Shown piece after piece: positions 1 through 64,000 of a DNA stretch of 64,000 nt. Made by a program: the position numbers and the translations under genes. Below the pieces are notes generated by a model. That model searched no databases. It was not told where the DNA came from and worked only from the letters and a program-made list of their open reading frames with translations. Source of the DNA: an uncultured Fibrobacteraceae bacterium (GTDB lineage: Bacteria; Fibrobacterota; Chitinivibrionia; Chitinivibrionales; Chitinispirillaceae); contig CAZYYB010000001.1 in the NCBI GenBank assembly GCA_964651515.1, positions 15,068-79,067 of the forward strand. Reading direction: 5' to 3'. Each line of letters starts with the position of its first letter. Position 1 is the first letter of the stretch.

Positions 1-212
1 GAAACGGCCGGGGACCGCCAGGCGATGTCCGGGGCGGAGCCGCATCCGGGTTTCGAACCCGACCGGCAGACGGCTCCCTGCGCCGGCCACGTTCCCGCGG
101 TACCCGCACCGTTCCGCTCCCGCGAAGAGGTAACCCGGCTCATGGGCGGCGGCACGCCGGGAGGTCATGTTCCCTCCTCCGGGGACGGAGCGAGCCGTCA
201 TCGTTCCCCCGT

Positions 213-1865
213 ATGCTGAATTCTCCGCACTTCCCGGAGCCGCTCTCCTCGCCCCGGGGATACCTGTGCCTGGTCCTCCACGCCCATTTGCCGTTTGTCC
301 GACATCCCGAACACCCCTATATGCTCGAAGAGAACTGGTTCTTCGAGGCGCTCACCGAAACCTATCTTCCGCTGCTGACGCATTTTGAAATGCTTTTCGA
401 TGACGGTGTCCCGTTTCGCCTGACCCTCTCCCTGACGCCGACCCTCTGCGCCATGTTTTCGGACCCGCTGCTTCAGGAGCGGTATATCCGCCATCTTGAA
501 AAGCTCATCGAGCTTGCCGGAAAAGAGATCGACCTGACCGGCCGGAGCGAACCGCATTTTTTCGCGACGGCGCGGATGTACCGCAATCGATTCCACTACC
601 TCCATGAGCTCTATACCGGCATTTACAACCGCGATCTCGTTGCGGTGTTCAGGCGGTTCCAGGACCTCGGGCTCATCGAGATCATCACCTCCAGCGCAAC
701 GCACGCCTTCCTGCCGAACATGCAGCACAATCCGGCGGCGGTTGAGGCGCAGGTCGCCATTGCGGTCGATGACTACCGCCGGCTCTTCGGCCGAAAGCCG
801 CGGGGCATCTGGCTGCCGGAGTGCGGGTACTACCCCGGTCTCGAATCGATTCTCGCCCGACAGGGCCTGGGCTACTTCTTCGTCGATTCACATGCGCTGG
901 CCTTTGCCGACCCCGAGCCGCTCCGCGGAATCTACGCCCCCCTTGTCTGCAAAGATGCGCCGGTCGCCGCCTTCGCCCGCGACCAGGAGTCGTCCAAAGC
1001 GGTGTGGAGTGCGGACGAAGGGTATCCCGGCGCCCCGGACTATCGGGAATTCTATCGCGACATCGGCTTCGAGCGCGACCTGGAATACATCGGGCCCTAC
1101 ATCGACCCGATCGGCGCGCGTGTCCAGACCGGCATCAAGTACTGCCGGGTGACCGACCGGAAGAATCCGGACAAGCAGCCTTACCGGAGGGAAGCCGCCC
1201 TCCGCCTGGCCGATGAGCATGCGGCCGATTTCGTCCTGAACCGGCTGCGGCGGGTGGAGCAGGTCTCCCCGCTTCTCGACCGGCCGCCGGTCATCGTTTC
1301 TCCCTACGATGCCGAGCTCTTCGGCCACTGGTGGTACGAAGGGCCGGAGTGGCTCAATTTCCTCTTCCGCAAGATCGCGTACGAACAGGATGCCCTCCTG
1401 CCGGTTACCCCCTCGGAGTATCTCGCCCGCCACGGCGAAAACCAGCGCGGAACACCGCTCTTTTCGAGCTGGGGAGAGGGCGGGTTCTCCGCCATGTGGA
1501 TAGACAAAAGCAATGACTGGGTTCCCCGCCACCTCTCGCGAATGGAAGAGCACATGCAGCGCGCGGCACAGGCCCGCCCCGACGCCCGCGGCCTCCTGAG
1601 GCGTGCCCTCAATCAACTGGTCCGGGAACTTCTCCTCGCCGAATCGAGCGACTGGACCTTCATCATGAAAACCGGCACCATGGTGCCCTATGCGAAGCGA
1701 AGGGTGAAGGAGCATATCGAGAATTTTTTCAGGATCGAGGAAGCAATCGCCGGCAACCGGCTCGATGCGTCATTCATCGCCGCTCTCGAAGAACGTACCC
1801 CCCTTTTCCCCGGCCTCGACTATTCGGTCTATGCCCGACCCCGGGAAAAGGCCGGAAGGCAATAA
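213..1865 (+). CDS. GH57-family glycoside hydrolase, probably 1,4-alpha-glucan branching enzyme
   Basis: 550-aa ORF with motifs HAHLPFVRHPE, ITSSATHAFLP, GIWLPECGY and SPYDAELFGHWWYEGPEW, as in GH57 branching enzymes. Confidence 0.85.
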   Translation: MLNSPHFPEPLSSPRGYLCLVLHAHLPFVRHPEHPYMLEENWFFEALTETYLPLLTHFEMLFDDGVPFRLTLSLTPTLCAMFSDPLLQERYIRHLEKLIELAGKEIDLTGRSEPHFFATARMYRNRFHYLHELYTGIYNRDLVAVFRRFQDLGLIEIITSSATHAFLPNMQHNPAAVEAQVAIAVDDYRRLFGRKPRGIWLPECGYYPGLESILARQGLGYFFVDSHALAFADPEPLRGIYAPLVCKDAPVAAFARDQESSKAVWSADEGYPGAPDYREFYRDIGFERDLEYIGPYIDPIGARVQTGIKYCRVTDRKNPDKQPYRREAALRLADEHAADFVLNRLRRVEQVSPLLDRPPVIVSPYDAELFGHWWYEGPEWLNFLFRKIAYEQDALLPVTPSEYLARHGENQRGTPLFSSWGEGGFSAMWIDKSNDWVPRHLSRMEEHMQRAAQARPDARGLLRRALNQLVRELLLAESSDWTFIMKTGTMVPYAKRRVKEHIENFFRIEEAIAGNRLDASFIAALEERTPLFPGLDYSVYARPREKAGRQ

Positions 1866-1924
1866 TTCCCTTTTGTGCCGGAAAAAGCTATATTATCGAT
1901 TATACTGAAAAAAGGGGACCCTTC

Positions 1925-2488
1925 ATGCGGAAATTCATGCTTGCGACACTCGTGTTGTGGTTGACAGCAACCGGCGGCGAACCGCCCGCAGCGCATGCGC
2001 AGAAAGGAGCCGTTGCCATGCCCGCATTGTCCGTAACGAGCCAGGCGTTTAAAAATATGCAGCCCCTCCCCGGGAGGTACGGCTGCGACGGCGACGATAT
2101 TTCGCCGCCGCTCTCCTGGAGCGGCATTCCGGCGGAAGCGGCGAGTATCGCCCTCATCTGCGACGACCCCGATGCGCCCCGCGCCGCCTGGGTCCACTGG
2201 GTTGCGTACGATCTTCCCCCCACCTGCAAAGGATTGCCGGAAGGGGTGGAAAAGAGCAAGACGCTCTCCACGGGCGGCTCCCAGGGGAAAAACGACTTTC
2301 AAAAGATCGGCTACGACGGTCCCTGCCCGCCGGGAGGAACCCATCGATACTTTTTCAAGGTTTACGCGCTCGACACCCCGCTCAAGCTGCCTCCCGGAAA
2401 AACCAGGCACGAGGTCGAAAAGGCGATGAAGGGACATATCCTGGCACAGGGCGAGATCGTCGGGACGTATACGGGTAAGCGGAACTGA
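1925..2488 (+). CDS. YbhB/YbcL-family phosphatidylethanolamine-binding (PEBP) protein, secreted
   Basis: 187 aa. N-terminal signal-like MRKFMLATLVLWLTATGG; motifs CDDPDAP, WVHWVAYD and GPCPPGGTHRYFFKVYALD. Confidence 0.85.
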   Translation: MRKFMLATLVLWLTATGGEPPAAHAQKGAVAMPALSVTSQAFKNMQPLPGRYGCDGDDISPPLSWSGIPAEAASIALICDDPDAPRAAWVHWVAYDLPPTCKGLPEGVEKSKTLSTGGSQGKNDFQKIGYDGPCPPGGTHRYFFKVYALDTPLKLPPGKTRHEVEKAMKGHILAQGEIVGTYTGKRN

Positions 2489-2661
2489 TAACGCACCCCC
2501 GCAACGCTCCCCCCTTAGGGAGAAAACACAAGAAAAAAAAGTTTCGTAGGGGCGACCTCCCACTAACCCGTTTTTCCTGAAGCCTGAGGTCGAAGCATTA
2601 AGTTTCAAGTTTTAAGTTGTTTTATTCCGTCCTCATACTTCATCCTTTTGTTTTCAAAACA

Positions 2662-2757
2662 TGCACGAAATGCACGTTTTTGATCATTAAATGGGGGTAA
2701 AAGTGGCGATATCGATCACGAAAACCCCTCTAATTGCACGAAATTTGCACGAAATTC
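2662..2757. repeat. Cluster of short direct repeats (T)GCACG(A/T)AA, including tandem TTGCACGAAAT x2
   Basis: Copies: tgcacgaaa 2662-2670, tgcacgttt 2671-2679, tcacgaaaa 2716-2724, ttgcacgaaat 2734-2744 and 2745-2755. The surrounding region is AT-rich and non-coding. Confidence 0.6.
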
Positions 2758-2886
2758 ACACTTAACTCATTGATTCAACCGAGAAATCGAATTTTTTATT
2801 TTTCATTTATTTTTTTCCGAGCCTCATTCCGGCAAAAATTGCCGGTTTTTCGACCTCCAAGGGGCTCCTCTCCGCCTCACCCCCGG

Positions 2887-2911
2887 CCCCTCTCCATAAA
2901 ATGGAGAGGGG
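2887..2911. repeat. Perfect 11-bp-stem hairpin, part of a dispersed CCGCCTCACCCC...GGAGAGGGG element
   Basis: CCCCTCTCCAT-AAA-ATGGAGAGGGG. The upstream CCGCCTCACCCC also occurs inverted at 45109-45148. Confidence 0.6.
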
Positions 2912-3432
2912 GGAGATCCGGGCATAGCTCACGCACCAGGTGCCGACGCCGATATTCCGACAATGTCAAAGAACAGGCGGCTGCCGGGGGCAGCGGCGCC
3001 GCCGCCACCCCCGAACCTTGCCGCAGCCTTTGTGAGCGCGAATACTCACTTCCCTTGAGCCACTCACCGGCCTGCGCCACGGTAGAGCTGCTACCCATCG
3101 ATAATATACACTAATTTTAAGTAAAAAGCAATAAAAATTATCAGAAATAATATTATGGGTTTAATGCTATGAAATAAAAAGAGATAAATACCATTATCCG
3201 ACATATTGAACCCCGTCGTTAAACTATAATATTGCTGACTGAGCGCGCCCACGCACCTGCAGCCGGGCCTTCAAGTTTGACGACAATTAAAATTTTGGGT
3301 CCCTGGAGCGTTTGGGATTATCGTGAACCTCCGATGAAAGGAGGTTGGATGATCAAAGACGAGCAAGTGAAAGGACTCATGACGGTTATGTCGTCTGGAA
3401 CCCCGTGGACACGGCGTGCCGTGACCCTGTCT

Positions 3433-3448
3433 CGGTTCATCCCCGCGC
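3433..3448 (-). CRISPR. Degenerate terminal (trailer) half repeat
   Basis: cggttcatccccgcgc equals the first 16 nt of the 29-bp repeat; the next 13 nt diverge. Confidence 0.6.
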
Positions 3449-3519
3449 TCGATCGCCTTGTCGACCCACCTGTTCAACGCGCGGTCGTCGATGCCGATAT
3501 CTATGGTTGCTCCGGCCAT
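3449..3519 (-). pseudogene. N-terminal fragment of a phage virion-morphogenesis-like gene, cut by the half repeat
   Basis: Minus-strand ATG at 3519 gives MAGATIDIGIDDRALNRWVDKAIE, then runs into the repeat. It resembles the fragment at 3712-3845 (MAGEAMEIKINDEDLL...). Confidence 0.4.
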
Positions 3520-3682
3520 TTGCTCCCTGCCCCGCGATAATGCCATTTTTTAATCAACGGATGGTTTGGCTCGGCACTTATACCGTCCGGGCGGGTCAGC
3601 GCTGTCGAAGAACGCTGATTGCCCCTTACTTCCGCTTGTATATCAGTTTTCCCGCCCGCTGCCTGTTCAGATAATCCAGATC

Positions 3683-3711
3683 CGGTTCATCCCCGCGCAT
3701 GCGGGGAACAT
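3683..3711 (-). CRISPR. Solitary full-length CRISPR repeat
   Basis: Exact 29-bp repeat, 221 bp from the half repeat and 398 bp from the next repeat. Confidence 0.9.
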
Positions 3712-3845
3712 CGCACGCTGTTGGTCATCACCTCGCCGATATTCTTCATGGCCGGGGACAGATCGTCGCCGCGCGCAAGCATGGCTCCGAGGCCATTTAA
3801 GAGGTCCTCATCATTAATCTTGATTTCCATCGCTTCGCCGGCCAT
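3712..3845 (-). pseudogene. Truncated phage virion morphogenesis protein (Mu G / P2 S-like), N-terminal 44 codons
   Basis: An SD (GGAGA) precedes the ATG at 3845. MAGEAMEIKINDEDLLNGLGAMLARGDDLSPAMKNIGEVMTNSV fits the family pattern (..I.I..D..L...L.....DL.P.M..IGE.L..S); the frame is cut at the repeat boundary. Confidence 0.55.
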
Positions 3846-4109
3846 GCTTGCATTATCTCCGTAAAAGGTCTATATTATGAACAGATGGGCGAACGGTGAT
3901 ATGCGCATCGATACCGTGAGCCGATGTTCGTGCAGGGCGCATCCTGCATAGTACTTTATTCTCCATACAAAAGTTTCCCTCTTCGTACCTTCGAATTCAG
4001 ATACTCAGGTTGTCCGGCAAAAAAATCGAATGATGCCCACATCCCGTTTCTTACTTCGGCGATAAAGGTCAGCCCCTTGGTTTTCTTTGCCTAGATGGCC
4101 TTGACATAT
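3712..4109. mobile_element. 398-bp block of phage-like DNA occupying one spacer slot
   Basis: Bounded on both sides by perfect repeats (3683-3711 and 4110-4138). Carries phage gene fragments on the minus strand. Confidence 0.7.
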
Positions 4110-5238
4110 CGGTTCATCCCCGCGCATGCGGGGAACATCGATATGGCGCTTACCGTGTGGAGGGCGTAACCGGTTCATCCCCGCGCATGCGGGGAACATC
4201 GCTGCCGTCGCATCGCCAACCTGGCGGATAACGGTTCATCCCCGCGCATGCGGGGAACATAGGGCATCTATCCTTCGGGCTCGCGCCGATCCCGGTTCAT
4301 CCCCGCGCATGCGGGGAACATCCGAGGAAGAGTTGCAGCTCGCGCGGGAAGAGCGGTTCATCCCCGCGCATGCGGGGAACATGTATCATGCCACATCATA
4401 CCCGTCAGAATATACGGTTCATCCCCGCGCATGCGGGGAACATTCCTTGGAACTGGATGGTGTCTGACAATGGGAAGCTTCATCCCCGCGCATGCGGGGA
4501 ACATTCGGGGAAGGCGCCGGTACCGCCGATCGATTGCGGTTCATCCCCGCGCATGCGGGGAACATCCCGCCGCTGCGGTCGCGGCGATAGCGCCGAAATC
4601 GTTCATCCCCGCGCATGCGGGGAACATCCACCTGGTCTGGGTGGGCTATGCAGCCATTCATGGTTCATCCCCGCGCATGCGGGGAACATATTGAAGTCGG
4701 TAATGCTCTCTACGCCCGATACGGTTCATCCCCGCGCATGCGGGGAACATCGCCGGCTGATGCAACGGGATTGGGCAGGGACCGGTTCATCCCCGCGCAT
4801 GCGGGGAACATATCGGCACATTCATTTTTCGAGTTCCAAGCGGCGGTTCATCCCCGCGCATGCGGGGAACATCGCTCGATGCCAGGGTTGCAGAGTGGAA
4901 CATGCGGTTCATCCCCGCGCATGCGGGGAACATGATCGGCACGGCAGCACGCATGTGGAGAGCATCGGTTCATCCCCGCGCATGCGGGGAACATAACTGC
5001 CGCACCAACGTTTTCCGGGCGGCATTCGGTTCATCCCCGCGCATGCGGGGAACATGCCCGCATCCTGCGAACGCTCCGGGAAGCGGTCGGTTCATCCCCG
5101 CGCATGCGGGGAACATAAACAGCCCGTTTTCTGGACCGGTCTCCGATTCGGTTCATCCCCGCGCATGCGGGGAACATATCTAAAATTAATTGCCTGATTT
5201 TATAAGCAGCGGTTCATCCCCGCGCATGCGGGGAACAT
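4110..5238 (-). CRISPR. CRISPR array segment A (older part): 19 repeats, 18 spacers
   Basis: 29-bp repeats at 61-bp period, with two 62-bp steps. Variant repeats start at 4476, 4599 and 4661. No leader of its own. Confidence 0.97.
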
Positions 5239-5402
5239 TTTTTGGCATTACCCCGGAGCAGGACGCCTGGCTCTCTCAGGAGGCCGAACGCCGCCAGATT
5301 AGCCGATCCGCTGTCGTCCGGGCACTGATCGACAAGGCACGGCAGGAGGGCGACCATGCCCTCCCCGCCAGTCGCTCGGTTTCCCGGCGCACAGCGTTAT
5401 AG
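5239..5402 (+). pseudogene. Ribbon-helix-helix (CopG/Arc-like) gene, 5'-truncated at the repeat
   Basis: FFGITPEQDAWLSQEAERRQISRSAVVRALIDKARQEG shows a beta-strand/helix/helix RHH pattern. There is no in-frame start after the repeat. Confidence 0.5.
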
Positions 5403-5508
5403 CATCAAAAAAACATTTAAGGCGCGATTTTGCCCGGAATTATATTATATGGTAATAGGCTAAACGGCCTAAAATCAAAACCTTACACATTCCATCAAGG
5501 AGGGGTAT

Positions 5509-5754
5509 ATGGCGAAGGTCACGGCGGAAATGGTTGCGGCGATCAAGGCAGGAACGGAATCTGTAACGTCAATTGCTACATCAGCGGGTGTCTCGCGGCA
5601 AGCGGTTTTTCAGATTATGAAAAAGTATTCAGCAAGCGAACCGGTCGCCCCAGCTGCTCCCGCCAAGGCTGCGAAGTCGGAACCAAAGAAGAGCAAGAAG
5701 GCTCCTGGCGAAATCCCCGAATCACAGCGCTTGCCGGAATCGGTCCCCGCGTAA
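5509..5754 (+). CDS. Small HTH DNA-binding protein (81 aa) with Lys/Pro-rich tail
   Basis: Strong SD (AAGGAGGGG) 4 nt upstream of the ATG. Upstream TTGCCC..TATATTATAT is promoter-like. HTH-like segment: SIATSAGVSRQAVFQIMKKY. Confidence 0.6.
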   Translation: MAKVTAEMVAAIKAGTESVTSIATSAGVSRQAVFQIMKKYSASEPVAPAAPAKAAKSEPKKSKKAPGEIPESQRLPESVPA

Positions 5755-5767
5755 TTCAACTTTCAAG

Positions 5768-5789
5768 GGGCCGGTAATCCCTCCGGCCC
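5768..5789. terminator. GC hairpin between convergent ORFs (possible bidirectional terminator, no clear U-tract)
   Basis: GGGCCGG-taatccct-CCGGCCC, a 7-bp stem. Confidence 0.35.
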
Positions 5790-5971
5790 TAATCCTCAAA
5801 AATGCTCAATTGGTCCTTGTCTTTAAATTCCTTTTTACCAAGCCACCATTTCCACAAATCTTCAGCCGTCGCATAGTGCTTTGCGAGAGTCCACTTCTCC
5901 TCTACCGCTTTTGCATGCAACCGCCATATCCAGCGTTTCCAGCTCGCAACAATGCGCGGGGCGACCTTCAT
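5789..5971 (-). CDS. Small Trp/Lys-rich hypothetical protein (60 aa)
   Basis: GAGGAGGG SD sits 2 nt before the ATG at 5971. Sequence MKVAPRIVASWKRWIWRLHAKAVEEKWTLAKHYATAEDLWKWWLGKKEFKDKDQLSIFED. Same orientation as the pre-crRNA. Confidence 0.4.
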   Translation of the reverse strand: MKVAPRIVASWKRWIWRLHAKAVEEKWTLAKHYATAEDLWKWWLGKKEFKDKDQLSIFED

Positions 5972-5996
5972 ACCCTCCTCATAGGCATGCGCACTG

Positions 5997-8900
5997 CGGT
6001 TCATCCCCGCGCATGCGGGGAACATCGGCACTCTCCATGACACCCTATGGCATTGAACGGTTCATCCCCGCGCATGCGGGGAACATTGAATCACCAGGCG
6101 TAAAGTAGCGCGCGCTGGCGGTTCATCCCCGCGCATGCGGGGAACATTCATCGGCATCACCCCCTTCTGTAGGTGTATTCGGTTCATCCCCGCGCATGCG
6201 GGGAACATTTTACAAGCCGGTTCATACAATTGGTAAGAGCCGGTTCATCCCCGCGCATGCGGGGAACATGAGCCGAGCTTGCCCATGCCCTCGAAGGTCT
6301 GCGGTTCATCCCCGCGCATGCGGGGAACATACCATTTCGCTTTCCTCTTCACCACGCCCAGCCGGTTCATCCCCGCGCATGCGGGGAACATTGGAGGGCG
6401 GGCACGCCCAGCGGATGATCTACCGGTTCATCCCCGCGCATGCGGGGAACATGTCGAAGTTCATTCCCCGCCGTCCATAGTATCCGGTTCATCCCCGCGC
6501 ATGCGGGGAACATATCGGCTGTCCGCACACCTCGCATTTGGTCTGCGGTTCATCCCCGCGCATGCGGGGAACATATCCCGGGAATGGTCCATTTATCCAG
6601 GCGCTGCGGTTCATCCCCGCGCATGCGGGGAACATCACGTCGCCGTTGGGTTTGGTTATCCCGCCGCCGGTTCATCCCCGCGCATGCGGGGAACATGGAT
6701 CGATCTGCGCCAGGGCGTGCGACGTGTCCGGTTCATCCCCGCGCATGCGGGGAACATGAGTTTCGCCTCACGGAGTTGAGTCAGTATGACGGTTCATCCC
6801 CGCGCATGCGGGGAACATACCATGATTGCCTCGCAGAGCGACAACCAGACCGGTTCATCCCCGCGCATGCGGGGAACATACTTCCACCAGCTTTACTGCC
6901 TCTTCTCCATACGGTTCATCCCCGCGCATGCGGGGAACATCCGCCTGCGGGCTCTTTGGCGCCCTCAAAAACCGGTTCATCCCCGCGCATGCGGGGAACA
7001 TCCCGTGCCGAATCCTATCGAAACGAGCGTCTCCGGTTCATCCCCGCGCATGCGGGGAACATAGTTCGGCGCTCCCCACCCGCACCCGTCGTCGCGGTTC
7101 ATCCCCGCGCATGCGGGGAACATGTGCCTCCTGGACTATGGTTAAGGGTTTACTACGGTTCATCCCCGCGCATGCGGGGAACATCGCATCCGGCAACCCG
7201 TAATAATTCCAGATAGCGGTTCATCCCCGCGCATGCGGGGAACATTTTTCAAACCCCTTGGATGCAATCCTTACATTCGGTTCATCCCCGCGCATGCGGG
7301 GAACATTTCCACTGGTGGCGAAATGCTCAGGACACAGCCGGTTCATCCCCGCGCATGCGGGGAACATCGGCGCATTTACAGGAGGCAGGCATACCCGGCC
7401 GGTTCATCCCCGCGCATGCGGGGAACATCTTATTGGAGCGGATATATTCCCAAACATCCGCGGTTCATCCCCGCGCATGCGGGGAACATTCGATAACCCG
7501 GACGGCCTTGATTGCCTCAGCCGGTTCATCCCCGCGCATGCGGGGAACATTTTCTTCATTGCGGTGAGGCCGTCGCTGAATGCGGTTCATCCCCGCGCAT
7601 GCGGGGAACATGCGAGCTGGTCAAGGTGTTTCTGGAAGTCGGCCGGTTCATCCCCGCGCATGCGGGGAACATTGTGAAGTGGTAGCGATGCGGAATTTTG
7701 GGAACGGTTCATCCCCGCGCATGCGGGGAACATCGGCGACTGTATGCGCTGCCGCGTTGGTGCCGCGGTTCATCCCCGCGCATGCGGGGAACATCTTATC
7801 AGCGGTTGACGAAAGAGTGGCAAAACCGGTTCATCCCCGCGCATGCGGGGAACATGGTAGTTGACCTTGCGGGCGTATCACCTCGGCCGGTTCATCCCCG
7901 CGCATGCGGGGAACATAGTGGGGTATCGAATTCGGGCACGTCAGCCCGCGGTTCATCCCCGCGCATGCGGGGAACATTTTCCTGAATCTGTCCTGCCATG
8001 ATGAGGCTCCGGTTCATCCCCGCGCATGCGGGGAACATCGCTTGGACTTTGGAGCGCGGTGACCGCCCGACGGTTCATCCCCGCGCATGCGGGGAACATG
8101 CGCCTATCTCGGGCAGATCACTATTTACATGCGGTTCATCCCCGCGCATGCGGGGAACATTTTTACTCCTGAGAGCTATCCCGTAGAGATGCAGGTTCAT
8201 CCCCGCGCATGCGGGGAACATAGCAGCTCGAATTTCCAGTCGATCGGCTTTGCCGGTTCATCCCCGCGCATGCGGGGAACATTGTATCCCTGACTATCTT
8301 CTCCATATCAGGGACGGTTCATCCCCGCGCATGCGGGGAACATCTGGGCGCGTGAGAAGCGCCGACAGTGGGGAGCGGTTCATCCCCGCGCATGCGGGGA
8401 ACATTGCGATTGTTCGCATTCGGCCATTGCAGCTACCGGTTCATCCCCGCGCATGCGGGGAACATGCGCACCTGAGCCGCTTCGTCATCGCTCAACCCGG
8501 TTCATCCCCGCGCATGCGGGGAACATTTCGAGTTGACGCGCGAAGAACATATTGTAACCGGTTCATCCCCGCGCATGCGGGGAACATCTGATTTCAGGGC
8601 TTGGAACATCGCACCATAACGGTTCATCCCCGCGCATGCGGGGAACATCCGTTATCCCATGCCACGGAAAAATCCCCAGCCGGTTCATCCCCGCGCATGC
8701 GGGGAACATCCTATATGTTATCAAATTAGATGGTTGGGAATCGGTTCATCCCCGCGCATGCGGGGAACATATGATGGGACATGATCGGCGGCTTTCCACG
8801 ACCGGTTCATCCCCGCGCATGCGGGGAACATGTGTTTTTCGGCGGCGCTGTCCATGACTCCCTAGGTTCATCCCCGCGCATGCGGGGAACATGCGGCTCC

Positions 8901-9502
8901 TGAATACATCAAGGCGGCGGCGTACGGTTCATCCCCGCGCATGCGGGGAACATGACAACTGCGCTTCGGCGAACCGCTGGACCTGCGGTTCATCCCCGCG
9001 CATGCGGGGAACATCTCTAATGCAATCTGGCAAGATAAACGGGTAGCGGTTCATCCCCGCGCATGCGGGGAACATTAATATCGGGGACCCTGTTTATTTG
9101 ACCTTGACGGTTCATCCCCGCGCATGCGGGGAACATATATACCATGGCAAAATAAGTTAGCCGAAACGCGGTTCATCCCCGCGCATGCGGGGAACATAAC
9201 TTGTTCTGGGAGAATGGTCCTGCCCGCACCGGTTCATCCCCGCGCATGCGGGGAACATTTGCGGGCTTGCGCCTGCGCTGCGGTGAGTGCCGGTTCATCC
9301 CCGCGCATGCGGGGAACATGGACCTTGAACCAAGGGCCTGAATTAATCGGCCGGTTCATCCCCGCGCATGCGGGGAACATATCTGAAGACTGATTGAAGA
9401 ATGCCGCCCCTTCGGTTCATCCCCGCGCATGCGGGGAACATGCAGAACCCAAAAACCCTATAATACGGCAAACCGGTTCATCCCCGCGCATGCGGGGAAC
9501 AT
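5997..9502 (-). CRISPR. CRISPR array segment B (leader-proximal): 58 repeats, 57 spacers, all 32 bp
   Basis: Strict 61-bp period from 5997 to 9474. The reverse complement ATGTTCCCCGCATGCGCGGGGATGAACCG resembles the E. coli I-E repeat. Variants at 8193 and 8864. Confidence 0.98.
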
Positions 9503-9630
9503 ACTAATATCTTTCTCATTGATTTTGCTCAAGATACAAATTTTGAAAAGTTCTACCGATTTTTTTTATCATCCAGAGATTTCAAAGAGCTTGCCTCTAT
9601 ACTTTACTTTCGATCGACCACGCTTCCTCG
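9503..9630 (-). promoter_or_regulatory. CRISPR leader (AT-rich)
   Basis: 128-bp AT-rich stretch between the last cas-operon gene and the first repeat, in the position and orientation typical of I-E loci. Confidence 0.7.
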
Positions 9631-10209
9631 TCAAATCGCCTTCCTTTTAGGTAAAAATGCATCCTTCGGCAGGCCAAGCGGCAACCCTTCAAGCACGATT
9701 TTCGCGCACGCGAGCGCATCCGATTTTGCATCGTGGTGCTTGAGCGGGATACCGAGCCGGTTGCATACGTTGGGCAGCTTTGTCGGGTAAATATCCCACA
9801 GGCGCCGGGCAAGCTTTACCGTGCACAGGAATTTGACCTCTGGAGGTTTGACCGCGGCGCCGAGGCAGCAGGAGTGCAACACGGACCGGTCAAACGATGC
9901 GTTGTGCGCCGCGATAAAGTCGACCTCATGCAGGAGCGACCGCATACCTGGCCACAGCTCGGCGAAATTCGGTTTCTCTGCGACGTCCTCCCAGGTGATT
10001 CCATGAATGTGGGTAAAGACAAAATCACGCCGCGGCGGACGGATCAGGGCATGCGCCTTGTGAACGATTTTCCCCTTTTCCACCACGACTATAGCCGCCG
10101 CACAGGCGCTGTCGCGACCCTGGTCGGCGGTCTCGAAATCGATTGCCGCGAATCTTTCAAGGGATTCACTTTTGGAAACTTTCGGCATTTTCTTTTTTGT
10201 TGCCGTCAC
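9631..10209 (-). CDS. Stand-alone DEDDh (DnaQ-like) 3'-5' exonuclease, last gene of the cas operon
   Basis: 192 aa. Exo I AIDFETAD, Exo II FIAAHNASFDRSVL, Exo III HHDAKSDALACAKI. Starts 6 nt after the cas2 stop. Confidence 0.85.
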   Translation of the reverse strand: MTATKKKMPKVSKSESLERFAAIDFETADQGRDSACAAAIVVVEKGKIVHKAHALIRPPRRDFVFTHIHGITWEDVAEKPNFAELWPGMRSLLHEVDFIAAHNASFDRSVLHSCCLGAAVKPPEVKFLCTVKLARRLWDIYPTKLPNVCNRLGIPLKHHDAKSDALACAKIVLEGLPLGLPKDAFLPKRKAI

Positions 10210-10215
10210 GATTCT

Positions 10216-11417
<1,202 letters not shown>

Positions 11418-11428
<11 letters not shown>

Positions 11429-11840
11429 AAAAAGCTCGCTTGAGCGGATCCGTCAGGCGCAGGAGTTCAACGAAATGGGTAAAGGAAAAACGGCGGACCA
11501 GCAGGGAGGCAGGGGCTGATAATTCCGTTGAAGGCAATTCCACGGTAACCAATGCAGAAATCTGCGGGTAGGTCCGGTAGAACTTCCTGAAAAGCTGGAG
11601 GTTCCTCGCAGAAAAACCGCGTCGGGCAATGGCACCTTCGTCACGCCGCCGTGCGAGGCGGGGAACCGGATTCGTTCCGTATTCAGCCCGGTCGCTGCCC
11701 GACCGCTCATACTCAACAATGTGCCTGCCGATCAGCCAGTTCCTGAAGGTGAGCGTTCGATTCACCGAACCGACGGCAACCCGGCCCATTGCCTCATGCA
11801 CCCGCCCGATTACCGTCGCCGGCTCTTCAAAAATTCCCAT
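11418..11840 (-). pseudogene. DUF1016_N (YhcG-like N-terminal domain) ORF lacking the PD-(D/E)xK nuclease half
   Basis: 140 aa. RTLTFRNWLIGRHIVEYE..RAEYG..GFSARNLQLFRKFYRTYP..FTHFVELLRL.DPLKRAFY matches the YhcG N-terminal pattern, then stops. Overlaps the cas1 start by 11 nt. Confidence 0.55.
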
Positions 11841-11920
11841 TATCCGAATTCCTTCTTACACCGGTTTCACGAGCAGGAGGCCGCAGCCGAAGGCCTTGGC
11901 GGGACCGGGGAGCGGCGTCT

Positions 11921-12610
11921 TCATTCCGCATAAGCCATTCTTACCCTGCGGGGTGAAAACCTTCTATTATCAGATGCAAATGAAACCGGAATATCCGGCA
12001 ATGAATCGCGTCCCTCCGCAAAAGTTTCGGCATCTTCCTGGAAGGTATACTTTTCCAACGCATCTATTTTCAGCAATCGCAGGGCGTCCTCTTTGGATGT
12101 TGCCATGCCGGCAAGCACCGGTGCCGTCGGGATACAGCTCTTGCGGCCGAGCCATATTCCCCAGACCGGATCGGCCAACCCGGCAGCTATCTTTTCTAAT
12201 ACTTCCGGCTTTCCCTCAAGAATCACGCCGAACATTGCATCGGAGAGATAACCTCGGTGAGTAATATGGCATGGTTTGGCATTTCCATCGGCAGTCACGG
12301 TATTTAGCACCGTATGATAATCCTGCAGACGACGAACCTTTAATACCTCCTTTTTAATCTGGTCCTTAAACTTTTTATCGACAATGCGGGGTATGGCGAT
12401 TGAAATCATTCGAAGACCCCTAAATTCCTCAAGAAATCGGCTCTCCTCAGAACCTCCACGGTTATACCCCAGCGCGGCGCAGCATATGCCGCCGATGGCG
12501 CTCTTTGTCGGCATGAGTCCGGTATTGCGGCGGTTGTATTGGCTGTCGAAACCCCAGGATTGCAGAGGACCCTCCAGACGAAGGGCCAGAAAGCGGCCAT
12601 TAATTGACAT
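11921..12610 (-). CDS. cas5: Cascade subunit Cas5e (CasD)
   Basis: FLALRLEGPLQSWG...NTGLMPTKSAIGGICCAALG. The start at 12610 is preferred (alternative 12637). Overlaps the cas7 stop. Confidence 0.9.
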   Translation of the reverse strand: MSINGRFLALRLEGPLQSWGFDSQYNRRNTGLMPTKSAIGGICCAALGYNRGGSEESRFLEEFRGLRMISIAIPRIVDKKFKDQIKKEVLKVRRLQDYHTVLNTVTADGNAKPCHITHRGYLSDAMFGVILEGKPEVLEKIAAGLADPVWGIWLGRKSCIPTAPVLAGMATSKEDALRLLKIDALEKYTFQEDAETFAEGRDSLPDIPVSFASDNRRFSPRRVRMAYAE

Positions 12611-13637
12611 GTGTCGCCACCTCGTCGAGGAAGGCATTCATGCCGACATCGGGAATTGCTTTTTCGAAAATAGCCTTTACGCCCCAGGTGTTATTGAGTT
12701 TTTCATATTCCTCTTTGAGAAGATCGATGGATTTTTGCGCATATCCCTGCATCGAGCGCACGGGGCTCTCAAAGGCATTGGAAAGCTGAATCGGATGACC
12801 TGTTTCTCGAACCACACCGAGGACATAGGCGGGAAGAGTATTCCCGTTCATGGTATTCTTTCGTGCGCAGGGAATCGCTTTTATCGTCGCTTCTACAAAG
12901 GTGCGAACGACATTCTGCCTATCCTCCCTGCTCAAGCTTCCCAGATGCGCCGCATCCGCGAGCATATCGAGGTTGAGAGCGGCAAACCGATAATAGGTCG
13001 CGGAATTGAATTCAATGGTGCTTGTCATGCCCGCGCCGGATTCTTCCTTGGATTGCAAGTCGTCCACGGCGGAAAAAAAATCGATCTCATTATCGACCTT
13101 ATGTGTCGAAAGTGCATGCGAAAACATCGATGCAGCTTCAACGGTCAATGTATGATCATTGGCAACCATACGTCCAAAAATAGAAATATCGGCCGCATCA
13201 TTAATTGCTTTCCCATTGATTGATTTTATGGCCTTTTTTACATCCTTGGTTGCAAAATAGGCCTTAGCTATAGTTTCCAATTCAAGCGGCGACATGAAAT
13301 AAAGAGTTTTGGATTTGACCTTATCGGTGGACTTTTCATCAATTTTTACCAATGCATCAACAATGCTCTTTGAGGCATCCAATGCCTCGGTTTCACCTAA
13401 CCCGGTAGATTTCATTGCATTAAAAAGCGGCTCAAACATTAGTCGTGTTCGTTCACCCTTATAGTGCTTTGGTAAAATCTCCTTTGCTATTTCCCGTATC
13501 GCCCGTTTCCACGACTGGCTTGATACCCTCGCTCGCTGAACACCTCCGAAAACTGCGGTCTTAGGCGAGTTGAGGTCATCGCGATTGAGGCAGGAAACCG
13601 GTACCGACTGAATGATGTGAAGTTCCAGATGTTTCAT
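12600..13637 (-). CDS. cas7: Cascade backbone subunit Cas7e (CasC/Cse4)
   Basis: 345 aa. N-terminus: MKHLELHIIQSVPVSCLNRDDLNSPKTAVFGGVQRARVSSQSWKRAIR. Confidence 0.92.
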   Translation of the reverse strand: MKHLELHIIQSVPVSCLNRDDLNSPKTAVFGGVQRARVSSQSWKRAIREIAKEILPKHYKGERTRLMFEPLFNAMKSTGLGETEALDASKSIVDALVKIDEKSTDKVKSKTLYFMSPLELETIAKAYFATKDVKKAIKSINGKAINDAADISIFGRMVANDHTLTVEAASMFSHALSTHKVDNEIDFFSAVDDLQSKEESGAGMTSTIEFNSATYYRFAALNLDMLADAAHLGSLSREDRQNVVRTFVEATIKAIPCARKNTMNGNTLPAYVLGVVRETGHPIQLSNAFESPVRSMQGYAQKSIDLLKEEYEKLNNTWGVKAIFEKAIPDVGMNAFLDEVATHVN

Positions 13638-13665
13638 TGTTCTTCTCCTTATGGTTTATAATTGT

Positions 13666-14352
13666 TTAAAAATTCACCGGAGACAACAAAAAAAGGCCGA
13701 ATCCAAATCCTTTGGCGCTGCCGATGCCCTGATGATAAGTTGCTTCGAATTTTTCCGAATCCGTCACTTCGAGCGTTCCGCGAAACTGGACGCCGCCATG
13801 ATAGCCATAATGATCTTTTTTTCGGAAGTAACGTTCTGCCATGGGTCTGATTTCAAGCGGTTTCTCTTCAACTATCCGAAATCCGCCGGGAACATCAACG
13901 CCGGTATTGCAATCCTTGCATCGCACGTTCCCTTTTTGAGTAATCCAGGCACGAAGCTCTTCCCGGTCAACAAGTGGTATTCGTTTGCCATGTTCTCGTT
14001 TTCCATTCGGGCGTCGGAGCGTTTCCCCATTCGGGCCTCTCAGGACTTTTGTTTTAGTCGGATTGGCCCACAGATCGAAAGCGTAAAAACGATGTCGCAG
14101 AAAAGATGGGGCGATCTCCTTAAGGGAAAACCTTTCCTGTAAACACCAATCAGGACGCCTCGGCCGACAGCGGGCAAGCAACCATAGACGAAATGCGCCT
14201 TCGACGATATCGATACGGGACAGGAAATCCCGTTTCTTATCTGGCTGGTCGGGAAAACATTCCCACAGCCTTTGATGCCAGAAATAGGAATCGACAATTC
14301 CTTTGGAAATAGCATTTTTTGCATCCATTTCCATGCGGACGAGCCAGCTCAT
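13666..14352 (-). CDS. cas6e: pre-crRNA endoribonuclease Cas6e (CasE)
   Basis: 228 aa with C-terminal GIGSAKGFGFGLFLL motif. Overlaps cse2 by 4 nt. Confidence 0.88.
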   Translation of the reverse strand: MSWLVRMEMDAKNAISKGIVDSYFWHQRLWECFPDQPDKKRDFLSRIDIVEGAFRLWLLARCRPRRPDWCLQERFSLKEIAPSFLRHRFYAFDLWANPTKTKVLRGPNGETLRRPNGKREHGKRIPLVDREELRAWITQKGNVRCKDCNTGVDVPGGFRIVEEKPLEIRPMAERYFRKKDHYGYHGGVQFRGTLEVTDSEKFEATYHQGIGSAKGFGFGLFLLSPVNF

Positions 14353-14843
14353 ACAACCTCCGCTTCATCACCGGAAACCGCATGAGGTGCCCAGAATGCC
14401 ATGCCCCATTCGGTTTTGGTACGGTCGTTCCAATAGCGCAGGTCCGACAAAAGTTTTTCGTAATTGACCGAAATGCTCTGTGCCTTTGCCATGAAAACCA
14501 TGCGGGCAATACGCTCATGAAGTTCATTTCCCGGTTCGGCGGAAAGCAGATGCTGAAAGCGACGTTCCGTTGGGGTGAGTTTGTTATCGTCGCTTCGCTT
14601 CTCACTCCGCCTTTGTTCGATAATTCTGCAAGTGTTCCCAAAGTTTCCCGATGGCGTTTCATCAGGATGGGCGGAAAAAAGCCCGGCAACGAGAGTTGCA
14701 ATATCGTCGCCGATATCGATACCCATTCGGTTGAGCACCGGCCATGCTCGATGTTTTTTGCTTTCCACCAGCACACACCGAAGATTGGCCATCATACCAC
14801 GGTTATCGGCGTAGCGACGGATTCGCTCCAAAAGCGTACTCAT
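14349..14843 (-). CDS. cse2: Cascade small subunit Cse2 (CasB/Cas11e)
   Basis: 164 aa and helical, placed between cse1 and cas6e with 4-nt overlaps on both sides. Confidence 0.85.
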   Translation of the reverse strand: MSTLLERIRRYADNRGMMANLRCVLVESKKHRAWPVLNRMGIDIGDDIATLVAGLFSAHPDETPSGNFGNTCRIIEQRRSEKRSDDNKLTPTERRFQHLLSAEPGNELHERIARMVFMAKAQSISVNYEKLLSDLRYWNDRTKTEWGMAFWAPHAVSGDEAEVV

Positions 14844-16408
14844 GCTTCGACCTCCTTGTGTTCGGGTGTGTCGGATTCGGCCTTTTTTTCTGATAGTAAT
14901 CTCTGAAAGCCTTTTGCAAAAGCGCGCATCCGGCGCGGCGATTCACAACCGCATGCAACGCGAAAGGCATCGCAGGCTGTTGCAAAAAGCATTTTTCTCC
15001 ATGCATCGCGCGTAGGGAGTGCCGCGTCGGTGTCAATGGCCGCTATATGTGACATGAGCAGCGGAAGGTTCTTTTCAACGGTGGTCCAGTAATGAACAGT
15101 TGCAAGAGAATGGAGCTTAGCCTTGAGAGCACCCTTAGCAGGTCCTGCGCTTTTTAATTGGCCTTCCCATCCGCCGTCGATTTCAGTACGATATACTTCA
15201 ATCGCCCAGCCAAGGCGGCCGGCAACAGTTTCTGCATTACGTACTTCTTCCTCATATATAATATGTCCATCAGCGGAAAGAAGCTTTGCCGGAATATGAA
15301 ATACCGATTCTGAAGTATCAACAATAGTTGCCTGATCGCGAGCTAATGCGGAAACAACCAAATCGCATTCCTCACCTTCCTGCAGTGCGCAAAGCGAAAG
15401 AGGGCCACCTAACCCATTTGCGGCACGCTTGGTGACCACGGCGGAAAGCTCCCGCCAAAGTGCACGAGAGGGTCGATATGAAAGCAGGATTCTTTCTTCT
15501 TTTTTGGCGATCTTTCGGATCAAAACAGTAGCGCTTGGCTCAGGCGGAAACCCATTGGAGTAGGGCGGGTATTCCAACCCATCGCCTAATAACATTTTGG
15601 AACCGGCCTGGTGAAGCAAAATCAACCGGGTCATTGGAACCAATCTGCCTATATAAGTCTGTGTCGCATTGGCTATTCCGGCTGTATCGGAAAACGAACC
15701 AGGTGGGCATTCCCATACTGGATTCCCTATGCCCAGATTTCCGTAACTTGACCGGATATCATCATAGGAGGGTAAATTCAGGCGAAGCGATTCAAGCAGG
15801 TTTTCACCGCGCAAAAAAGCGTGAATCATTGACGCTGAAACGCAAGGGCCGTCCTTTGATGATTTTCCCGTTTGGGCGTTATTCCAGTATACCTGTGAAA
15901 TAAGCCCGCCCGGAGAAAAACACTGAAAGGTAATCATTGAAACGAGGGTCTCACTTATAGAAATGCTGCGATTGATGGCCATTCCCGCATGGTCAAAGAA
16001 TGTGGTATTATTGCCGGTAGATAATGAAAAATTGAGTTTTGAAACCGGCGACCATAAGGATAAATCATCCTTCGAAATCTCTTCTTGGTTTTTTGATAGG
16101 CCGGTTATCTGAAGCCATGGCTTCTTTTTATGGAACAATTCAAATGATTCTTTCCATTCCTTTAAATATCTTCGGACTGCCTCGGGCAATTTTTTAGGCA
16201 CCTCGCGCCACTCATTATAATCCTTCGGCCCGTTAAGTGCAGCATGGGCAACACAGAGGAAAAGCCTCATGAGCGCGACGCGTTCATGGGGCCGAACCGA
16301 TAAATCTGCAAAACGATCTCCCTTGGTGAGCACCTCGCAGAGGCTTGCCAATTCCGGCACTCCTTCTGAAGTTACTACCGGAATCCACGGATCAAAGGCA
16401 ACATTCAT
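14840..16408 (-). CDS. cse1: Cascade large subunit Cse1 (CasA/Cas8e)
   Basis: 522 aa. N-terminus: MNVAFDPWIPVV...RPHERVALMRLFLCVAHAAL. Overlaps cas3 by 4 nt. Confidence 0.9.
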   Translation of the reverse strand: MNVAFDPWIPVVTSEGVPELASLCEVLTKGDRFADLSVRPHERVALMRLFLCVAHAALNGPKDYNEWREVPKKLPEAVRRYLKEWKESFELFHKKKPWLQITGLSKNQEEISKDDLSLWSPVSKLNFSLSTGNNTTFFDHAGMAINRSISISETLVSMITFQCFSPGGLISQVYWNNAQTGKSSKDGPCVSASMIHAFLRGENLLESLRLNLPSYDDIRSSYGNLGIGNPVWECPPGSFSDTAGIANATQTYIGRLVPMTRLILLHQAGSKMLLGDGLEYPPYSNGFPPEPSATVLIRKIAKKEERILLSYRPSRALWRELSAVVTKRAANGLGGPLSLCALQEGEECDLVVSALARDQATIVDTSESVFHIPAKLLSADGHIIYEEEVRNAETVAGRLGWAIEVYRTEIDGGWEGQLKSAGPAKGALKAKLHSLATVHYWTTVEKNLPLLMSHIAAIDTDAALPTRDAWRKMLFATACDAFRVACGCESPRRMRAFAKGFQRLLSEKKAESDTPEHKEVEA

Positions 16409-19047
16409 ACATCCTCCCCGCCGGTTGATTTCTCGATAACGAGCCCCAATTTATCCGTGTAAATAAAACGGATACCATCTTTTAATCCTTCAACTTCGAC
16501 AAATCCATTTTCTCCTACGACCGCAACACTTTGTGCACCGTGAAGATAGGCAGAAAACGTCAGGCAGGGCTCCACGTGTTCAAAGCAGTATGCAGGAACC
16601 TTCACCAGATTTTTATGGATCGCCTGAGCAGTCGCAAGCCGGAATTCATCGCCGCCAATGCTGCCTCGGGTAGCATCAAAAAAAATGGCTTCATTTTCTG
16701 AAAGTTCATGGCATAGCACAATCGAAACGGTCGGCATATCGTTAAGACGGGTTTGCACGCCCTCTTCGTCCGGCAACTGCAACTGCCAGTAGTTGCTGTT
16801 CAACAGGGCTTTGAATCGTTTATTCGAATCACTGACAAATCTATCATCAATCAGTTTCTGCCAGGATTCAGGGTCATCATCACGTTCCCGGTAGGTTGCT
16901 TCAAGAATTTCCCTGATTTGTCCCGGAATTTTTATGCAAGGATAGTCTTGCCATGTTTGCAAAGTTCGAAGCAGGACAAAAGGATCATAAACACGTGCCT
17001 TGCCGCCAAGAGTCTCCATTATTTCCCTAGATTTCATATCTCGAAACTCTTTAAGGCATTTTTCTTCTTCGATGATAATTATTTGCGGTTCCTTAACAGG
17101 ACGATTTCCCCTTTTGTGACGCCACAATCGGCCGAGTCGCTGCAAGAGCATATCGGTGGGTGCTAGCTCGGTAATCATCAAATCGGCATCGAGGTCGACA
17201 CTCTGCTCAACAATTTGCGTCGAAACCAGAATTGAGCCGCATCTAGTATCGCTGCTTTTCCCAAGTCGTTCCATCCATTCGTTTTCAAGTTTCTCGCGCC
17301 GGTGGAATGGAAAGCGTGAATGGAGCAGGCCGAGGCGAATACCCTTTCCTGAAAATTCTTTAAACCGACGGAATTGGTTCTGCGCTCCATTAACAGTATT
17401 GCAAATCCAGAGAATGCATCCGCCTTTTTCGGCAAGTTCAATGGCCTTCTCCATAGCCTGGCCTTCGGATTTAAAACTTACCTGCACTTCGAGCGAACCC
17501 GGCGGCGTCGCCGGGACCGGATTCAGCAGTATTTCCCCTTGCCGCCCCGAAACAAGCGGATACGGCAGATTTGAATCATCTTCGGCCGCATTATTGCCGG
17601 AGGCGATGATTTGTCCGCGTCGTTTTCCCGTAAGTGTGGCAGACAGAATAATTACCGTACATCCCAGGCCCTCAAGGGATCTTATCAGTTTATCTATCAG
17701 CGTACCGGTATACAAGTCGTATGAATGTACTTCATCAATAACAACCACTTTTCCCGCCAGAGCAAAATGGCGGACAAAGAAATGCTTTGCCGCGACTACT
17801 CCGAGAAGCGCCTGATCAACAGTACCGACCCCAAACGGAGCGAGCAAAGCTCGCTTTGACGATGCAAACCAGTCTCGGCCATAACGGGCATCATTACTTG
17901 CAGAACAAATGCCCGTAGCGACAGGAGCGATGCCGGCATCGGCGTCCATCAGCCAGGAATTACCATGAATAAGTCGAATCCTATTAGATTCCGGTGAAAT
18001 TCGACTTATGAATTCATTCACCCGAAGATGTATGCGGTTACTCGTTGCCTGGGTCGGGAGCGCGAAATATATGCCCGTTGCCTTCCCTTCGGCAAGCAAT
18101 AGGTAAGCAGCCCATAACGCAGCCTCGGTTTTGCCCATGCCCATTGGGGCCTCTATAACATAAACACCGGGTGCAGTTATTGCCGCAGCCGTTTTCGCCT
18201 GCATGTCATTTGGTGACCAAATGATTCCAGGTTTTTTTCTATCAAGGAATAATTCATGAAAGGAAAGACCGTGAATAATTTCGGGCCTTTTGAATCCAAT
18301 AGTGCGGAGTGCTTTACTGGCAGATTCATCGGGGTCGAATGCCGCCGTATTGGGATCAGATCGGAAGAATCTTTCATCCGATCCTATCCAGTCCGCCACC
18401 GAGGTAAGGCCTGCAAGCCACCAAAGTGCAGGTAAGGAATCATTGATCTCCGTGATTTCAGTATTGCCGGCAAAAACACGCCATACATTTCGTGCTGCGG
18501 TATCTCTTTCTTTTTCCCAATCGATGCCGCTCCTGTTTTCTGAGATCGCCCCTTGCGGGTGGTAACCACGATCATTTGGAGGATTCAAACGGCCATGATG
18601 TCCACCCAGCACCGCCGATAAAAATTTTGCCGTTTTACAATCGCTGCATAGCTCCGATAGAAAATTTTGGATAGCGGCATGGGAAACTTTTCCATGGTCT
18701 GATTCCATACGGGTATCCCAGCAACCATTTCGGGCAATACCCGATAACCCATTCTCCTCAAGCCAGGTTGTGCACTTCATTTGAAATCCGGGTGATATTT
18801 TGCCGAGATCATGCAGGGCCGCAAGCGCCCCGACTTCGGCAGAATTTAATTGAAAGCGTTCAAGAAGATTTTTTGAAAGTTCAGCCATTCGCAGCGCAAC
18901 ATATCCTACATTAGTCATGTGTTCCGTAACGGAAATTCCCGGCTTATCCTCAGAAGTTGTTTTAGCCCAAAAATGGTTATTTGTCACACTTACCCCCTGC
19001 GGCGACATCTGAGCAAGGATACGGCAGAAAAAAATTCCGGTAGTCAT
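16405..19047 (-). CDS. cas3: Cas3 HD nuclease/SF2 helicase
   Basis: 880 aa. HD region (LHDLGKISPGFQ), Walker A (APMGMGKTEAAL) and DEVH box (IDEVHSYD). Confidence 0.95.
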   Translation of the reverse strand: MTTGIFFCRILAQMSPQGVSVTNNHFWAKTTSEDKPGISVTEHMTNVGYVALRMAELSKNLLERFQLNSAEVGALAALHDLGKISPGFQMKCTTWLEENGLSGIARNGCWDTRMESDHGKVSHAAIQNFLSELCSDCKTAKFLSAVLGGHHGRLNPPNDRGYHPQGAISENRSGIDWEKERDTAARNVWRVFAGNTEITEINDSLPALWWLAGLTSVADWIGSDERFFRSDPNTAAFDPDESASKALRTIGFKRPEIIHGLSFHELFLDRKKPGIIWSPNDMQAKTAAAITAPGVYVIEAPMGMGKTEAALWAAYLLLAEGKATGIYFALPTQATSNRIHLRVNEFISRISPESNRIRLIHGNSWLMDADAGIAPVATGICSASNDARYGRDWFASSKRALLAPFGVGTVDQALLGVVAAKHFFVRHFALAGKVVVIDEVHSYDLYTGTLIDKLIRSLEGLGCTVIILSATLTGKRRGQIIASGNNAAEDDSNLPYPLVSGRQGEILLNPVPATPPGSLEVQVSFKSEGQAMEKAIELAEKGGCILWICNTVNGAQNQFRRFKEFSGKGIRLGLLHSRFPFHRREKLENEWMERLGKSSDTRCGSILVSTQIVEQSVDLDADLMITELAPTDMLLQRLGRLWRHKRGNRPVKEPQIIIIEEEKCLKEFRDMKSREIMETLGGKARVYDPFVLLRTLQTWQDYPCIKIPGQIREILEATYRERDDDPESWQKLIDDRFVSDSNKRFKALLNSNYWQLQLPDEEGVQTRLNDMPTVSIVLCHELSENEAIFFDATRGSIGGDEFRLATAQAIHKNLVKVPAYCFEHVEPCLTFSAYLHGAQSVAVVGENGFVEVEGLKDGIRFIYTDKLGLVIEKSTGGEDV

Positions 19048-19069
19048 TATTAGCCCGGCACTTCCAGCT

Positions 19070-19333
19070 TCAGCAAAATAAACATTCGCAACTTGCCATG
19101 CAAAGGAATTTGTTCGTTAAGGCAAAATTACCTTCAGGTCGTTCCACCCCGGTTATTTGTCCAGGGTGGCAAGAAATGTGCATCTCCAACGACTTCGCTG
19201 TCTTCTCCCTGCCGCCGGTAAGCGCCGCGACGACATCGACTACCGAAAACCACCACTCGTCGTTAAAGAGCGTCTTGCGGATTTCTCTACCCCCGGCTTT
19301 CGCCGGCCGGCGCTTACCCCGACTTCCGGGCAT
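19070..19333 (-). pseudogene. Fragment of a BRO-N/prophage-antirepressor-like gene
   Basis: IRKTLFNDEWWFSVVDVVAALTG resembles the N-terminal motif of prophage antirepressor-like proteins. The rest does not continue the family pattern. Confidence 0.3.
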
Positions 19334-19391
19334 TATTTTTGCTCAAACTATGCCAGGATCTAATTTTAACTACTTTTCTATAAATATAAGG

Positions 19392-20618
19392 ATGCTGGGA
19401 CCCACTTCCGGGGAGTATTCCGTGTACCGTTCGATACTTCTGGTCGCCTGTTTCGCCGCCGGGCTTTTCGCGGCCATCGCTCCGGGCGACAGCATGGCGG
19501 TACGGGCCATTCTCGATGCGAACGGGATCGTCGGGGTGGCGGTTTCGGATATCGTCGATACGGCCGACGGCCGGGTGGTTTCGCTGTTCCTCTCGTCGCG
19601 GAAAATCCACACCTTGCCGCACGACATCGGCGGCCTGTCGTCGCTGCGGCTTCTTGCCCTGGATCACAACGAGCTGACGTCGCTTCCCGGGGAGATCGAT
19701 TCCCTCGGGGAGCTGTACAACCTGTCGCTGTCGGACAATCGGCTGGCGACGCTGCCCCCCCAGCTCGACGGCCTGTCGTCGCTCGTCGTCCTGACGCTCG
19801 ACCATAACCGCTTTACCCGGTTTCCCGAGGGTGCGCTCACGCTGAAGAACCTCCAGGAGCTGAACATGACGGGAAACGGCATCGATGCCCTGCCCGCCGA
19901 AATCGCGAAGATGAGCGGCCTGCTCATCCTGCATCTCGACTCCAACCTCATCGAGGAGGTTCCGCCCGAGATCGGCGACCTGGCCGGACTTCAGGTGCTC
20001 GGGCTGGGGCACAATCAAATTTCCGAACTGCCTCCGGCGGTGGGTGCACTCGGCAGCCTGGCCATGGCCGACTTTTCATTCAATCGGCTGACCGCGCTGC
20101 CCAGGGAGCTCTATTTCTGCACCGCGCTGACCGATCTCACCATCAGCGGCAACGGCATTACCGAGATTTCCGCCGAGGTGAAAAGCCTCAGGAACCTCCG
20201 GTTTTTCATCGCCGACAGCAACGACATCGTCGGTCTGCCGGCCGAAATAACCCAATGTTCCGCGCTGCAGAAGCTCTCGCTCGCCGACAACCGGCTGGCC
20301 GAATTGCCGGCGGACATCGGAAAGTGCACGAAGCTCGCGGTGCTGGACGCGTCGATCAACGTGCTCACCGGTCTTCCGGCGAGCATTACCGGCCTGCCCG
20401 CACTCGGCGCGCTGTTCCTCGGACACAACCGGCTCGACTCCCTGCCTCCCCGCATCGAAAACCTTACCGGGCTGTACCTCGAAACGGGAAGCGTCCGCTT
20501 TGCAACGCTCGACCTTTCGGATAATCGCCTCTGCGGGCTCACGGGGACGGCCAGGGCCTGGGCCGACCGGTTCGATCCCGGCTGGGAGTCGAAGCAGGAT
20601 TGCACGGGCGCGCATTAA
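19392..20618 (+). CDS. Leucine-rich repeat (LRR) protein with N-terminal signal/lipoprotein-like segment
   Basis: About 14 tandem 23-aa LRRs (L..L..L.L..N.L..LP..I). N-terminus: SILLVACFAAGLFAA. Alternative start at 19350; the ORF-track start 19098 is unlikely. Confidence 0.8.
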   Translation: MLGPTSGEYSVYRSILLVACFAAGLFAAIAPGDSMAVRAILDANGIVGVAVSDIVDTADGRVVSLFLSSRKIHTLPHDIGGLSSLRLLALDHNELTSLPGEIDSLGELYNLSLSDNRLATLPPQLDGLSSLVVLTLDHNRFTRFPEGALTLKNLQELNMTGNGIDALPAEIAKMSGLLILHLDSNLIEEVPPEIGDLAGLQVLGLGHNQISELPPAVGALGSLAMADFSFNRLTALPRELYFCTALTDLTISGNGITEISAEVKSLRNLRFFIADSNDIVGLPAEITQCSALQKLSLADNRLAELPADIGKCTKLAVLDASINVLTGLPASITGLPALGALFLGHNRLDSLPPRIENLTGLYLETGSVRFATLDLSDNRLCGLTGTARAWADRFDPGWESKQDCTGAH

Positions 20619-20640
20619 CTCACTGGAAACCGGAGCGACG

Positions 20641-21735
20641 GTGAAACGAACGATTCTTTACGACAGGCATAGGGCGCTCGGCGCGAAGATGGCGCCGTTT
20701 GGCGGCTACGAGATGCCGATTCAGTACTCGGGCATCATCAGGGAGCACCTCGCGACGCGCGAGGGGACGACGATTTTCGATACCTGTCACATGGGTGAGT
20801 TCCGCATCAGGGGGCCCGGTGCGCTCGCCGACCTGGAAAAGACCCTCTCCTGCGAAGTGAAATCGATTCGCGTGGGCCAGTGCCGGTACGGGTTCATCAC
20901 CAATGAGGCGGGCGGCGTCATCGACGACCAGATCCTGTACCGGATGGGCGACGACGACTTTTTCATGGTGGTGAACGCCTCGACCGAAGAGAGCGATTTC
21001 AGGAGGCTGCAGAGCACCTTTTCCCCCTCGGTCCACCTTGAGAACCTCTCGGCGGCGACCGGTAAGCTGGATCTCCAGGGGCCCGGGTCGGCGAAGGTGC
21101 TGCAGGGCCTCGTCGAGCTCCCCATCGACGAGATGAAATACTACCGCTGGGCCGGGAACCGCTATCGCGGGCAGGAGGTGCTCCTCAGCCGGACGGGCTA
21201 TACGGGGGAGCTGGGGTTTGAACTGTATGCATCAAACGAGCTCACCCTCGCGTTCTGGGACGACTGCCTTGCGGCGGGCGTGGTGCCGGCCGGTCTCGGG
21301 GCGCGCGATACGCTGCGGCTCGAAATGGGATTCCCGCTCTACGGCCACGAGCTCGACGAAAGCGGCAACCCGGCGGAATCGGGATTTACGCGTGCGATTG
21401 CCCCGCACAAGGAGTTTACCGGTTCGGGGATCATCCACGATCCGGACAACCTGAAGCGGCAACTCGTCGGTATCGCCTTCGACTCGCGGCGGGCCGCCCG
21501 GCACGGGGATGCGGTGCTCGACGGCGCGGGCCGGCCGATCGGACGGGTGACGAGCGGGTCCTTCGCTCCGTCGCTCTCCCGCGCCATCGCGCTGGCCTAC
21601 GTTGCGCGCGACGCCTCGGACGAGGGAACGGACGTAACGGTTGCAACCGAGCGGGGAGCGCTGCCGGGGAGAATCGCGGCGCTCCCGTTTTACACCATGG
21701 CCACCGGAAGGGCCGAGCTGAAGGCCTACCTGTGA
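20641..21735 (+). CDS. gcvT: Glycine cleavage system aminomethyltransferase T
   Basis: GTG start after GGAG. VKRTILYDRHRALGAKMAPFGGYEMPIQY..., DTCHMGEF, GYTGELGFE. Confidence 0.9.
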   Translation: MKRTILYDRHRALGAKMAPFGGYEMPIQYSGIIREHLATREGTTIFDTCHMGEFRIRGPGALADLEKTLSCEVKSIRVGQCRYGFITNEAGGVIDDQILYRMGDDDFFMVVNASTEESDFRRLQSTFSPSVHLENLSAATGKLDLQGPGSAKVLQGLVELPIDEMKYYRWAGNRYRGQEVLLSRTGYTGELGFELYASNELTLAFWDDCLAAGVVPAGLGARDTLRLEMGFPLYGHELDESGNPAESGFTRAIAPHKEFTGSGIIHDPDNLKRQLVGIAFDSRRAARHGDAVLDGAGRPIGRVTSGSFAPSLSRAIALAYVARDASDEGTDVTVATERGALPGRIAALPFYTMATGRAELKAYL

Positions 21736-21789
21736 CCGCGGCGGTTGAAAAGAAGCCGAAGAACGGTCGGGCGGAGGGGCGCACGGATC

Positions 21790-23217
21790 ATGCGTAAGGT
21801 TTCCGTCGTCGTGGTTATCCGTAACCAGATCGAATATAACCGTCTCTTTCTCTCCTCGCTAGAAAAATCCAGCGCCGTTCCCTATGAACTCATCGTCGTC
21901 GACAACGGTTCGACCGACGGTTCGGCCGAATTTTTCGAGAGCCACGGGGCAACCGTCCTTCGCAACGGGACCAACCACTGCTACGGGTGCTCGCAGAACC
22001 GGGGCATAGCGCATGCGTCGGCAGACTATATCGCCTGCCTGAACAACGACATCCGTCTTTCGCCGATGTGGGACGCCCGCCTGGTCGCCCATATGGAAGA
22101 GTTCGGCCTCGATGTGCTCTCCCCCTGCGGGATCGAAACCATGGAAACGGAAAAAGCCACCAGACGCAGCATGCGGAAGTGGCGACTGATAAACCACATT
22201 CAGCGACTGCGCATGTCGAGGGGATGGTCGTACCGGGAAAGCGACCTCCGGCTGCTTCTCCGGGTGATGTATGGCAACTGGGAGAAGTTTACCGAGGATC
22301 GGTACCGGCGCTTCAGGAATTTCCTGTATCCCGGCATCGCGGGCAATGCGGTGCTCATCCGGCGAAGCGTTTTCGACCGGATCGGTCCCTGGAGCACCGA
22401 GGTCAACGGGTCCGACTGGGATTTCCAGTTGCGCCTGCTCAAGCGCCGGGCGGAAAATGGAGACGTCCGGCCGTCGATGATTGCCGGGGACGTCTTCGTG
22501 CATCATTTTATCCGCGCAACCGGACCGACGGTAAAGCGCATCCCGCAATGCGACCATCCCCTGCGGGACATTGCCGCGGTCTGGCCCCGGAAGGACCATG
22601 TCTACCTGCGCAAACCCGGGCTCTCCCTCATCGTCGCCTTTGCCGGCGGGCGGGCGGCGGGAGAGCGGCTGCTTGGCGCCCTGAGCGGCCAGAGCATGAC
22701 CGATTTCGAAATTATCATGGTAGAAAGCGTGCCGGACCCCGAAACCGCCCCCTGCATCGAACGGTGGCAGTCCCGCTTTCCGCATCCGATCGTGCGCATC
22801 GTGCCGCCCCGGAGCGCCGAGGCGTCGCCGGAGTGGAGTATGGTAAGCGAGGCCGTCGATCGCGCGCGCAGCGATTACCTCTGCTTCATGGAGGCCGACG
22901 GCCTTCCGGGCAGGGAATTTCTCGCCGGGCACTTTCGATCGAGGCGGATCGGGGTGGTCGTGACCGGGGAGGGACCGTCATCCGGAGAGGGCCGGCCCGG
23001 CCCGGAAGGGCGACACCCCGGCCGGGGCAGCTATTCGGTATTCACGGGGGATCTCTTCCGCTACCGGGCCGCCGGCGGCTGCGGCGGGAAACCGGCGCAG
23101 GGTTGCGGCCCGACGGGGCTTTTCGAACAACCCGGCATCCGGGTTCGGCAATTGGACGGAAAGGCGGCACTCCGCCGGTATGGCGATGCCGGGAGCGCTG
23201 CCGACGGGCGTCGCTGA
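21790..23217 (+). CDS. Family 2 glycosyltransferase (two GT2-like halves)
   Basis: VSVVVVIRNQ..ELIVVDNGSTDGS, then a second LSLIVAF...FEIIMVES...YLCFMEADG. Low-complexity C-terminal tail. Confidence 0.75.
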   Translation: MRKVSVVVVIRNQIEYNRLFLSSLEKSSAVPYELIVVDNGSTDGSAEFFESHGATVLRNGTNHCYGCSQNRGIAHASADYIACLNNDIRLSPMWDARLVAHMEEFGLDVLSPCGIETMETEKATRRSMRKWRLINHIQRLRMSRGWSYRESDLRLLLRVMYGNWEKFTEDRYRRFRNFLYPGIAGNAVLIRRSVFDRIGPWSTEVNGSDWDFQLRLLKRRAENGDVRPSMIAGDVFVHHFIRATGPTVKRIPQCDHPLRDIAAVWPRKDHVYLRKPGLSLIVAFAGGRAAGERLLGALSGQSMTDFEIIMVESVPDPETAPCIERWQSRFPHPIVRIVPPRSAEASPEWSMVSEAVDRARSDYLCFMEADGLPGREFLAGHFRSRRIGVVVTGEGPSSGEGRPGPEGRHPGRGSYSVFTGDLFRYRAAGGCGGKPAQGCGPTGLFEQPGIRVRQLDGKAALRRYGDAGSAADGRR

Positions 23218-23223
23218 GGGCCT

Positions 23224-24345
23224 TCAGCCGATTACCGGAATACCGGTGACGCCGAAGGTCTCCCTGCCGAGCGCCAGCATCTCCATTTTGTCCAGCCGGA
23301 TGCATTTGCCCAGGGGCAATCCCTTCGAGAAACGCAACCCTTCGAGTCCGCGGCCGACGATTTTATTCCCATAGAGCAGGTAGATCCGGTTGACGAGTCC
23401 GGCTTCGAGGAACGAGGAGGCCAGCCCCTGCCCGCCTTCGACGAAGATGCTCGTCAGGTTGTTCTCATAGGCCATTTCGGTGAAAGCCGAAAGGTGCGCC
23501 GATTTGCCCCGCGTGCCCGTGTACCAGTATTCGAGGCGGGAAGCGTCGTCCCGCTCGATCCGCCGGGGGGAGCGATCGCGGACCACGACGATGCTCCTGG
23601 CCGAAGCGGCATGGCGGGAGAACCAGGCCTCTGCGGGGAGGTTTTTATTCGAGGTGAAAATGCAGCGGGCCGGGGTGACCCCCCGCCCCCCGCGCGCGGT
23701 CAGACGCGGATCGTCGCATTCGAGCGTCGTTCGTCCCACCGCGACGGCTGCGTGGCGGCTGCGCAAAAGATGGACAAAGGAACGGGCCTGCGGCTCGGTA
23801 ATCCATTTGGACGACCCTTCGGCGTCGGCGATGCGTCCATCAAGCGTGCAGGCGAGCTTGAGGGTGATCCAGGAGCGGCGCCGGGTAATGGCCCAGAAAA
23901 AATCCTCGTTCACCGCTTCGGCCTCGTCGCGCAGCAGAAAGGTATCGACCCGGATTCCCGCCGCCTTGAGGAGCGCCACCCCCTTGCCATTGACAAGAGG
24001 GTTCGGGTCGCCGATCGCGACCACGACCCGCCGTACTCCCGCGGCGATGATCGCATCGATGCAGGGCGGGGTCCGGCCGTGGTGGCAGCACGGTTCGAGG
24101 GTGACGTACAGGGTGGCGCCGCGGGCCTTCGGGCCCGCCTGACCGAGGGCAACCCGTTCGGCATGGGGACCTCCCCACGCCTGCGTGCTCCCGGTTCCGG
24201 CGATCCGGGCACCCTTCACGACAATCGCTCCCACCGCCGGGTTCGGGAATGTTTTCCCCTTTACCGACCAGGCAAGGGCCAGCGCCCGGGACATGAATTC
24301 GCGGTCGGGAACCGAAAAGGGTTGGGGAGTCGCCGGCATTTCCAA
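23224..24345 (-). CDS. ribD: Bifunctional riboflavin biosynthesis deaminase/reductase RibD
   Basis: 373 aa with HAERVAL and TLEPCCHHGRTPPC deaminase motifs plus a reductase domain. Confidence 0.92.
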   Translation of the reverse strand: MEMPATPQPFSVPDREFMSRALALAWSVKGKTFPNPAVGAIVVKGARIAGTGSTQAWGGPHAERVALGQAGPKARGATLYVTLEPCCHHGRTPPCIDAIIAAGVRRVVVAIGDPNPLVNGKGVALLKAAGIRVDTFLLRDEAEAVNEDFFWAITRRRSWITLKLACTLDGRIADAEGSSKWITEPQARSFVHLLRSRHAAVAVGRTTLECDDPRLTARGGRGVTPARCIFTSNKNLPAEAWFSRHAASARSIVVVRDRSPRRIERDDASRLEYWYTGTRGKSAHLSAFTEMAYENNLTSIFVEGGQGLASSFLEAGLVNRIYLLYGNKIVGRGLEGLRFSKGLPLGKCIRLDKMEMLALGRETFGVTGIPVIG

Positions 24346-24717
24346 AAAATAGCATTAAGCGTCGAACGGCCGACGCAAGCCGGACGGGGGCTCCCGGACA
24401 GGAAAATTCTATCGGCGCGTAAGGAAGGGCTTTCCCTTTCCCTCCCGGCGCTCTATCTGCCGAAAGGATAACCGGAAGCGGGACTTGATTAAACCAGCGC
24501 TGAAAGATATAATATTTTTTCAGGGCCCGGTTTTGATATTATATTTCATAATCGAAGCGGGGCTACGTTCGATGGTGCGGAAGGGGTTGTGCCGCGCTGC
24601 GGGGCGCCGGGTGAACAATTTATTACAATAAAAAATTTACCTTGCATGACCGGAAGCGGAACAATATAATCTTTTTTTCAATGCATCAGGCACTCCCGGC
24701 AGGGGTGAAAAGAGATT

Positions 24718-25410
24718 ATGGCCTTTACGGATAAGAAGATGCGCGGTTTTGTGAAGTTCATTCCGATGATCTGCGCCATTGCAGGAGCCATGGTGTTCCT
24801 GCTCAACGTAAATGCGGCGGCGGAGGGCGAGGAGTATGTCCTGAAGCCGGGAGACGTCATTTCCGTCAATGTCGTCGAGCACGAGGAATTCTCGGGCCGC
24901 CATAAAATCCGGCCCGACGGGCGGATCAATTACCCGGTCATCGGTGAGTTGGATGTTGCGGGGCTTACCTGCGCCCAGCTGGTGAAGATCATGGAAGGCA
25001 AGCTCTCCCCCTACGTAAATAACCCCGTGGTGTCGATATCGATCGAGGCGTATTACGCCAATAAAATATTCATTATCGGCGATGTCAACCGCCCCGGCGA
25101 ATTTGAAATCTACGAACCGATCGATCTGATCAAGGCGCTCGCCATGAGCGGCGGTCAGAAAAACGCCAACGCGCGAACCGCCAAGATCATCCGGGCCGAC
25201 GGATCCATCGTTACGGTCGATCTCCTCAACCTGTGCAACGGAAAGTATTCGAAGCAGGAAACCGCCAAGTTCCTGCTCTACCCGGGTGACACCATATTTA
25301 TTCCTGAAACTTTTATCTTCAACTGGGGCCTCTTCGCCGCATTCCTGAGCGTGGCGGCTCTCGGGCTGCAGGTAGCCCTGTATGTCTATTGGCTTGGTAT
25401 CGCGAAGTGA
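24718..25410 (+). CDS. Polysaccharide export protein (Wza/Poly_export + SLBB)
   Basis: YVLKPGDVISVNV...IRPDGRINYPVIGELDVAGLT..., IFIIGDVNRPGEFE. Confidence 0.85.
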   Translation: MAFTDKKMRGFVKFIPMICAIAGAMVFLLNVNAAAEGEEYVLKPGDVISVNVVEHEEFSGRHKIRPDGRINYPVIGELDVAGLTCAQLVKIMEGKLSPYVNNPVVSISIEAYYANKIFIIGDVNRPGEFEIYEPIDLIKALAMSGGQKNANARTAKIIRADGSIVTVDLLNLCNGKYSKQETAKFLLYPGDTIFIPETFIFNWGLFAAFLSVAALGLQVALYVYWLGIAK

Positions 25411-25583
25411 TTTTCATCGGCAACGGCCGCGGCCGCTCTGCGGCACGGACGATACGACCTGTTCCCCGCACGCAGATCAATCACCGGTTGCAACCATGAA
25501 TTTGCCGGCCTCCCGCGCAGGCGCGATGCCGCGTCTGTTTTTCGGAAAAAGAGCGGGAACGGCGGTATGGAGATGGTACGTCT

Positions 25584-26438
25584 ATGGGGTATGTCGAATT
25601 CTGGGACCTGGCCGAGAAACCGTTTGAAGAGGTAAACGACCCCCGGTTTTTCTTCGAAAGCGAAGGGCACCGGGAGGCGCTCGACCGGATGCTCTATGTT
25701 GTCAACGACCGGAACATGAACATCGGCCTGCTCACCGGTGAGATCGGGTCCGGCAAGACGCTCATCAGGAAGGTCCTCTTCTCCTCCCTGCCGTCGCAGC
25801 AGTTCGAAATAATCGATTTTGAAAATTCCAATTACCCCTTCGAGGATCTCCTGTTCGATTCGGTTCACCGCATCGCCTCGGAGCATCCGCACGCGCCCCC
25901 TTCCGGAACGGGCGGGCTCCCGGACCGGGGCGATAAATTCGCGCTCATGCGTCTCTTCCGCGCCCAGCTCGAACACCTGTGCTACGAAGAAAAACGCCAT
26001 CTCGTGATTCTTTTCGACGAGGCGCAGCAGATGGACGATGTCGCGCTCGACGAGGTGAAGAATTTTACGAATTTCGCCGCCCGCGGGGAGAACTTCCTCA
26101 CCGTCTTTTTCGTCGGGCAACCCGAGCTGCGTGAAAAGATAAAGCGTCTCCGCCAACTCGATCAGCGCATTTTTCTCCGATTCCATCTCAACAATCTTGA
26201 TTTCAAGAACACGGTCGGCTACATCGACCACCGTCTCATGATCGCCGGAAGACCGAAAAACGGCGTCTTCAGCGAGTCGTCGCTCGAATTGATTTTCCGG
26301 GCGACCGGCGGCGTGCCCCGGGAGATCAACCGCCTCTGCAAGCTTGCCCTGCAACATGGCTTCGCGAACGATCTCGCCGCCATTGCCCCCGACGACATCC
26401 AGGCAATCCTCGACGATATGAAGGCCCAGAGCGGATGA
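25584..26438 (+). CDS. ExeA-like AAA ATPase (secretion/EPS-locus ATPase)
   Basis: FWDLAEKPFE....F..S..H.EAL..L, Walker A GEIGSGKT, LILFDEAQ. Confidence 0.8.
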   Translation: MGYVEFWDLAEKPFEEVNDPRFFFESEGHREALDRMLYVVNDRNMNIGLLTGEIGSGKTLIRKVLFSSLPSQQFEIIDFENSNYPFEDLLFDSVHRIASEHPHAPPSGTGGLPDRGDKFALMRLFRAQLEHLCYEEKRHLVILFDEAQQMDDVALDEVKNFTNFAARGENFLTVFFVGQPELREKIKRLRQLDQRIFLRFHLNNLDFKNTVGYIDHRLMIAGRPKNGVFSESSLELIFRATGGVPREINRLCKLALQHGFANDLAAIAPDDIQAILDDMKAQSG

Positions 26439-29400
26439 AACCGAAGAAATTCAGCTTCAGCGCCATCATCAGAAAAATGGGCGAGGAACAACCGGAGCGC
26501 CGCGGAGCCGCTGCCGAAGCTCCGGACACGTTCCCTGCTGCGGAGCGCCGTGCCGCACGGGAAGAGCGGACGGGCTCCTTTCGCGGCGACGAGCGGCTCG
26601 ATTCCCGGTCCCTGAAAAGCGCATCGATCCATTCTGAAAAAAGGGAGAGTTCCTCCGGCGCGGCAAAAAATTCCGCATCGCGTTTTCGAACCGGCAACGC
26701 GGACAGCGAGGAGGAGCTCGAATTCGACTTTTTCCGGTATCTCGGGATCATTCTCCAGCGGAGAAGGCCGGTCGCCATCGTCATGCTCCTGGTGACGTCC
26801 TTCTGCATTTTTCAGTATGTCAACAGCGAGCGGCTCTATACGGCCCATGCGCAGCTGCGGTTCAAACCGGAGGACAAGGAACTCATCGGCGATGACGGTC
26901 CCCGCAATCCCGGAAACCAGGAGACCGCCCTCAACACGCATCTGGAGCTCTTGAAATCGAATGCGGTGCTCTCCATGGTCGCCGACAGCTTCGGCAACCG
27001 GGTCCATGTGGCGCAGATCGAGCACTATCTTTCCATTGCCCAGGGGCAGACGAACCGCGAGCGGAACGACCTGATCGAGCTTTACTACCAGAACCCGGAC
27101 GCCAGGCTCGCCCGCGACGTTCTCAACGAGCTGTGCCAGGCATACATCAATTACCAGAAGGAAGTTAACGCCCAGGAAATCACCGCGCTTCTCTCAAAAC
27201 TCGGGGAACAGGTCAATAAATTCCAGGCCGAGCTGGACCTGAAGGAGGGCGACCTGCGGCGATTCAAGGAAGAGAACCGGATGGTGGAACTCTCCGACGA
27301 GACCAATCTGACCGTTTCGAAACTGTCGGAACTCGAGCTCGACCTGCAGAAAACGGAGATGAGTCTTCTCGAAGGCCGGGAGAAGGACCAGGCGGTTACT
27401 TCGCAGATCGGCAAGCAGACCCCGGATGTGGTGCAGTCGGTTACCTATATCGATCCGACGAAGGACAAGCTCGCCCAGCTCGAACTGGAATACAATACCC
27501 TGTCCGCCGAAAACAGTCCGGAGCACTTCAAGGTCAAGATACTCAAGGAAGAGATCGAAAAGCTCAAGAGAGCCGAGGCCGATACCATGACGCGCGAAGC
27601 CACCTCGCAGACGCTCGTCAACAACCCGATTCTCCAGTCGCTCCTCCAGGATAAGGTCGACTGGAATGTCGATCGCTCATCGCTCGAAGCGAAACGGCAG
27701 GCGCTGATCAATGAGGTCAAAAACCTCAACGCCGACCTGTTCAAACTTCCGGCGGTGCAGCAGCGCTACGCCTTCCTGGAGCGTGAGACCGAGTCGCTCG
27801 TCCAGACGCTCAAGCTCCTGAAATCCAAGCAGGCGGAGGCGCAGGTCCAGCGGGACGGCCAGAAGATCGATATCATCATCCAGAACCTGGCCTCGTTGCC
27901 GACGCAGGCGGTCCCGAGCGTCAAATTCATCACCGTCATCATGGGGCTTTTCATCGGCCTCATTTTCGGCGTGGGCCTCGCCTTTCTCCTCGAATACCTC
28001 GATCAGAGTGTCAAGGATCCCATCCAGATCGAGAAAAACCTCGATCTCCCGCTCCTGGGCATCGTTCCGGTGATCGAAACCAATAAGGCGCTCATTCAGC
28101 AGTTCGCCGACCTTGAGAAAAAAGTCCTGGAACCGTTCCGTTCCCTCCGGGCGAACCTCAAGCACCTTGCCGCCATGCACAACAGCAAGGTGTTCATGAT
28201 CTGCAGCGCGATCAAGGGCGAGGGAAAAACCACCCTCGCCGCGAATCTCGCCATTACCTTCGCCGTCGACGGAAAGAAAACCATCCTGGTGGATGCCGAC
28301 CTGCGCCGCTCCCAGATGCACTCGCTCTTCGCGATCCCGAAGGAGCTCGGCCTCACCGACTACCTCCTCGGCGTGCATACCGTTGACGAGGTGCTCAAAA
28401 CGACCGTGCTGGAAAACCTCTCCCTCATCACCTCGGGCGAGCGGCCGCATAACCCTTCGGAACTCGTCGGCACCTACCGGTTCGACCTTCTTGTAAAGGA
28501 GCTCCGCGACCGGGCCGATATTATTATTTTCGATTCTCCCGCCCTGCTGCCGGTCAGCGATGCGCTTACCATGGCGCCGAAGATGGACGGCAGCGTGATG
28601 GTATTCCGCACCAACTGGACGCCGCTCAAGGCGGCCAAGCAGGCAAAGCACCAGATCGCCCGCCTCGGGTGCACCATATTCGGCGGCATCTTCAACGGCG
28701 TTTCGCTTCATCGCAGCTATTACCCCTATTATTACGGGTACTACGGATATTACTCCTATAGCAAGTATACCTACGACGACGATAAAAAGAAGGGCTCCGC
28801 GTTCCGGGAATTCGGCCTCCGGCTCGAAAATGGATTCAGGAAGGGCGTGCAGGGGATCCGGTACGGCGCGCCGAAATATATTGCCGCCGCCCGCAGCTTC
28901 GGCCGTCTGTTTGCCGGGAGGCGCGCCCTGCCGGCGATTCTTCTCGCGTGCGGTCTTTCCGCCGCGGGTATATGGTCTTTACACCGCGCTCTCTATGCGC
29001 GGCAGCACCGGGCGGCCATCGCAAGCCTGGTAACCGCGGCGGCACCTGCGGCCGCGCCGTCGTCCGGCGTTTCTCAAGCCGCACCGAAAGATACCGCCTC
29101 GATCATGTCCGATCCGCTCCCCGCCGATCCGGAGGGAAGGACCGATGCGCCGCTCACGCCGGAAGCGGGGAGCGGGCTCTGGTTCGCCGCGCTGAAGGCC
29201 TCGGATCTCGATGGCTACCTGAGGCTCTACGATTCCGTTGATTTTCAATTTTCCGGCGGTAATTTTTCCCGGTGGCGGGAGCGCGCGAAGGCTTATTTCG
29301 CCCGGTATCAGGGTTCTTCCTACACCCTCGACAGCGTATGGCGGCAGGTGTGCCCGCCGCCCGGCATAGAAACCCGTCTCAGGCTGACCATGGTGAGCGG

Positions 29401-29494
29401 CCCGGATACCACGCGACTCGTCAAGGCGCTCTCGTGGAAAAACGGCAGGGGCGGCTGGAGGATTATCGGTGATAAAACCGGCCGGGCGTTGTAG
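26435..29494 (+). CDS. Wzz chain-length determinant / BY-kinase fusion with extra C-terminal TM + NTF2-like region
   Basis: 1019 aa. Wzz TM region, coiled coil, Walker A SAIKGEGKTT, DIIIFDSPALLPVSDA, Tyr cluster YYPYYYGYYGYYSYSKYTY, then ~250 further aa. ATGA overlap with the upstream gene. Confidence 0.85.
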   Translation: MKPKKFSFSAIIRKMGEEQPERRGAAAEAPDTFPAAERRAAREERTGSFRGDERLDSRSLKSASIHSEKRESSSGAAKNSASRFRTGNADSEEELEFDFFRYLGIILQRRRPVAIVMLLVTSFCIFQYVNSERLYTAHAQLRFKPEDKELIGDDGPRNPGNQETALNTHLELLKSNAVLSMVADSFGNRVHVAQIEHYLSIAQGQTNRERNDLIELYYQNPDARLARDVLNELCQAYINYQKEVNAQEITALLSKLGEQVNKFQAELDLKEGDLRRFKEENRMVELSDETNLTVSKLSELELDLQKTEMSLLEGREKDQAVTSQIGKQTPDVVQSVTYIDPTKDKLAQLELEYNTLSAENSPEHFKVKILKEEIEKLKRAEADTMTREATSQTLVNNPILQSLLQDKVDWNVDRSSLEAKRQALINEVKNLNADLFKLPAVQQRYAFLERETESLVQTLKLLKSKQAEAQVQRDGQKIDIIIQNLASLPTQAVPSVKFITVIMGLFIGLIFGVGLAFLLEYLDQSVKDPIQIEKNLDLPLLGIVPVIETNKALIQQFADLEKKVLEPFRSLRANLKHLAAMHNSKVFMICSAIKGEGKTTLAANLAITFAVDGKKTILVDADLRRSQMHSLFAIPKELGLTDYLLGVHTVDEVLKTTVLENLSLITSGERPHNPSELVGTYRFDLLVKELRDRADIIIFDSPALLPVSDALTMAPKMDGSVMVFRTNWTPLKAAKQAKHQIARLGCTIFGGIFNGVSLHRSYYPYYYGYYGYYSYSKYTYDDDKKKGSAFREFGLRLENGFRKGVQGIRYGAPKYIAAARSFGRLFAGRRALPAILLACGLSAAGIWSLHRALYARQHRAAIASLVTAAAPAAAPSSGVSQAAPKDTASIMSDPLPADPEGRTDAPLTPEAGSGLWFAALKASDLDGYLRLYDSVDFQFSGGNFSRWRERAKAYFARYQGSSYTLDSVWRQVCPPPGIETRLRLTMVSGPDTTRLVKALSWKNGRGGWRIIGDKTGRAL

Positions 29495-29555
29495 GGGTTC
29501 CCCCGGTGAAACGGGAGCAGGCCGCGCGCCTGGAGAAGGAGGACGATTGTTCGAC

Positions 29556-30857
29556 ATGATTGCGCGGGTGCTGCTGCTCGGCGCCTTCGTCTTCCAGGCC
29601 GGTGCGCAGGCGCCGCCCCCCCCCTCTTCCCTGTCGCCGCGACTCGAATCTTTTTCGGGCGAGGTGGTCGTCACGTCGGCGGCGGGCGGGCAGATTCCCG
29701 TGCAGGCGGGAATGCTCCTGCATGAAGCCGATGAACTCCGGACCCTCGGAGCGGCACAGGCGGAGGTCATTTTCGGGACCGTCGCCCGGATCGATTGCGA
29801 CGAGTACTCCGATATCCTTTTCGACCACCTGAAGGCCCTGCCGGACAGCGGCGTGAGCTTTGCCGTGCGGCAGAAAAGCGGTACCTGCTGGTTCAAGGTG
29901 GGGTTAGGCGGCATACCCGGCCTGTGCAGGATCGTCACCCCCGCCGCCCTGGTTACCGCGGAAGGCAAAGCCGCCGATTTTCTCGTGGATGTACAAACCG
30001 ACCGGATGTCCATCTCGTGCATGGGGGGAACCGTTCATGCCGACATGAACGGCAGTGCCGAACAGATCAACCTTATTTCGGGACAGACGGTGGTCGCCTT
30101 CACCGACGGCAGGCCGTTGCAGCTTTCGCGATTCGCTCCGGACATCGGGGTCGCCGAGCGGTCGGCGCAGTTCGTTTCCGGAAGGAACCCTCCCGGGAGG
30201 GACACTGCCGACGGAGGGAATATCGGGGACCGGCGGAATCGGCCGCTCGACGTCGTCATCTGCGCCCCCCCCTATTTCTTCGGCCTGGCAAGCATTCAAC
30301 CCGACAAGGGGGTCGTCACCATCGTGTACCTGCCGTCGCGACTCCTTGTCAACGAGTATATGCAGGGCGTCGAAACCCTCGGCCAGGCTTACCGTTATGG
30401 AGGAGCCGCATTCGTCGCCTCCCTTCTGGAACCCCTGTTCGATATCCCTCTCGTCAAATACTGCGTCGTCTCGCGGGGAACGGCGGTGCAGTGCGCCGAA
30501 CTGCTCGGCAACGGTTCTTCCGTAGCCGGAAGCCGGCAGATCATGAAATTCCTTTCCGCGGACAATCAATCGGCCGACGAGGACCAGGGGGGCATCGAGG
30601 CAATTTTCGACGCCCTGTTCGATGGCCTCAGGGACCGGAACATGGCGCTGACGCCGTCGATGGTCAGCGAGGTGCTGCAATCCATGCAGACCAATATCGA
30701 TGCCGCCGAATTCATGGAAGTGTATGACCGTTTTCATTCCGGAAGAGGGTGGACCCGGCGCGATGTGATCCTGCCGGCCATCGAGAAACCCGACCGGGAA
30801 GGGGCGCTGTACGAGCCCGACGAAGTACGTTGCCGCCAGATTTTGAAAAACAACTGA
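29556..30857 (+). CDS. Secreted FecR-domain protein with degenerate LCP-like C-terminal region
   Basis: Signal MIARVLLLGAFVFQAGAQA after GGAGAAGGAGG. FecR-like middle segment. C-terminal pattern ..VTIVYLPSR..LGQAYRYGG..DIPLVKYCVV is weakly LytR/CpsA/Psr-like. Confidence 0.5.
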   Translation: MIARVLLLGAFVFQAGAQAPPPPSSLSPRLESFSGEVVVTSAAGGQIPVQAGMLLHEADELRTLGAAQAEVIFGTVARIDCDEYSDILFDHLKALPDSGVSFAVRQKSGTCWFKVGLGGIPGLCRIVTPAALVTAEGKAADFLVDVQTDRMSISCMGGTVHADMNGSAEQINLISGQTVVAFTDGRPLQLSRFAPDIGVAERSAQFVSGRNPPGRDTADGGNIGDRRNRPLDVVICAPPYFFGLASIQPDKGVVTIVYLPSRLLVNEYMQGVETLGQAYRYGGAAFVASLLEPLFDIPLVKYCVVSRGTAVQCAELLGNGSSVAGSRQIMKFLSADNQSADEDQGGIEAIFDALFDGLRDRNMALTPSMVSEVLQSMQTNIDAAEFMEVYDRFHSGRGWTRRDVILPAIEKPDREGALYEPDEVRCRQILKNN

Positions 30858-30889
30858 ACCCCGACCGCCCCATCACCGGAGTCGCCACT

Positions 30890-31768
30890 ATGAAGATTCT
30901 TATCGTCGGACACAACGGCATGCTGGGAAACGACATGCTCACCGCCGCCGCCCGTGCCGGTCACGAGGCGTGCGGCATTGACTTTCCTGACATCGACCTT
31001 ACCCGGCCCGAAAGCGTCCGCGCCGGGGTGCTCGACAGGCGTCCGGACGCGGTCGTCAACTGCGCCGCCTTTACCGCGGTGGATGCCTGCGAGACCGAGG
31101 CCGGCAAGGCGTTTGCCGTCAATGCCCTTGGGGCGGGAAACCTCGCCCGCGCGGCGGATGAGGCGCGGAGCGTCCTGGTGCATTACAGCACCGACTATGT
31201 TTTCGACGGCCGCGCGACGGTCCCCTATGTCGAGTCCGATCCGACCGGTCCCCGGTCGGTGTACGGCAGGTCCAAACTCGAAGGGGAGCGGCTGGTGACG
31301 GAGGGCAGCGCCCGGTCGTTCATCATCAGGATCGCGTGGCTGTACGGCACGACCGGCAATAATTTCGTAAAGACCATCCGGAAGCTGGCGCAGAAAAACG
31401 GGGCGGCCGGGAGCCCGGTGCGCGTGGTCAATGATCAGGTCGGATCGCCCACCTGTACACTCGACGTGTGCGCCCAGACGCTCTGCCTCCTCGAAAGCGG
31501 TCGCTTCGGCCTCTACCACGGCACGAGCGAAGGGCAGTGTTCGTGGTACGACTTCGCCCGGGCAATTGCCCGGGCCGCAGGGTACGGGACGATCGTCGAA
31601 CCCTGTACGACCGCCGAGTTTGCCCTGGTCGCTCCCCACTCCGCCCCCCGGCCGTCATGGAGCGTCCTTGAAAACGCCGCATTGAAAAGGCTCGGCCTCA
31701 ACCGGATGCCCCACTGGGAAGAGGCTTTTTCGGCATTTCTGAAAGCAGAGGCGCAATCCCTGCGGTAA
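30890..31768 (+). CDS. rfbD: dTDP-4-dehydrorhamnose reductase
   Basis: MKILIVGHNGMLG..., VVNCAAFTAVDACE, HYSTDYVFDG. Confidence 0.9.
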   Translation: MKILIVGHNGMLGNDMLTAAARAGHEACGIDFPDIDLTRPESVRAGVLDRRPDAVVNCAAFTAVDACETEAGKAFAVNALGAGNLARAADEARSVLVHYSTDYVFDGRATVPYVESDPTGPRSVYGRSKLEGERLVTEGSARSFIIRIAWLYGTTGNNFVKTIRKLAQKNGAAGSPVRVVNDQVGSPTCTLDVCAQTLCLLESGRFGLYHGTSEGQCSWYDFARAIARAAGYGTIVEPCTTAEFALVAPHSAPRPSWSVLENAALKRLGLNRMPHWEEAFSAFLKAEAQSLR

Positions 31769-31788
31769 GAGGTTATTTTTCTACCATT

Positions 31789-32787
31789 ATGAAAAACATC
31801 CTCGTCACCGGCGGTGCCGGATTCATCGGCGCCAATTTCGTCCACTATCTTCTCGGCCACCGCGACGACCTGCTGGTCGTCAATCTCGATTCCCTCACCT
31901 ATGCCGGGAACCCCGATAATCTTCGATCCGTGGAGCACGACCCGCGCTACCGGTTCGTGAAAGGGGACATCCGGGATTTCAGCCTCCTGACCGCGCTCTT
32001 TGCCGAATGCGGCATCGACACGGTGGTCCATTTCGCGGCCGAGTCCCATGTCGATCGCAGCATTACCGAGCCGGATCAATTCGTCCAGACCAATGTTCTC
32101 GGAACCCACACGCTTCTGCGCGTCGCCAGGGCCGCATGGGAGGGCGCCTTCGAAGGAAAGCGTTTCCTGCACGTCTCCACCGACGAGGTCTACGGTTCGC
32201 TCGGCGAAGGCGGTTACTTCACCGAGGAAACGCCCCTTTCGGCAAACAGCCCCTACTCGGCCAGCAAGGCGGGAAGCGATCTCCTGGTACGGGCCTACTT
32301 CGAAACCTTCCGCCTTCCGGCGATCATCACCCGATGCTCCAATAACTACGGCCCCTACCAGTTTCCCGAAAAACTCATCCCTCTCATGATCACGAATGCG
32401 CTTCTGGGCCTTACACTCCCGGTGTACGGCGACGGCCTGAATGTTCGCGACTGGCTCTTCGTGGAGGACCACTGCGCCGCCATCGAAAGGGCGATCGTCA
32501 ATGGCGCCCCCGGACAGGTTTATAACATCGGGGGTAACAATGAAAAGTGCAACATCGACATCGTTCGCCTCATCCTCGCCAGGCTCGGCAAACCCGACAG
32601 CCTCATCGGCTTCGTGAAAGATCGTCCGGGACACGACCGCCGGTATGCCATCGATGCCGCGAAGATCCGGCGTGAACTCGGCTGGACCCCGTCGGTGACC
32701 TTTGAACAGGGGATCGAGCGTACGATAGCCTGGTATTGCGATAACCGCTTATGGTGGGAGCGGCTCAGGCAGGGTTCTCCCGCCTGA
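31789..32787 (+). CDS. rfbB: dTDP-glucose 4,6-dehydratase
   Basis: ILVTGGAGFIGANFV, HFAAESHVDRS, YSASKAGSDLLVRAY. Confidence 0.93.
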   Translation: MKNILVTGGAGFIGANFVHYLLGHRDDLLVVNLDSLTYAGNPDNLRSVEHDPRYRFVKGDIRDFSLLTALFAECGIDTVVHFAAESHVDRSITEPDQFVQTNVLGTHTLLRVARAAWEGAFEGKRFLHVSTDEVYGSLGEGGYFTEETPLSANSPYSASKAGSDLLVRAYFETFRLPAIITRCSNNYGPYQFPEKLIPLMITNALLGLTLPVYGDGLNVRDWLFVEDHCAAIERAIVNGAPGQVYNIGGNNEKCNIDIVRLILARLGKPDSLIGFVKDRPGHDRRYAIDAAKIRRELGWTPSVTFEQGIERTIAWYCDNRLWWERLRQGSPA

Positions 32788-32942
32788 GCCGCATTGATTC
32801 CGGTCCCGCAGGCCCCGTTTGCTTCAACCGGCGCAAAAATTCTATTATATTTAACGGGATGATTATCCCGGCCCGCGGCGCATTCCGCAGGAATCGTCGG
32901 AAGGGGTGGTATCTTATTTTTTTTTGAGGGGAGCGCTGGGGT

Positions 32943-34775
32943 ATGTGTGGAATCGTCGGCTATATCGGCAATCGGGACGCCTGTCCCATCCTGCTTGCAG
33001 GACTGACTTCGCTCGAATACCGGGGGTACGACAGTGCGGGAATTGCATTAACAGATGGAAAGACCGCGCAGATAATAAAGGATAAGGGTAATGTCGGGCA
33101 CCTCAAGGAGATCCTGAAGCACTCCCCGCCGATCGGTACGACGGGGATCGCGCATACCCGCTGGGCAACGCACGGCGAGCCCTCGCAGATCAATGCCCAT
33201 CCGCACACCGATAGTCTCAACCGCGTAGCGGTAGCGCATAACGGCATCATCGAAAATTACTCGGCCCTCAAGGACAAAATGAAGGACGAGGGCGTCAGCT
33301 TTTGCTCGGAAACCGACTCCGAGGTCCTTTCGCAGCTCATCGGCCGCTACTATACCGACGGCGACCTTGCCGCCGCGGTCCGCCGGGCACTCCTGGACAT
33401 CGAAGGAACGTTCGGCATCGCGGTAATTGCTTTTGATAACCCCGACGTCCTGGTCGGCGCCCGGAAAGGTTCGCCGCTTGTCGCCGGCATAGGGACCGAC
33501 GAACTGTTTCTCGCCTCCGACGCCTCGGCCGTGGTCAGTCATACCAAAAACGTGATCTATCTCAAGGACGGCAACCTCATCGAGATGCGCAAGGGCGGCG
33601 TCTTTCACACCATGACGCTCGACAATCATGCGGTGAGCCCGGAGATCCAGCACATCGAATGGAATGCCGATGCGCTGGCCAAGGGCGGGTTCAGCCATTT
33701 CATGCTGAAAGAGATATTCGAACAGCCCGATACCATGAAGAACGCGATGCGCGGAAGGCTGCTCGTCGAGGAGGGGACCTCACGGCTCGACGGCCTTAAC
33801 CTCGTGCTGCCGGAACTGCGCTCCATCCAGCGGATCATCCTCATCGGATGCGGAACGAGCTGGCATGCCGGTCTCATCGGCGAATACATGATCGAGGAGA
33901 TCGCGGGCATCCCCGTCGAGGTGGAGTATGCGTCCGAGTTCCGTTACCGGAACCCGATCATCGATCCCCAGACCGTCGTTTTCGTCATCAGCCAGTCGGG
34001 CGAGACCGCCGATACCCTCGCCGCACTGCGCGAAGCCGCAAACCGCGGCGCCACGGTGCTCGGGATCTGCAATGCCGTAGGATCGAGCATCGCCCGCGAA
34101 ACGCACGGCGGCGTCTACCTGCACGCGGGCCCCGAGATCGGCGTCGCGTCGACCAAGGCCTTTACCTCGCAGGTTACCGTCCTGGCGCTTCTGACCCTGC
34201 TTCTGGGTCGCATGCGGCGCATCTCGCACCCCGAGGGCGTGAAGATCGCGAAGGCTCTCGCCGAAATTCCGAATCAGGCCGCGAAGATCCTGAAGCAGAA
34301 CGACGAGATCCTCGAGATCGCCCGTACGTACTATGAGCACAATAATTTTCTCTACCTCGGACGATCCTACAACTTTCCGGTGGCGCTCGAAGGTGCGCTC
34401 AAACTGAAGGAAATTTCCTACGTGCATGCCGAAGGGTACGCGGCCGCGGAAATGAAGCACGGTCCGATAGCGCTCATCGATAAGAACATGCCGACCGTGG
34501 TGATCGCCCTCCGGGACAGCATCTACGAGAAGGTGATCTCCAATATCCAGGAGATCAAGGCGCGGGGAGGCAGCATCATCGCGGTTGCCTCGGAGGGCGA
34601 CCGGCAGATCGCCAAGCACGCGCAGCATGTTATTTACATACCCGAAACCGTCGAAATGCTCTCGCCGCTTCTCGCGGTGATCCCGCTGCAGCTCCTCGCC
34701 TACCATATCGCCGCACTGCGCGGCTGCGCCATCGATCAGCCGCGCAATCTGGCTAAATCGGTGACGGTGGAGTAG
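32943..34775 (+). CDS. glmS: Glutamine--fructose-6-phosphate aminotransferase
   Basis: 610 aa. MCGIVGYIG N-terminus, two SIS domains, C-terminal NLAKSVTVE. Confidence 0.97.
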   Translation: MCGIVGYIGNRDACPILLAGLTSLEYRGYDSAGIALTDGKTAQIIKDKGNVGHLKEILKHSPPIGTTGIAHTRWATHGEPSQINAHPHTDSLNRVAVAHNGIIENYSALKDKMKDEGVSFCSETDSEVLSQLIGRYYTDGDLAAAVRRALLDIEGTFGIAVIAFDNPDVLVGARKGSPLVAGIGTDELFLASDASAVVSHTKNVIYLKDGNLIEMRKGGVFHTMTLDNHAVSPEIQHIEWNADALAKGGFSHFMLKEIFEQPDTMKNAMRGRLLVEEGTSRLDGLNLVLPELRSIQRIILIGCGTSWHAGLIGEYMIEEIAGIPVEVEYASEFRYRNPIIDPQTVVFVISQSGETADTLAALREAANRGATVLGICNAVGSSIARETHGGVYLHAGPEIGVASTKAFTSQVTVLALLTLLLGRMRRISHPEGVKIAKALAEIPNQAAKILKQNDEILEIARTYYEHNNFLYLGRSYNFPVALEGALKLKEISYVHAEGYAAAEMKHGPIALIDKNMPTVVIALRDSIYEKVISNIQEIKARGGSIIAVASEGDRQIAKHAQHVIYIPETVEMLSPLLAVIPLQLLAYHIAALRGCAIDQPRNLAKSVTVE

Positions 34776-34839
34776 GGAACGGCCGGGGCATGGCGTACCG
34801 CTCGAACGACACCCACCGGCCGGCCGCGGAGCTTACCCC

Positions 34840-35664
34840 ATGAGGCAGCAGGAGTACGAAGTCAAGCTCGATGTCTTCGAGGGGCCGCTCGATCTGCTGC
34901 TCTACCTGGTTACCAGGGCCGAGGTCAATATCACGGAATTGCCGCTGGCCGAGATTACGACGCAGTATCTCACGTATCTCGATCTCTTACGCGAGGTCAA
35001 TATCAACATCGCCGCCGAGTACCTTCACATGGCGGTGACGCTCACCTACCTGAAGGCGCGGGAGCTCCTGCCGCCCATCGAGGGTGAAGAGGCGCTTTCC
35101 GGCGACGAGGGGATTTATAACCGGGAAGAGCTCATCCGTCAGCTGCTCGAATACCAGAAGTTCAAGCAGGCGGCCGGCGTACTCAAGAATTTCGAGACCG
35201 AACAGATCCACATTTTCAAACGCGGAGCGCCGGAAGCGATCGAGGCGCCGCCCGACGGCGAGGACGGCGGCGTCGACCTCGGATCCCTGTCGCTTTTCGA
35301 TCTTCTTTCCGCGTTCCGACAGGTCCTGACGCGGGCAAGCACCGAGGAGGATCACCGGCATGTCGTGCAGCTCGACACGGTGAAGATCGACGACCGCATC
35401 GAGCATGTGCTCGCCATGGTCGTCGAGGGCGGGGAAGTGAATTTCGAGTCGCTCTTCGGCGACGACCTTCGCAAGATCGTCATCGTGGTCACCTTCATGG
35501 CAATTCTTGAACTGGTAAAAATGCAGGAGATCGTGTTCCGCCAGGAGGAGCGATTCGGGCCGATCATGGTTTCGCGACGGCAACGGTCCGGCGAAGCGGC
35601 TTCCGCGTGGGGAGCTGCCGTCCCTCCCGGAACGGCGGCTCCCGTGGATGCGCCCGCCGCCTGA
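34840..35664 (+). CDS. scpA: Segregation and condensation protein A
   Basis: VKLDVFEGPLDLLLYLV....NI.ELPLAEITTQYL. Confidence 0.88.
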   Translation: MRQQEYEVKLDVFEGPLDLLLYLVTRAEVNITELPLAEITTQYLTYLDLLREVNINIAAEYLHMAVTLTYLKARELLPPIEGEEALSGDEGIYNREELIRQLLEYQKFKQAAGVLKNFETEQIHIFKRGAPEAIEAPPDGEDGGVDLGSLSLFDLLSAFRQVLTRASTEEDHRHVVQLDTVKIDDRIEHVLAMVVEGGEVNFESLFGDDLRKIVIVVTFMAILELVKMQEIVFRQEERFGPIMVSRRQRSGEAASAWGAAVPPGTAAPVDAPAA

Positions 35665-35699
35665 AACGTCCCAGCAATCATCCGCACGAATGAACGGGA

Positions 35700-36770
35700 A
35701 TGAGCATGAGTGAAGAAGAACCCAGAACCGATGAGATCCCCGCCGTGGAGGGAGCGCCGGAGGAGGAGCCCGGAACGCCGAAGCCCGCTCCCGTCGAGAA
35801 CCTGCGTATCCTCGAAGCGCTTATCTTCGCCTCGGATGAATTTCTTACCGCGGCACGCCTCAAGGCGATCCTGCCGGGCAACCCCGGCGGCCGGGAAATT
35901 ACCTCGATGATCGCAAAAATCAACCGGCAGCTTCAGAAGGAGCGCCACCCCTTCGAAATCGTGGAGGTCGGCGGCGGCTACCAGTTCAAGACCGTAGCCT
36001 ACTACCATCCCTGGGTGCGGCAGATCTTCCAGGAGAAGGCGGCGAAGCGGCTCTCGATACAGGCACTCGAGTGTCTCTCCATCATCGCCTATCGCCAGCC
36101 CCTGAGCAAGGCCGAAATCGAAGCCATCCGCGGCGTCATTTCCGACGGCGCCATGAAAACACTCCTCGAAAAACGGCTGATCACCATCACCGGCCGAAGC
36201 GACAAGCCGGGCCGGCCGCTCCTGTACGGCACGACCCCGGATTTCCTCCGGTACTTCGGCCTGAACAGGATTGCCGATCTTCCGAATATTGAGGAGTTCG
36301 AGGCCATGGTTCGCCAGAAGATCGAGAATCTGCCCATCGACGAGCTTGCGGCGGCCCAGGCCGGCGCGCTTGCGCAATCGGAATCGCCCCTCGCCGAAGG
36401 AGCGGGAACGGATGTGGAGGCATTTGAGCGGCGGAAGCGCGGGGAGGATGGGGGTTCGCAGCCCGACGAAGCGATCGATGCCGCCGCTGGCGGGGGTTCG
36501 GACGAGGGTTGGGCATGGCTGAACGGTGAGAGCGACCCGGCCGAAGAAAATACCTCTGCCGGCGTGAGCGAACTTCTGCCGGAAGAGGCGGCATCCGTCG
36601 ATGCCGGTGAGGCAATTTCCGACGTTTCGAATCGAGGCGAACCGGTCGAAGAAGTCGGCGAGGAGCCGGTGGAAGTGGAGGAGGTTTCGACCGTCGATGA
36701 GCGAGAGATAGAGGTGTCGGATGCCGCTTCGGTGGAGATCGAGATAAAGAAGCCGGCAGAGGAAGATTAA
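35700..36770 (+). CDS. scpB: Segregation and condensation protein B with long acidic C-terminal extension
   Basis: ILEALIFASDEFLT, ALECLSIIAYRQPLSKAEIEAIRGV, then ~140 aa of Glu/Asp-rich tail. Confidence 0.85.
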   Translation: MSMSEEEPRTDEIPAVEGAPEEEPGTPKPAPVENLRILEALIFASDEFLTAARLKAILPGNPGGREITSMIAKINRQLQKERHPFEIVEVGGGYQFKTVAYYHPWVRQIFQEKAAKRLSIQALECLSIIAYRQPLSKAEIEAIRGVISDGAMKTLLEKRLITITGRSDKPGRPLLYGTTPDFLRYFGLNRIADLPNIEEFEAMVRQKIENLPIDELAAAQAGALAQSESPLAEGAGTDVEAFERRKRGEDGGSQPDEAIDAAAGGGSDEGWAWLNGESDPAEENTSAGVSELLPEEAASVDAGEAISDVSNRGEPVEEVGEEPVEVEEVSTVDEREIEVSDAASVEIEIKKPAEED

Positions 36771-36777
36771 TGCTTCA

Positions 36778-36803
36778 GGTGGGGGAACCTCGCAACGCTC
36801 ACC
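36778..36803. repeat. Copy of dispersed element module A (TCAGGTGGGGGAACCTCGC...)
   Basis: 19/20 identity to 46885-46904. Confidence 0.5.
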
Positions 36804-36868
36804 TAAGGTAGAAAAAACGGGAAAAGATGGAGAGTAAAGATCTCTCTAATTCTACCAAATTCCATTCC

Positions 36869-38554
36869 CTACCTTACCACCGTCGCCGAGCCCGTTTCCG
36901 CGCCTGCGCGATCGTAGAGCACCGCCCGGTAGACGCCGCGGCCCAGCGCATTCGCACCGTCCCATGCGCATCGACCGCCGTTCGACACCGACAGCGACCG
37001 CATGAGGCGGCCCTGTAAATTGTAAATCACGAGCGCGACGGCCGGACCCTTCCAGGTGAATACGAACCGTCCGTCGGGCAAATGCTGCACCGTCAGGCCG
37101 TATCCGGTCGTCCCGGTGCGCGCCCCCGCCGGAAGAGTCGCGGTCGCCCCGTTTTTGCGCACCTTGACCTCGAAGATGCCGACCGTGCTGTCGAGGGTGG
37201 TGTCTCGTTTGCAGGAGGAGCTGTCGATCGTGATCCGCAGGTAGCGCGCCGTGACGGCATCGCTGTCGATCACGGGGGAGACCCGTGCGGTATTGTGCGT
37301 ACGGTCGGCGTAGAGGTACCAGGTGAGGCTGTCGGTCGAGTACTGGATCTGGTAGCAGTAGTACTCGGTCGGGTATTCGAAAAAGGTTTCCACGCGGGAG
37401 ATCGGATAGCTCTGCCCGAGGTTGATGACGAGCCACTGCGGGAAAGCGGTGGTCGCCGCCTTCCAGAGCGTGCCGTTATTCTCGTCGGTCACCCGCTTCG
37501 CCGAAAAGTTCGTGTCCATGGCGGAGGAAACCGTGACCGTCTTCCCGCGCGCGACATTCGAATCGGCCACCGACACGGCCGCGAGAGCGCCGATGCCGGT
37601 ATTCGTGGGCGTTATCGCGGCGATGGTGCCGTTCGCATTGAAGGTCATGCGGTCGGCGCAGATCTGGCGGAACAGGGCGTTGTTGATCTGCGGGTAGCGC
37701 ATCCGGTGGTAGACGATATAGTAATTCGTGTCGAGCTTCAGCACCGTGTTGCCGCCGGTCGCTATGATGTTGCTGCCCGAGGCGGATTGCAGGATCTCGC
37801 TGCCGAGCGTGTAGGTTCCGAGGATGCCGGTCGTGCTGTAGGCATATTTGACATTATAGGAACCGGCAAGGCTCCCCTGCGAAAAGGTGCAGTAGTAGAT
37901 GCCGTTGCGTTTGAAAAGGCTGGGGCCTTCGGCGAGGCTGGTGCCGCTTGCGTAGATGGTCGTCGGGCTTCCGGAGAGGGTGTCCATGGAGGTATCGAGC
38001 TTCGACACGACGATCGTATAGTCGCTGCCGCTGTGGATCTGGTAGTCGACGTAGTAGGTTCCGTCGGTGTCCCGGAAAACGTCGGTATCGAACATGTTCG
38101 GCCCCACCTGCGCGCCGTTCTTCACATTCGACCATGGCCCGAGCGGCGACGGTGCGGTGGCGAGGTAGCAGTAGTTGCCGCTGCGGATGTAGTACATGTA
38201 GTACAGGCCGTTCGCGCCCTTCGTGACGCTCGGCGCCCAGAGCCGGTCGTCCTGGTAGGGGAAGCCGGCCGGATAGGAAAACGTCCGGAACTGCCAATTG
38301 ACAAAATCGGAAGAGTACCAGACGCCGAAGGGGCCGAAATGGGTGAAACTCGCGCCGGTGCCGGAGAGCGGATCGTAGCCGTCGGTGGTCGAGTAGATGT
38401 AGAAAGTGGCGCCGTCCTGAAAAATGTCCGGATCCGCAAAGTAGCCCGGCAGAAGCGGGTTGCCGTTGCCGGCGTCCCAGATCCCGGCGTAGGCGGAGCA
38501 CAGGATAACCGGGAGCGTGAGGAGCAGCAGTATTCCGATGAATGGCCGGTGCAT
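36869..38554 (-). CDS. Secreted GH43 glycosidase + discoidin/CBM32-like domain + C-terminal sorting-type domain
   Basis: GNPLLPGYFADPDIF..ATFYIYSTTDG (GH43). NVARGKTVTVSS...FPQWLVINLG (F5/8-C type). C-terminal ..IYNLQGRLM....GVYRAVL is T9SS/FlgD-Ig-like. Confidence 0.8.
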   Translation of the reverse strand: MHRPFIGILLLLTLPVILCSAYAGIWDAGNGNPLLPGYFADPDIFQDGATFYIYSTTDGYDPLSGTGASFTHFGPFGVWYSSDFVNWQFRTFSYPAGFPYQDDRLWAPSVTKGANGLYYMYYIRSGNYCYLATAPSPLGPWSNVKNGAQVGPNMFDTDVFRDTDGTYYVDYQIHSGSDYTIVVSKLDTSMDTLSGSPTTIYASGTSLAEGPSLFKRNGIYYCTFSQGSLAGSYNVKYAYSTTGILGTYTLGSEILQSASGSNIIATGGNTVLKLDTNYYIVYHRMRYPQINNALFRQICADRMTFNANGTIAAITPTNTGIGALAAVSVADSNVARGKTVTVSSAMDTNFSAKRVTDENNGTLWKAATTAFPQWLVINLGQSYPISRVETFFEYPTEYYCYQIQYSTDSLTWYLYADRTHNTARVSPVIDSDAVTARYLRITIDSSSCKRDTTLDSTVGIFEVKVRKNGATATLPAGARTGTTGYGLTVQHLPDGRFVFTWKGPAVALVIYNLQGRLMRSLSVSNGGRCAWDGANALGRGVYRAVLYDRAGAETGSATVVR

Positions 38555-38753
38555 TCGTTGTTTCCCTTCCTAATAAGGAGAGTACCGGAGAGGCGAACCG
38601 TGAGCCGCCGGGATCCGCGTTCTCCATAATATATAAATTTCCTGTCATGAAACCCAACGCGGGATCGGCCGGTGCCATTTTCTCATTGTAATGATCGCCC
38701 GGATAGTATAAAATGGAAGGTGTAGAGATGCACCTCAAGCTGAAACGAAAGGG

Positions 38754-39059
38754 ATGACCATGTCGAAGCAGAATTGCTGGGAATTTAAGAAATGCGGCCG
38801 GGAGCCGGGCGGCGCCAAGGTAGCCGAACTCGGGATCTGTCCCGCCGCACAGGAACCGAGAACCAACGGTCTCAACTCCGGAAAAAACGGGGGCCGGGCC
38901 TGCTGGGCGCTTGCCGGAACCTTCTGCGGCGGGAAGGTCCAGGGAGCCTTTGCAGAAAAACTTACCAACTGCATGCAGTGCGAATTTTACAAGATAGTCC
39001 AGAACGAAGAAGGTAATTCCATGACCGGATCGAGGGAGATTCTCGCCCGGGTGAAGTAG
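38754..39059 (+). CDS. Small Cys-rich protein with duplicated CW motif (two-CW-domain-like)
   Basis: 101 aa. NCWEFKKCGREPGG ... GRACWALAGTFCGG ... CMQCEFY. I recall this pattern as the two-CW domain; function unknown. Confidence 0.6.
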   Translation: MTMSKQNCWEFKKCGREPGGAKVAELGICPAAQEPRTNGLNSGKNGGRACWALAGTFCGGKVQGAFAEKLTNCMQCEFYKIVQNEEGNSMTGSREILARVK

Positions 39060-39208
39060 TTACCCGATTTCATCGTTTTCCCTAAATGCAGGGCGACTTT
39101 CCGGGAAGCTGGAATATTCCACCTCGGGTCGCCCCCCGCCACCTTTTATATTTAGTAGCAATTACTATCCATCAAATTCCTTCATTTTCGTCCTCCGGCG
39201 CCGATGCA

Positions 39209-41392
39209 ATGGTTTTCAGAATCGCAACCAGCCGAGCCCTCCTCCCGCTCCTGCTTTTTTTCTCTCTTCCGGGTGCACAGCAGACCTTGCCGGGGGGGCC
39301 GATCATTAACTGGAACGGTACCGACGCCTTCCGCGAGCTCACCTACCCGCGGATCATCGACAGCCTGCTGAAGCATCCTGCCGGCCCGGACACCGCTTCC
39401 TGGTATTTCCAGCTCGGCACCGCCTACCTGCTGTCCGGCGATCCGGATCGGGCACTGCCGTGCTTCGCCGGGCCGCCGCTTCGCGATGCCGCGCTGCTGC
39501 CGTTCGCCTGGGAGGGGCTCGGGGACTGCTGTACCAGAAAAATGCGGTACGACAGCGCGATCGCCTGTTACGAGCAGGTCATCGCCATGCAGCTTCCCTT
39601 CCGTTACCGGGCGACCATCTATCGTAAAATCCGCGACATCGTGCTCGACGATACCGCACGGATCCGCACCGATTCGCTGCGCCGGCAGTACTCCCGGTGG
39701 TGGAATTCGCACCGGCCCGCGCCCCTGGATCCGGTCTGCGGCAGGATCGATACGCTTGTCCGGCACGGTGAATGGCCACAGGTCAATCACCTGGTGCTCA
39801 GCACGCTTACCGCCCTCGACGATACCGCCCAGGGAGCCATCGTCAAAAGCATCGAGGAGGGAAACCCTCCCGTTTCCGCGCTCACGACGCAGTGTTTCTT
39901 CCTCCTCGCCCGGATTGCAACCGATTGCCGCCGGTATGCCGTTGCCGAGCGTATGCTTGCCGCGGCGAATGACCGGAAGGATTTCGGAAAAGTGATCGGG
40001 AAGCAGAAGTACCTCAGGTTCCGGGGCAGACTCTCCTTCTGCGAGGGGAAGAACGAAGAGGCGATCGAATCGCTCACCGGGTATATCCATCGCTACCGCT
40101 ATGAGGCGGATATCGGATTTCTCGTGGCGCGCGCATACAAGATGCTCGACGATCTCGATAGTGCCGCGGTATGGTACGACCGGTTCATCGAGGAGTCGCC
40201 GCATTACGGCGGACTGGCCGAAATCCTCTGGCGGCGTGCCTGGATCGAGGTGGAACGGAACGATCCCGATGCCGCCGCCCGGTTTTTCCGGAAAATTTAC
40301 CAGTCGTATCCCCGGTCGCTTCACGCCGACGAGGCGGTCCTGCGTCACGCCCTGTGCAACTTCGAGGAGCAGAAGTACGATTCCGCGATCGGCCGGCTGA
40401 CGCTCCTGCAGGGCAGGCGCTCCCCGTCCCCGATCCTGCCGGCCGCTCTCTTCTGGCAGGCAAAGGCCTGGCTCAGGCTCGACAGCATCGAGAGAGCGAG
40501 GACGGCATTCGCCGAGGCGATTGCGGCCGATCCCTACGACTACTATGCCTGCCGTTCCCGTGAACTGCTCGCCGGGCTTCACGATTCGACGCATAATCGA
40601 TTTCCGGTTGATACGGTGTCGGACACCGGTCGCGTCATCGGCTGGCTCGACTCGCTCTGCCCTCCCTGCGGGCGGACGCTCTCCTTCGAGGACAGTGTCA
40701 ATCTCCGGCGTGCGATCGTCAGCGCATCGGTCGGCAGGATCTTCGATGCGGAGAGTTTTTTCGAGCCGGTCGAACAGGCCTTGAAGGGGAGCCCTTCGCT
40801 GGTTTTCCGCATGGCGCGACTCTATCAGTCGGTCGGCGCCGCAACGCAGGGGGTAAGGGCCGGTCGCAGGATCCTGTCCCGGCTGCCCGCGGACGGGAAG
40901 CAAAACCTTCCGCTTTCCGCCCGGCTGCTCCTCTTCCCGCAGCCCTGGGCCCGGACCGTTAAAGCAGAAGCGCAGAGGTGGAACCTGGACCCGAGTTTTA
41001 CCTATGCGGTTATTCGCCAGGAGAGCGTTTTCGATCCCGAGGTCGTGTCGCCCGCAGGGGCGATCGGCCTGATGCAGATCATGCCGGCAACGGGGAAGAC
41101 CATCGCCCGCGAACTCGGCGAGCCCTTCTCGGTCGAGGCCCTCTATTCGCCGGAGGGAAATATCCGCTTCGGCACCTACTATCTGCACAAGCTTCTGAAG
41201 GAATTTGACGACAGCCGCGAATTTACCCTTGCCGGATACAACGGAGGCCCGCCGAATGCGAAGGAGTGGCGGGAGCGGGCCAGGGATAAGGACCCGGATC
41301 TGGGGGTGGAGGGGATCGTTTTTTCCGAAACGAGGAATTATGTCAAGAAGGTGATGGCCAACTTCTGGATTTACTCGCAATTCATGCACTGA
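39209..41392 (+). CDS. Soluble lytic murein transglycosylase (TPR-like superhelix + SLT/GH23 domain)
   Basis: Signal MVFRIATSRALLPLLLFFSLPGAQQ. Catalytic region AVIRQESVFDPEVVSPAGAIGLMQIMPATG. Confidence 0.85.
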   Translation: MVFRIATSRALLPLLLFFSLPGAQQTLPGGPIINWNGTDAFRELTYPRIIDSLLKHPAGPDTASWYFQLGTAYLLSGDPDRALPCFAGPPLRDAALLPFAWEGLGDCCTRKMRYDSAIACYEQVIAMQLPFRYRATIYRKIRDIVLDDTARIRTDSLRRQYSRWWNSHRPAPLDPVCGRIDTLVRHGEWPQVNHLVLSTLTALDDTAQGAIVKSIEEGNPPVSALTTQCFFLLARIATDCRRYAVAERMLAAANDRKDFGKVIGKQKYLRFRGRLSFCEGKNEEAIESLTGYIHRYRYEADIGFLVARAYKMLDDLDSAAVWYDRFIEESPHYGGLAEILWRRAWIEVERNDPDAAARFFRKIYQSYPRSLHADEAVLRHALCNFEEQKYDSAIGRLTLLQGRRSPSPILPAALFWQAKAWLRLDSIERARTAFAEAIAADPYDYYACRSRELLAGLHDSTHNRFPVDTVSDTGRVIGWLDSLCPPCGRTLSFEDSVNLRRAIVSASVGRIFDAESFFEPVEQALKGSPSLVFRMARLYQSVGAATQGVRAGRRILSRLPADGKQNLPLSARLLLFPQPWARTVKAEAQRWNLDPSFTYAVIRQESVFDPEVVSPAGAIGLMQIMPATGKTIARELGEPFSVEALYSPEGNIRFGTYYLHKLLKEFDDSREFTLAGYNGGPPNAKEWRERARDKDPDLGVEGIVFSETRNYVKKVMANFWIYSQFMH

Positions 41393-41489
41393 CGACTCGA
41401 ATGCCCCGCACGGATTGGCACCATATTTGTTGCACTTTTGTGTTTATGCCTCGTATTTTTTCATCGGCAAGGTGCCGAGGAGATACTCT

Positions 41490-42464
41490 ATGAAACGGTT
41501 GTTGATCCCTGCAATTATGGCCGTATGCGTCCTGAGGGCTTCATCCCTGACCCCGGACACCGGAGCTCATTCCGATTCCACGGGCACCGCATCGGCGACG
41601 CACTATCGGCTGTATACCGCCGGCGGACCGGTCCTCGCTTTCGACGTTCAGGCGGATGTCATCTGGTGCGCCCTGGAGTCGTCGGTTATCGCCATTCCCC
41701 TGAATGGCGAGAAAAAAACGGCTTACCCCGCGCTCGGGACGATGCCGGCGCAGTCGATCGAGGCGATCGCCGCCGACCGGCAGGGGAGAATTTGGTTCGG
41801 CGGGCCCCAGGGGATCGCCATGAAGAACGGGCCGAAATTCACCGATTTCACGACCAAGAGCGGTCTGTCGGGCAACCGGGTCAACGCTATTGCCGCAGCC
41901 GACGACGGCTCGGTATGGGTCGGGACCGACAGCGGCGCCTGCGTGTTCATCGGCGAGACCTGGAAACAGTTTACCGTTAAGGATGGGCTGGTCTCGGACA
42001 GGATACAGGCCATTGCGGTCGACGACAAGGGGAGGGTGTGGTTCGGTACCGATAAGGGAATAAGCGTGTTCAACGGCGCCACCTGGACCAGCTATACCAC
42101 CCAGAACGGCATGAGCGATAACGACGATACCCGGGCGCTCGCCTATGATCGCAATAAGGGCGTGCTGTGGGCTGCGGTCGGGGACAAGGATGTCAATACG
42201 TTCGACGGCCAGAAATGGAATATCTACATGGATACGCAGGCCGGGATCCGGACCATCATGGTGGACTCGCAGAGCAGGATCTGGTTTGGCTTCGGCACCG
42301 GGAAGGGGATCCTGAAATTCAACGGCGACGACTGGCTGCCCGATCCGACACCGTTCGGGGTCCCGATAAGCCAGACGTACCAAATGCGCTGCGACGAAAA
42401 AGGAAACCTGTGGTTTGCCACCGACCAGGGGGTCATCCACCTGGTCAACCCGTATCCGTTTTAA
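41490..42464 (+). CDS. Secreted beta-propeller protein (two-component-regulator-propeller type repeats)
   Basis: SD GAGGAG, signal MKRLLIPAIMAVCVLRASS. Repeated ..G.VW.GT..G...F.G..W..YT..(N/D)GL motifs. Confidence 0.7.
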   Translation: MKRLLIPAIMAVCVLRASSLTPDTGAHSDSTGTASATHYRLYTAGGPVLAFDVQADVIWCALESSVIAIPLNGEKKTAYPALGTMPAQSIEAIAADRQGRIWFGGPQGIAMKNGPKFTDFTTKSGLSGNRVNAIAAADDGSVWVGTDSGACVFIGETWKQFTVKDGLVSDRIQAIAVDDKGRVWFGTDKGISVFNGATWTSYTTQNGMSDNDDTRALAYDRNKGVLWAAVGDKDVNTFDGQKWNIYMDTQAGIRTIMVDSQSRIWFGFGTGKGILKFNGDDWLPDPTPFGVPISQTYQMRCDEKGNLWFATDQGVIHLVNPYPF

Positions 42465-42647
42465 CCGGGCCGGGGTTGACTTTGACCCCCTGAATTGAGT
42501 AGTTTAAAATTCCTACGCTCCTTCATCATCACCGGCGGAGTGCATACACAGAGAGACTGAACCACCATTGCATCATGCGGTTACGGAGATGGTTACGGGG
42601 GGGCTTGCAGGCGGCCCGGCGGCAATCGCGTGAGGTTGAAGGGAAGC

Positions 42648-43778
42648 ATGGATACAATCCGGATTGCCGTTATCGGTTTAGGAAACTGCGCAAGTTCACT
42701 CCTGCAGGGGATCGAATACTACCGCCATAAAAAACCGGCCGAGGCGACCGGCCTCATGCACTGGGAGATCGGCGGTTTCACCCCCGCCGACATCGAGGTG
42801 GTCGCGGCGTTCGATATCGACCGGCGAAAGGTCGGGCGCGATGTCAACGAAGCCATTTTCGCGAAACCCAACTGCACCGCGGTCTTCTGCCCGTCCATGC
42901 CGGTTGCCGGCGTCGTTGTGCGCATGGGGAGCGTGCTCGACGGCGTCGCCGACCATATGAAGGAGTACGAAGAGGACTACTCCTTTGCCGTGGCGCGGGA
43001 GCGTGAGCCGTCGCGCGACGAGGTGGTCGCGCATCTCCGGGAAGCGGGCGCCGAAATTCTCCTGAACTATCTGCCGGTGGGTTCCGAGGCCGCCACCGCG
43101 TTCTACGCCGAGGCGGCGCTCGAAGCGGGGATAGCCTTCGTCAACAATATGCCGGTGTTCATCGCCAGCAACCCTGCCTGGGAGGCGCGCTTCAAGGAAC
43201 GGGGGGTACCGGTCATCGGCGACGATATCAAGGCCCAGCTCGGGGCCACCATCACCCACCGCGCCCTCACGGACCTCTTCAAAAAACGTGGTGTCAAGCT
43301 CGAACGCACCTACCAGCTCAATACCGGCGGGAACACCGACTTCCTCAACATGCTGAACCGCAGCCGCCTCAAGTCCAAAAAAGAGTCCAAGACCGAGGCG
43401 GTCCAGTCGGTCGCCGCGACGCGGCTGAACAAGCGGGATATTCACGTCGGTCCCTCGGACTACGTCCCCTGGCAGAACGACCAGAAGGTCTGCTTCATCC
43501 GCATGGAGGGAAGGCTCTTCGGCGACGTGCCCATGAACCTCGAGCTGCGGCTGTCGGTCGAGGATTCCCCGAACTCCGCGGGCGTCGCGATCGATGCGAT
43601 CCGCTGTGCAAAGCTTGCGCTCGATGCCGGCCTCGGCGGCGCGATCGCCGGCCCCTCTTCCTACTTCTGCAAACACCCGCCGCGTCAATACCCCGACGAT
43701 GAGGCGTACCGCAAGACCGAGGAGTTCATCAAGCAATACGGCGTGACGCGGACGGAAGCGGTGAAGGTGCCGGTGTAA
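42648..43778 (+). CDS. ino1: myo-Inositol-1-phosphate (inositol-3-phosphate) synthase
   Basis: IRIAVIGLGNCASSLLQGIEYY, LNTGGNTDFLNML, SKKESKTEAV. Alternative GTG start at 42630. Confidence 0.88.
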   Translation: MDTIRIAVIGLGNCASSLLQGIEYYRHKKPAEATGLMHWEIGGFTPADIEVVAAFDIDRRKVGRDVNEAIFAKPNCTAVFCPSMPVAGVVVRMGSVLDGVADHMKEYEEDYSFAVAREREPSRDEVVAHLREAGAEILLNYLPVGSEAATAFYAEAALEAGIAFVNNMPVFIASNPAWEARFKERGVPVIGDDIKAQLGATITHRALTDLFKKRGVKLERTYQLNTGGNTDFLNMLNRSRLKSKKESKTEAVQSVAATRLNKRDIHVGPSDYVPWQNDQKVCFIRMEGRLFGDVPMNLELRLSVEDSPNSAGVAIDAIRCAKLALDAGLGGAIAGPSSYFCKHPPRQYPDDEAYRKTEEFIKQYGVTRTEAVKVPV

Positions 43779-43804
43779 TAGGATTATCTCCCGTTGAAGT
43801 TTTT

Positions 43805-43872
43805 GGTGGGGGCTCCTCGCTTCGCGGGCTCCCCTGGTCGAAGCCGCGCAAAGCCGCGTCTCCCCGACCACC
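43805..43872. repeat. Dispersed intergenic element, modules A+B contiguous
   Basis: GGTGGGGGCTCCTCGCTTCGCGGGCTCCCCTGGTCGAAGCCGCGCAAAGCCGCGTCTCCCCGACCACC. Related copies at 46888-47008 and 48228-48290. Confidence 0.6.
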
Positions 43873-44079
43873 CCTTCCGGCGGAAGTCCGCAGCGATGCC
43901 CGCCCGCGGCGACCATGGGGCGTACCCGGTGGGCGATCGGCCATTCGGCAGAAGAAATCGACCTTTTAAAAACTACCGGAGTAACCTTATCAAATGATTA
44001 AGAAATGGATAAGCCCCTTTCGCATCGAAAATCATTTATTTTATGATGTAAGAACGATGTTCTTACAAAGGAGCCGGGC

Positions 44080-44286
44080 ATGATCAAGCATCTTCAAAAA
44101 GTCGGCAATAGCCGGGGAATTGTTCTCGATAAACCTATCCTTGAACTGCTGAAGATTGAGGATAATGCGGCATTTGAGATCACCCAGGAAAAGGGCGGGC
44201 TATTTTTAAAGCCGTTGTCTGCTGCCGAGGCTTACCGGAAGATTTCGCAGAAGCACCGCAAGTCATTGAATAAACTTTCAAAATGA
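44080..44286 (+). CDS. AbrB/MazE/SpoVT-family antitoxin
   Basis: 68 aa. MIKHLQKVGNSRGIVLDKPILELL. Its stop overlaps the start of the downstream doc remnant. Confidence 0.8.
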   Translation: MIKHLQKVGNSRGIVLDKPILELLKIEDNAAFEITQEKGGLFLKPLSAAEAYRKISQKHRKSLNKLSK

Positions 44287-44485
44287 TGAACGATCCCCGG
44301 TTCCTGGACGTTTCCGAGGTCATTGCCATACACGATCAGGAAATCGCGGTCGCCGGGGGTATGGATTTGAAATTGATGAGCGCTACGATGTGGACCTTGC
44401 CGATACAATCCTCGTCCTCGTTGCCCGGAAAATCACCAAATCCGATTTTGTGCAGCACCTGAAATCCCGCAGCCGGGAGATCTGA
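44283..44485 (+). pseudogene. Decayed doc (death-on-curing, Fic-fold) toxin gene
   Basis: N-terminus MMNDPRFLDVSEVIAIHDQEIAVAGG is Doc-like. The central Fic motif region is missing. A Doc-like C-terminus (FEIDERYDVDLADTILVLVARKITKSDFVQHL) lies in another frame. Confidence 0.6.
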
Positions 44486-44554
44486 CCGGCACAGGAGTTG
44501 CGGTTAATCATCCCTCGATGAGCTGGAAACCCTTACCGCTTCAGGAGGTTCGAT

Positions 44555-45067
44555 ATGCCCCGACGATATATCCTTCCCCTGTTCGCCATTTTTGCGATGT
44601 ATGCCCCTTTTTCAGCCGGAGGATCCGCCATGACCCTGAAAGTCGGTGATAAGGCGCCCGAGTTCGCCCTCCTGAACTCGATGGGCGATACCGTTCGTTT
44701 GAGCGACTATGCCGGAAAGAATTACGTGGTCCTGATCTTCTATCCCGGCGACGAAACGCCGGGGTGCACGAAACAGCTCTGCGCGGTGCGTGACGACTTT
44801 GCCGATTTCGAGGCGAAGCAGGTCAAGGTCTTCGGCATCAACCCGGCCGACACCGCCTCGCACCGGAAGTTCGCCGAACACCACGGGTTCCCGTTTCCGC
44901 TCCTCGTGGATCCGCACCACGAGACCGCGAAGGCCTACGGATGCGAGGGCCTGCTTTTCGTGAAGCGGACGGTATTCGTTATCGATCCGTCGGGCGTGAT
45001 CGTCTACCTGAAGCAGGGTATGCCGCCGGACGCCGAGATCCTGCAGGCGATTCCGGAGGCGAAATAA
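44555..45067 (+). CDS. bcp: Thiol peroxidase / peroxiredoxin Bcp with signal peptide
   Basis: LKVGDKAPEFAL..., VLIFYPGDETPGCTKQLC, HGFPFPLLVD. Confidence 0.9.
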   Translation: MPRRYILPLFAIFAMYAPFSAGGSAMTLKVGDKAPEFALLNSMGDTVRLSDYAGKNYVVLIFYPGDETPGCTKQLCAVRDDFADFEAKQVKVFGINPADTASHRKFAEHHGFPFPLLVDPHHETAKAYGCEGLLFVKRTVFVIDPSGVIVYLKQGMPPDAEILQAIPEAK

Positions 45068-45108
45068 GGGCGCATCGTCCCGTTCGCACGCTTCACGGGG
45101 TAGTTTTT

Positions 45109-45148
45109 CCCTTCTCCACGGGCGGAGAGAAGGCGACGGGGTGAGGCG
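45109..45148. repeat. Inverted copy of the CCGCCTCACCCC...hairpin element
   Basis: The reverse complement CCGCCTCACCCCGTCGCCTTCTCTCCGCCCGTGGAGAAGG aligns with 2871-2911. Confidence 0.5.
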
Positions 45149-45241
45149 GGGCTTTTAGTTGCGGGCACAACGCGCCGAAAACGCAGTATTTTACCATCAC
45201 GTATGCGCGCCCGTAGCCGTCAAGAGTTCAACCCCTTCCGG

Positions 45242-46852
45242 ATGATAAAGCGGTCATTGACCATCGCCCTCACGGCCGCGCTGCTTGGGCTGCCGCTCTG
45301 CCGGCATGAAAAGCCGGCTTCCATGGGGCAGTCCGCGCTTCCGGCGCGCAGTGCGTCTCAAACGTCAATTTCCTCCGACACCCTGGCTCTCGGGTTTTAT
45401 AACGTGGAGAACCTCTTCGGGCTTACCGACGCCGGCAACGAGTATCCGGAGTTCCGGCCCGGTGCGGGCGGCTGGAACAAGCAGCTCTACGAAACCAAGG
45501 TCGGCCGCATCGCGTCGGTGATCGCGGCCATGCGCCTCGACGTCATCGGTCTCTCCGAAGTCCAGAACCGGGGCACGCTTGGCGACCTGCGGCGGGAGAT
45601 CGCGAAGCGGGGCGTCGACTACCCGTACAGCGCGATCGCCGACGAACCGGGCCGGCCCATCAACTGCCCGGCCCTGCTCTCGCGGTTTCCCGTCGTGGAG
45701 AGTCACGGTCTTCCCTCCCTCTCGCTGCGGCCCACCCGGAACATTCTCGAAGCCGACCTCGACTGCAACGGCGCCCGGCTGCGCGTCTACGTCAACCACT
45801 GGCCCGCCAAGTTTGAGCCCGAATCCGAGCGCGTCGCCGCGGCGCAGGCGCTTGCGCAGGCAATTTCCCGCCGCGGGGGAGGGATGCCGTATGTCATCAT
45901 CGGCGACCTGAACTCCGATTACGACGAGTGGCGGACCTTCCGGGCGCACGGATTCGACGATACGAGGGGAGTCACCGGGCTGAACAATGTTCTCGGCACC
46001 GTGCGTGCGGAGCCGGGAGGAGGATTTACCTTTGTCACGAGAGCCGATCTCTGCAACGGGCGATCGTTCCATTTCGACCCCTGGCTCGACCTGCCCCCGG
46101 ATAAGCGCATGAGCATGAGCTATCACGGCATGCCCGAGACGCCGGACCACCTCCTTTTGCCGCGCGAGCTGGTCTGCGGGTCCACGTTTACCTATTGCGA
46201 TTCCACGTTTACCGCGTTCAGGTGGGATGGGCGGCTGCTGCGAAACGGCGAACCGTTTGGCTGGCAGATGCGCGGGTTCGGCAGGCACCGCTTTTTTACC
46301 GGGGAGGGGTACTCGGACCATCTGCCGGTCTGCCTGAAGCTTGTCGAGCGCCGCGGAGCGCCTCCGGCGCCCACTCCCGGTGCGGCAGGCATCCGGCCGC
46401 CGGGCGGCCGTGCAGGGGAGAGCGACCGGGAGTGGTTGCCCGATGGGAATGAGTTCACCGTAACGCGCGAACCGGTCGGAGCCGCACCGGGCCGCCTCTG
46501 CCTGTGCGTCAAGGGAGCGGCGCCGGAGAAAAACTGCGTGGCGGCGCGGACGGTCATCCGCCTGCCGCTTCTCAACCGCTCGCGCCGAAGCAGGGTGACG
46601 TTCGACATAAAGGGCGGCGGGAAGATCCAGCTCCGCATGAAGAGCGGCCGCGGCAAGTGGCGGTTTTACACCGGGGAGGCGTTTCGGTATTATAAGTCTT
46701 CCCGGTACCTGCTCTCGCAGTTCCCGTCGTGGCGGCACGAGACGCTGCCGTTTTTAGCCGACGACCTCGCCTCTTCCGACCTCACCATCGAACTCCGGGC
46801 AGGCAAGGGGGAGCCTTTCTGCGTATGGCTGGACAGGTTTAAGGTGGAGTGA
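45242..46852 (+). CDS. Endonuclease/exonuclease/phosphatase (EEP) family lipoprotein with C-terminal extra domain
   Basis: LGFYNVENLF, GLSEVQN, VNHWPAK, IIGDLNSD, YSDHLPV. Lipobox-like LLGLPLC. Alternative start at 45203. Confidence 0.8.
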   Translation: MIKRSLTIALTAALLGLPLCRHEKPASMGQSALPARSASQTSISSDTLALGFYNVENLFGLTDAGNEYPEFRPGAGGWNKQLYETKVGRIASVIAAMRLDVIGLSEVQNRGTLGDLRREIAKRGVDYPYSAIADEPGRPINCPALLSRFPVVESHGLPSLSLRPTRNILEADLDCNGARLRVYVNHWPAKFEPESERVAAAQALAQAISRRGGGMPYVIIGDLNSDYDEWRTFRAHGFDDTRGVTGLNNVLGTVRAEPGGGFTFVTRADLCNGRSFHFDPWLDLPPDKRMSMSYHGMPETPDHLLLPRELVCGSTFTYCDSTFTAFRWDGRLLRNGEPFGWQMRGFGRHRFFTGEGYSDHLPVCLKLVERRGAPPAPTPGAAGIRPPGGRAGESDREWLPDGNEFTVTREPVGAAPGRLCLCVKGAAPEKNCVAARTVIRLPLLNRSRRSRVTFDIKGGGKIQLRMKSGRGKWRFYTGEAFRYYKSSRYLLSQFPSWRHETLPFLADDLASSDLTIELRAGKGEPFCVWLDRFKVE

Positions 46853-46887
46853 GGGGAAGCAACGTCGTTGCCATTCATGGATACTCA

Positions 46888-47008
46888 GGTAGGGGAACCT
46901 CGCTTCGCGGGTTACCCATTTTGCCCAACAGGCAAAATGGACGGATTATTATAGCTTTCAATTGCACCAGCCCCTGGTCGGAGCCGCGCAACGCGTCTCC
47001 GACACACC
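46888..47008. repeat. Dispersed intergenic element with modules A and B split by a hairpin-containing insert
   Basis: Module A GGTAGGGGAACCTCGCTTCGCGGGTTACCC, hairpin CCATTTTGCC-caaca-GGCAAAATGG, module B CCCCTGGTCGGAGCCGCGCAACGCGTCTCCGACACACC. Confidence 0.6.
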
Positions 47009-47138
47009 AATGGTTTTTAGGGGTTTCTTTTCGCAGAGGTCGCGGGGGTCCCCGCCAACGGGTGCCGGTTATGAAGCACTCCTACCACGCGCGGGTGACC
47101 CGGCTCGACCATCCAAAAGCATTTGAATTTCTATCCGC

Positions 47139-48176
47139 TTACTTCTCCAGGTAATGCACCTCGCTCAACCCCCGCAATTTATCCGCCGCAAGCTCGGCCG
47201 TGATGTCGCGCTGCGGCATGGCAAGCATCTCGTAGCCCACCATGAACTTCTGCACGGTCGCCGAGCGCAGGAGCGGCGGGTAGAAGTGGATGTGGAAGTG
47301 CCACTCGGGGTGCTCGTCGCCGTCGGTCGGCTTCTGGTGGAGGCCCATCGAGTAGGGGAAGCTCATGAGGAAGAGGTTGTCGTACCGCGCGGTGATCCGC
47401 TTCATCGCGTCGGCAAGGTCGGTGCGCGCTTTATCGTCCATGTCGGCGACGCTGCCGCGGTGGATCTTGGGAAGCAGCATCGTCTCGTAGGGCCAGACCG
47501 CCCAGAACGGAACCACGGCCGCAAAGGAGTCGTTCTCGAAGACCACGCGCTCCTTTTTCGCAAGCTCGATCGCCAGGTAGTCGCAGAGCAGGCACGACCC
47601 CTTTGATCGATGGTAGTCGGCCTGGCGGTCGCCCTCGCGCGCCGGGAGCACCGGGACCTGCTCGTCGGCCCAGATCTGCCCGTGCGGGTGGGGGTTCGAG
47701 CAGCCCATCTGGGCTCCCTTGTTTTCGAAAATCTGCACGGAGCGGATTTCATCCCGCGCTCCGAGCTCGGCGTACTGCTCTCCCCAGATGTCGATCACGC
47801 GGCGGATGGCGGGAATGCCGAGGCGCGGCATGGTGAGGTCGTGGCGCGGGGAGTAGCAGAGGACCTTGCAGATTCCCCGCTCGCTCCTGGCGACGAGAAG
47901 GTCGGATTCGTCGAGCGACTCCGGCGGGGCGTCAAGGTAGAGGGCGGCAAAATCGTTGACAAAGACGAAGGTACCGTCGTAGGCCGGGTTGACGACCCCC
48001 TCGGCCCGCCTGTTGCCGGGGCAGAGGTAGCACGAGGGATCGTAGGTGACGGTCGACGGCGGTTGCGGCGCATCGGTCTTTCCCTGCCACGGGCGTTTTG
48101 TCCGGTGCGGGGAGACGAGAATCCATTCGCCGAGGAGCGGGTTGAAGCGTCGGTGCGGGTGAGCGGTAAGGTCCAT
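47139..48176 (-). CDS. galT: Galactose-1-phosphate uridylyltransferase
   Basis: HRRFNPLLGEWILVSPHRTKRPWQG, CYLCPGN, NPHPHGQIW. Confidence 0.92.
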   Translation of the reverse strand: MDLTAHPHRRFNPLLGEWILVSPHRTKRPWQGKTDAPQPPSTVTYDPSCYLCPGNRRAEGVVNPAYDGTFVFVNDFAALYLDAPPESLDESDLLVARSERGICKVLCYSPRHDLTMPRLGIPAIRRVIDIWGEQYAELGARDEIRSVQIFENKGAQMGCSNPHPHGQIWADEQVPVLPAREGDRQADYHRSKGSCLLCDYLAIELAKKERVVFENDSFAAVVPFWAVWPYETMLLPKIHRGSVADMDDKARTDLADAMKRITARYDNLFLMSFPYSMGLHQKPTDGDEHPEWHFHIHFYPPLLRSATVQKFMVGYEMLAMPQRDITAELAADKLRGLSEVHYLEK

Positions 48177-48227
48177 GGATTATTTCTCCAGAAACAAGTT
48201 AGAATGTTAGGGAGTTCGAAGGATCCG

Positions 48228-48290
48228 GGTGGGGACAACGCTTCTTCATTGCCCCTGGCCGGAAACCGCGAAGCGCGTCCCGGACACACC
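48228..48290. repeat. Diverged copy of the dispersed element (modules A'+B)
   Basis: GGTGGGGACAACGCTTCTTCATTGCCCCTGGCCGGAAACCGCGAAGCGCGTCCCGGACACACC. Confidence 0.5.
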
Positions 48291-48650
48291 TCCGGAAGCG
48301 TTTGACTGTGCCACTATTATTCCCTTAATTGTATATTATTTGCCTGATAAATACCATTTGCCTGAGGGGAGCTTCAAGCCCGACCGAGATTCATGCCGAA
48401 TTGCAGGCGTCGGTGCCGGCCCATCGGCCTGCAGGTGCCGACGATCAGCGCAACCCCTGCCAACTCCCTTGAAATAAATAAGTTCCCGACTTAATTGAAA
48501 CCAACTTATCCCATCTCCGGCCTAATGTCCTATGAACAGAATTGTTACAATTTTGTTGCATTTGCCGTGTTTAAGGGGTACAATTACCCGGTCAGGTGAT
48601 TTGTGCTCTGCCGATATAGTAATTTATGAGGTCTGTTCCGGAGCACGATC

Positions 48651-48911
48651 ATGACAGAAGAGAAAAAGCCCGGCGGCGGCAACAATGCTCGATCCCGGCA
48701 GGATTGGCTGTGGCTTTCGACGCTCGGAATCAATCTGGTGCTCGCGAGCGCGGTCGGGGCGGTGATCGGTTACTACCTCGATAAACTGTTCAAGACGTCG
48801 CCGATTTTCATCATCGTGTTTTTTTTCATTGGGACGTTGGCGGGATTCCTGCAAATTTATAAGCAGGTGCAGAAGATGAGTAAGGACAATTCGAATGGGC
48901 CCCAAAAATAA
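48651..48911 (+). CDS. AtpZ/AtpI-family small membrane protein
   Basis: 86 aa with two TM helices. First gene of the atp operon. Confidence 0.7.
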   Translation: MTEEKKPGGGNNARSRQDWLWLSTLGINLVLASAVGAVIGYYLDKLFKTSPIFIIVFFFIGTLAGFLQIYKQVQKMSKDNSNGPQK

Positions 48912-49278
48912 TCCGGTTCCGCGGCTCATTATCGGGCTCATCCTCGCAGCGCTCGCGGCGGGTGCGGCGCTCTGGAAACTCAAGGCGGGTCACCCTCTCA
49001 CCGGGGTGGTCTGGGGTATCGGCATCTCCTATTTCGGCGTGCTGGTGTATACCCTCCTTCTCCCGAAAGGGTCGGCGGGGAAGACGCCGGTTGGCGGGTA
49101 TCTGTCCGGGGCGGTTCTGCGGTACGTGGTCATGATCGGGGTGTTCTGTTTCGCGGTTTTCATCGTCAGGATTAACGGTATCGGGCTTCTGCTCGGACTC
49201 TTTCTGGGAATGACGGCATCGACGTTCTTCTTTCTCAATAAAATGCGGCAGGGTTCAACCCCGCCGTCGGAGGGTTGA
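48895..49278 (+). CDS. atpI: ATP synthase protein I-like membrane protein
   Basis: 127 aa, 4 predicted TM helices, located immediately upstream of atpB. Confidence 0.6.
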   Translation: MGPKNNPVPRLIIGLILAALAAGAALWKLKAGHPLTGVVWGIGISYFGVLVYTLLLPKGSAGKTPVGGYLSGAVLRYVVMIGVFCFAVFIVRINGIGLLLGLFLGMTASTFFFLNKMRQGSTPPSEG

Positions 49279-49283
49279 AGGTA

Positions 49284-50066
49284 ATGTCTGATGGGGCAAT
49301 GGATTTTGACAGCATAAAGTGGCATTTTCCGCAGATCCCGCATATGCCGCACGAGTTGACCCTCCTGTATTTCTCCTGGATCGTGTGGGCGATCATCATC
49401 ATCGGCTCGGTGGTCCTTGCATCGAAGGTCGTCGGCAGGGCCAAATCCGGCCGGCCCGACAAGCCCGGCGGACTGCAGGTCGTGCTTGAAATGGCGATCG
49501 ATTATGTCTGCAACATGGCCGATGAGATCATCGGCCCCGAGGCGAAGAAGTTTTATCCCCTGTTCATGGGGCTGTTCATCTTCATCCTGGTCGGGAACCT
49601 CATCGGTTTCATTCCCGGCCTCGTTTCGCCGACCTCGGACCCGAACCTGACGTTCGGCCTTGCGGCGATGGTATTTCTTTACTTCATTTTTCTCGGGTTC
49701 AAATATAACGGCATCGGGTATCTCAAGCAGTTCAAGGGGCCCAAGCTTGCGTGGTACATGTTTCCGGTTTCGGTCCTGCTCACGGTAACGGAGGTCATCT
49801 CCTTCTTCACGCGGCCCCTGTCGCTCGGCCTGCGACTCTTCTGCAACATTTTTTCCAAGGAGCTGTTCCTGGGCATCCTTGCCCTGCTGATACTCAACTT
49901 TTTCAAGAGCTCGCTCCCTCTTGATAAGGGGCTCATGTTCGCGACGCTCCTCATGCGGCCGTTTATCATACTTCTCGGACTCATTATTGCCTTTATCCAG
50001 GCGCTGGTGTTCATGGTGCTTTCGATGTCCTATATCGCCGGTGCCGTTCACATGGAAGAACATTAA
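49284..50066 (+). CDS. atpB: F0 ATP synthase subunit a
   Basis: RPLSLGLRLFCNIFSKE (conserved Arg region). GGAGGG SD 10 nt before the ATG at 49284. The ORF-track TTG at 49275 is an alternative start. Confidence 0.9.
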   Translation: MSDGAMDFDSIKWHFPQIPHMPHELTLLYFSWIVWAIIIIGSVVLASKVVGRAKSGRPDKPGGLQVVLEMAIDYVCNMADEIIGPEAKKFYPLFMGLFIFILVGNLIGFIPGLVSPTSDPNLTFGLAAMVFLYFIFLGFKYNGIGYLKQFKGPKLAWYMFPVSVLLTVTEVISFFTRPLSLGLRLFCNIFSKELFLGILALLILNFFKSSLPLDKGLMFATLLMRPFIILLGLIIAFIQALVFMVLSMSYIAGAVHMEEH

Positions 50067-50093
50067 CCTTATCTCTATCTACGGAGGGGTCTC

Positions 50094-50444
50094 ATGACCA
50101 AAAAAGTAATGGTTCAGCTTTTCCTGCTCGCGGGAGCGGGGGTTGTTTCTGCGGCCGAAGCCGTTGCTCCGGGAAGCAGTATGGCGGCGGCATCCTATTT
50201 CGGCAGCACGCTCATCGCATCGGGCGTCGGTGTCGGCATCGCGGCCGGTGGTTGCGGTATCGGCATGGGTCTCGTCATTTCGAGCGCCATCCAGGGCATC
50301 GCCCGTCAGCCGGAGCTGCAGTCCAAGCTGAACACGCCCATGTACATCGGGTTCGCCCTCATCGAAGCCCAGGTTCTCTATGTGCTCTTCCTGGCCATGA
50401 TCTTTATTTTTGCCAACCCGTTTGCGTCGAAAGTCATTGGCTGA
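50094..50444 (+). CDS. atpE: F0 ATP synthase subunit c with N-terminal extension
   Basis: GIARQPE loop and FALIEAQV carboxylate helix. Strong SD GGAGGGG before 50094. An internal Met at 50181 would give 87 aa. Confidence 0.88.
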   Translation: MTKKVMVQLFLLAGAGVVSAAEAVAPGSSMAAASYFGSTLIASGVGVGIAAGGCGIGMGLVISSAIQGIARQPELQSKLNTPMYIGFALIEAQVLYVLFLAMIFIFANPFASKVIG

Positions 50445-50496
50445 GGTCTCTTAAAGCAAAGAAGAGCCCGATACCGATTGTCCAGAGAGGACTACT

Positions 50497-50997
50497 ATGC
50501 CTGAATTTCATTGGCAGATAATGCTTTCCCAGGTGATCACCTTCCTGATCGCCCTGGCCGTGGTGTGGAAATTCGGCTGGAAGCCGGTCATACAGATCAT
50601 CCACGATCGCCAGGAGAAGGTGCGCAAGACGCTTGAAGATGCCGAAAACACCCGCCTGTCCATTCAGAAACTCGAAGCCGAGTACCACGCGAAGCTCGAA
50701 CAGGTCGAACAGAAATCGTCCGAGCTGATCGCCCTGGCCAGGCAGGATGCCGGCCGGGTCAAGGAAGAGCTCCTGGCGGCGGCACAGGCCGAAGCCATGG
50801 AACTGCAAAAGAAGGCCCACGAGCAGGTCGAGCACGAGCGGCGCCGGATCATGGGCGAGATGCGCTCGGAGGTCGTATCGCTCTCCATGGCCATTGCCGA
50901 AAAGATGCTTGCCCAGCCCCTCTCGGGCGAGGTGCAGGAGCGGAAGTTCAATGAAATGCTGGACGAGGTTTCAAAGAGCAGGGCTCAGGAGGCGTGA
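50497..50997 (+). CDS. atpF: F0 ATP synthase subunit b
   Basis: 166 aa: N-terminal TM helix followed by a long charged helix. Confidence 0.88.
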   Translation: MPEFHWQIMLSQVITFLIALAVVWKFGWKPVIQIIHDRQEKVRKTLEDAENTRLSIQKLEAEYHAKLEQVEQKSSELIALARQDAGRVKEELLAAAQAEAMELQKKAHEQVEHERRRIMGEMRSEVVSLSMAIAEKMLAQPLSGEVQERKFNEMLDEVSKSRAQEA

Positions 50998-51539
50998 TGG
51001 GCGACGGTCTCTATGCCAGGGAGTATGCGCGGCTCTTCGACCGCCTTGCCCCCGGGGAACGGACGGATGTTCAGGAGTACCTCGCCGGGCTCGGCGCATC
51101 CGCACTTGAGCTTTCCGGGCTCAGGAATTTTCTCGATCACCCGGCAATTCCCAATGACGACAAGCTCAGGGCGCTCGAAGCGGCGGCACCGGAAAAATTC
51201 ACGCCCGTGGTGTGGCGCGTTCTGGGCGACATCCTGAAGCGGCGGATGACCCTCATTTTTCCCGCCATCGCCGAGGAGATGGAGCGCCTGACCGAGGAAG
51301 CGAACCATATCCACGTCGTCGACGTGACGAGCGCCCGGCCGCTGACGGCGGGGCACCAGGCCGAGCTGTCAGAAAAACTTGCCGCTCATCTCGGCGGTAC
51401 GGTGAAGCCGCGCTTTACGGTCGATCCCTCGCTCCTTGCCGGTCTCCTGATCAAGATCGGGGATACGATCGTGGATAATACGATCAAAACGGATCTTGAC
51501 CATCTCCGTTCGAAACTGATGACAATTTCTTCCACATAA
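50997..51539 (+). CDS. atpH: F1 ATP synthase subunit delta (OSCP)
   Basis: ~180 aa with C-terminal [19 protein letters not shown]. Start overlaps the atpF stop. Confidence 0.85.
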
Positions 51540-51549
51540 GGATGACAGC

Positions 51550-53061
<1,512 letters not shown>

Positions 53062-53089
53062 CAGCTTCAACGCATAAACAGGATATCAC

Positions 53090-55382
<2,293 letters not shown>

Positions 55383-55383
<1 letters not shown>

Positions 55384-55640
55384 TGAAAACCATGCGGTGC
55401 GAGATCATCACGCCTGAAAAGGTGTTCTATCGCGATGAGCCGGAGTTCATCGTGGCCCCCGGACTCTCCGGGGAGCTCGGCATCCTGCCCGGCCACACCC
55501 GGCTCATGGCCGACCTCGTGCCCGGCAGCGTCCGCCTTTCCAAAGGGCAGGACAGGAAGCAGTTCGTCATTTCCGGCGGATTCATTGCCATCGAGCCGAC
55601 GGTGGTCAAGATTTTCGCCCCCGTGGTGAGGACCGAATAG
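55383..55640 (+). CDS. atpC: F1 ATP synthase subunit epsilon, short form (beta-sandwich only)
   Basis: 85 aa. CEIITPEKVFY...GELGILPGHTRLM...ISGGFIAIEP. No C-terminal helical hairpin. Confidence 0.88.
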
Positions 55641-55747
55641 GTCCTCGCCGGGGGGTGCAAGTATTCACGGTCTCCCTCTTTGGTCTGCTCCTCCCCGTGC
55701 CTCCGGCTGTGCAGCAATACCCTGCCTTCAAATATGTTCTTATAAAT

Positions 55748-55876
55748 GTTACTCAGGTAGGGATCAAAAACGGCGAAATTTCGCAAATATCACCACTTGA
55801 CGCGAGCTTTGAATTCGACAAAATGGCGTTTTTGGGCCAATGTGGCCATTTTCCTCTAGGGTACCTGAGTAGTAAC
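55748..55876. repeat. MITE-like 129-bp element bounded by imperfect inverted repeats
   Basis: Left arm GTTACTCAGGTAGGG versus the reverse complement of the right arm GTTACTACTCAGGTACCCTAG. Inner inverted repeat CAAAAACGGCG / TGGCGTTTTTG. Shares ACTCAGGTAGGG with 46883-46894. Confidence 0.45.
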
Positions 55877-56052
55877 TAAATATTTAAAGCGCCTGAAATC
55901 CCTCCCCCATTCCGCCCTTGTCTTTCTTCGTCTAATACGTTATCCTTATAAAGCTTAAGGTGCGGGTCCCGGCCCGGCATGCCGGACGCCGGGGCTGCGC
56001 CATCACGGTATTATTCCGGATCTTATACCACTGCAATAGAAGCGGATAGCGT

Positions 56053-56832
56053 ATGATCGATATCACCTCGGTGCTTGGACTTGCCGTAGCGTTCGGCGCG
56101 CTCATCGCCGGCATCCTCATCGAAGGCGGCAACCTGATGTCGTATATCGGGATTTCCGCCGGTATCATCATTTTCGGCGGCACCATCGGCGCAACCATGG
56201 TCAGCTTCCCGATGAGCAGCATCATGCTCGTGCCCCGCCTGCTCATCATCGCCTTTACCGAACAGAAATTTGACATCCCGGATACCATCAAGCGCCTCGT
56301 CGGGTTCTCGGAGCGGGCGCGCCGCGAGGGAATCCTCTGCCTCGAAGCGGAGCTTGCCGGAACGACCGACGATTTCCTGAAGAGCGGCCTCCAGCTCGTG
56401 ATCGACGGCACCGATCCGGCGCTGGTCCGCGATACGCTCGAAACGAAAATCGCCTTTGTGGCCGAGCGGCACCACCAGGGCGCGTCGGTCATCGAGGCGG
56501 CCGGCGGGTATGCCCCGACCATGGGCATCGTGGGCACCGTGCTCGGGCTTATCAACGTGCTTGGCAATATCAAGAACCCCAACGAACTTGCGGGCGCCAT
56601 CGCGCTCGCCTTCATCGCCACGCTCTACGGCATTGCCTCGGCAAACCTGGTCTGGCTCCCGCTCGCGGCCAAGCTCAAGGCCAAGCACGAAGTCGAACAG
56701 CTTGTCAAGCACATCATCATGGAAGGCATTCTGTCGCTCCAGTCCGGCGATAACCCGCGCATCGTGGAGCAGAAGCTCCGGGCGTTTCTGGCGAAAAGTT
56801 ACTCCAAAAATATTGCCTCCTTCACGAAATAA
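56053..56832 (+). CDS. motA: MotA-type stator/proton-channel protein
   Basis: 259 aa. PTMGIVGTVLGLINVL and FIATLYGIASANL are typical of the MotA/PomA family. Confidence 0.85.
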   Translation: MIDITSVLGLAVAFGALIAGILIEGGNLMSYIGISAGIIIFGGTIGATMVSFPMSSIMLVPRLLIIAFTEQKFDIPDTIKRLVGFSERARREGILCLEAELAGTTDDFLKSGLQLVIDGTDPALVRDTLETKIAFVAERHHQGASVIEAAGGYAPTMGIVGTVLGLINVLGNIKNPNELAGAIALAFIATLYGIASANLVWLPLAAKLKAKHEVEQLVKHIIMEGILSLQSGDNPRIVEQKLRAFLAKSYSKNIASFTK

Positions 56833-56837
56833 CCGGT

Positions 56838-57665
56838 ATGCAAAAGGGATCGCCTCCACGCGCAGAAAAGGACCGTTCCGAGCGGTGGCTGCTCACCTAC
56901 TCCGACCTGATCACGCTGCTCCTGATCTTCTTCATCGTGCTGTACTCAATGAGCAAGGTCGACGCGAAAAAATTCGAGGAGATGTCGAAATCGCTCGCCG
57001 TCACGCTCGGCGGTTCCGGTCGCGGCGGCGTGCTCGAACAGGGCCGCTCCCTCATCCCCGGCGACAAGGTGTACAAGGAGCGCCTCGAAATGCAGAATAC
57101 CGAGGAGCGTATCAGGCGCATGATCGCAGCCATGGGGCTCGAAGGCAAGATCTCCACCATGCTGTCCAACCGCGGACTCGTGATCAGCGTCAAGGATACC
57201 GTGCTCTTCCCGGTCGGCGCGGTGGACCTGACGCCGGGCGCACAGCAGATGATGATGAGCGTGGCGAATATCCTTGCCGATATGCCGAACGCCATCCGGA
57301 TCGAGGGGCATACCGATACGGTCCCGATCCATACCGCGCGATTCTACTCGAACTGGGAACTCTCCACGACCCGTGCCACCAATGTTTTGCAGTTCCTGAT
57401 CCAGAGTGCGGGACTCCCTCCCCAGCGTCTCTCCGCCGCTGGCTACGGCGAGTATAAACCCGCGGTTCCCAACACGAGCGACCGTAACCGCGCCTTGAAC
57501 CGACGCGTCGACATCGTGCTCCTGTCGAGCGCCTACAACCAGTTCGAGCCCGGGAACGACAGCGCCGTCCGCTCCTCCGCGGCGGCGACCGACAGCACGA
57601 AAAAAGCGGATTCCACGCTCACCCTCAACGCACCGGCGCCCCCGGATTCTGCGGCGCGGAATTGA
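56838..57665 (+). CDS. motB: MotB-type stator protein with OmpA-like domain
   Basis: RWLLTYSDLITLLLIFFIVLYSMS plug/TM with conserved Asp; C-terminal NRALNRRVDIVL. Confidence 0.85.
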   Translation: MQKGSPPRAEKDRSERWLLTYSDLITLLLIFFIVLYSMSKVDAKKFEEMSKSLAVTLGGSGRGGVLEQGRSLIPGDKVYKERLEMQNTEERIRRMIAAMGLEGKISTMLSNRGLVISVKDTVLFPVGAVDLTPGAQQMMMSVANILADMPNAIRIEGHTDTVPIHTARFYSNWELSTTRATNVLQFLIQSAGLPPQRLSAAGYGEYKPAVPNTSDRNRALNRRVDIVLLSSAYNQFEPGNDSAVRSSAAATDSTKKADSTLTLNAPAPPDSAARN

Positions 57666-57693
57666 AGCGACGGCATCGGCTTCGCTGCACCCT

Positions 57694-58803
57694 ATGAAAC
57701 CACGGTCACTGCTCATCGCGCTCTGTCCATTCATGGCCTTCGGTGAAGAGAGTGCTTATTCCGTCCTGAACCTCCCCAAAGCCGGATCGACCGAGGCGGC
57801 CGTGTGCGCGCTGCTCCTGTGCCTCCTCCTGGCCTCGATCGTCATCTTCGAACTGGTCAAACTTCGCTATGAGTTCTCCCGTGAACGCCTCGTCGCCGGA
57901 TCGCGCTTTGTCCAGAATGCCGGCCGCTTCGCCCTCGACGCAGACGAGCGCACGCTCATACGCGCCATGGCGACGCACGTCGCCAACGGCGACCTGAACG
58001 AGATCTTCTATTCGCAGCCGCTCTACGAGGCGGGTGTCGACGGCGAGGCGAGGGCGCTTCTTGCCCTGGCTGCCGGAGACGAGGAGCTCGACACACGGGA
58101 GGGGCTCTTCGAATCCCTGCGGAAAAAACTGCACTACGGAGCGGTGGATCCGGGCATACCGATCACCTCGACGAGAAACATCTCGACGGGCCAGCCGGTC
58201 TGGATACTATCGCAGCGGAAAACGATCATCGGCGAGGGCGTCGTCACCCGCATGAAGGAGTTGTCGTTTTCTATCAAGCTCGCCTCGAACGGCATGATGC
58301 GCAGTTCGATGCTGGACTCGTCCGTCCGCCTGGCATTTACCCGCCGCGGCGACGGCATCTACGGGCTGGAAGCCCCGTTTGTCGCCTTCGATCCCATTAC
58401 GAGCGTCATCGTCTGCCGCCATACGCTTGCGCTCAAGCGGAACCAGATGCGTGCGGACGTCCGGGTCGACGCGGATTTCTCGATCAGCATCCGCTGCCTG
58501 ACCTCCGAAAAGAGCGAGCAGACCGACGGCAAGCCCTTCCGGGTGCGGACGGTCGATATTTCGGGCGGCGGCATATCCTTCATCGCCGATCGCGAGTTGT
58601 TTGTCAACGATACCGTCATGGTGAACGCCTCGTCGCCGCGCATGAGCCTCGAAGGGGTCCAGGCGAAGATCGTGGCCCTGTCGCAGCATTACGGCTCGCC
58701 GCGCGCCCTCTATCATGGACAGTTCATTGCCATCGACTTTCCTAAAAAAGAACGGATCGTGAAATACGTGTTCGAAAGACTACGGGAGATAAATCAAAAA
58801 TAG
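57694..58803 (+). CDS. Membrane-anchored PilZ-domain protein (YcgR-like position)
   Basis: C-terminal RADVRVDA...VRTVDISGGGISF matches RxxxR...D.S.GG. N-terminal signal-like segment plus TM (AAVCALLLCLLLASIVIF). Confidence 0.7.
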   Translation: MKPRSLLIALCPFMAFGEESAYSVLNLPKAGSTEAAVCALLLCLLLASIVIFELVKLRYEFSRERLVAGSRFVQNAGRFALDADERTLIRAMATHVANGDLNEIFYSQPLYEAGVDGEARALLALAAGDEELDTREGLFESLRKKLHYGAVDPGIPITSTRNISTGQPVWILSQRKTIIGEGVVTRMKELSFSIKLASNGMMRSSMLDSSVRLAFTRRGDGIYGLEAPFVAFDPITSVIVCRHTLALKRNQMRADVRVDADFSISIRCLTSEKSEQTDGKPFRVRTVDISGGGISFIADRELFVNDTVMVNASSPRMSLEGVQAKIVALSQHYGSPRALYHGQFIAIDFPKKERIVKYVFERLREINQK

Positions 58804-58947
58804 AGAGATAAAGATAAAGTGGTGGATACGGCAAACGCACAACGGTGACCGCTGCCCCGGCCGACCTGCGGAGCGCGGCGGAAAAAAAACTTTAACGGAC
58901 GATCCGGTTATGGTAAAATCCGGGAGAACCTTTATCCGGAGACTACC

Positions 58948-59856
58948 GTGAACGGAAACGAAGCCGCCGTGGGCGGCATTCCGAAGCCGCCCCCGAAGCT
59001 CCTCGTCGGCGACGAGGTGCTTTCGGCATGCAGGACCGATCTTGTCGATTATGTCGCTTCCGCCGCGCCGGGCCGGGCGACCGGAGGCGTGGACCGGAAG
59101 CTCCTTGCGGCGCAGCTCTATCTCCTTGTCGGCGCCCGGCGCCCCGCCGTCGCGGCCCTCGAAGCGATCTCCGGCGACCCCTCCGCCTATGCGGCCCTCT
59201 CCGGTTTTACGCTGCGCTCCGGCGACGAGCTCGAAATGATCTTTACCGTCAACGGTGACGCCTACCGGTATTTTTACGCCCTCTATAACCACACCTGGCG
59301 CAACGAACGACACGTTGAAATACCGATTGCCGAGCGCTTTCTCCGGGAGCATCCGGGCGAGACCCTCGAAATCGGCAATGTGATGGGCCACTACTTTTCC
59401 CACAACCATGCCGTGGTCGACAAGTACGAAAATGCGCAGGATACCGTGCACGCCGACATCCTCGATTATTTCGTACCCGAGCCCTTCGACACCATCCTCA
59501 GCATTTCGACTCTCGAGCATATCGGCAGGGACCACGTCCGCGACGAAGCCAAGACGGTACGTGTCTACCGGCACATTGTCGATAACCTCCTCGCCGGGGA
59601 CGGGGCATTCATGTTCACGGTGCCGATCGGGTTCAACGGGGTGCTTGACGGGTACATTGACAACCACACGATCCTTCCGGACGAGCATTTCTGCCTGAAG
59701 CGGACAAGCGAGGAGAACGACTGGGTGCAGGTGGAGTGGAACGAGGCGAAGAAGAGCCGGTATATGAGCCCCTTTCACTGCGCCAACGCGCTCTACATTG
59801 GGTTTGCATATGGGAAAAACCGGGCACAAAAAAGCGGGGGAGGATTTGCGGGATAA
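58948..59856 (+). CDS. Probable class I SAM-dependent methyltransferase-like protein
   Basis: GTG start. ETLEIGNVMG ... FDTILSISTLEHIG resemble MTase motifs I and post-II. Weak assignment. Confidence 0.4.
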   Translation: MNGNEAAVGGIPKPPPKLLVGDEVLSACRTDLVDYVASAAPGRATGGVDRKLLAAQLYLLVGARRPAVAALEAISGDPSAYAALSGFTLRSGDELEMIFTVNGDAYRYFYALYNHTWRNERHVEIPIAERFLREHPGETLEIGNVMGHYFSHNHAVVDKYENAQDTVHADILDYFVPEPFDTILSISTLEHIGRDHVRDEAKTVRVYRHIVDNLLAGDGAFMFTVPIGFNGVLDGYIDNHTILPDEHFCLKRTSEENDWVQVEWNEAKKSRYMSPFHCANALYIGFAYGKNRAQKSGGGFAG

Positions 59857-59925
59857 TGCTCTCCTCCACCCGCGAAACAGGACTGCGAGGCGGATACTGC
59901 TCCTATAATTTAATTAGTGCTCAAA

Positions 59926-61101
59926 TTATTGTTTTAAAAATCCTTCCTGCCGGGTGATCGATCCATCGGGCTGCCGGACGATATACACCCCGTTACCGGC
60001 CCTGCCGCAATTCACGGCCGCGGCTTCCGCCGTTGTGAGCCTTCGTCCCGAAAGGGAAAAGTACTCGGCAGGACCCTTGTTCGCAGCGGCGTGAATGGCA
60101 TTCTGCCGCACGGACCGGTTCTGTGGAATCACGCCGGTCGGCGGGGTAAGCCCGAACATCGTGTAGTGCCAGTTGGTAGTTCTCCAGAGAGCCGTCGGTT
60201 CCGTGGCGGCATTGTAGGCGACCTGGTACTGGACCGTCCGGTTCGAATCGGGCTTGAGCAGCATGCCGAGGTTGTAGCCGACTTTAGTATACCCCGCATA
60301 GTAACTCGGTTTAGCATAGATGGCAAGCGCCATCGTGTCGACGAAGTCCTCGCCGGGGCCGCACTGCTTGCCGATGTCGGCCAGCAGCGCCTCGGTGGAA
60401 TCTTCGACAACCGTCAGCATCGAATCACCCGTACCGCCCATGGAGGTGGGGCCGTGGTTGGTAAATCCCGCGACCACCTTGCCGTTGAACGAACCCTGGA
60501 TCGCTACCGTGCAGTAGGCCGGCCGCATGGCCCGTATTGCCGACCAGGTCCAGGTGACGTTCAGCTTGGTTCCGCCGGTCCCGACCGGCCATCCCCAGTA
60601 GGCGATGGAAAATTTCGGGGTTGCCTCCGAGGAGTCGAGGATCGTGATCACGAGGCTGTCCAGGTTGTGTCCGAGCTGCGGGTTAAGCCAGTTTCCGAGG
60701 CTGTCTACGAGACGGAAGGCGCCGAGCCCGAGGCACCCCGTTCCCGCCGGCCCGCCGTTATATTCGTCCCGTCCCCAGGCATACCCGGCATTGTGCTCGT
60801 TCACCGAGGTGTCGTCGAAATATTCGAGAATCGGGATGTATTCGAATTTAACGATGCAATCCGCCATGTTGCGGTTTGAGCTGTCGACGTAGGCACGGTA
60901 GTCGCAGTACTGGTTATCGATCGCGGGTCCGGCGAGGTAGCCGAAGTACGAGGTGGTCGCCGTAACCGGCACATTGATATGGGCGACGTGGGTCGTCACC
61001 TTCTGAAGATGGAGCACGGCACCGACCGTATCGAGCGCGGCGTAGGAACCGGTGCAGAAAATCGCCAGGGCGCTGGCGATGAGTCCGAAACGTTTGAACA
61101 T
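59926..61101 (-). CDS. Secreted DUF4861-like protein with C-terminal sorting-type domain
   Basis: Signal MFKRFGLIASALAIFCTGSYA. GP..DN...YRAY.D pattern. C-terminal GNGVYIVRQ tail. Confidence 0.45.
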   Translation of the reverse strand: MFKRFGLIASALAIFCTGSYAALDTVGAVLHLQKVTTHVAHINVPVTATTSYFGYLAGPAIDNQYCDYRAYVDSSNRNMADCIVKFEYIPILEYFDDTSVNEHNAGYAWGRDEYNGGPAGTGCLGLGAFRLVDSLGNWLNPQLGHNLDSLVITILDSSEATPKFSIAYWGWPVGTGGTKLNVTWTWSAIRAMRPAYCTVAIQGSFNGKVVAGFTNHGPTSMGGTGDSMLTVVEDSTEALLADIGKQCGPGEDFVDTMALAIYAKPSYYAGYTKVGYNLGMLLKPDSNRTVQYQVAYNAATEPTALWRTTNWHYTMFGLTPPTGVIPQNRSVRQNAIHAAANKGPAEYFSLSGRRLTTAEAAAVNCGRAGNGVYIVRQPDGSITRQEGFLKQ

Positions 61102-61236
61102 GTACTCCTCCATAATATTGGTGAATCCGGTGCCTGCGGTGGTAACGACGGTATAGGAAGATACTAATTATAGTAAAAAAGAGCAAGATAAATAATGGGG
61201 CCGCAGGGGCCGATCCAATGATTCCTTACTCGGAAA

Positions 61237-62664
61237 TCATCTCCCCCTCTTCACATACTCAATCTCTATTCTCCCGATAAACTTCGCCAGCTTTACCGAT
61301 TCGCTCCCCGAATCGTCGATGAGGAGCGGCACCCGGTCGCGGGAGGCGGGGAATACCCCGAGCGCAGGGTCGACAAACAGCCACGAACCGCCGCTCTCCG
61401 CCACTACCCAGGCGTGATAGTAATACCCTTTGCCCGGATTGTAGACGAGCCCGAGAACCACGCGGGCGGGAATCCCGACGGCGCGGAGCAGGGCGCCGAG
61501 CAGGACCGAGTGTTCGCTGCAGTCGCCGTAACCCGCTTCGAGGGTTTCGAGCGCATTCGAGAAGGTCGGCGAGAGCTTCTTGACGAGGGTACGGTACACC
61601 CAGTGGAAGCAGACATCGATGGAGTCGCAGCGGGTGTGAGCGTCTTTGACCAGCGAGTCGGCCAGGTGCCTGATTTTCGGGTTATCCGACTGCATGGTAA
61701 CGGTCGGAGAGATAAAGGCTTCGGGCGATGCCGGCTCCGGGGCCTGTGCGGGGCATTTGGCGGGAAGGTCGCCGAGCACCCATGACGATCCCTGCCGACC
61801 ATAGAAGCGCAGCACCGAGCTGTCCGGACTCAGGGTGGAATCGAGCACCAGGGCGATTCGTTCGCTGTCCCCGGCCGCCCGCGGGGCCTGGACCGAGAGC
61901 GTCTCGGCGATCTCCCAGAGCGATGCCACGATCGGGGCGGTTTCGTTTTTCCCGCGTTTTTTCATGACAAAAGGGAACTGCCCCGCGTAGATCGTTGCCC
62001 CGGCGGTATCGATTTTAAGGGTATCGATCCGGCCGACGGCGCTCTGCAGGTCGGAAAAAATCCACAGGAAGCCGTTGGCCGGGGAGGGAACCTCGATGCA
62101 TCGGGTGACCTCGGTCATGGGCGTTCCGGACGTCAGGTCGAAGGTGGTGTCGGAAAAGGAGTTTCCCGGACCGATCGATCGGTTTTTAATTCCCCGGTAC
62201 ATCTCAAAGATTCGGGTCAGGTTATCGACGACCCCCTGTACCGGTTCCACCCTTGTAACGCCGCCTGAGGTCACCGTGAGGTTCCAGGTTGCCCCGGTGT
62301 CCTTGGCAAGGTGCCATTGCGAGGCGCCTTCGGCGGCCCGGAGCTCCTGCGAGGCGCTTATGAGGCGGCCGTCGAACCCAAACACCCGGCGATCGACGGC
62401 AAAGAGGCGCTCGGCTTCCTTGGCACCGCCTGCATTGAGGTCGGTCTCCGCTTCGATTGTTTTGCCGGATTCGTGGATAGTATACGACTGTCGACAGAAT
62501 CCGACGCAGCGTCCCTTCAGGAAAAGGTCGAGCGTATCGCAGCGCAGGACGCTCCGCCACTCCGCCGCGGAAATGCCGGATCGTTCCTCTGCCCGGCCGG
62601 TCGGGCAGAGGAAGGCCAGGAACAGCGCAAGGGCCGCGGAACCTTTCAGGAATTTTTGAGGCAT
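61237..62664 (-). CDS. Secreted transglutaminase-like cysteine protease family protein
   Basis: GYGDCSEHSVLLGALLRAVGIPARVV...YYYHAWV (Cys-His core) plus signal peptide. Confidence 0.8.
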   Translation of the reverse strand: MPQKFLKGSAALALFLAFLCPTGRAEERSGISAAEWRSVLRCDTLDLFLKGRCVGFCRQSYTIHESGKTIEAETDLNAGGAKEAERLFAVDRRVFGFDGRLISASQELRAAEGASQWHLAKDTGATWNLTVTSGGVTRVEPVQGVVDNLTRIFEMYRGIKNRSIGPGNSFSDTTFDLTSGTPMTEVTRCIEVPSPANGFLWIFSDLQSAVGRIDTLKIDTAGATIYAGQFPFVMKKRGKNETAPIVASLWEIAETLSVQAPRAAGDSERIALVLDSTLSPDSSVLRFYGRQGSSWVLGDLPAKCPAQAPEPASPEAFISPTVTMQSDNPKIRHLADSLVKDAHTRCDSIDVCFHWVYRTLVKKLSPTFSNALETLEAGYGDCSEHSVLLGALLRAVGIPARVVLGLVYNPGKGYYYHAWVVAESGGSWLFVDPALGVFPASRDRVPLLIDDSGSESVKLAKFIGRIEIEYVKRGR

Positions 62665-63782
62665 CGTTCCATCTGTTCCCTGAGCATCGTTTGGTAGTTC
62701 CGGCCCATACCCCCGATTTTTGCAAGCAACCGTGCCGCGAACCGTTCCATGTCGTCGTAAAGCCGCGCCCTGGCATCGAGCCAGAGCTGCCGCAGCGAGG
62801 TTGCATTGAGGATTTCGCTTGTCGAGACCTCGAAATGAATCCCGGCAGTGCCGGTAATTCGCTTGAAAGCATCCTGGATCGTCTGAAGCATCTCATTGAA
62901 GATCGAAGAATCGTCCCGCTCCCGCAGTTGCCGAAGGTGTGCATCGAGAAGCCGGGCAAAAAAGAGACCGTTGAAAATATAGTGACGGTGTCCCCTCCCG
63001 ACCCGATCGTCGTAGTAATATTCGCCGATGACCCGCCCGGCCGTTGTTTTGACGACCGACCGCGGAAACGGCGGTTTCTCTTCGGTTACGATGACCCGCG
63101 ATACCGGCTCCTGCCCGGCATCGTCCCCGGCAAAGGGCGCTCCGGCGGTATCCTGTACGGATTCGGGAGCAAGCCCCCCGCCGGGGGGCGCCTCTCCGGG
63201 CGCGCCTCCTTCTCCAGCTGCCGCCGCCTGGGGCGGGGCGCTCTCCGGCGGCGGCAGGATGATCTCATAAAGGCCGTTGACTATCTCGCCTGTATTGGCC
63301 CCGAGTTCCTTGCCGAGCTGTATTTCGATGAGGCTCAGCTCCTGTTCCTTGACCGTAAGCTTTTCGAGCGTCGTGTTGAGCGAGGCGATCTCGCGTTTGC
63401 AATCGCCGATCTGCTGCTTGATCGAGGCGATCTCCTCGTCGCGTTTCCTTTTTTCTTCGAGCAGGCCGCGCGAATCGCGTCCGATTTTTTTGAGATGCTC
63501 CTCCTTGGCGCGCAGCACGTTGATCTTCTCCTGATAGAAGCGGATCATGAGGTCGACGGTGCCGTTATCCCCGTCGCCGAGGACTTTTTTAAGCTCCCAG
63601 AGGTGGGTGAGCGCCAGCTTTGCATTCTCCTTTTCGCCGTTCAGGAGCTTTTCGGCAATGTCGCCCATGGTCGCCGACGCCTTGACAGAGCGCGCATCGA
63701 GGATGATCGAATAGAAACGGTTCGGGTCGACCGAGGCGTTGACCAGGCCGGGGGGAATTACGGGGTTACTCGTACCGGTCAT
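62646..63782 (-). CDS. Hypothetical coiled-coil protein
   Basis: 378-aa ORF with a central coiled coil, a Pro/Gly/Ala linker and a conserved-looking C-terminal domain. Overlaps the downstream gene by 19 nt. No recognisable family. Confidence 0.5.
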   Translation of the reverse strand: MTGTSNPVIPPGLVNASVDPNRFYSIILDARSVKASATMGDIAEKLLNGEKENAKLALTHLWELKKVLGDGDNGTVDLMIRFYQEKINVLRAKEEHLKKIGRDSRGLLEEKRKRDEEIASIKQQIGDCKREIASLNTTLEKLTVKEQELSLIEIQLGKELGANTGEIVNGLYEIILPPPESAPPQAAAAGEGGAPGEAPPGGGLAPESVQDTAGAPFAGDDAGQEPVSRVIVTEEKPPFPRSVVKTTAGRVIGEYYYDDRVGRGHRHYIFNGLFFARLLDAHLRQLRERDDSSIFNEMLQTIQDAFKRITGTAGIHFEVSTSEILNATSLRQLWLDARARLYDDMERFAARLLAKIGGMGRNYQTMLREQMERCLKNS

Positions 63783-64000
63783 AAGGACCCTTCTCCAGAA
63801 ACGGTGTCGCGGACCTTCCCGGAACGCTCGTGTGCGTGCCGGGGTTCCTTCCAGATAAATAGTTTCCCGAGATGCAGCCGATCAAGCCTCCCCCTCAGGC
63901 GCAGGGCGCTTCAAGGGCTTCGTTTTCAACGCGGTGCCGCATGGCGGCAAGCCGGACGGCGTCAAGTTCATCGCTTTTCAGGGCATATTTCCCGGCCGCA

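Follow-up and report, generated by a model that had tools for sequence, protein, structure and literature searches.

An oversized, phage-filled spacer slot in a type I-E CRISPR array and two candidate routes to its origin

CRISPR arrays are taken to store only fragments measured by a ruler. The closest described system to the one reported here is SiL-E1 (Jaubert et al. 2013, PMC3718332), a pseudo-spacer of ~2 kb enclosed by perfect repeats in CRISPR_2 of Sulfolobus islandicus LAL14/1; faulty protospacer processing and recombination with pre-existing spacers were put forward as its candidate mechanisms. According to the account given in PMC8616872, recombination between spacers and protospacers has been demonstrated experimentally in staphylococci (Varble 2019). 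ΦAP1.1, a prophage of S. pyogenes, is integrated into CRISPR repeats (Varble et al., bioRxiv 10.1101/2020.10.09.333658), and viruses carry mini-CRISPR arrays or solitary repeat units (Faure 2019, Medvedeva 2019; RNA anti-CRISPRs, PMC10651486). Long “spacers” from IS or transposon insertion, seen as gaps of at least 100 nt, have been described in E. coli, P. aeruginosa, and S. thermophilus (Kupczok et al. 2015, PMC4524480). The initial annotation of the present locus knew of no mega-spacers described as a regular outcome of type I-E immunity; given the ~2-kb pseudo-spacer published for Sulfolobus islandicus in 2013 (PMC3718332), that claim of novelty was too strong.

The DNA analyzed (the window) is a 64-kb stretch from an uncultured Fibrobacteraceae bacterium, and it carries the following features.

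3683-9502, minus strand: type I-E CRISPR array, 78 repeats and 75 spacers of 32-33 nt
9503-9630, minus strand: AT-rich leader
9631-19047, minus strand: complete I-E cas operon (DnaQ-like exonuclease, cas2, cas1, cas5, cas7, cas6e, cse2, cse1, cas3)
3683-3711, minus strand: trailer-proximal repeat flanking block 1, perfect copy
4110-4138, minus strand: leader-proximal repeat flanking block 1, perfect copy
3712-4109, minus strand: block 1, a pseudo-spacer of 398 bp, one unbroken piece of a Mu-like phage (3′ end of F, intergenic region, 5′ end of G)

The repeats at 3683-3711 and 4110-4138 stand last in the array on its trailer side, and both are perfect 29-nt copies of CGGTTCATCCCCGCGCATGCGGGGAACAT, whose reverse complement, ATGTTCCCCGCATGCGCGGGGATGAACCG, has a form typical of type I-E. 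This form, the side on which the leader lies, and the minus-strand cas operon together indicate that the minus strand is the transcribed one, in agreement with the first reading of the locus. Spacer lengths are 32-33 nt in all but two slots. As that reading had also stated, 398 bp lie between the two perfect repeats in place of one spacer, and both junctions fall at repeat/spacer boundaries. Block 1 has full repeats on both sides, as a canonical type I-E spacer does, but not the length of one (398 bp vs. 32-33 nt in the 75 other spacers). Like a pseudo-spacer of the SiL-E1 type, it consists of long contiguous element DNA, is collinear with a known element family, and is enclosed by perfect repeats inside a continuing array.

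An identical 398-bp block occupies the same slot in two other assemblies, JGI 3300041809 and ENA ERZ27250145, which argues that block 1 is not a chimera. The neighboring spacers and the trailer around it are likewise the same in these three assemblies from different data, and the ENA contig (k141) has three SNPs in repeats. The junctions, for which an assembly chimera had initially been considered, are thus reproduced, and the oversized phage-filled slot is a real, rare structure.

Three features were recognized within block 1.

3714-3845, minus strand: putative Mu G / P2 S-type virion morphogenesis gene (PF05069 family), first 44 codons; the frame enters the repeat and stops at 3687
3857-3860 (plus-strand CTCC), minus strand: GGAG Shine-Dalgarno-like motif, 11 nt upstream of the ATG
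3956-4108, minus strand: F-PBECR2 head protein gene, last ~50 codons; the repeat cuts its 5′ side

The G-type reading frame begins at the ATG at 3845 and translates as MAGEAMEIKINDEDLLNGLGAMLARGDDLSPAMKNIGEVMTNSV before running into the repeat, so that a Shine-Dalgarno motif ahead of the start and a frame broken at the repeat, both part of the original description, were recovered. General profiles match this fragment weakly (PF05069, E = 0.24 over profile positions 2-34, 11.7 bits vs. a 24.3-bit cut-off; phrog_26 in PHROG, E = 0.1); with 44 codons against ~148 positions in the full-length domain, it holds only the part of the domain left by the repeat. A custom G HMM built from genes following Mu F in IMG/VR phages matched at E = 4e-10 across HMM positions 1-44, a support that is partly circular because the source loci were chosen through tblastn matches to this same fragment. 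Four of the source genes were checked and match PF05069 at E = 1e-24 to 1e-35. Together these matches support the initial identification of the ORF as the N-terminus of a Mu G / P2 S-type protein. The trailer contains no G-like frame, and a G gene continuing past the repeat was therefore rejected.

The F fragment matched the C-termini of phage F proteins by tblastn (E = 1.5e-5) and Pfam PBECR2 at profile positions 75-119 of 120 (E = 0.015); it retains its native stop at 3956-3958 and has an in-frame TAG at 4091-4093. An F C-terminus upstream of a G start is the gene order of Mu-like phage loci, many of which have the G homologue directly downstream of F, with G ~3.4 kb further away in two (L034 and L038). 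Phage ORFs extend to both edges of block 1, and there is no close source DNA for alignment. Judged by gene content and order, block 1 is genuine invader DNA, a contiguous F-to-G piece of a Mu-like phage.

Block 1 is not unique, and the same array contains further material of this kind.

5239-5996: block 2, a pseudo-spacer of 758 bp flanked by perfect repeats at 5210-5238 and 5997-6025
3449-3682 (234 bp), minus strand: block 0, a probable third pseudo-spacer, partly deleted
3433-3448, minus strand: half repeat (16/16 nt) joining block 0

Block 2 contains part of an RHH gene, one complete HTH gene of 81 aa on the plus strand (5509-5754), and part of an ORF on the minus strand, with ORFs severed at both of its ends. 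Block 0 carries a second, different G-type N-terminus, MAGATIDIGIDDRALNRWVDKAIE, at 3448-3519; it ranks second among the matches of the G HMM across the window (E = 0.39, HMM positions 1-29), and its tblastn matches fall on the same G starts as those of the block 1 fragment. The half repeat joins block 0 in register with the RGD motif of G, suggesting that this join arose by a microhomology (GCGCGG) deletion. Outside this lineage, a Desulfobacterales MAG has two phage blocks of 1.1-1.2 kb between the same repeats, the newest of which is flanked by repeats that differ in the loop (GTGT vs. GCAT). The closest homologue recovered in a source search for one of them (MAG block A) is 66% identical. 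Neither block 1 nor block 2 matches any other sequence in the 64-kb window, and a self-derived block was rejected on this basis; a known RNA family was likewise rejected after an Rfam scan with 0 matches.

The positions that bear on a spacer origin of the block ends are as follows.

3744-3746, minus strand: AAG (plus-strand CTT), directly 5′ of the last 32 nt of block 1
3712-3743, minus strand: trailer-proximal 32 nt, hypothetical old spacer or protospacer anchor
4078-4109, minus strand: leader-proximal 32 nt, hypothetical newer spacer, whose PAM would lie outside the block

The prediction that an AAG should stand just 5′ of the trailer-proximal 32 nt holds, and block 1 thereby has what a recombination product should have, a PAM 5′ of a terminal spacer-length segment. 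AAG occurs at 12 of 396 positions on the minus strand of the block (3.0%), and a single match at spacer distance is suggestive, not strong. The triplet is the Lys codon of a conserved PAMKNIGE motif in G. The putative anchor starts within a stretch of 21-25 nt whose DNA sequence does not vary among G genes that are otherwise 35-40% identical in protein, a conservation that would suit it to broad-range targeting.

AAG can reasonably be taken as the PAM of this repeat, since the PAM-derived G is retained in 73 of the 78 array repeats and a viral mini-array with the same repeat has a spacer whose homologous site (26/32) is preceded by AAG. No protospacers for PAM definition were found when the whole array was compared with GenBank phages and 521 spacers with all fetched loci. 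An internal AAG was present in one of the four testable blocks: block 2 has GAG at the corresponding position, and the Desulfobacterales MAG blocks have GAA and GTT.

Searches for the source phage, whose recovery had been proposed at the outset, found none for block 1 among GenBank phages (BLAST), in IMG/VR, or in a 5.8-billion-protein collection, and contigs that the repeat retrieved from metagenomes and genomes did not contain the block. A protein word search with the 44-aa fragment returned the array copy itself as its sole match. Exact scans of IMG/VR were negative for a 24-mer from the putative old spacer and, for a conserved 21-mer of G, yielded one G gene not related to the block. For block 2, a protein search gave array copies only, and searches of IMG/VR, plasmids, and phages were negative. 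The junction between trailer and half repeat had 0 matches in a metagenome scan of a collection that does not include the block-bearing samples.

Alleles carrying the block ends as ordinary 32-bp spacers, which had also been anticipated, did not appear among 521 spacers from same-repeat arrays (0/521) or in any covering contig, a thin sampling. Every contig spanning the region, again a thin sample, carries the block, and no block-free allele was present among arrays from repeat scans of genomes and metagenomes. One further locus (L107) was considered as an example of spacer-anchored recombination and rejected because its sequence departs from the array 21 nt into a spacer, against the model; a chimera or deletion is more likely there.

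Spacer-anchored recombination with phage DNA, the origin proposed in the initial annotation, is the leading explanation of block 1, held tentatively. The array would once have contained two ordinary spacers against the same strand of one phage. The older (now 3712-3743) would have adjoined the AAG in the conserved PAMKNIGE segment of G, and the newer (now 4078-4109) would have lain ~330 bp upstream of it. Such a two-spacer, same-strand geometry is typical of primed type I-E adaptation. During infection, phage DNA, probably a Cas3-generated or replicating fragment, would have paired with both spacers, and a double crossover or gene conversion through host RecA or a phage single-strand annealing protein would have exchanged the repeat or repeats between them for the phage DNA between the two protospacers. 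The two ancestral spacers and the recombination step are what we infer from the block as it now stands. With its in-frame TAG in the F fragment, block 1 looks like a decaying fossil, and its persistence probably reflects slow repeat-repeat deletion, which proceeds far less readily when the repeats stand 427 bp apart than when the distance is 61 bp.

The intact repeat edges, the cut ORFs, the collinear F and G fragments, and the AAG exactly 32 nt from the end all support spacer-anchored recombination. Against it, blocks 0 and 1 represent the same region of two different phages, so that the model needs matching spacer pairs for both. As a general mechanism with a PAM fidelity of ~0.9, recombination also fits one AAG in four blocks worse than chance does. 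With this count, no source phage, and no ordinary-spacer allele, it is possible as the origin of block 1, at somewhat less than even probability. Of the capture first proposed, the invader DNA, the repeat-edge junctions, and the AAG stand, and spacer-anchored recombination is a possible mechanism. Block 1 is a well-documented rare structure; the present data do not demonstrate a new mechanism.

Faulty adaptation is nearly as likely. Here Cas1-Cas2 would have inserted a phage fragment of excess length at the leader-proximal repeat and, as in normal acquisition, duplicated that repeat, with the PAM end processed normally and the PAM-distal end left untrimmed to the 33-nt ruler, for instance through a lapse in DnaQ-like trimming or through a long fragment looped between the two Cas1 active sites. 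Later acquisitions would have moved the block trailer-ward, and the internal AAG would be a coincidence. A single mechanism would then cover blocks with and without an internal AAG, all of which are flanked by perfect repeats, and one AAG among four blocks is expected by chance in ~9% of cases. Both block 1 and block 2 lie at old array positions (slots 1 and 20 of 77), and the locus has its own DnaQ-like exonuclease gene adjoining cas2. In MAG block A, the codon beyond the leader-proximal end is PAM-compatible (AAG, AAA, GAA, or GAG) in 8 of 14 homologous phages, and the authors of the Sulfolobus case proposed the same route (PMC3718332). This origin has to contend with the strict type I-E ruler, with searches of open-access literature that turned up no report of integrated fragments hundreds of bp long, and with a 3% coincidence to put an AAG in block 1 at precisely 32 nt from its end. 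Simple duplication would moreover need a later change to account for the differing repeats (GTGT vs. GCAT) around the newest MAG block. An internal PAM would also be expected if Cas1-Cas2 had measured the PAM-distal end and failed to cut at the PAM.

A less probable origin, and one we consider unlikely, is repeat-mediated exchange with a phage or plasmid carrying the same repeat as a mini-array, a solitary repeat, or a repeat-mimicking attP, followed by loss of most of the element down to a repeat-bounded remnant; in a variant, the block would have formed in an element-borne array and moved by repeat-repeat recombination. In its favor, an IMG/VR phage contig carries a mini-array with the identical repeat, AT-rich DNA holds a stand-alone pair of repeats around a 121-nt spacer, and I-E-like repeat pairs are present in GenBank phages. 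Phage ΦAP1.1 of S. pyogenes integrates into CRISPR repeats (bioRxiv 10.1101/2020.10.09.333658), and recombination between a viral solitary repeat and a host array has already been proposed (PMC8616872). However, block 1, block 2, and MAG block A all end within phage or mobile-element genes, cut at arbitrary codons on both sides, and a viable element would not keep repeats in structural genes such as F and G. That both ends of block 1 cut phage ORFs argues against att-site integration and against an intergenic phage mini-array as the source. The repeat was found in 0 of 80 Mu-like phage loci around F and G, there is neither an integrase nor att-like asymmetry, and the block was never seen on a viral contig.

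That phage reads were chimerically joined to the array at its repeats is very improbable, for although CRISPR arrays are hard to assemble from short reads, block 1 recurs with the same slot and neighbors in three assemblies (the ENA contig with repeat SNPs of its own), block 2 is in the same slot of five further contigs, and no free-standing phage contig with either block was found.

Two kinds of insertion were rejected. In line with the original view that the block did not arrive by transposition, it has no transposase and no terminal inverted repeats, the only palindromes at its ends being those of the CRISPR repeats. A prophage of the ΦAP1.1 type at the repeat is incompatible with 398 bp, no integrase, and ends that both lie inside F and G.

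In a wider reading, which we regard as doubtful, kb-scale pseudo-spacers would be a recurrent by-product of type I-E immunity arising via protospacer anchors, not one-off accidents. Primed spacer pairs may then become the phage DNA between their targets, such blocks may resist repeat-repeat deletion and outlast normal spacers, and the end state would be an orphan array of blocks only, as in the Desulfobacterales MAG. Blocks 0 and 1 place two different G 5′ fragments side by side in sense orientation, each with its own start codon. More boldly, these G fragments might be kept by selection, as truncated assembly proteins or long guide RNAs that might interfere with Mu-like phages. If arrays do take in hundreds to thousands of base pairs of invader DNA through a CRISPR-dependent route, this would show either that the Cas1-Cas2 ruler can fail or that a pathway of recombination links spacers and their targets; such a pathway could reshape arrays and carry phage genes into hosts. 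It would also account for “interrupted” or “orphan” arrays that annotation pipelines split or drop.

Compared with the insertions compiled by Kupczok et al., whose long spacers are mostly transposon-like, block 1 lacks a transposase, terminal inverted repeats, and a target duplication. It shares with ΦAP1.1 the placement of phage DNA between two CRISPR repeats of a host array, but ΦAP1.1 is a whole inducible prophage with an integrase, a repeat-matching attP, and an anti-CRISPR gene, whereas block 1 is a 398-bp fragment that ends in structural genes and has no integrase. With the viral mini-arrays the link is the repeat itself, which an IMG/VR phage contig carries in a repeat-spacer-repeat unit, the spacer there matching the homologue of a neighboring phage gene; those units are short and virus-borne, whereas block 1 is long and sits in a 78-repeat host array beside a full cas operon.

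In staphylococcal systems, a single crossover is said to move the CRISPR locus into transducing phage particles. The likeness to spacer-protospacer recombination (Varble et al. 2019, Nat Microbiol) is that 30-35 bp of homology reportedly suffices for recombination between phage and array in vivo; the outcome described there involves one crossover, and no double crossover by which phage DNA would stay behind in the array.

SiL-E1 remains the nearest relative. In both cases, over-long mobile-element DNA collinear with a known element family lies between perfect repeats in an otherwise ordinary array, with junctions at the repeat edges, and the same two mechanisms are in play. SiL-E1 is archaeal (Sulfolobus) and ~2 kb long, carries five conjugative-plasmid ORFs, and stands as a single case from one strain. 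The present system is a bacterial type I-E array with blocks of 398, 758, and probably 234 bp, alongside blocks of 1.1-1.2 kb in a second lineage. Most of these blocks are pieces of phage structural genes, and in one of them a PAM lies inside the block at spacer distance, a testable signature that divides the two mechanisms open since the Sulfolobus case of 2013.

The phage-derived insert reported by the initial annotation lies in the array of a complete type I-E CRISPR-Cas locus. We call over-length mobile-element DNA between CRISPR repeats a pseudo-spacer; the relevant features are as follows.

3433-3448: half repeat (16 of 16 nt), beyond block 0
3449-3682: block 0, candidate third pseudo-spacer, 234 bp, downstream of the last full repeat
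3683-9502: type I-E CRISPR array, transcribed on the minus strand, 78 repeats, plus-strand repeat CGGTTCATCCCCGCGCATGCGGGGAACAT
3712-4109: block 1, pseudo-spacer of 398 bp
5239-5996: block 2, pseudo-spacer of 758 bp, flanked by perfect repeats at 5210-5238 and 5997-6025
9503-9630: AT-rich leader
9631-10209, minus strand: separate DnaQ-like RNase_T exonuclease gene, between cas2 and the leader
10216-10509, minus strand: cas2
Minus strand: complete type I-E operon with cas3, cse1, cse2, cas6e, cas7, cas5, cas1, cas2 and the DnaQ-like exonuclease gene

The type I-E form of the repeat is evident in its reverse complement, ATGTTCCCCGCATGCGCGGGGATGAACCG. The position of the leader and the strand of the cas operon indicate that the array is transcribed on the minus strand, as the initial annotation had assumed, placing the trailer (oldest) end at 3683. 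Some type I-E systems have a Cas2-DnaQ fusion, of which this exonuclease gene is the stand-alone counterpart. Seventy-five spacers measure 32-33 nt; the two exceptions are blocks 1 and 2, each between perfect repeats. In type I-E systems the terminal G of the repeat comes from the PAM, as established for E. coli, and here it is kept in 73 of the 78 repeats. The PAM-derived end deviates in the repeats at 4476, 4599, 4661, 8193 and 8864, giving a rough estimate of ~93% for PAM fidelity; those at 4599 and 4661 come after 33-nt spacers, as slipped acquisitions would predict. Downstream of the trailer, the region 2580-3240 is AT-rich and apparently non-coding (~49% GC vs. 59% for the window).

The 398-bp slot was found exactly where first described, as was its ORF (ATG at 3845, GGAG 11 nt upstream, 44 codons ending at the repeat edge). 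The 44-residue fragment gave weak matches to Pfam (PF05069 Phage_tail_S, E = 0.24, profile positions 2-34) and PHROGs (phrog_26, E = 0.1). Among 80 Mu-like phage loci collected around F, the gene for the Mu F-PBECR2 head protein, it matches, in many, the beginning of the ORF that immediately follows F (tblastn, E down to 5e-6), and the four such ORFs tested are all bona fide PF05069 proteins (E 1e-24 to 1e-35). An HMM of these downstream ORFs ranked the fragment top among 1,796 six-frame pieces of the window (E = 4e-10, HMM positions 1-44), a partly circular result because the set was picked by similarity to the fragment; with that reservation, its assignment to the N-terminus of a Mu G / P2 S-type virion morphogenesis protein (gene G) is supported. 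The upstream 264 bp encode, on the same strand, the last ~50 residues of the F-PBECR2 protein (tblastn E = 1.5e-5 to phage F protein C-termini; Pfam PBECR2 positions 75-119 of 120, E = 0.015), interrupted by an in-frame TAG at 4091-4093. With the F C-terminus upstream of the G N-terminus on one strand, block 1 is a contiguous, collinear piece of a Mu-like phage, comprising the F 3′ end, the intergenic region with a Shine-Dalgarno motif, and the G 5′ end. The repeat edges truncate both genes, and the block carries one or more decay mutations, in keeping with the proposal of invader DNA in a spacer slot. Block 1 has no match to an Rfam family.

A 52-aa ORF across the block/repeat junction is recorded in JGI 3300041809 (23-kb contig) and ENA ERZ27250145 (k141 contig). 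In each, a 398-bp block of identical sequence fills the corresponding slot, and the neighbouring spacers, the trailer and block 2 also agree with the window. Three SNPs private to the ENA contig lie in its repeats and mark it as independent data. An assembly artefact, which would make the junctions chimeric, is rejected on this reproduction of block 1 in two further assemblies, and we consider it extremely improbable. Block 2 occupies the same slot with identical sequence in five further contigs (JGI 3300041809, ENA ERZ27250145, JGI 3300014199, ENA ERZ27249945 and Ga0181517). Its contents are a fragment of an RHH gene, an intact HTH (transposase-like) gene of 81 aa and part of an ORF on the minus strand, with ORFs cut at both ends as in block 1.

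Block 0 starts the ORF MAGATIDIGIDDRALNRWVDKAIE on the transcribed strand. Across the window, the G HMM ranks this ORF second (E = 0.39, alignment beginning at HMM position 1), and the ORF's tblastn matches share G start coordinates with those of block 1. Reading on into the half repeat, it encodes RGDEP, which lines up in frame with RGDD in the block 1 protein; GCGCGG is common to the half-repeat DNA and the RGD-motif DNA of G. Block 0 is thus a probable third pseudo-spacer, derived from a different Mu-like phage and later shortened by microhomology deletion into the terminal repeat.

A genome-wide repeat scan recovered three such repeats in a Desulfobacterales MAG (JAXGJZ010000005), with gaps of 1,199 and 1,117 bp. 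One MAG block combines a Mu F-PBECR2 gene that lacks its first ~125 codons with the initial 48 codons of the head gene that follows; the second block holds the N-terminal part of a tape-measure-like gene (weak match). Every ORF that extends as far as a repeat edge is cut there. The unit is joined to a type I-C array at that array's trailer end, and no I-E cas genes occur within 10 kb of the unit. At least eight contigs of different origin carry it without change (L099, L111-L117). It looks like an orphan I-E array with kilobase "spacers" as its sole survivors. Its middle repeat has the loop GCAT vs. GTGT in the outer two, and four of the contigs (L111-L114) have an extra 719-bp AT-rich stretch reaching a degenerate repeat.

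A phage mini-array occurs in IMGVR_UViG_3300043783_000043 (L003, 939-1028), where a 32-nt spacer separates a variant repeat from an exact copy of the window repeat. In AT-rich DNA of contig Ga0172381_10012441 (L092, 131-309), two repeats stand alone around a 121-nt spacer, and the second of them shows compensatory stem changes (CCCAGC...GCTGGG). One short contig (L107, 83-103) tracks a related array (L103) and departs after 21 nt of spacer into a TetR-like gene, reflecting either a chimera or a rearrangement with its breakpoint inside the spacer. Short matches to the array's repeat units in Ralstonia phages YO077_2 (ON170130.1) and YO134_1 (ON170227.1) and Saccharomonospora phage PIS 136 (JX006077.1) suggest that these cultured phages probably carry type I-E-like mini-arrays.

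The mini-array spacer of L003 has a homologous site (26 of 32 nt) in a small gene ~130 bp away in the same phage, as conflict between related viruses would predict. This site is preceded by AAG which, with the retained terminal G of the window repeats, makes AAG a sensible PAM for this repeat. Counting from the trailer-proximal end of block 1, an AAG is found at a distance of exactly 32 nt (plus-strand CTT at 3744-3746), as initially claimed. This triplet encodes the Lys of G's conserved PAMKNIGE motif, and the 21-25 nt around it (3733-3765) are identical in G genes with 35-40% protein identity (L056, L036/L037, L118), hinting at DNA-level constraint or a recombination hot spot over these codons. 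AAG occupies 3.0% of positions on that strand of block 1. The equivalent triplet is GAG in block 2, and GAA and GTT in the two MAG blocks; the chance of one AAG in four blocks is roughly 9%. Given acquisition fidelity near 0.9, an origin of all four blocks from PAM-flanked spacers fits worse than chance, and block 1 may be PAM-anchored if mechanisms are mixed. Of 14 homologous phages, 8 have AAG, AAA, GAA or GAG as the codon immediately beyond the leader-proximal end of MAG block A, compatible with the outer PAM that both leading models predict.

These models, the same pair proposed for a Sulfolobus case, are spacer-protospacer recombination and over-length Cas1-Cas2 integration. In the first, two spacers would have undergone recombination or gene conversion with their protospacers, a process that occurs in vivo (Varble 2019, as described in PMC8616872). 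It accounts for the internal AAG and agrees with the arrangement of targets that primed type I-E adaptation produces, where the newer spacer is upstream of the older and on the same strand. We favour it for block 1 tentatively, at somewhat less than an even chance: the AAG, its sole direct and weak evidence, is present as the initial annotation observed, but absent in the other three blocks, and no alleles with ordinary spacers in place of blocks were found among contigs covering the region or repeat-scanned loci. A comparison of the block ends with 521 spacers, drawn from arrays that share the window's repeat, likewise gave no match.

Erroneous integration of an over-length fragment by Cas1-Cas2 is only slightly less probable. 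This single mechanism would cover all blocks, although it needs a 3% coincidence for the block 1 AAG; a half-processed prespacer, with its PAM recognised and uncut, also leaves an internal PAM, so that AAG is not a unique pointer to recombination. Repeat-mediated exchange with a mobile element is unlikely. No source phage or element of any block was found in GenBank phages and plasmids, IMG/VR, pattern-scanned metagenome and genome contigs, or a 5.8-billion-protein collection (for the MAG F fragment, the closest homologue shares 66% identity), nor did these searches find block 1 on a viral contig, with or without flanking repeats. Together with assembly artefact, these routes take up most of the probability, the remainder falling to others. 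The arbitrary cuts through structural genes at both ends disfavour integration at a repeat-mimicking att site and recombination with an intergenic viral mini-array and, with neither terminal inverted repeats nor a transposase in block 1, agree with the initial dismissal of transposition; intact repeats on both sides disfavour end joining.

Oversized blocks are enriched at old array positions and are sole survivors in the orphan MAG array, which we infer is best explained by resistance to deletion, since repeats 0.4-1.2 kb apart delete less readily than those 61 bp apart.

The observation is thus confirmed and extended, with spacer-anchored recombination as one of two live hypotheses. The recurrence of the structure is notable: one array holds three blocks, with two G 5′ fragments next to each other, and a second lineage has blocks as well. 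The PAM signature makes a question of mechanism open since 2013 testable. The presumed novelty of such spacers was overstated: although no account of phage-derived pseudo-spacers from bacterial type I-E arrays turned up in a search largely confined to open-access literature, pseudo-spacers as such have precedent. Spacers of at least 100 nt, mostly transposon-like, occur in E. coli, P. aeruginosa and S. thermophilus arrays (PMC4524480), and related phenomena include prophage integration into repeats (bioRxiv 10.1101/2020.10.09.333658), viral mini-arrays and solitary repeats (PMC8616872), and RNA anti-CRISPRs (PMC10651486). The closest precedent is SiL-E1 of S. islandicus LAL14/1, a ~2-kb pseudo-spacer of pING1-like plasmid DNA between perfect repeats, with no unaccounted bases and its mechanism left open (PMC3718332). 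No new mechanism is demonstrated by the window blocks, which represent a rare known structure, better documented here.

Follow-up and report, generated by a model that had tools for sequence, protein, structure and literature searches.

How 758 bp of gene-bearing DNA came to occupy a single spacer slot of a type I-E CRISPR array, and whether the genes it carries act on the host's own defence system, are the questions raised by this locus. The window analysed here (the whole stretch of DNA, 64,000 nucleotides) contains the repeat CGGTTCATCCCCGCGCATGCGGGGAACAT 78 times between positions 3683 and 9502, and the minus-strand form of this repeat (ATGTTCCCCGCATGCGCGGGGATGAACCG) resembles the E. coli I-E repeat.

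The array and its 758-bp interval

The array, its leader and the adjoining cas genes are listed below together with the interval under study (block C).

3683..9502, minus strand: type I-E CRISPR array of 78 repeats, transcribed from the leader at its high-coordinate end
5210..5238, minus strand: perfect repeat (0 mismatches), leader-distal flank of block C
5239..5996, no strand: block C, a 758-bp pseudo-spacer, foreign DNA in one spacer slot (from the repeat listing, homology and the absence of an Rfam family)
5239..5402, plus strand: 3' part of a ribbon-helix-helix (RHH, CopG-type) gene without its first 8 codons (weak Pfam match, intact relative)
5997..6025, minus strand: perfect repeat (0 mismatches) ending in G in transcript orientation, leader-proximal flank of block C
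9503..9630, minus strand: AT-rich leader (about 30-40% GC, from base composition)
9631..19047, minus strand: complete type I-E cas operon (profile matches)
9631-10209, minus strand: stand-alone DEDDh/DnaQ exonuclease gene, part of the cas operon

The cas genes are ordered cas3, cse1, cse2, cas6e, cas7, cas5, a 140-aa DUF1016_N ORF, cas1, cas2 and the DEDDh/DnaQ exonuclease. The locus was assigned to type I-E from the presence of Cas3, Cse1, Cse2, Cas7, Cas5, Cas6e, Cas1e and Cas2e together with a 29-nt repeat and 32-nt spacers; all Cas proteins passed the NCBIfam cut-offs except for the full-length Cas3 model, and the Cas3 domain models passed. No spacer of the array matched the phage records searched. 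Intervals between repeats were 32-33 nt, with two exceptions of 398 bp (3712-4109) and 758 bp (5239-5996). Ordinary spacer-repeat units lie on either side of block C, with 58 repeats in the newer segment and 19 in the older one (4110-5238, plus one repeat at 3683); as initially annotated, the insertion thus splits the array and separates the older 19-repeat segment from the leader.

The initial annotation had described 758 bp of non-array DNA flanked by the repeats at 5210-5238 and 5997-6025, while leaving room for doubt about the junctions. Both repeats proved perfect, and identical junctions were found in contigs of four independent metagenome assemblies from different samples (JGI 3300041809, JGI 3300014199, ENA ERZ27250145 and ENA ERZ27249945). 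These contigs were 99.8-100% identical to the window, all four covering the left junction and two of the four the right one. One of them, contig L001, has another spacer at 8161-8192 and hence represents a diverged array variant that has block C in common. This identity of block C among samples reflects one recent population, not selection. Assembling arrays is difficult, and the assembly behind the window is of metagenome type; however, with such agreement across samples and pipelines and with k = 141 contigs far exceeding the repeat length, an assembly chimera joined at the 29-nt repeats is extremely unlikely.

Block C is lower in GC than the surrounding array, and its small genes are orphans. 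In the block, neither terminal inverted repeats nor a match to an Rfam family was detected, and the other marks of an IS or transposon, namely a transposase above threshold or a target duplication, were absent as well. The search for its source element found none, and no relative spans 5369-5996; the only relative of the block, which covers its RHH part, lies on the 1.8-kb contigs L104 and L105. The RHH reading frame emerges from the repeat at 5210-5238, which on the plus strand supplies an in-frame ATG (5226) to the truncated frame. The fragment scored 17.8 against Pfam RHH_1 (threshold 20.5), whereas the intact relative on L104/L105 (P0004), which is 82% identical, scored 22.2. P0004 begins with MKSITKQK-FFGLTPEQ, and its DNA is 87% identical to the window from 5237 (5237-5239) on. 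Comparison with this gene from a non-array contig reveals that the RHH gene is cut by the repeat after codon 8, which bears out the earlier statement that its 5' end is cut by the repeat. The homology reaches the leader-distal junction with no unaccounted bases, the microhomology to L104 there is only 2 nt, and 5239-5400 is RHH coding sequence of 60-68% GC that continues in L104, not a leader. Overall, the evidence supports the view that block C is foreign DNA with genes, that it takes up exactly one spacer slot and that it divides the array.

The genes of block C and the anti-CRISPR question

Beyond the RHH fragment, block C contains the following features.

5509..5754, plus strand: orphan 81-aa ORF with an N-terminal helix-turn-helix (HTH) and a Lys/Pro/Ala-rich tail (sub-threshold transposase-type HTH matches only)
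5768..5789, no strand: GC hairpin of 7 bp between the convergent ORFs, with no T-run
5789..5971, minus strand: orphan 60-aa Trp/Lys-rich ORF, co-directional with the pre-crRNA (from the ORF listing)

The earlier descriptions of the RHH fragment, the 81-aa HTH gene and the convergent 60-aa ORF matched the ORF analysis, and the GC hairpin reported at 5768-5789 is present. The sequence AAGGAGGGG lies upstream of the 81-aa HTH ORF. This gene had been credited with a promoter-like sequence, but a consensus scan of 5100-6100 returned no sigma-70-like promoter. No terminator was recognized at the hairpin, and the folding of this region is not unusually good (z = -1.5). On the plus strand, the hairpin of repeat 5210-5238 followed by a T-run of block C forms a terminator look-alike. 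The 81-aa protein had no relative, PDB match or phage match, and all of its family matches were below threshold; one source labels this ORF 'transposase-like protein'. The ATG of the 60-aa ORF stands 25 nt from the repeat and is preceded by GAGGAGGG; the ORF lengthens to 71 aa from an ATG within the repeat (6004) and is in frame with the AUG that begins at the first base of the predicted Cas6e-cut RNA. Its product matched no family, solved structure or relative, and its AlphaFold model is helical and of low confidence.

In a functional cassette, the HTH protein would play the part of an Aca-like regulator, and the 60-aa ORF (or else the RHH remnant) would be an anti-CRISPR or another invader gene, retained for an effect on the host's system, with the CRISPR promoter driving its expression. 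We consider this reading very unlikely. Anti-CRISPRs are typically small orphan proteins, and the 60-aa ORF runs with the pre-crRNA and in frame with the AUG opening the predicted RNA. Moreover, the two ORFs are intact, each with a Shine-Dalgarno sequence, and do not differ between four samples, but the last point reflects the single recent population mentioned above. Where the initial annotation saw the classic aca/acr layout, the gene upstream of and co-directional with the HTH gene is the truncated RHH gene, and the small ORF lies on the opposite strand, convergent to the HTH gene rather than upstream of it in one operon; there is thus no upstream co-directional acr ORF. General family, PDB, relative and phage searches, the last of which had been proposed earlier for the HTH protein, placed it in no known Aca family, and the searches with the two proteins matched no Acr or other family, solved structure or relative. 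Furthermore, 57 spacers were gained after block C arrived, so that at least adaptation stayed active. The other blocks of this array (A and B, described below) and those of contig L052 are plainly dead gene fragments, which makes a function of the cargo unnecessary as an explanation. As judged from sequence, nothing appears to indicate an anti-CRISPR nature of block C.

Origin of the block

Two more oversized blocks lie at the trailer end of the array.

3712..4109, minus strand: block B, a 398-bp pseudo-spacer (Mu-like phage gene content)
3448..3682, minus strand: block A, a 235-bp pseudo-spacer (orthologous segment of a different Mu-like phage)
3432..3447, minus strand: half repeat comprising the 3'-terminal 16 nt and joined to block A at RGD codons

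Block B carries the 3' end of a gene for Mu-F-like head morphogenesis and, beyond an intergenic stretch, 45 codons from the start of a virion-morphogenesis gene. Two different Mu-like phages supplied blocks A and B, which are orthologous and collinear, share one orientation and occupy adjacent slots, and a block in an unrelated genome that spans the same gene end is a third capture of this locus; together, these three captures seem to point to a targeted process. At the place homologous to the half repeat, block B reads GCGCGGCGACGA, which looks like it. The far junction of block A is situated within a repeat, at such a look-alike, and this indicates that recombination has acted here. Of the six junctions of blocks A, B and C, five coincide exactly with a repeat boundary. 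Among arrays with this repeat, long intervals are rare (1,718 of 1,743 intervals measure 30-35 nt), the contents of the blocks are phage or plasmid gene fragments cut mid-gene, and at a distance of 32 nt from the far end a PAM is missing in most of them. For every credible block (A, B, C, L096, L052a, L052b and L102), the upstream repeat ends in G.

The initial annotation had read a GAG beside the last 32 nt of block C as an interference-proficient PAM. The motif is indeed there (CTC at 5271-5273, GAG in transcript orientation), but it is uninformative. GAG permits interference in E. coli but is no acquisition PAM, and type I-E spacers come overwhelmingly from AAG; a true former spacer would therefore be expected to have GAG at roughly the chance rate (1/64). 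In other arrays with the same repeat, four comparable blocks lack a PAM at that position (ACC, GTT, GAA and GCT), and a true AAG is found only in block B, directly before its last 32 nt (chance 1/64).

We favour, at a probability of about 45%, the reading of block C as a pseudo-spacer in which a contiguous 758-bp foreign fragment was integrated untrimmed by Cas1-Cas2; recombination at matching spacers that were already present is a close rival. The integrase would have accepted a prespacer that was too long, with one end PAM-selected and the other neither measured nor trimmed, and placed it at the repeat nearest the leader at that time; the repeat would have been duplicated as in normal acquisition. 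The event probably belonged to priming, in which adaptation concentrates on a region that is already a target, as suggested by the two trailer blocks from one phage locus. Integration is favoured by the exact filling of a slot between perfect repeats in four assemblies and two array variants, by RHH homology running up to a junction whose flank is coding sequence and not leader, by the lack of inverted terminal repeats and transposase, by the mid-gene cuts in the block contents and by the rarity of such blocks. The general lack of a PAM 32 nt from the far end is consistent with one selected and one arbitrary end, and a complete adaptation module, including a trimming-type DEDDh exonuclease, adjoins the array. 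Faulty protospacer processing has also been proposed for a precedent, the pseudo-spacer SiL-E1 (PMC3718332). In E. coli I-E, the repeat-terminal base arrives with the spacer and derives from the PAM (PMC3737337). The terminal G upstream of each credible block agrees with integration, but G is also the array default (73 of 78 repeats), and any repeat-preserving route would keep it. On the other side, the Cas1-Cas2 ruler sets spacer length tightly, and we know of no demonstration of kilobase-scale Cas1-Cas2 integration in vivo.

Recombination accounts at least as well for the AAG in block B, at a distance of exactly 32 nt from its far end, and for the derivation of A and B from one locus. Here, invader DNA would recombine with two matching resident spacers, by double crossover or by integration and then deletion, so that the intervening repeat or repeats are replaced by the sequence between the protospacers and the first and last 32 nt of a block are former spacers. 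Homology to spacers against a conserved region would yield adjacent, collinear blocks of one orientation and a block over the same gene end in an unrelated genome; the junction of block A within a repeat fits as well, and this is the second scenario put forward for SiL-E1 (PMC3718332). We regard it as possible but the less likely of the two, since each event needs two matching collinear spacers, no spacer of the array matches any block, and no array variant with block ends as ordinary spacers was found. The GAG of block C, carried by real I-E spacers about as rarely as chance, and the ACC, GTT, GAA and GCT of the four comparable blocks also speak against it. Some other rearrangement is improbable, whether illegitimate recombination at the repeats (by microhomology or template switch), transposon insertion or two former arrays with the block between them. 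The half-repeat junction of block A shows that imprecise recombination occurs here, an apparent block in another genome (L074) is in fact two tandem arrays, and long spacers in E. coli, P. aeruginosa and S. thermophilus are mostly transposons (PMC4524480). In contrast, nearly all junctions in the window are exact, block C lies between identical repeats, of which the upstream one shows no degeneracy, the DNA beside 5238 continues as GC-rich RHH coding sequence in L104 instead of a leader, the L104 microhomology is limited to 2 nt, and neither inverted terminal repeats, target duplication nor transposase was detected.

On the favoured reading, block C would confer no immunity, as Cas6e would release an RNA of about 790 nt that is unfit for Cascade; its genes would be passengers, not an anti-CRISPR cassette, and the 20 older repeats would rely on read-through across the block. 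A more far-reaching idea has only a slim chance. Pseudo-spacers would then be products of a targeted pathway (primed adaptation or spacer-guided recombination) that repeatedly takes the same Mu-like region, consisting of the end of the F-like gene and the start of the next gene. In Pseudomonas Mu-like phages, anti-CRISPR genes are located just downstream of this region. The array could express such cargo, with Cas6e freeing a block C RNA whose 5'-terminal AUG is in frame with the 60-aa ORF, and whole invader genes could be sampled and occasionally domesticated.

Significance and known systems

Pseudo-spacers show that a slot can take up inserts 10-80 times as long as a regular spacer. Either the ruler of Cas1-Cas2 is fallible in nature, or recombination takes place between arrays and targeted invaders, and both options bear on array evolution, horizontal gene capture and the use of Cas1-Cas2 as a DNA recorder. 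This array lends itself as a test case because it has three blocks, two of them from one phage locus, and because its population has been sampled repeatedly, so that ancestral variants and source elements may be recoverable from reads. It is also a warning for annotation, since array finders will report such an array in pieces and gene callers will assign names to its cargo.

Among known systems, acr-aca operons likewise place a small HTH protein near a small orphan ORF on foreign DNA; however, the ORF here is convergent, the HTH protein is unlike known Aca proteins, and the cassette sits within a host array that was still acquiring spacers. In staphylococci (Varble et al. 2019), phages reportedly recombine with arrays through spacer-protospacer homology, giving transducing phage-CRISPR hybrids. 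Invader DNA is joined to array DNA at matching spacers there too, but that work deals with such hybrids and not with stable chromosomal blocks, and a PAM-flanked terminal 32-mer is found here only in block B. Tandem arrays are known from E. coli, where CRISPR2.2 and CRISPR2.3 are separated by a leader-bearing region. The two runs of L074 share with the window the same orientation and a distance of about 1 kb; they differ in repeat variant and the upstream run ends degenerate, whereas the flanking repeats in the window are perfect and flank truncated coding DNA. Two tandem arrays with an inter-array leader were considered for the window and rejected, as repeat 5997-6025 is perfect and 5239-5400 is GC-rich coding sequence rather than AT-rich leader. 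Long 'spacers' derived from insertion sequences, with transposons inside a spacer or repeat, have been described (Kupczok et al. 2015, PMC4524480). They are likewise gene-bearing inter-repeat intervals of 100 nt or more, but block C has no transposase above threshold or inverted repeats and abuts complete repeats.

Block C is thus a rare, already described oddity, and its closest precedent is SiL-E1, the pseudo-spacer in CRISPR_2 of Sulfolobus islandicus LAL14/1 (Jaubert et al. 2013, PMC3718332). This archaeal pseudo-spacer measures about 2 kb, has five ORFs and derives from pING1-like plasmids (82% identity); faulty prespacer processing or recombination with resident spacers was proposed as its origin (PMC3718332). 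Both are kilobase-scale, ORF-bearing foreign fragments enclosed by perfect repeats, beyond which normal spacer-repeat units follow on either side. The similarity of SiL-E1 to its source extends to the repeats, and in block C the homology to L104 does so at the leader-distal end. In contrast to SiL-E1, the present case is a 758-bp fragment in a bacterial type I-E array. What is new here is the presence of two further trailer blocks, both from one locus of two different Mu-like phages.

The type I-E array and its gene-bearing insert

Block C, 758 bp of non-array DNA, lies within the array of a complete type I-E cas locus, which is encoded on the minus strand in the order cas3, cse1, cse2, cas6e, cas7, cas5, a 140-aa DUF1016_N ORF, cas1, cas2 and a DEDDh/DnaQ exonuclease. 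On this strand the repeat reads ATGTTCCCCGCATGCGCGGGGATGAACCG, which is of the E. coli I-E type, so that transcription proceeds towards lower coordinates and the oldest units lie at 3683. The inter-repeat intervals are 32-33 nt throughout the array, except 758 bp at 5239-5996 (block C) and 398 bp at 3712-4109 (block B); past the last full repeat come 235 bp at 3448-3682 (block A) and then the 3' 16 nt of the repeat.

Features of the array and of block C (window coordinates)
9503-9630, AT-rich leader, after the cas genes
9502 down to 3683, array, 78 copies of a 29-nt repeat
5971-5789, minus strand, Trp/Lys-rich ORF of 60 aa, preceded by GAGGAGGG
5509-5754, plus strand, helix-turn-helix (HTH) ORF of 81 aa, with an N-terminal HTH and a Lys/Pro/Ala-rich tail
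5239-5402, plus strand, 3' part of a ribbon-helix-helix (RHH) gene, with a Pfam RHH_1 match just under threshold
3432-3447, half repeat (3' 16 nt), joined to block A where the phage gene encodes RGD, the far junction lying inside the repeat

Within the cas locus, cas6e (13666-14352) sits between cse2 and cas7, not after cas5, and the ORF between cas5 and cas1 (11418-11840) holds only the N-terminal domain of DUF1016, a YhcG-type nuclease family. The 3'-5' exonuclease (9631-10209) is a stand-alone gene that follows cas2 and precedes the leader; some other I-E systems have a Cas2 with a fused DEDDh/DnaQ domain that trims prespacers. A length of 33 nt occurs in two neighbouring spacers (4566-4598 and 4628-4660), and five of the 78 repeats (4476, 4599, 4661, 8193 and 8864) vary only at the end adjoining the following spacer, while 73 of the 78 end in G. 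In E. coli I-E, this last repeat base, next to the following spacer, enters with the spacer and derives from the PAM (PMC3737337). The 75 spacers, searched in concatenated form, matched no phage record, and within the window, in the blocks and at the related loci no match to any spacer was found.

Block C is a real gene-bearing insert in one spacer slot, as the initial annotation had proposed, because four contigs, each from a different sample and together from two data sources, encode the exact HTH protein. These contigs are 99.8-100% identical to the window, and they cover the left junction in all four cases and the right junction in two. Since two of the four are MEGAHIT contigs built with k = 141, a misjoin across a repeat of 29 nt is improbable. 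One JGI contig (L001) carries a different spacer (12653-12684) at window 8161-8192 and then ends, and therefore represents a diverged array variant still carrying block C. The population thus holds at least two array variants, with everything older, blocks included, common to both. A block-free variant was found neither in a metagenome scan with the neighbouring spacer, in a collection without samples relevant here, nor in exact-match searches with the ORFs predicted along the array.

The RHH gene is indeed cut by the repeat. Its sole relative found, P0004 (51 aa, MKSITKQKFFGLTPEQ...), passes the Pfam RHH_1 threshold and is encoded on two ENA contigs without CRISPR repeats, adjoining pentapeptide-repeat genes. 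The P0004 locus is 87% identical to the window at the DNA level from 5237 to 5368; as this identity starts at the junction, the gene loses its first 8 codons at the repeat, and the DNA adjoining it is coding, so that a reading of block C as an inter-array leader was rejected. On the P0004 contigs (L104 1363-1859; L105), one pentapeptide-repeat protein is encoded downstream of the intact RHH gene and another upstream. The repeat supplies an in-frame ATG to the RHH frame (5226-5228, plus strand), giving a 58-aa product reported by gene callers. On the plus strand, the repeat hairpin together with the T-run of the block resembles a terminator, and no promoter was found there.

The other two ORFs are orphans. 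Family searches with the HTH ORF returned only sub-threshold transposase-type matches, and no relatives were found among 5.8 billion proteins (apart from the window's own), in IMG/VR, in phage records (tblastn) or among PDB sequences. The 60-aa protein matched no family, no PDB entry, nothing in IMG/VR and no credible relative among 1.84 billion representatives, and its single-sequence AlphaFold model, helical and of low confidence (pLDDT 64), was too poor for a fold search. A second in-frame ATG (6004-6002, minus strand), supplied by the other flanking repeat, yields a 71-aa version of this ORF reported by one gene caller; position 6004 is also where the predicted 5' handle begins. The two convergent ORFs have starts that are inverted look-alikes, Shine-Dalgarno regions included (5514-5538, AGGAGGGGTATATGGCGAAGGTC, versus 5945-5969, GAGGAGGGTATGAAGGTC; peptides MAKVTAEMVA and MKVAPRIVA). 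The hairpin between them has no T-run and is of unremarkable stability. No source for block C emerged from blastn against phage and plasmid records, no second copy occurs within the window, and an RHH 21-mer had no match in IMG/VR and only chance matches (36 loci) in a metagenome scan. Readings of block C as a transposon or an RNA family were rejected, given the lack of terminal inverted repeats and of any Rfam match.

The PAM and anti-CRISPR arguments

The observation behind the initial annotation was confirmed and its interpretation partly supported; its PAM and anti-CRISPR arguments do not hold. The first had taken a GAG inside block C as an interference-proficient PAM, on the premise that the last 32 nt of the block were once a spacer. 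GAG does precede these 32 nt, but it carries no evidential weight. Type I-E spacers are overwhelmingly taken from AAG, so GAG beside a real former spacer would be about as rare as expected by chance. As a control, we scanned for the same repeat in one genome per species, where 1,718 of 1,743 intervals in arrays were 30-35 nt long. The credible long blocks among the others carried ACC (L096), GTT (L052a), GAA (L052b) and GCT (L102) at the same position; AAG occurred only at block B of the window. A fifth candidate (L074, transcript-orientation 2433-5017) was discarded: it consists of two tandem arrays with different repeat variants, separated by 998 bp that hold, by eye, a look-alike of a ParD/ParE toxin-antitoxin pair, an arrangement that can be mistaken for a pseudo-spacer (foreign DNA filling one spacer slot).

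The proposed acr/aca layout was not borne out either, as the co-directional gene upstream of the HTH gene is the RHH fragment and the small ORF is convergent; in the family, PDB and sequence searches, nothing in block C resembled a known Aca or Acr. Moreover, 57 spacers were added after block C, and adaptation, at least, therefore stayed active.

Mu-like phage DNA in the trailer, and blocks in other genomes

Blocks A and B share no DNA identity, but they are collinear as proteins. Each opens with the C-terminus of an ORF (..YLN..GKL.Y before the stop) and runs on into the N-terminus of a second gene (MAG..I.I.D..L...RGD), and each protein similarity exceeded all 2,000 shuffles. The second is a virion-morphogenesis gene with 47% identity (E = 1e-4) to an annotated one of a 37-kb Vibrio phage, and the first ORF end aligns to the extreme C-terminus of a Mu-F/PBECR2 head-morphogenesis protein; this protein, in block L052b of a Desulfobacterales genome, is itself truncated by a repeat. 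A search with the block B fragment against 5.8 billion proteins matched only the window's own. By these alignments, three blocks in two unrelated hosts, two of them adjacent in this array, span one and the same point of Mu-like phage genomes and share the orientation of the crRNA; the locus comprises the 3' end of a Mu-F-like head-morphogenesis gene and the start of the next (window 3448-3682 and 3712-4109; L052 2823-3939). Similarity in protein without similarity in DNA implies divergence in living phages, and therefore separate captures. Because one locus of about 0.4 kb in a genome of about 37 kb would rarely be captured repeatedly at random, this phage region may be a capture hot spot.

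The length of block B (398 = 6 x 61 + 32) had suggested eroded repeats, but the block is phage coding DNA and the arithmetic a coincidence. At the site homologous to the half-repeat junction of block A, block B has the look-alike GCGCGGCGACGA, and this junction is most readily explained by a later deletion between look-alike sequences. Around 3383-3431 there is possibly a further spacer with a degenerate last repeat.

L052 (1566-4716) has three or four repeats, diverged from one another, with nothing but blocks of 0.7-1.2 kb between them: block a holds a 305-aa ORF running into the repeat, and block b the truncated Mu-F/PBECR2 gene with the 5' part of the next gene. Its matches to phages, at only 67-78%, fall within the Mu-F gene. 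The 8-kb piece holds no normal spacers, and the ORFs tested there had no protein-family match, hence no cas gene; L052 looks like an orphan array of pseudo-spacers only. L096 (1951-4672), from a Pseudomonadales genome, has a 2.7-kb block flanked by two identical repeats within an array of 11 repeats, with, by eye, look-alikes of a ParA-type ATPase and, in a 407-aa ORF, of an AAA-type ATPase; it had no match in the plasmid collection.

Proposed origin and predicted consequences of block C

As the junctions lie exactly at repeat boundaries, two routes fit the origin of block C. We favour, with a probability of roughly 0.45, capture by Cas1-Cas2, which would integrate an oversized fragment and duplicate the repeat. 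In its favour are the block ends, which fall within genes, the missing far-end PAM in most blocks and the G that ends the upstream repeat in all seven credible blocks, a base that enters with the spacer in E. coli (PMC3737337); against it stands the strict length ruler of the integrase. Recombination of invader DNA with two resident matching spacers, a close but less probable rival, would account for the AAG of block B and for the repeated capture of one conserved phage locus, but neither block C nor the controls show the PAM. Primed adaptation, if it concentrates on a region that is already a target, could square Cas1-Cas2 capture with the hot spot.

Cas6e should cut both flanking repeats, which would release an RNA of about 790 nt unable to form Cascade, and the older 20 repeats would depend on read-through across block C; lowered expression of the older crRNAs is possible. 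If cutting is as in E. coli, the released RNA would begin with the 8-nt handle AUGAACCG. Its AUG is in frame with the 60-aa ORF and would give a 71-aa product, a curiosity that accident alone would yield with a chance of 1 in 3.

Block C is a pseudo-spacer and adds a new bacterial type I-E case to a kind of insert that is known but has received little study; what most deserves follow-up is that a single Mu-like phage locus was captured repeatedly. The one precedent that we found described is SiL-E1 of Sulfolobus islandicus LAL14/1, a five-ORF fragment of a pING1-like plasmid, about 2 kb in size, which, like block C, has a perfect repeat on either side; for its origin, its authors put forward errors in protospacer processing or recombination with spacers already in the array (PMC3718332). 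Most of the other long spacers in the literature are transposons (PMC4524480), whereas block C is not.
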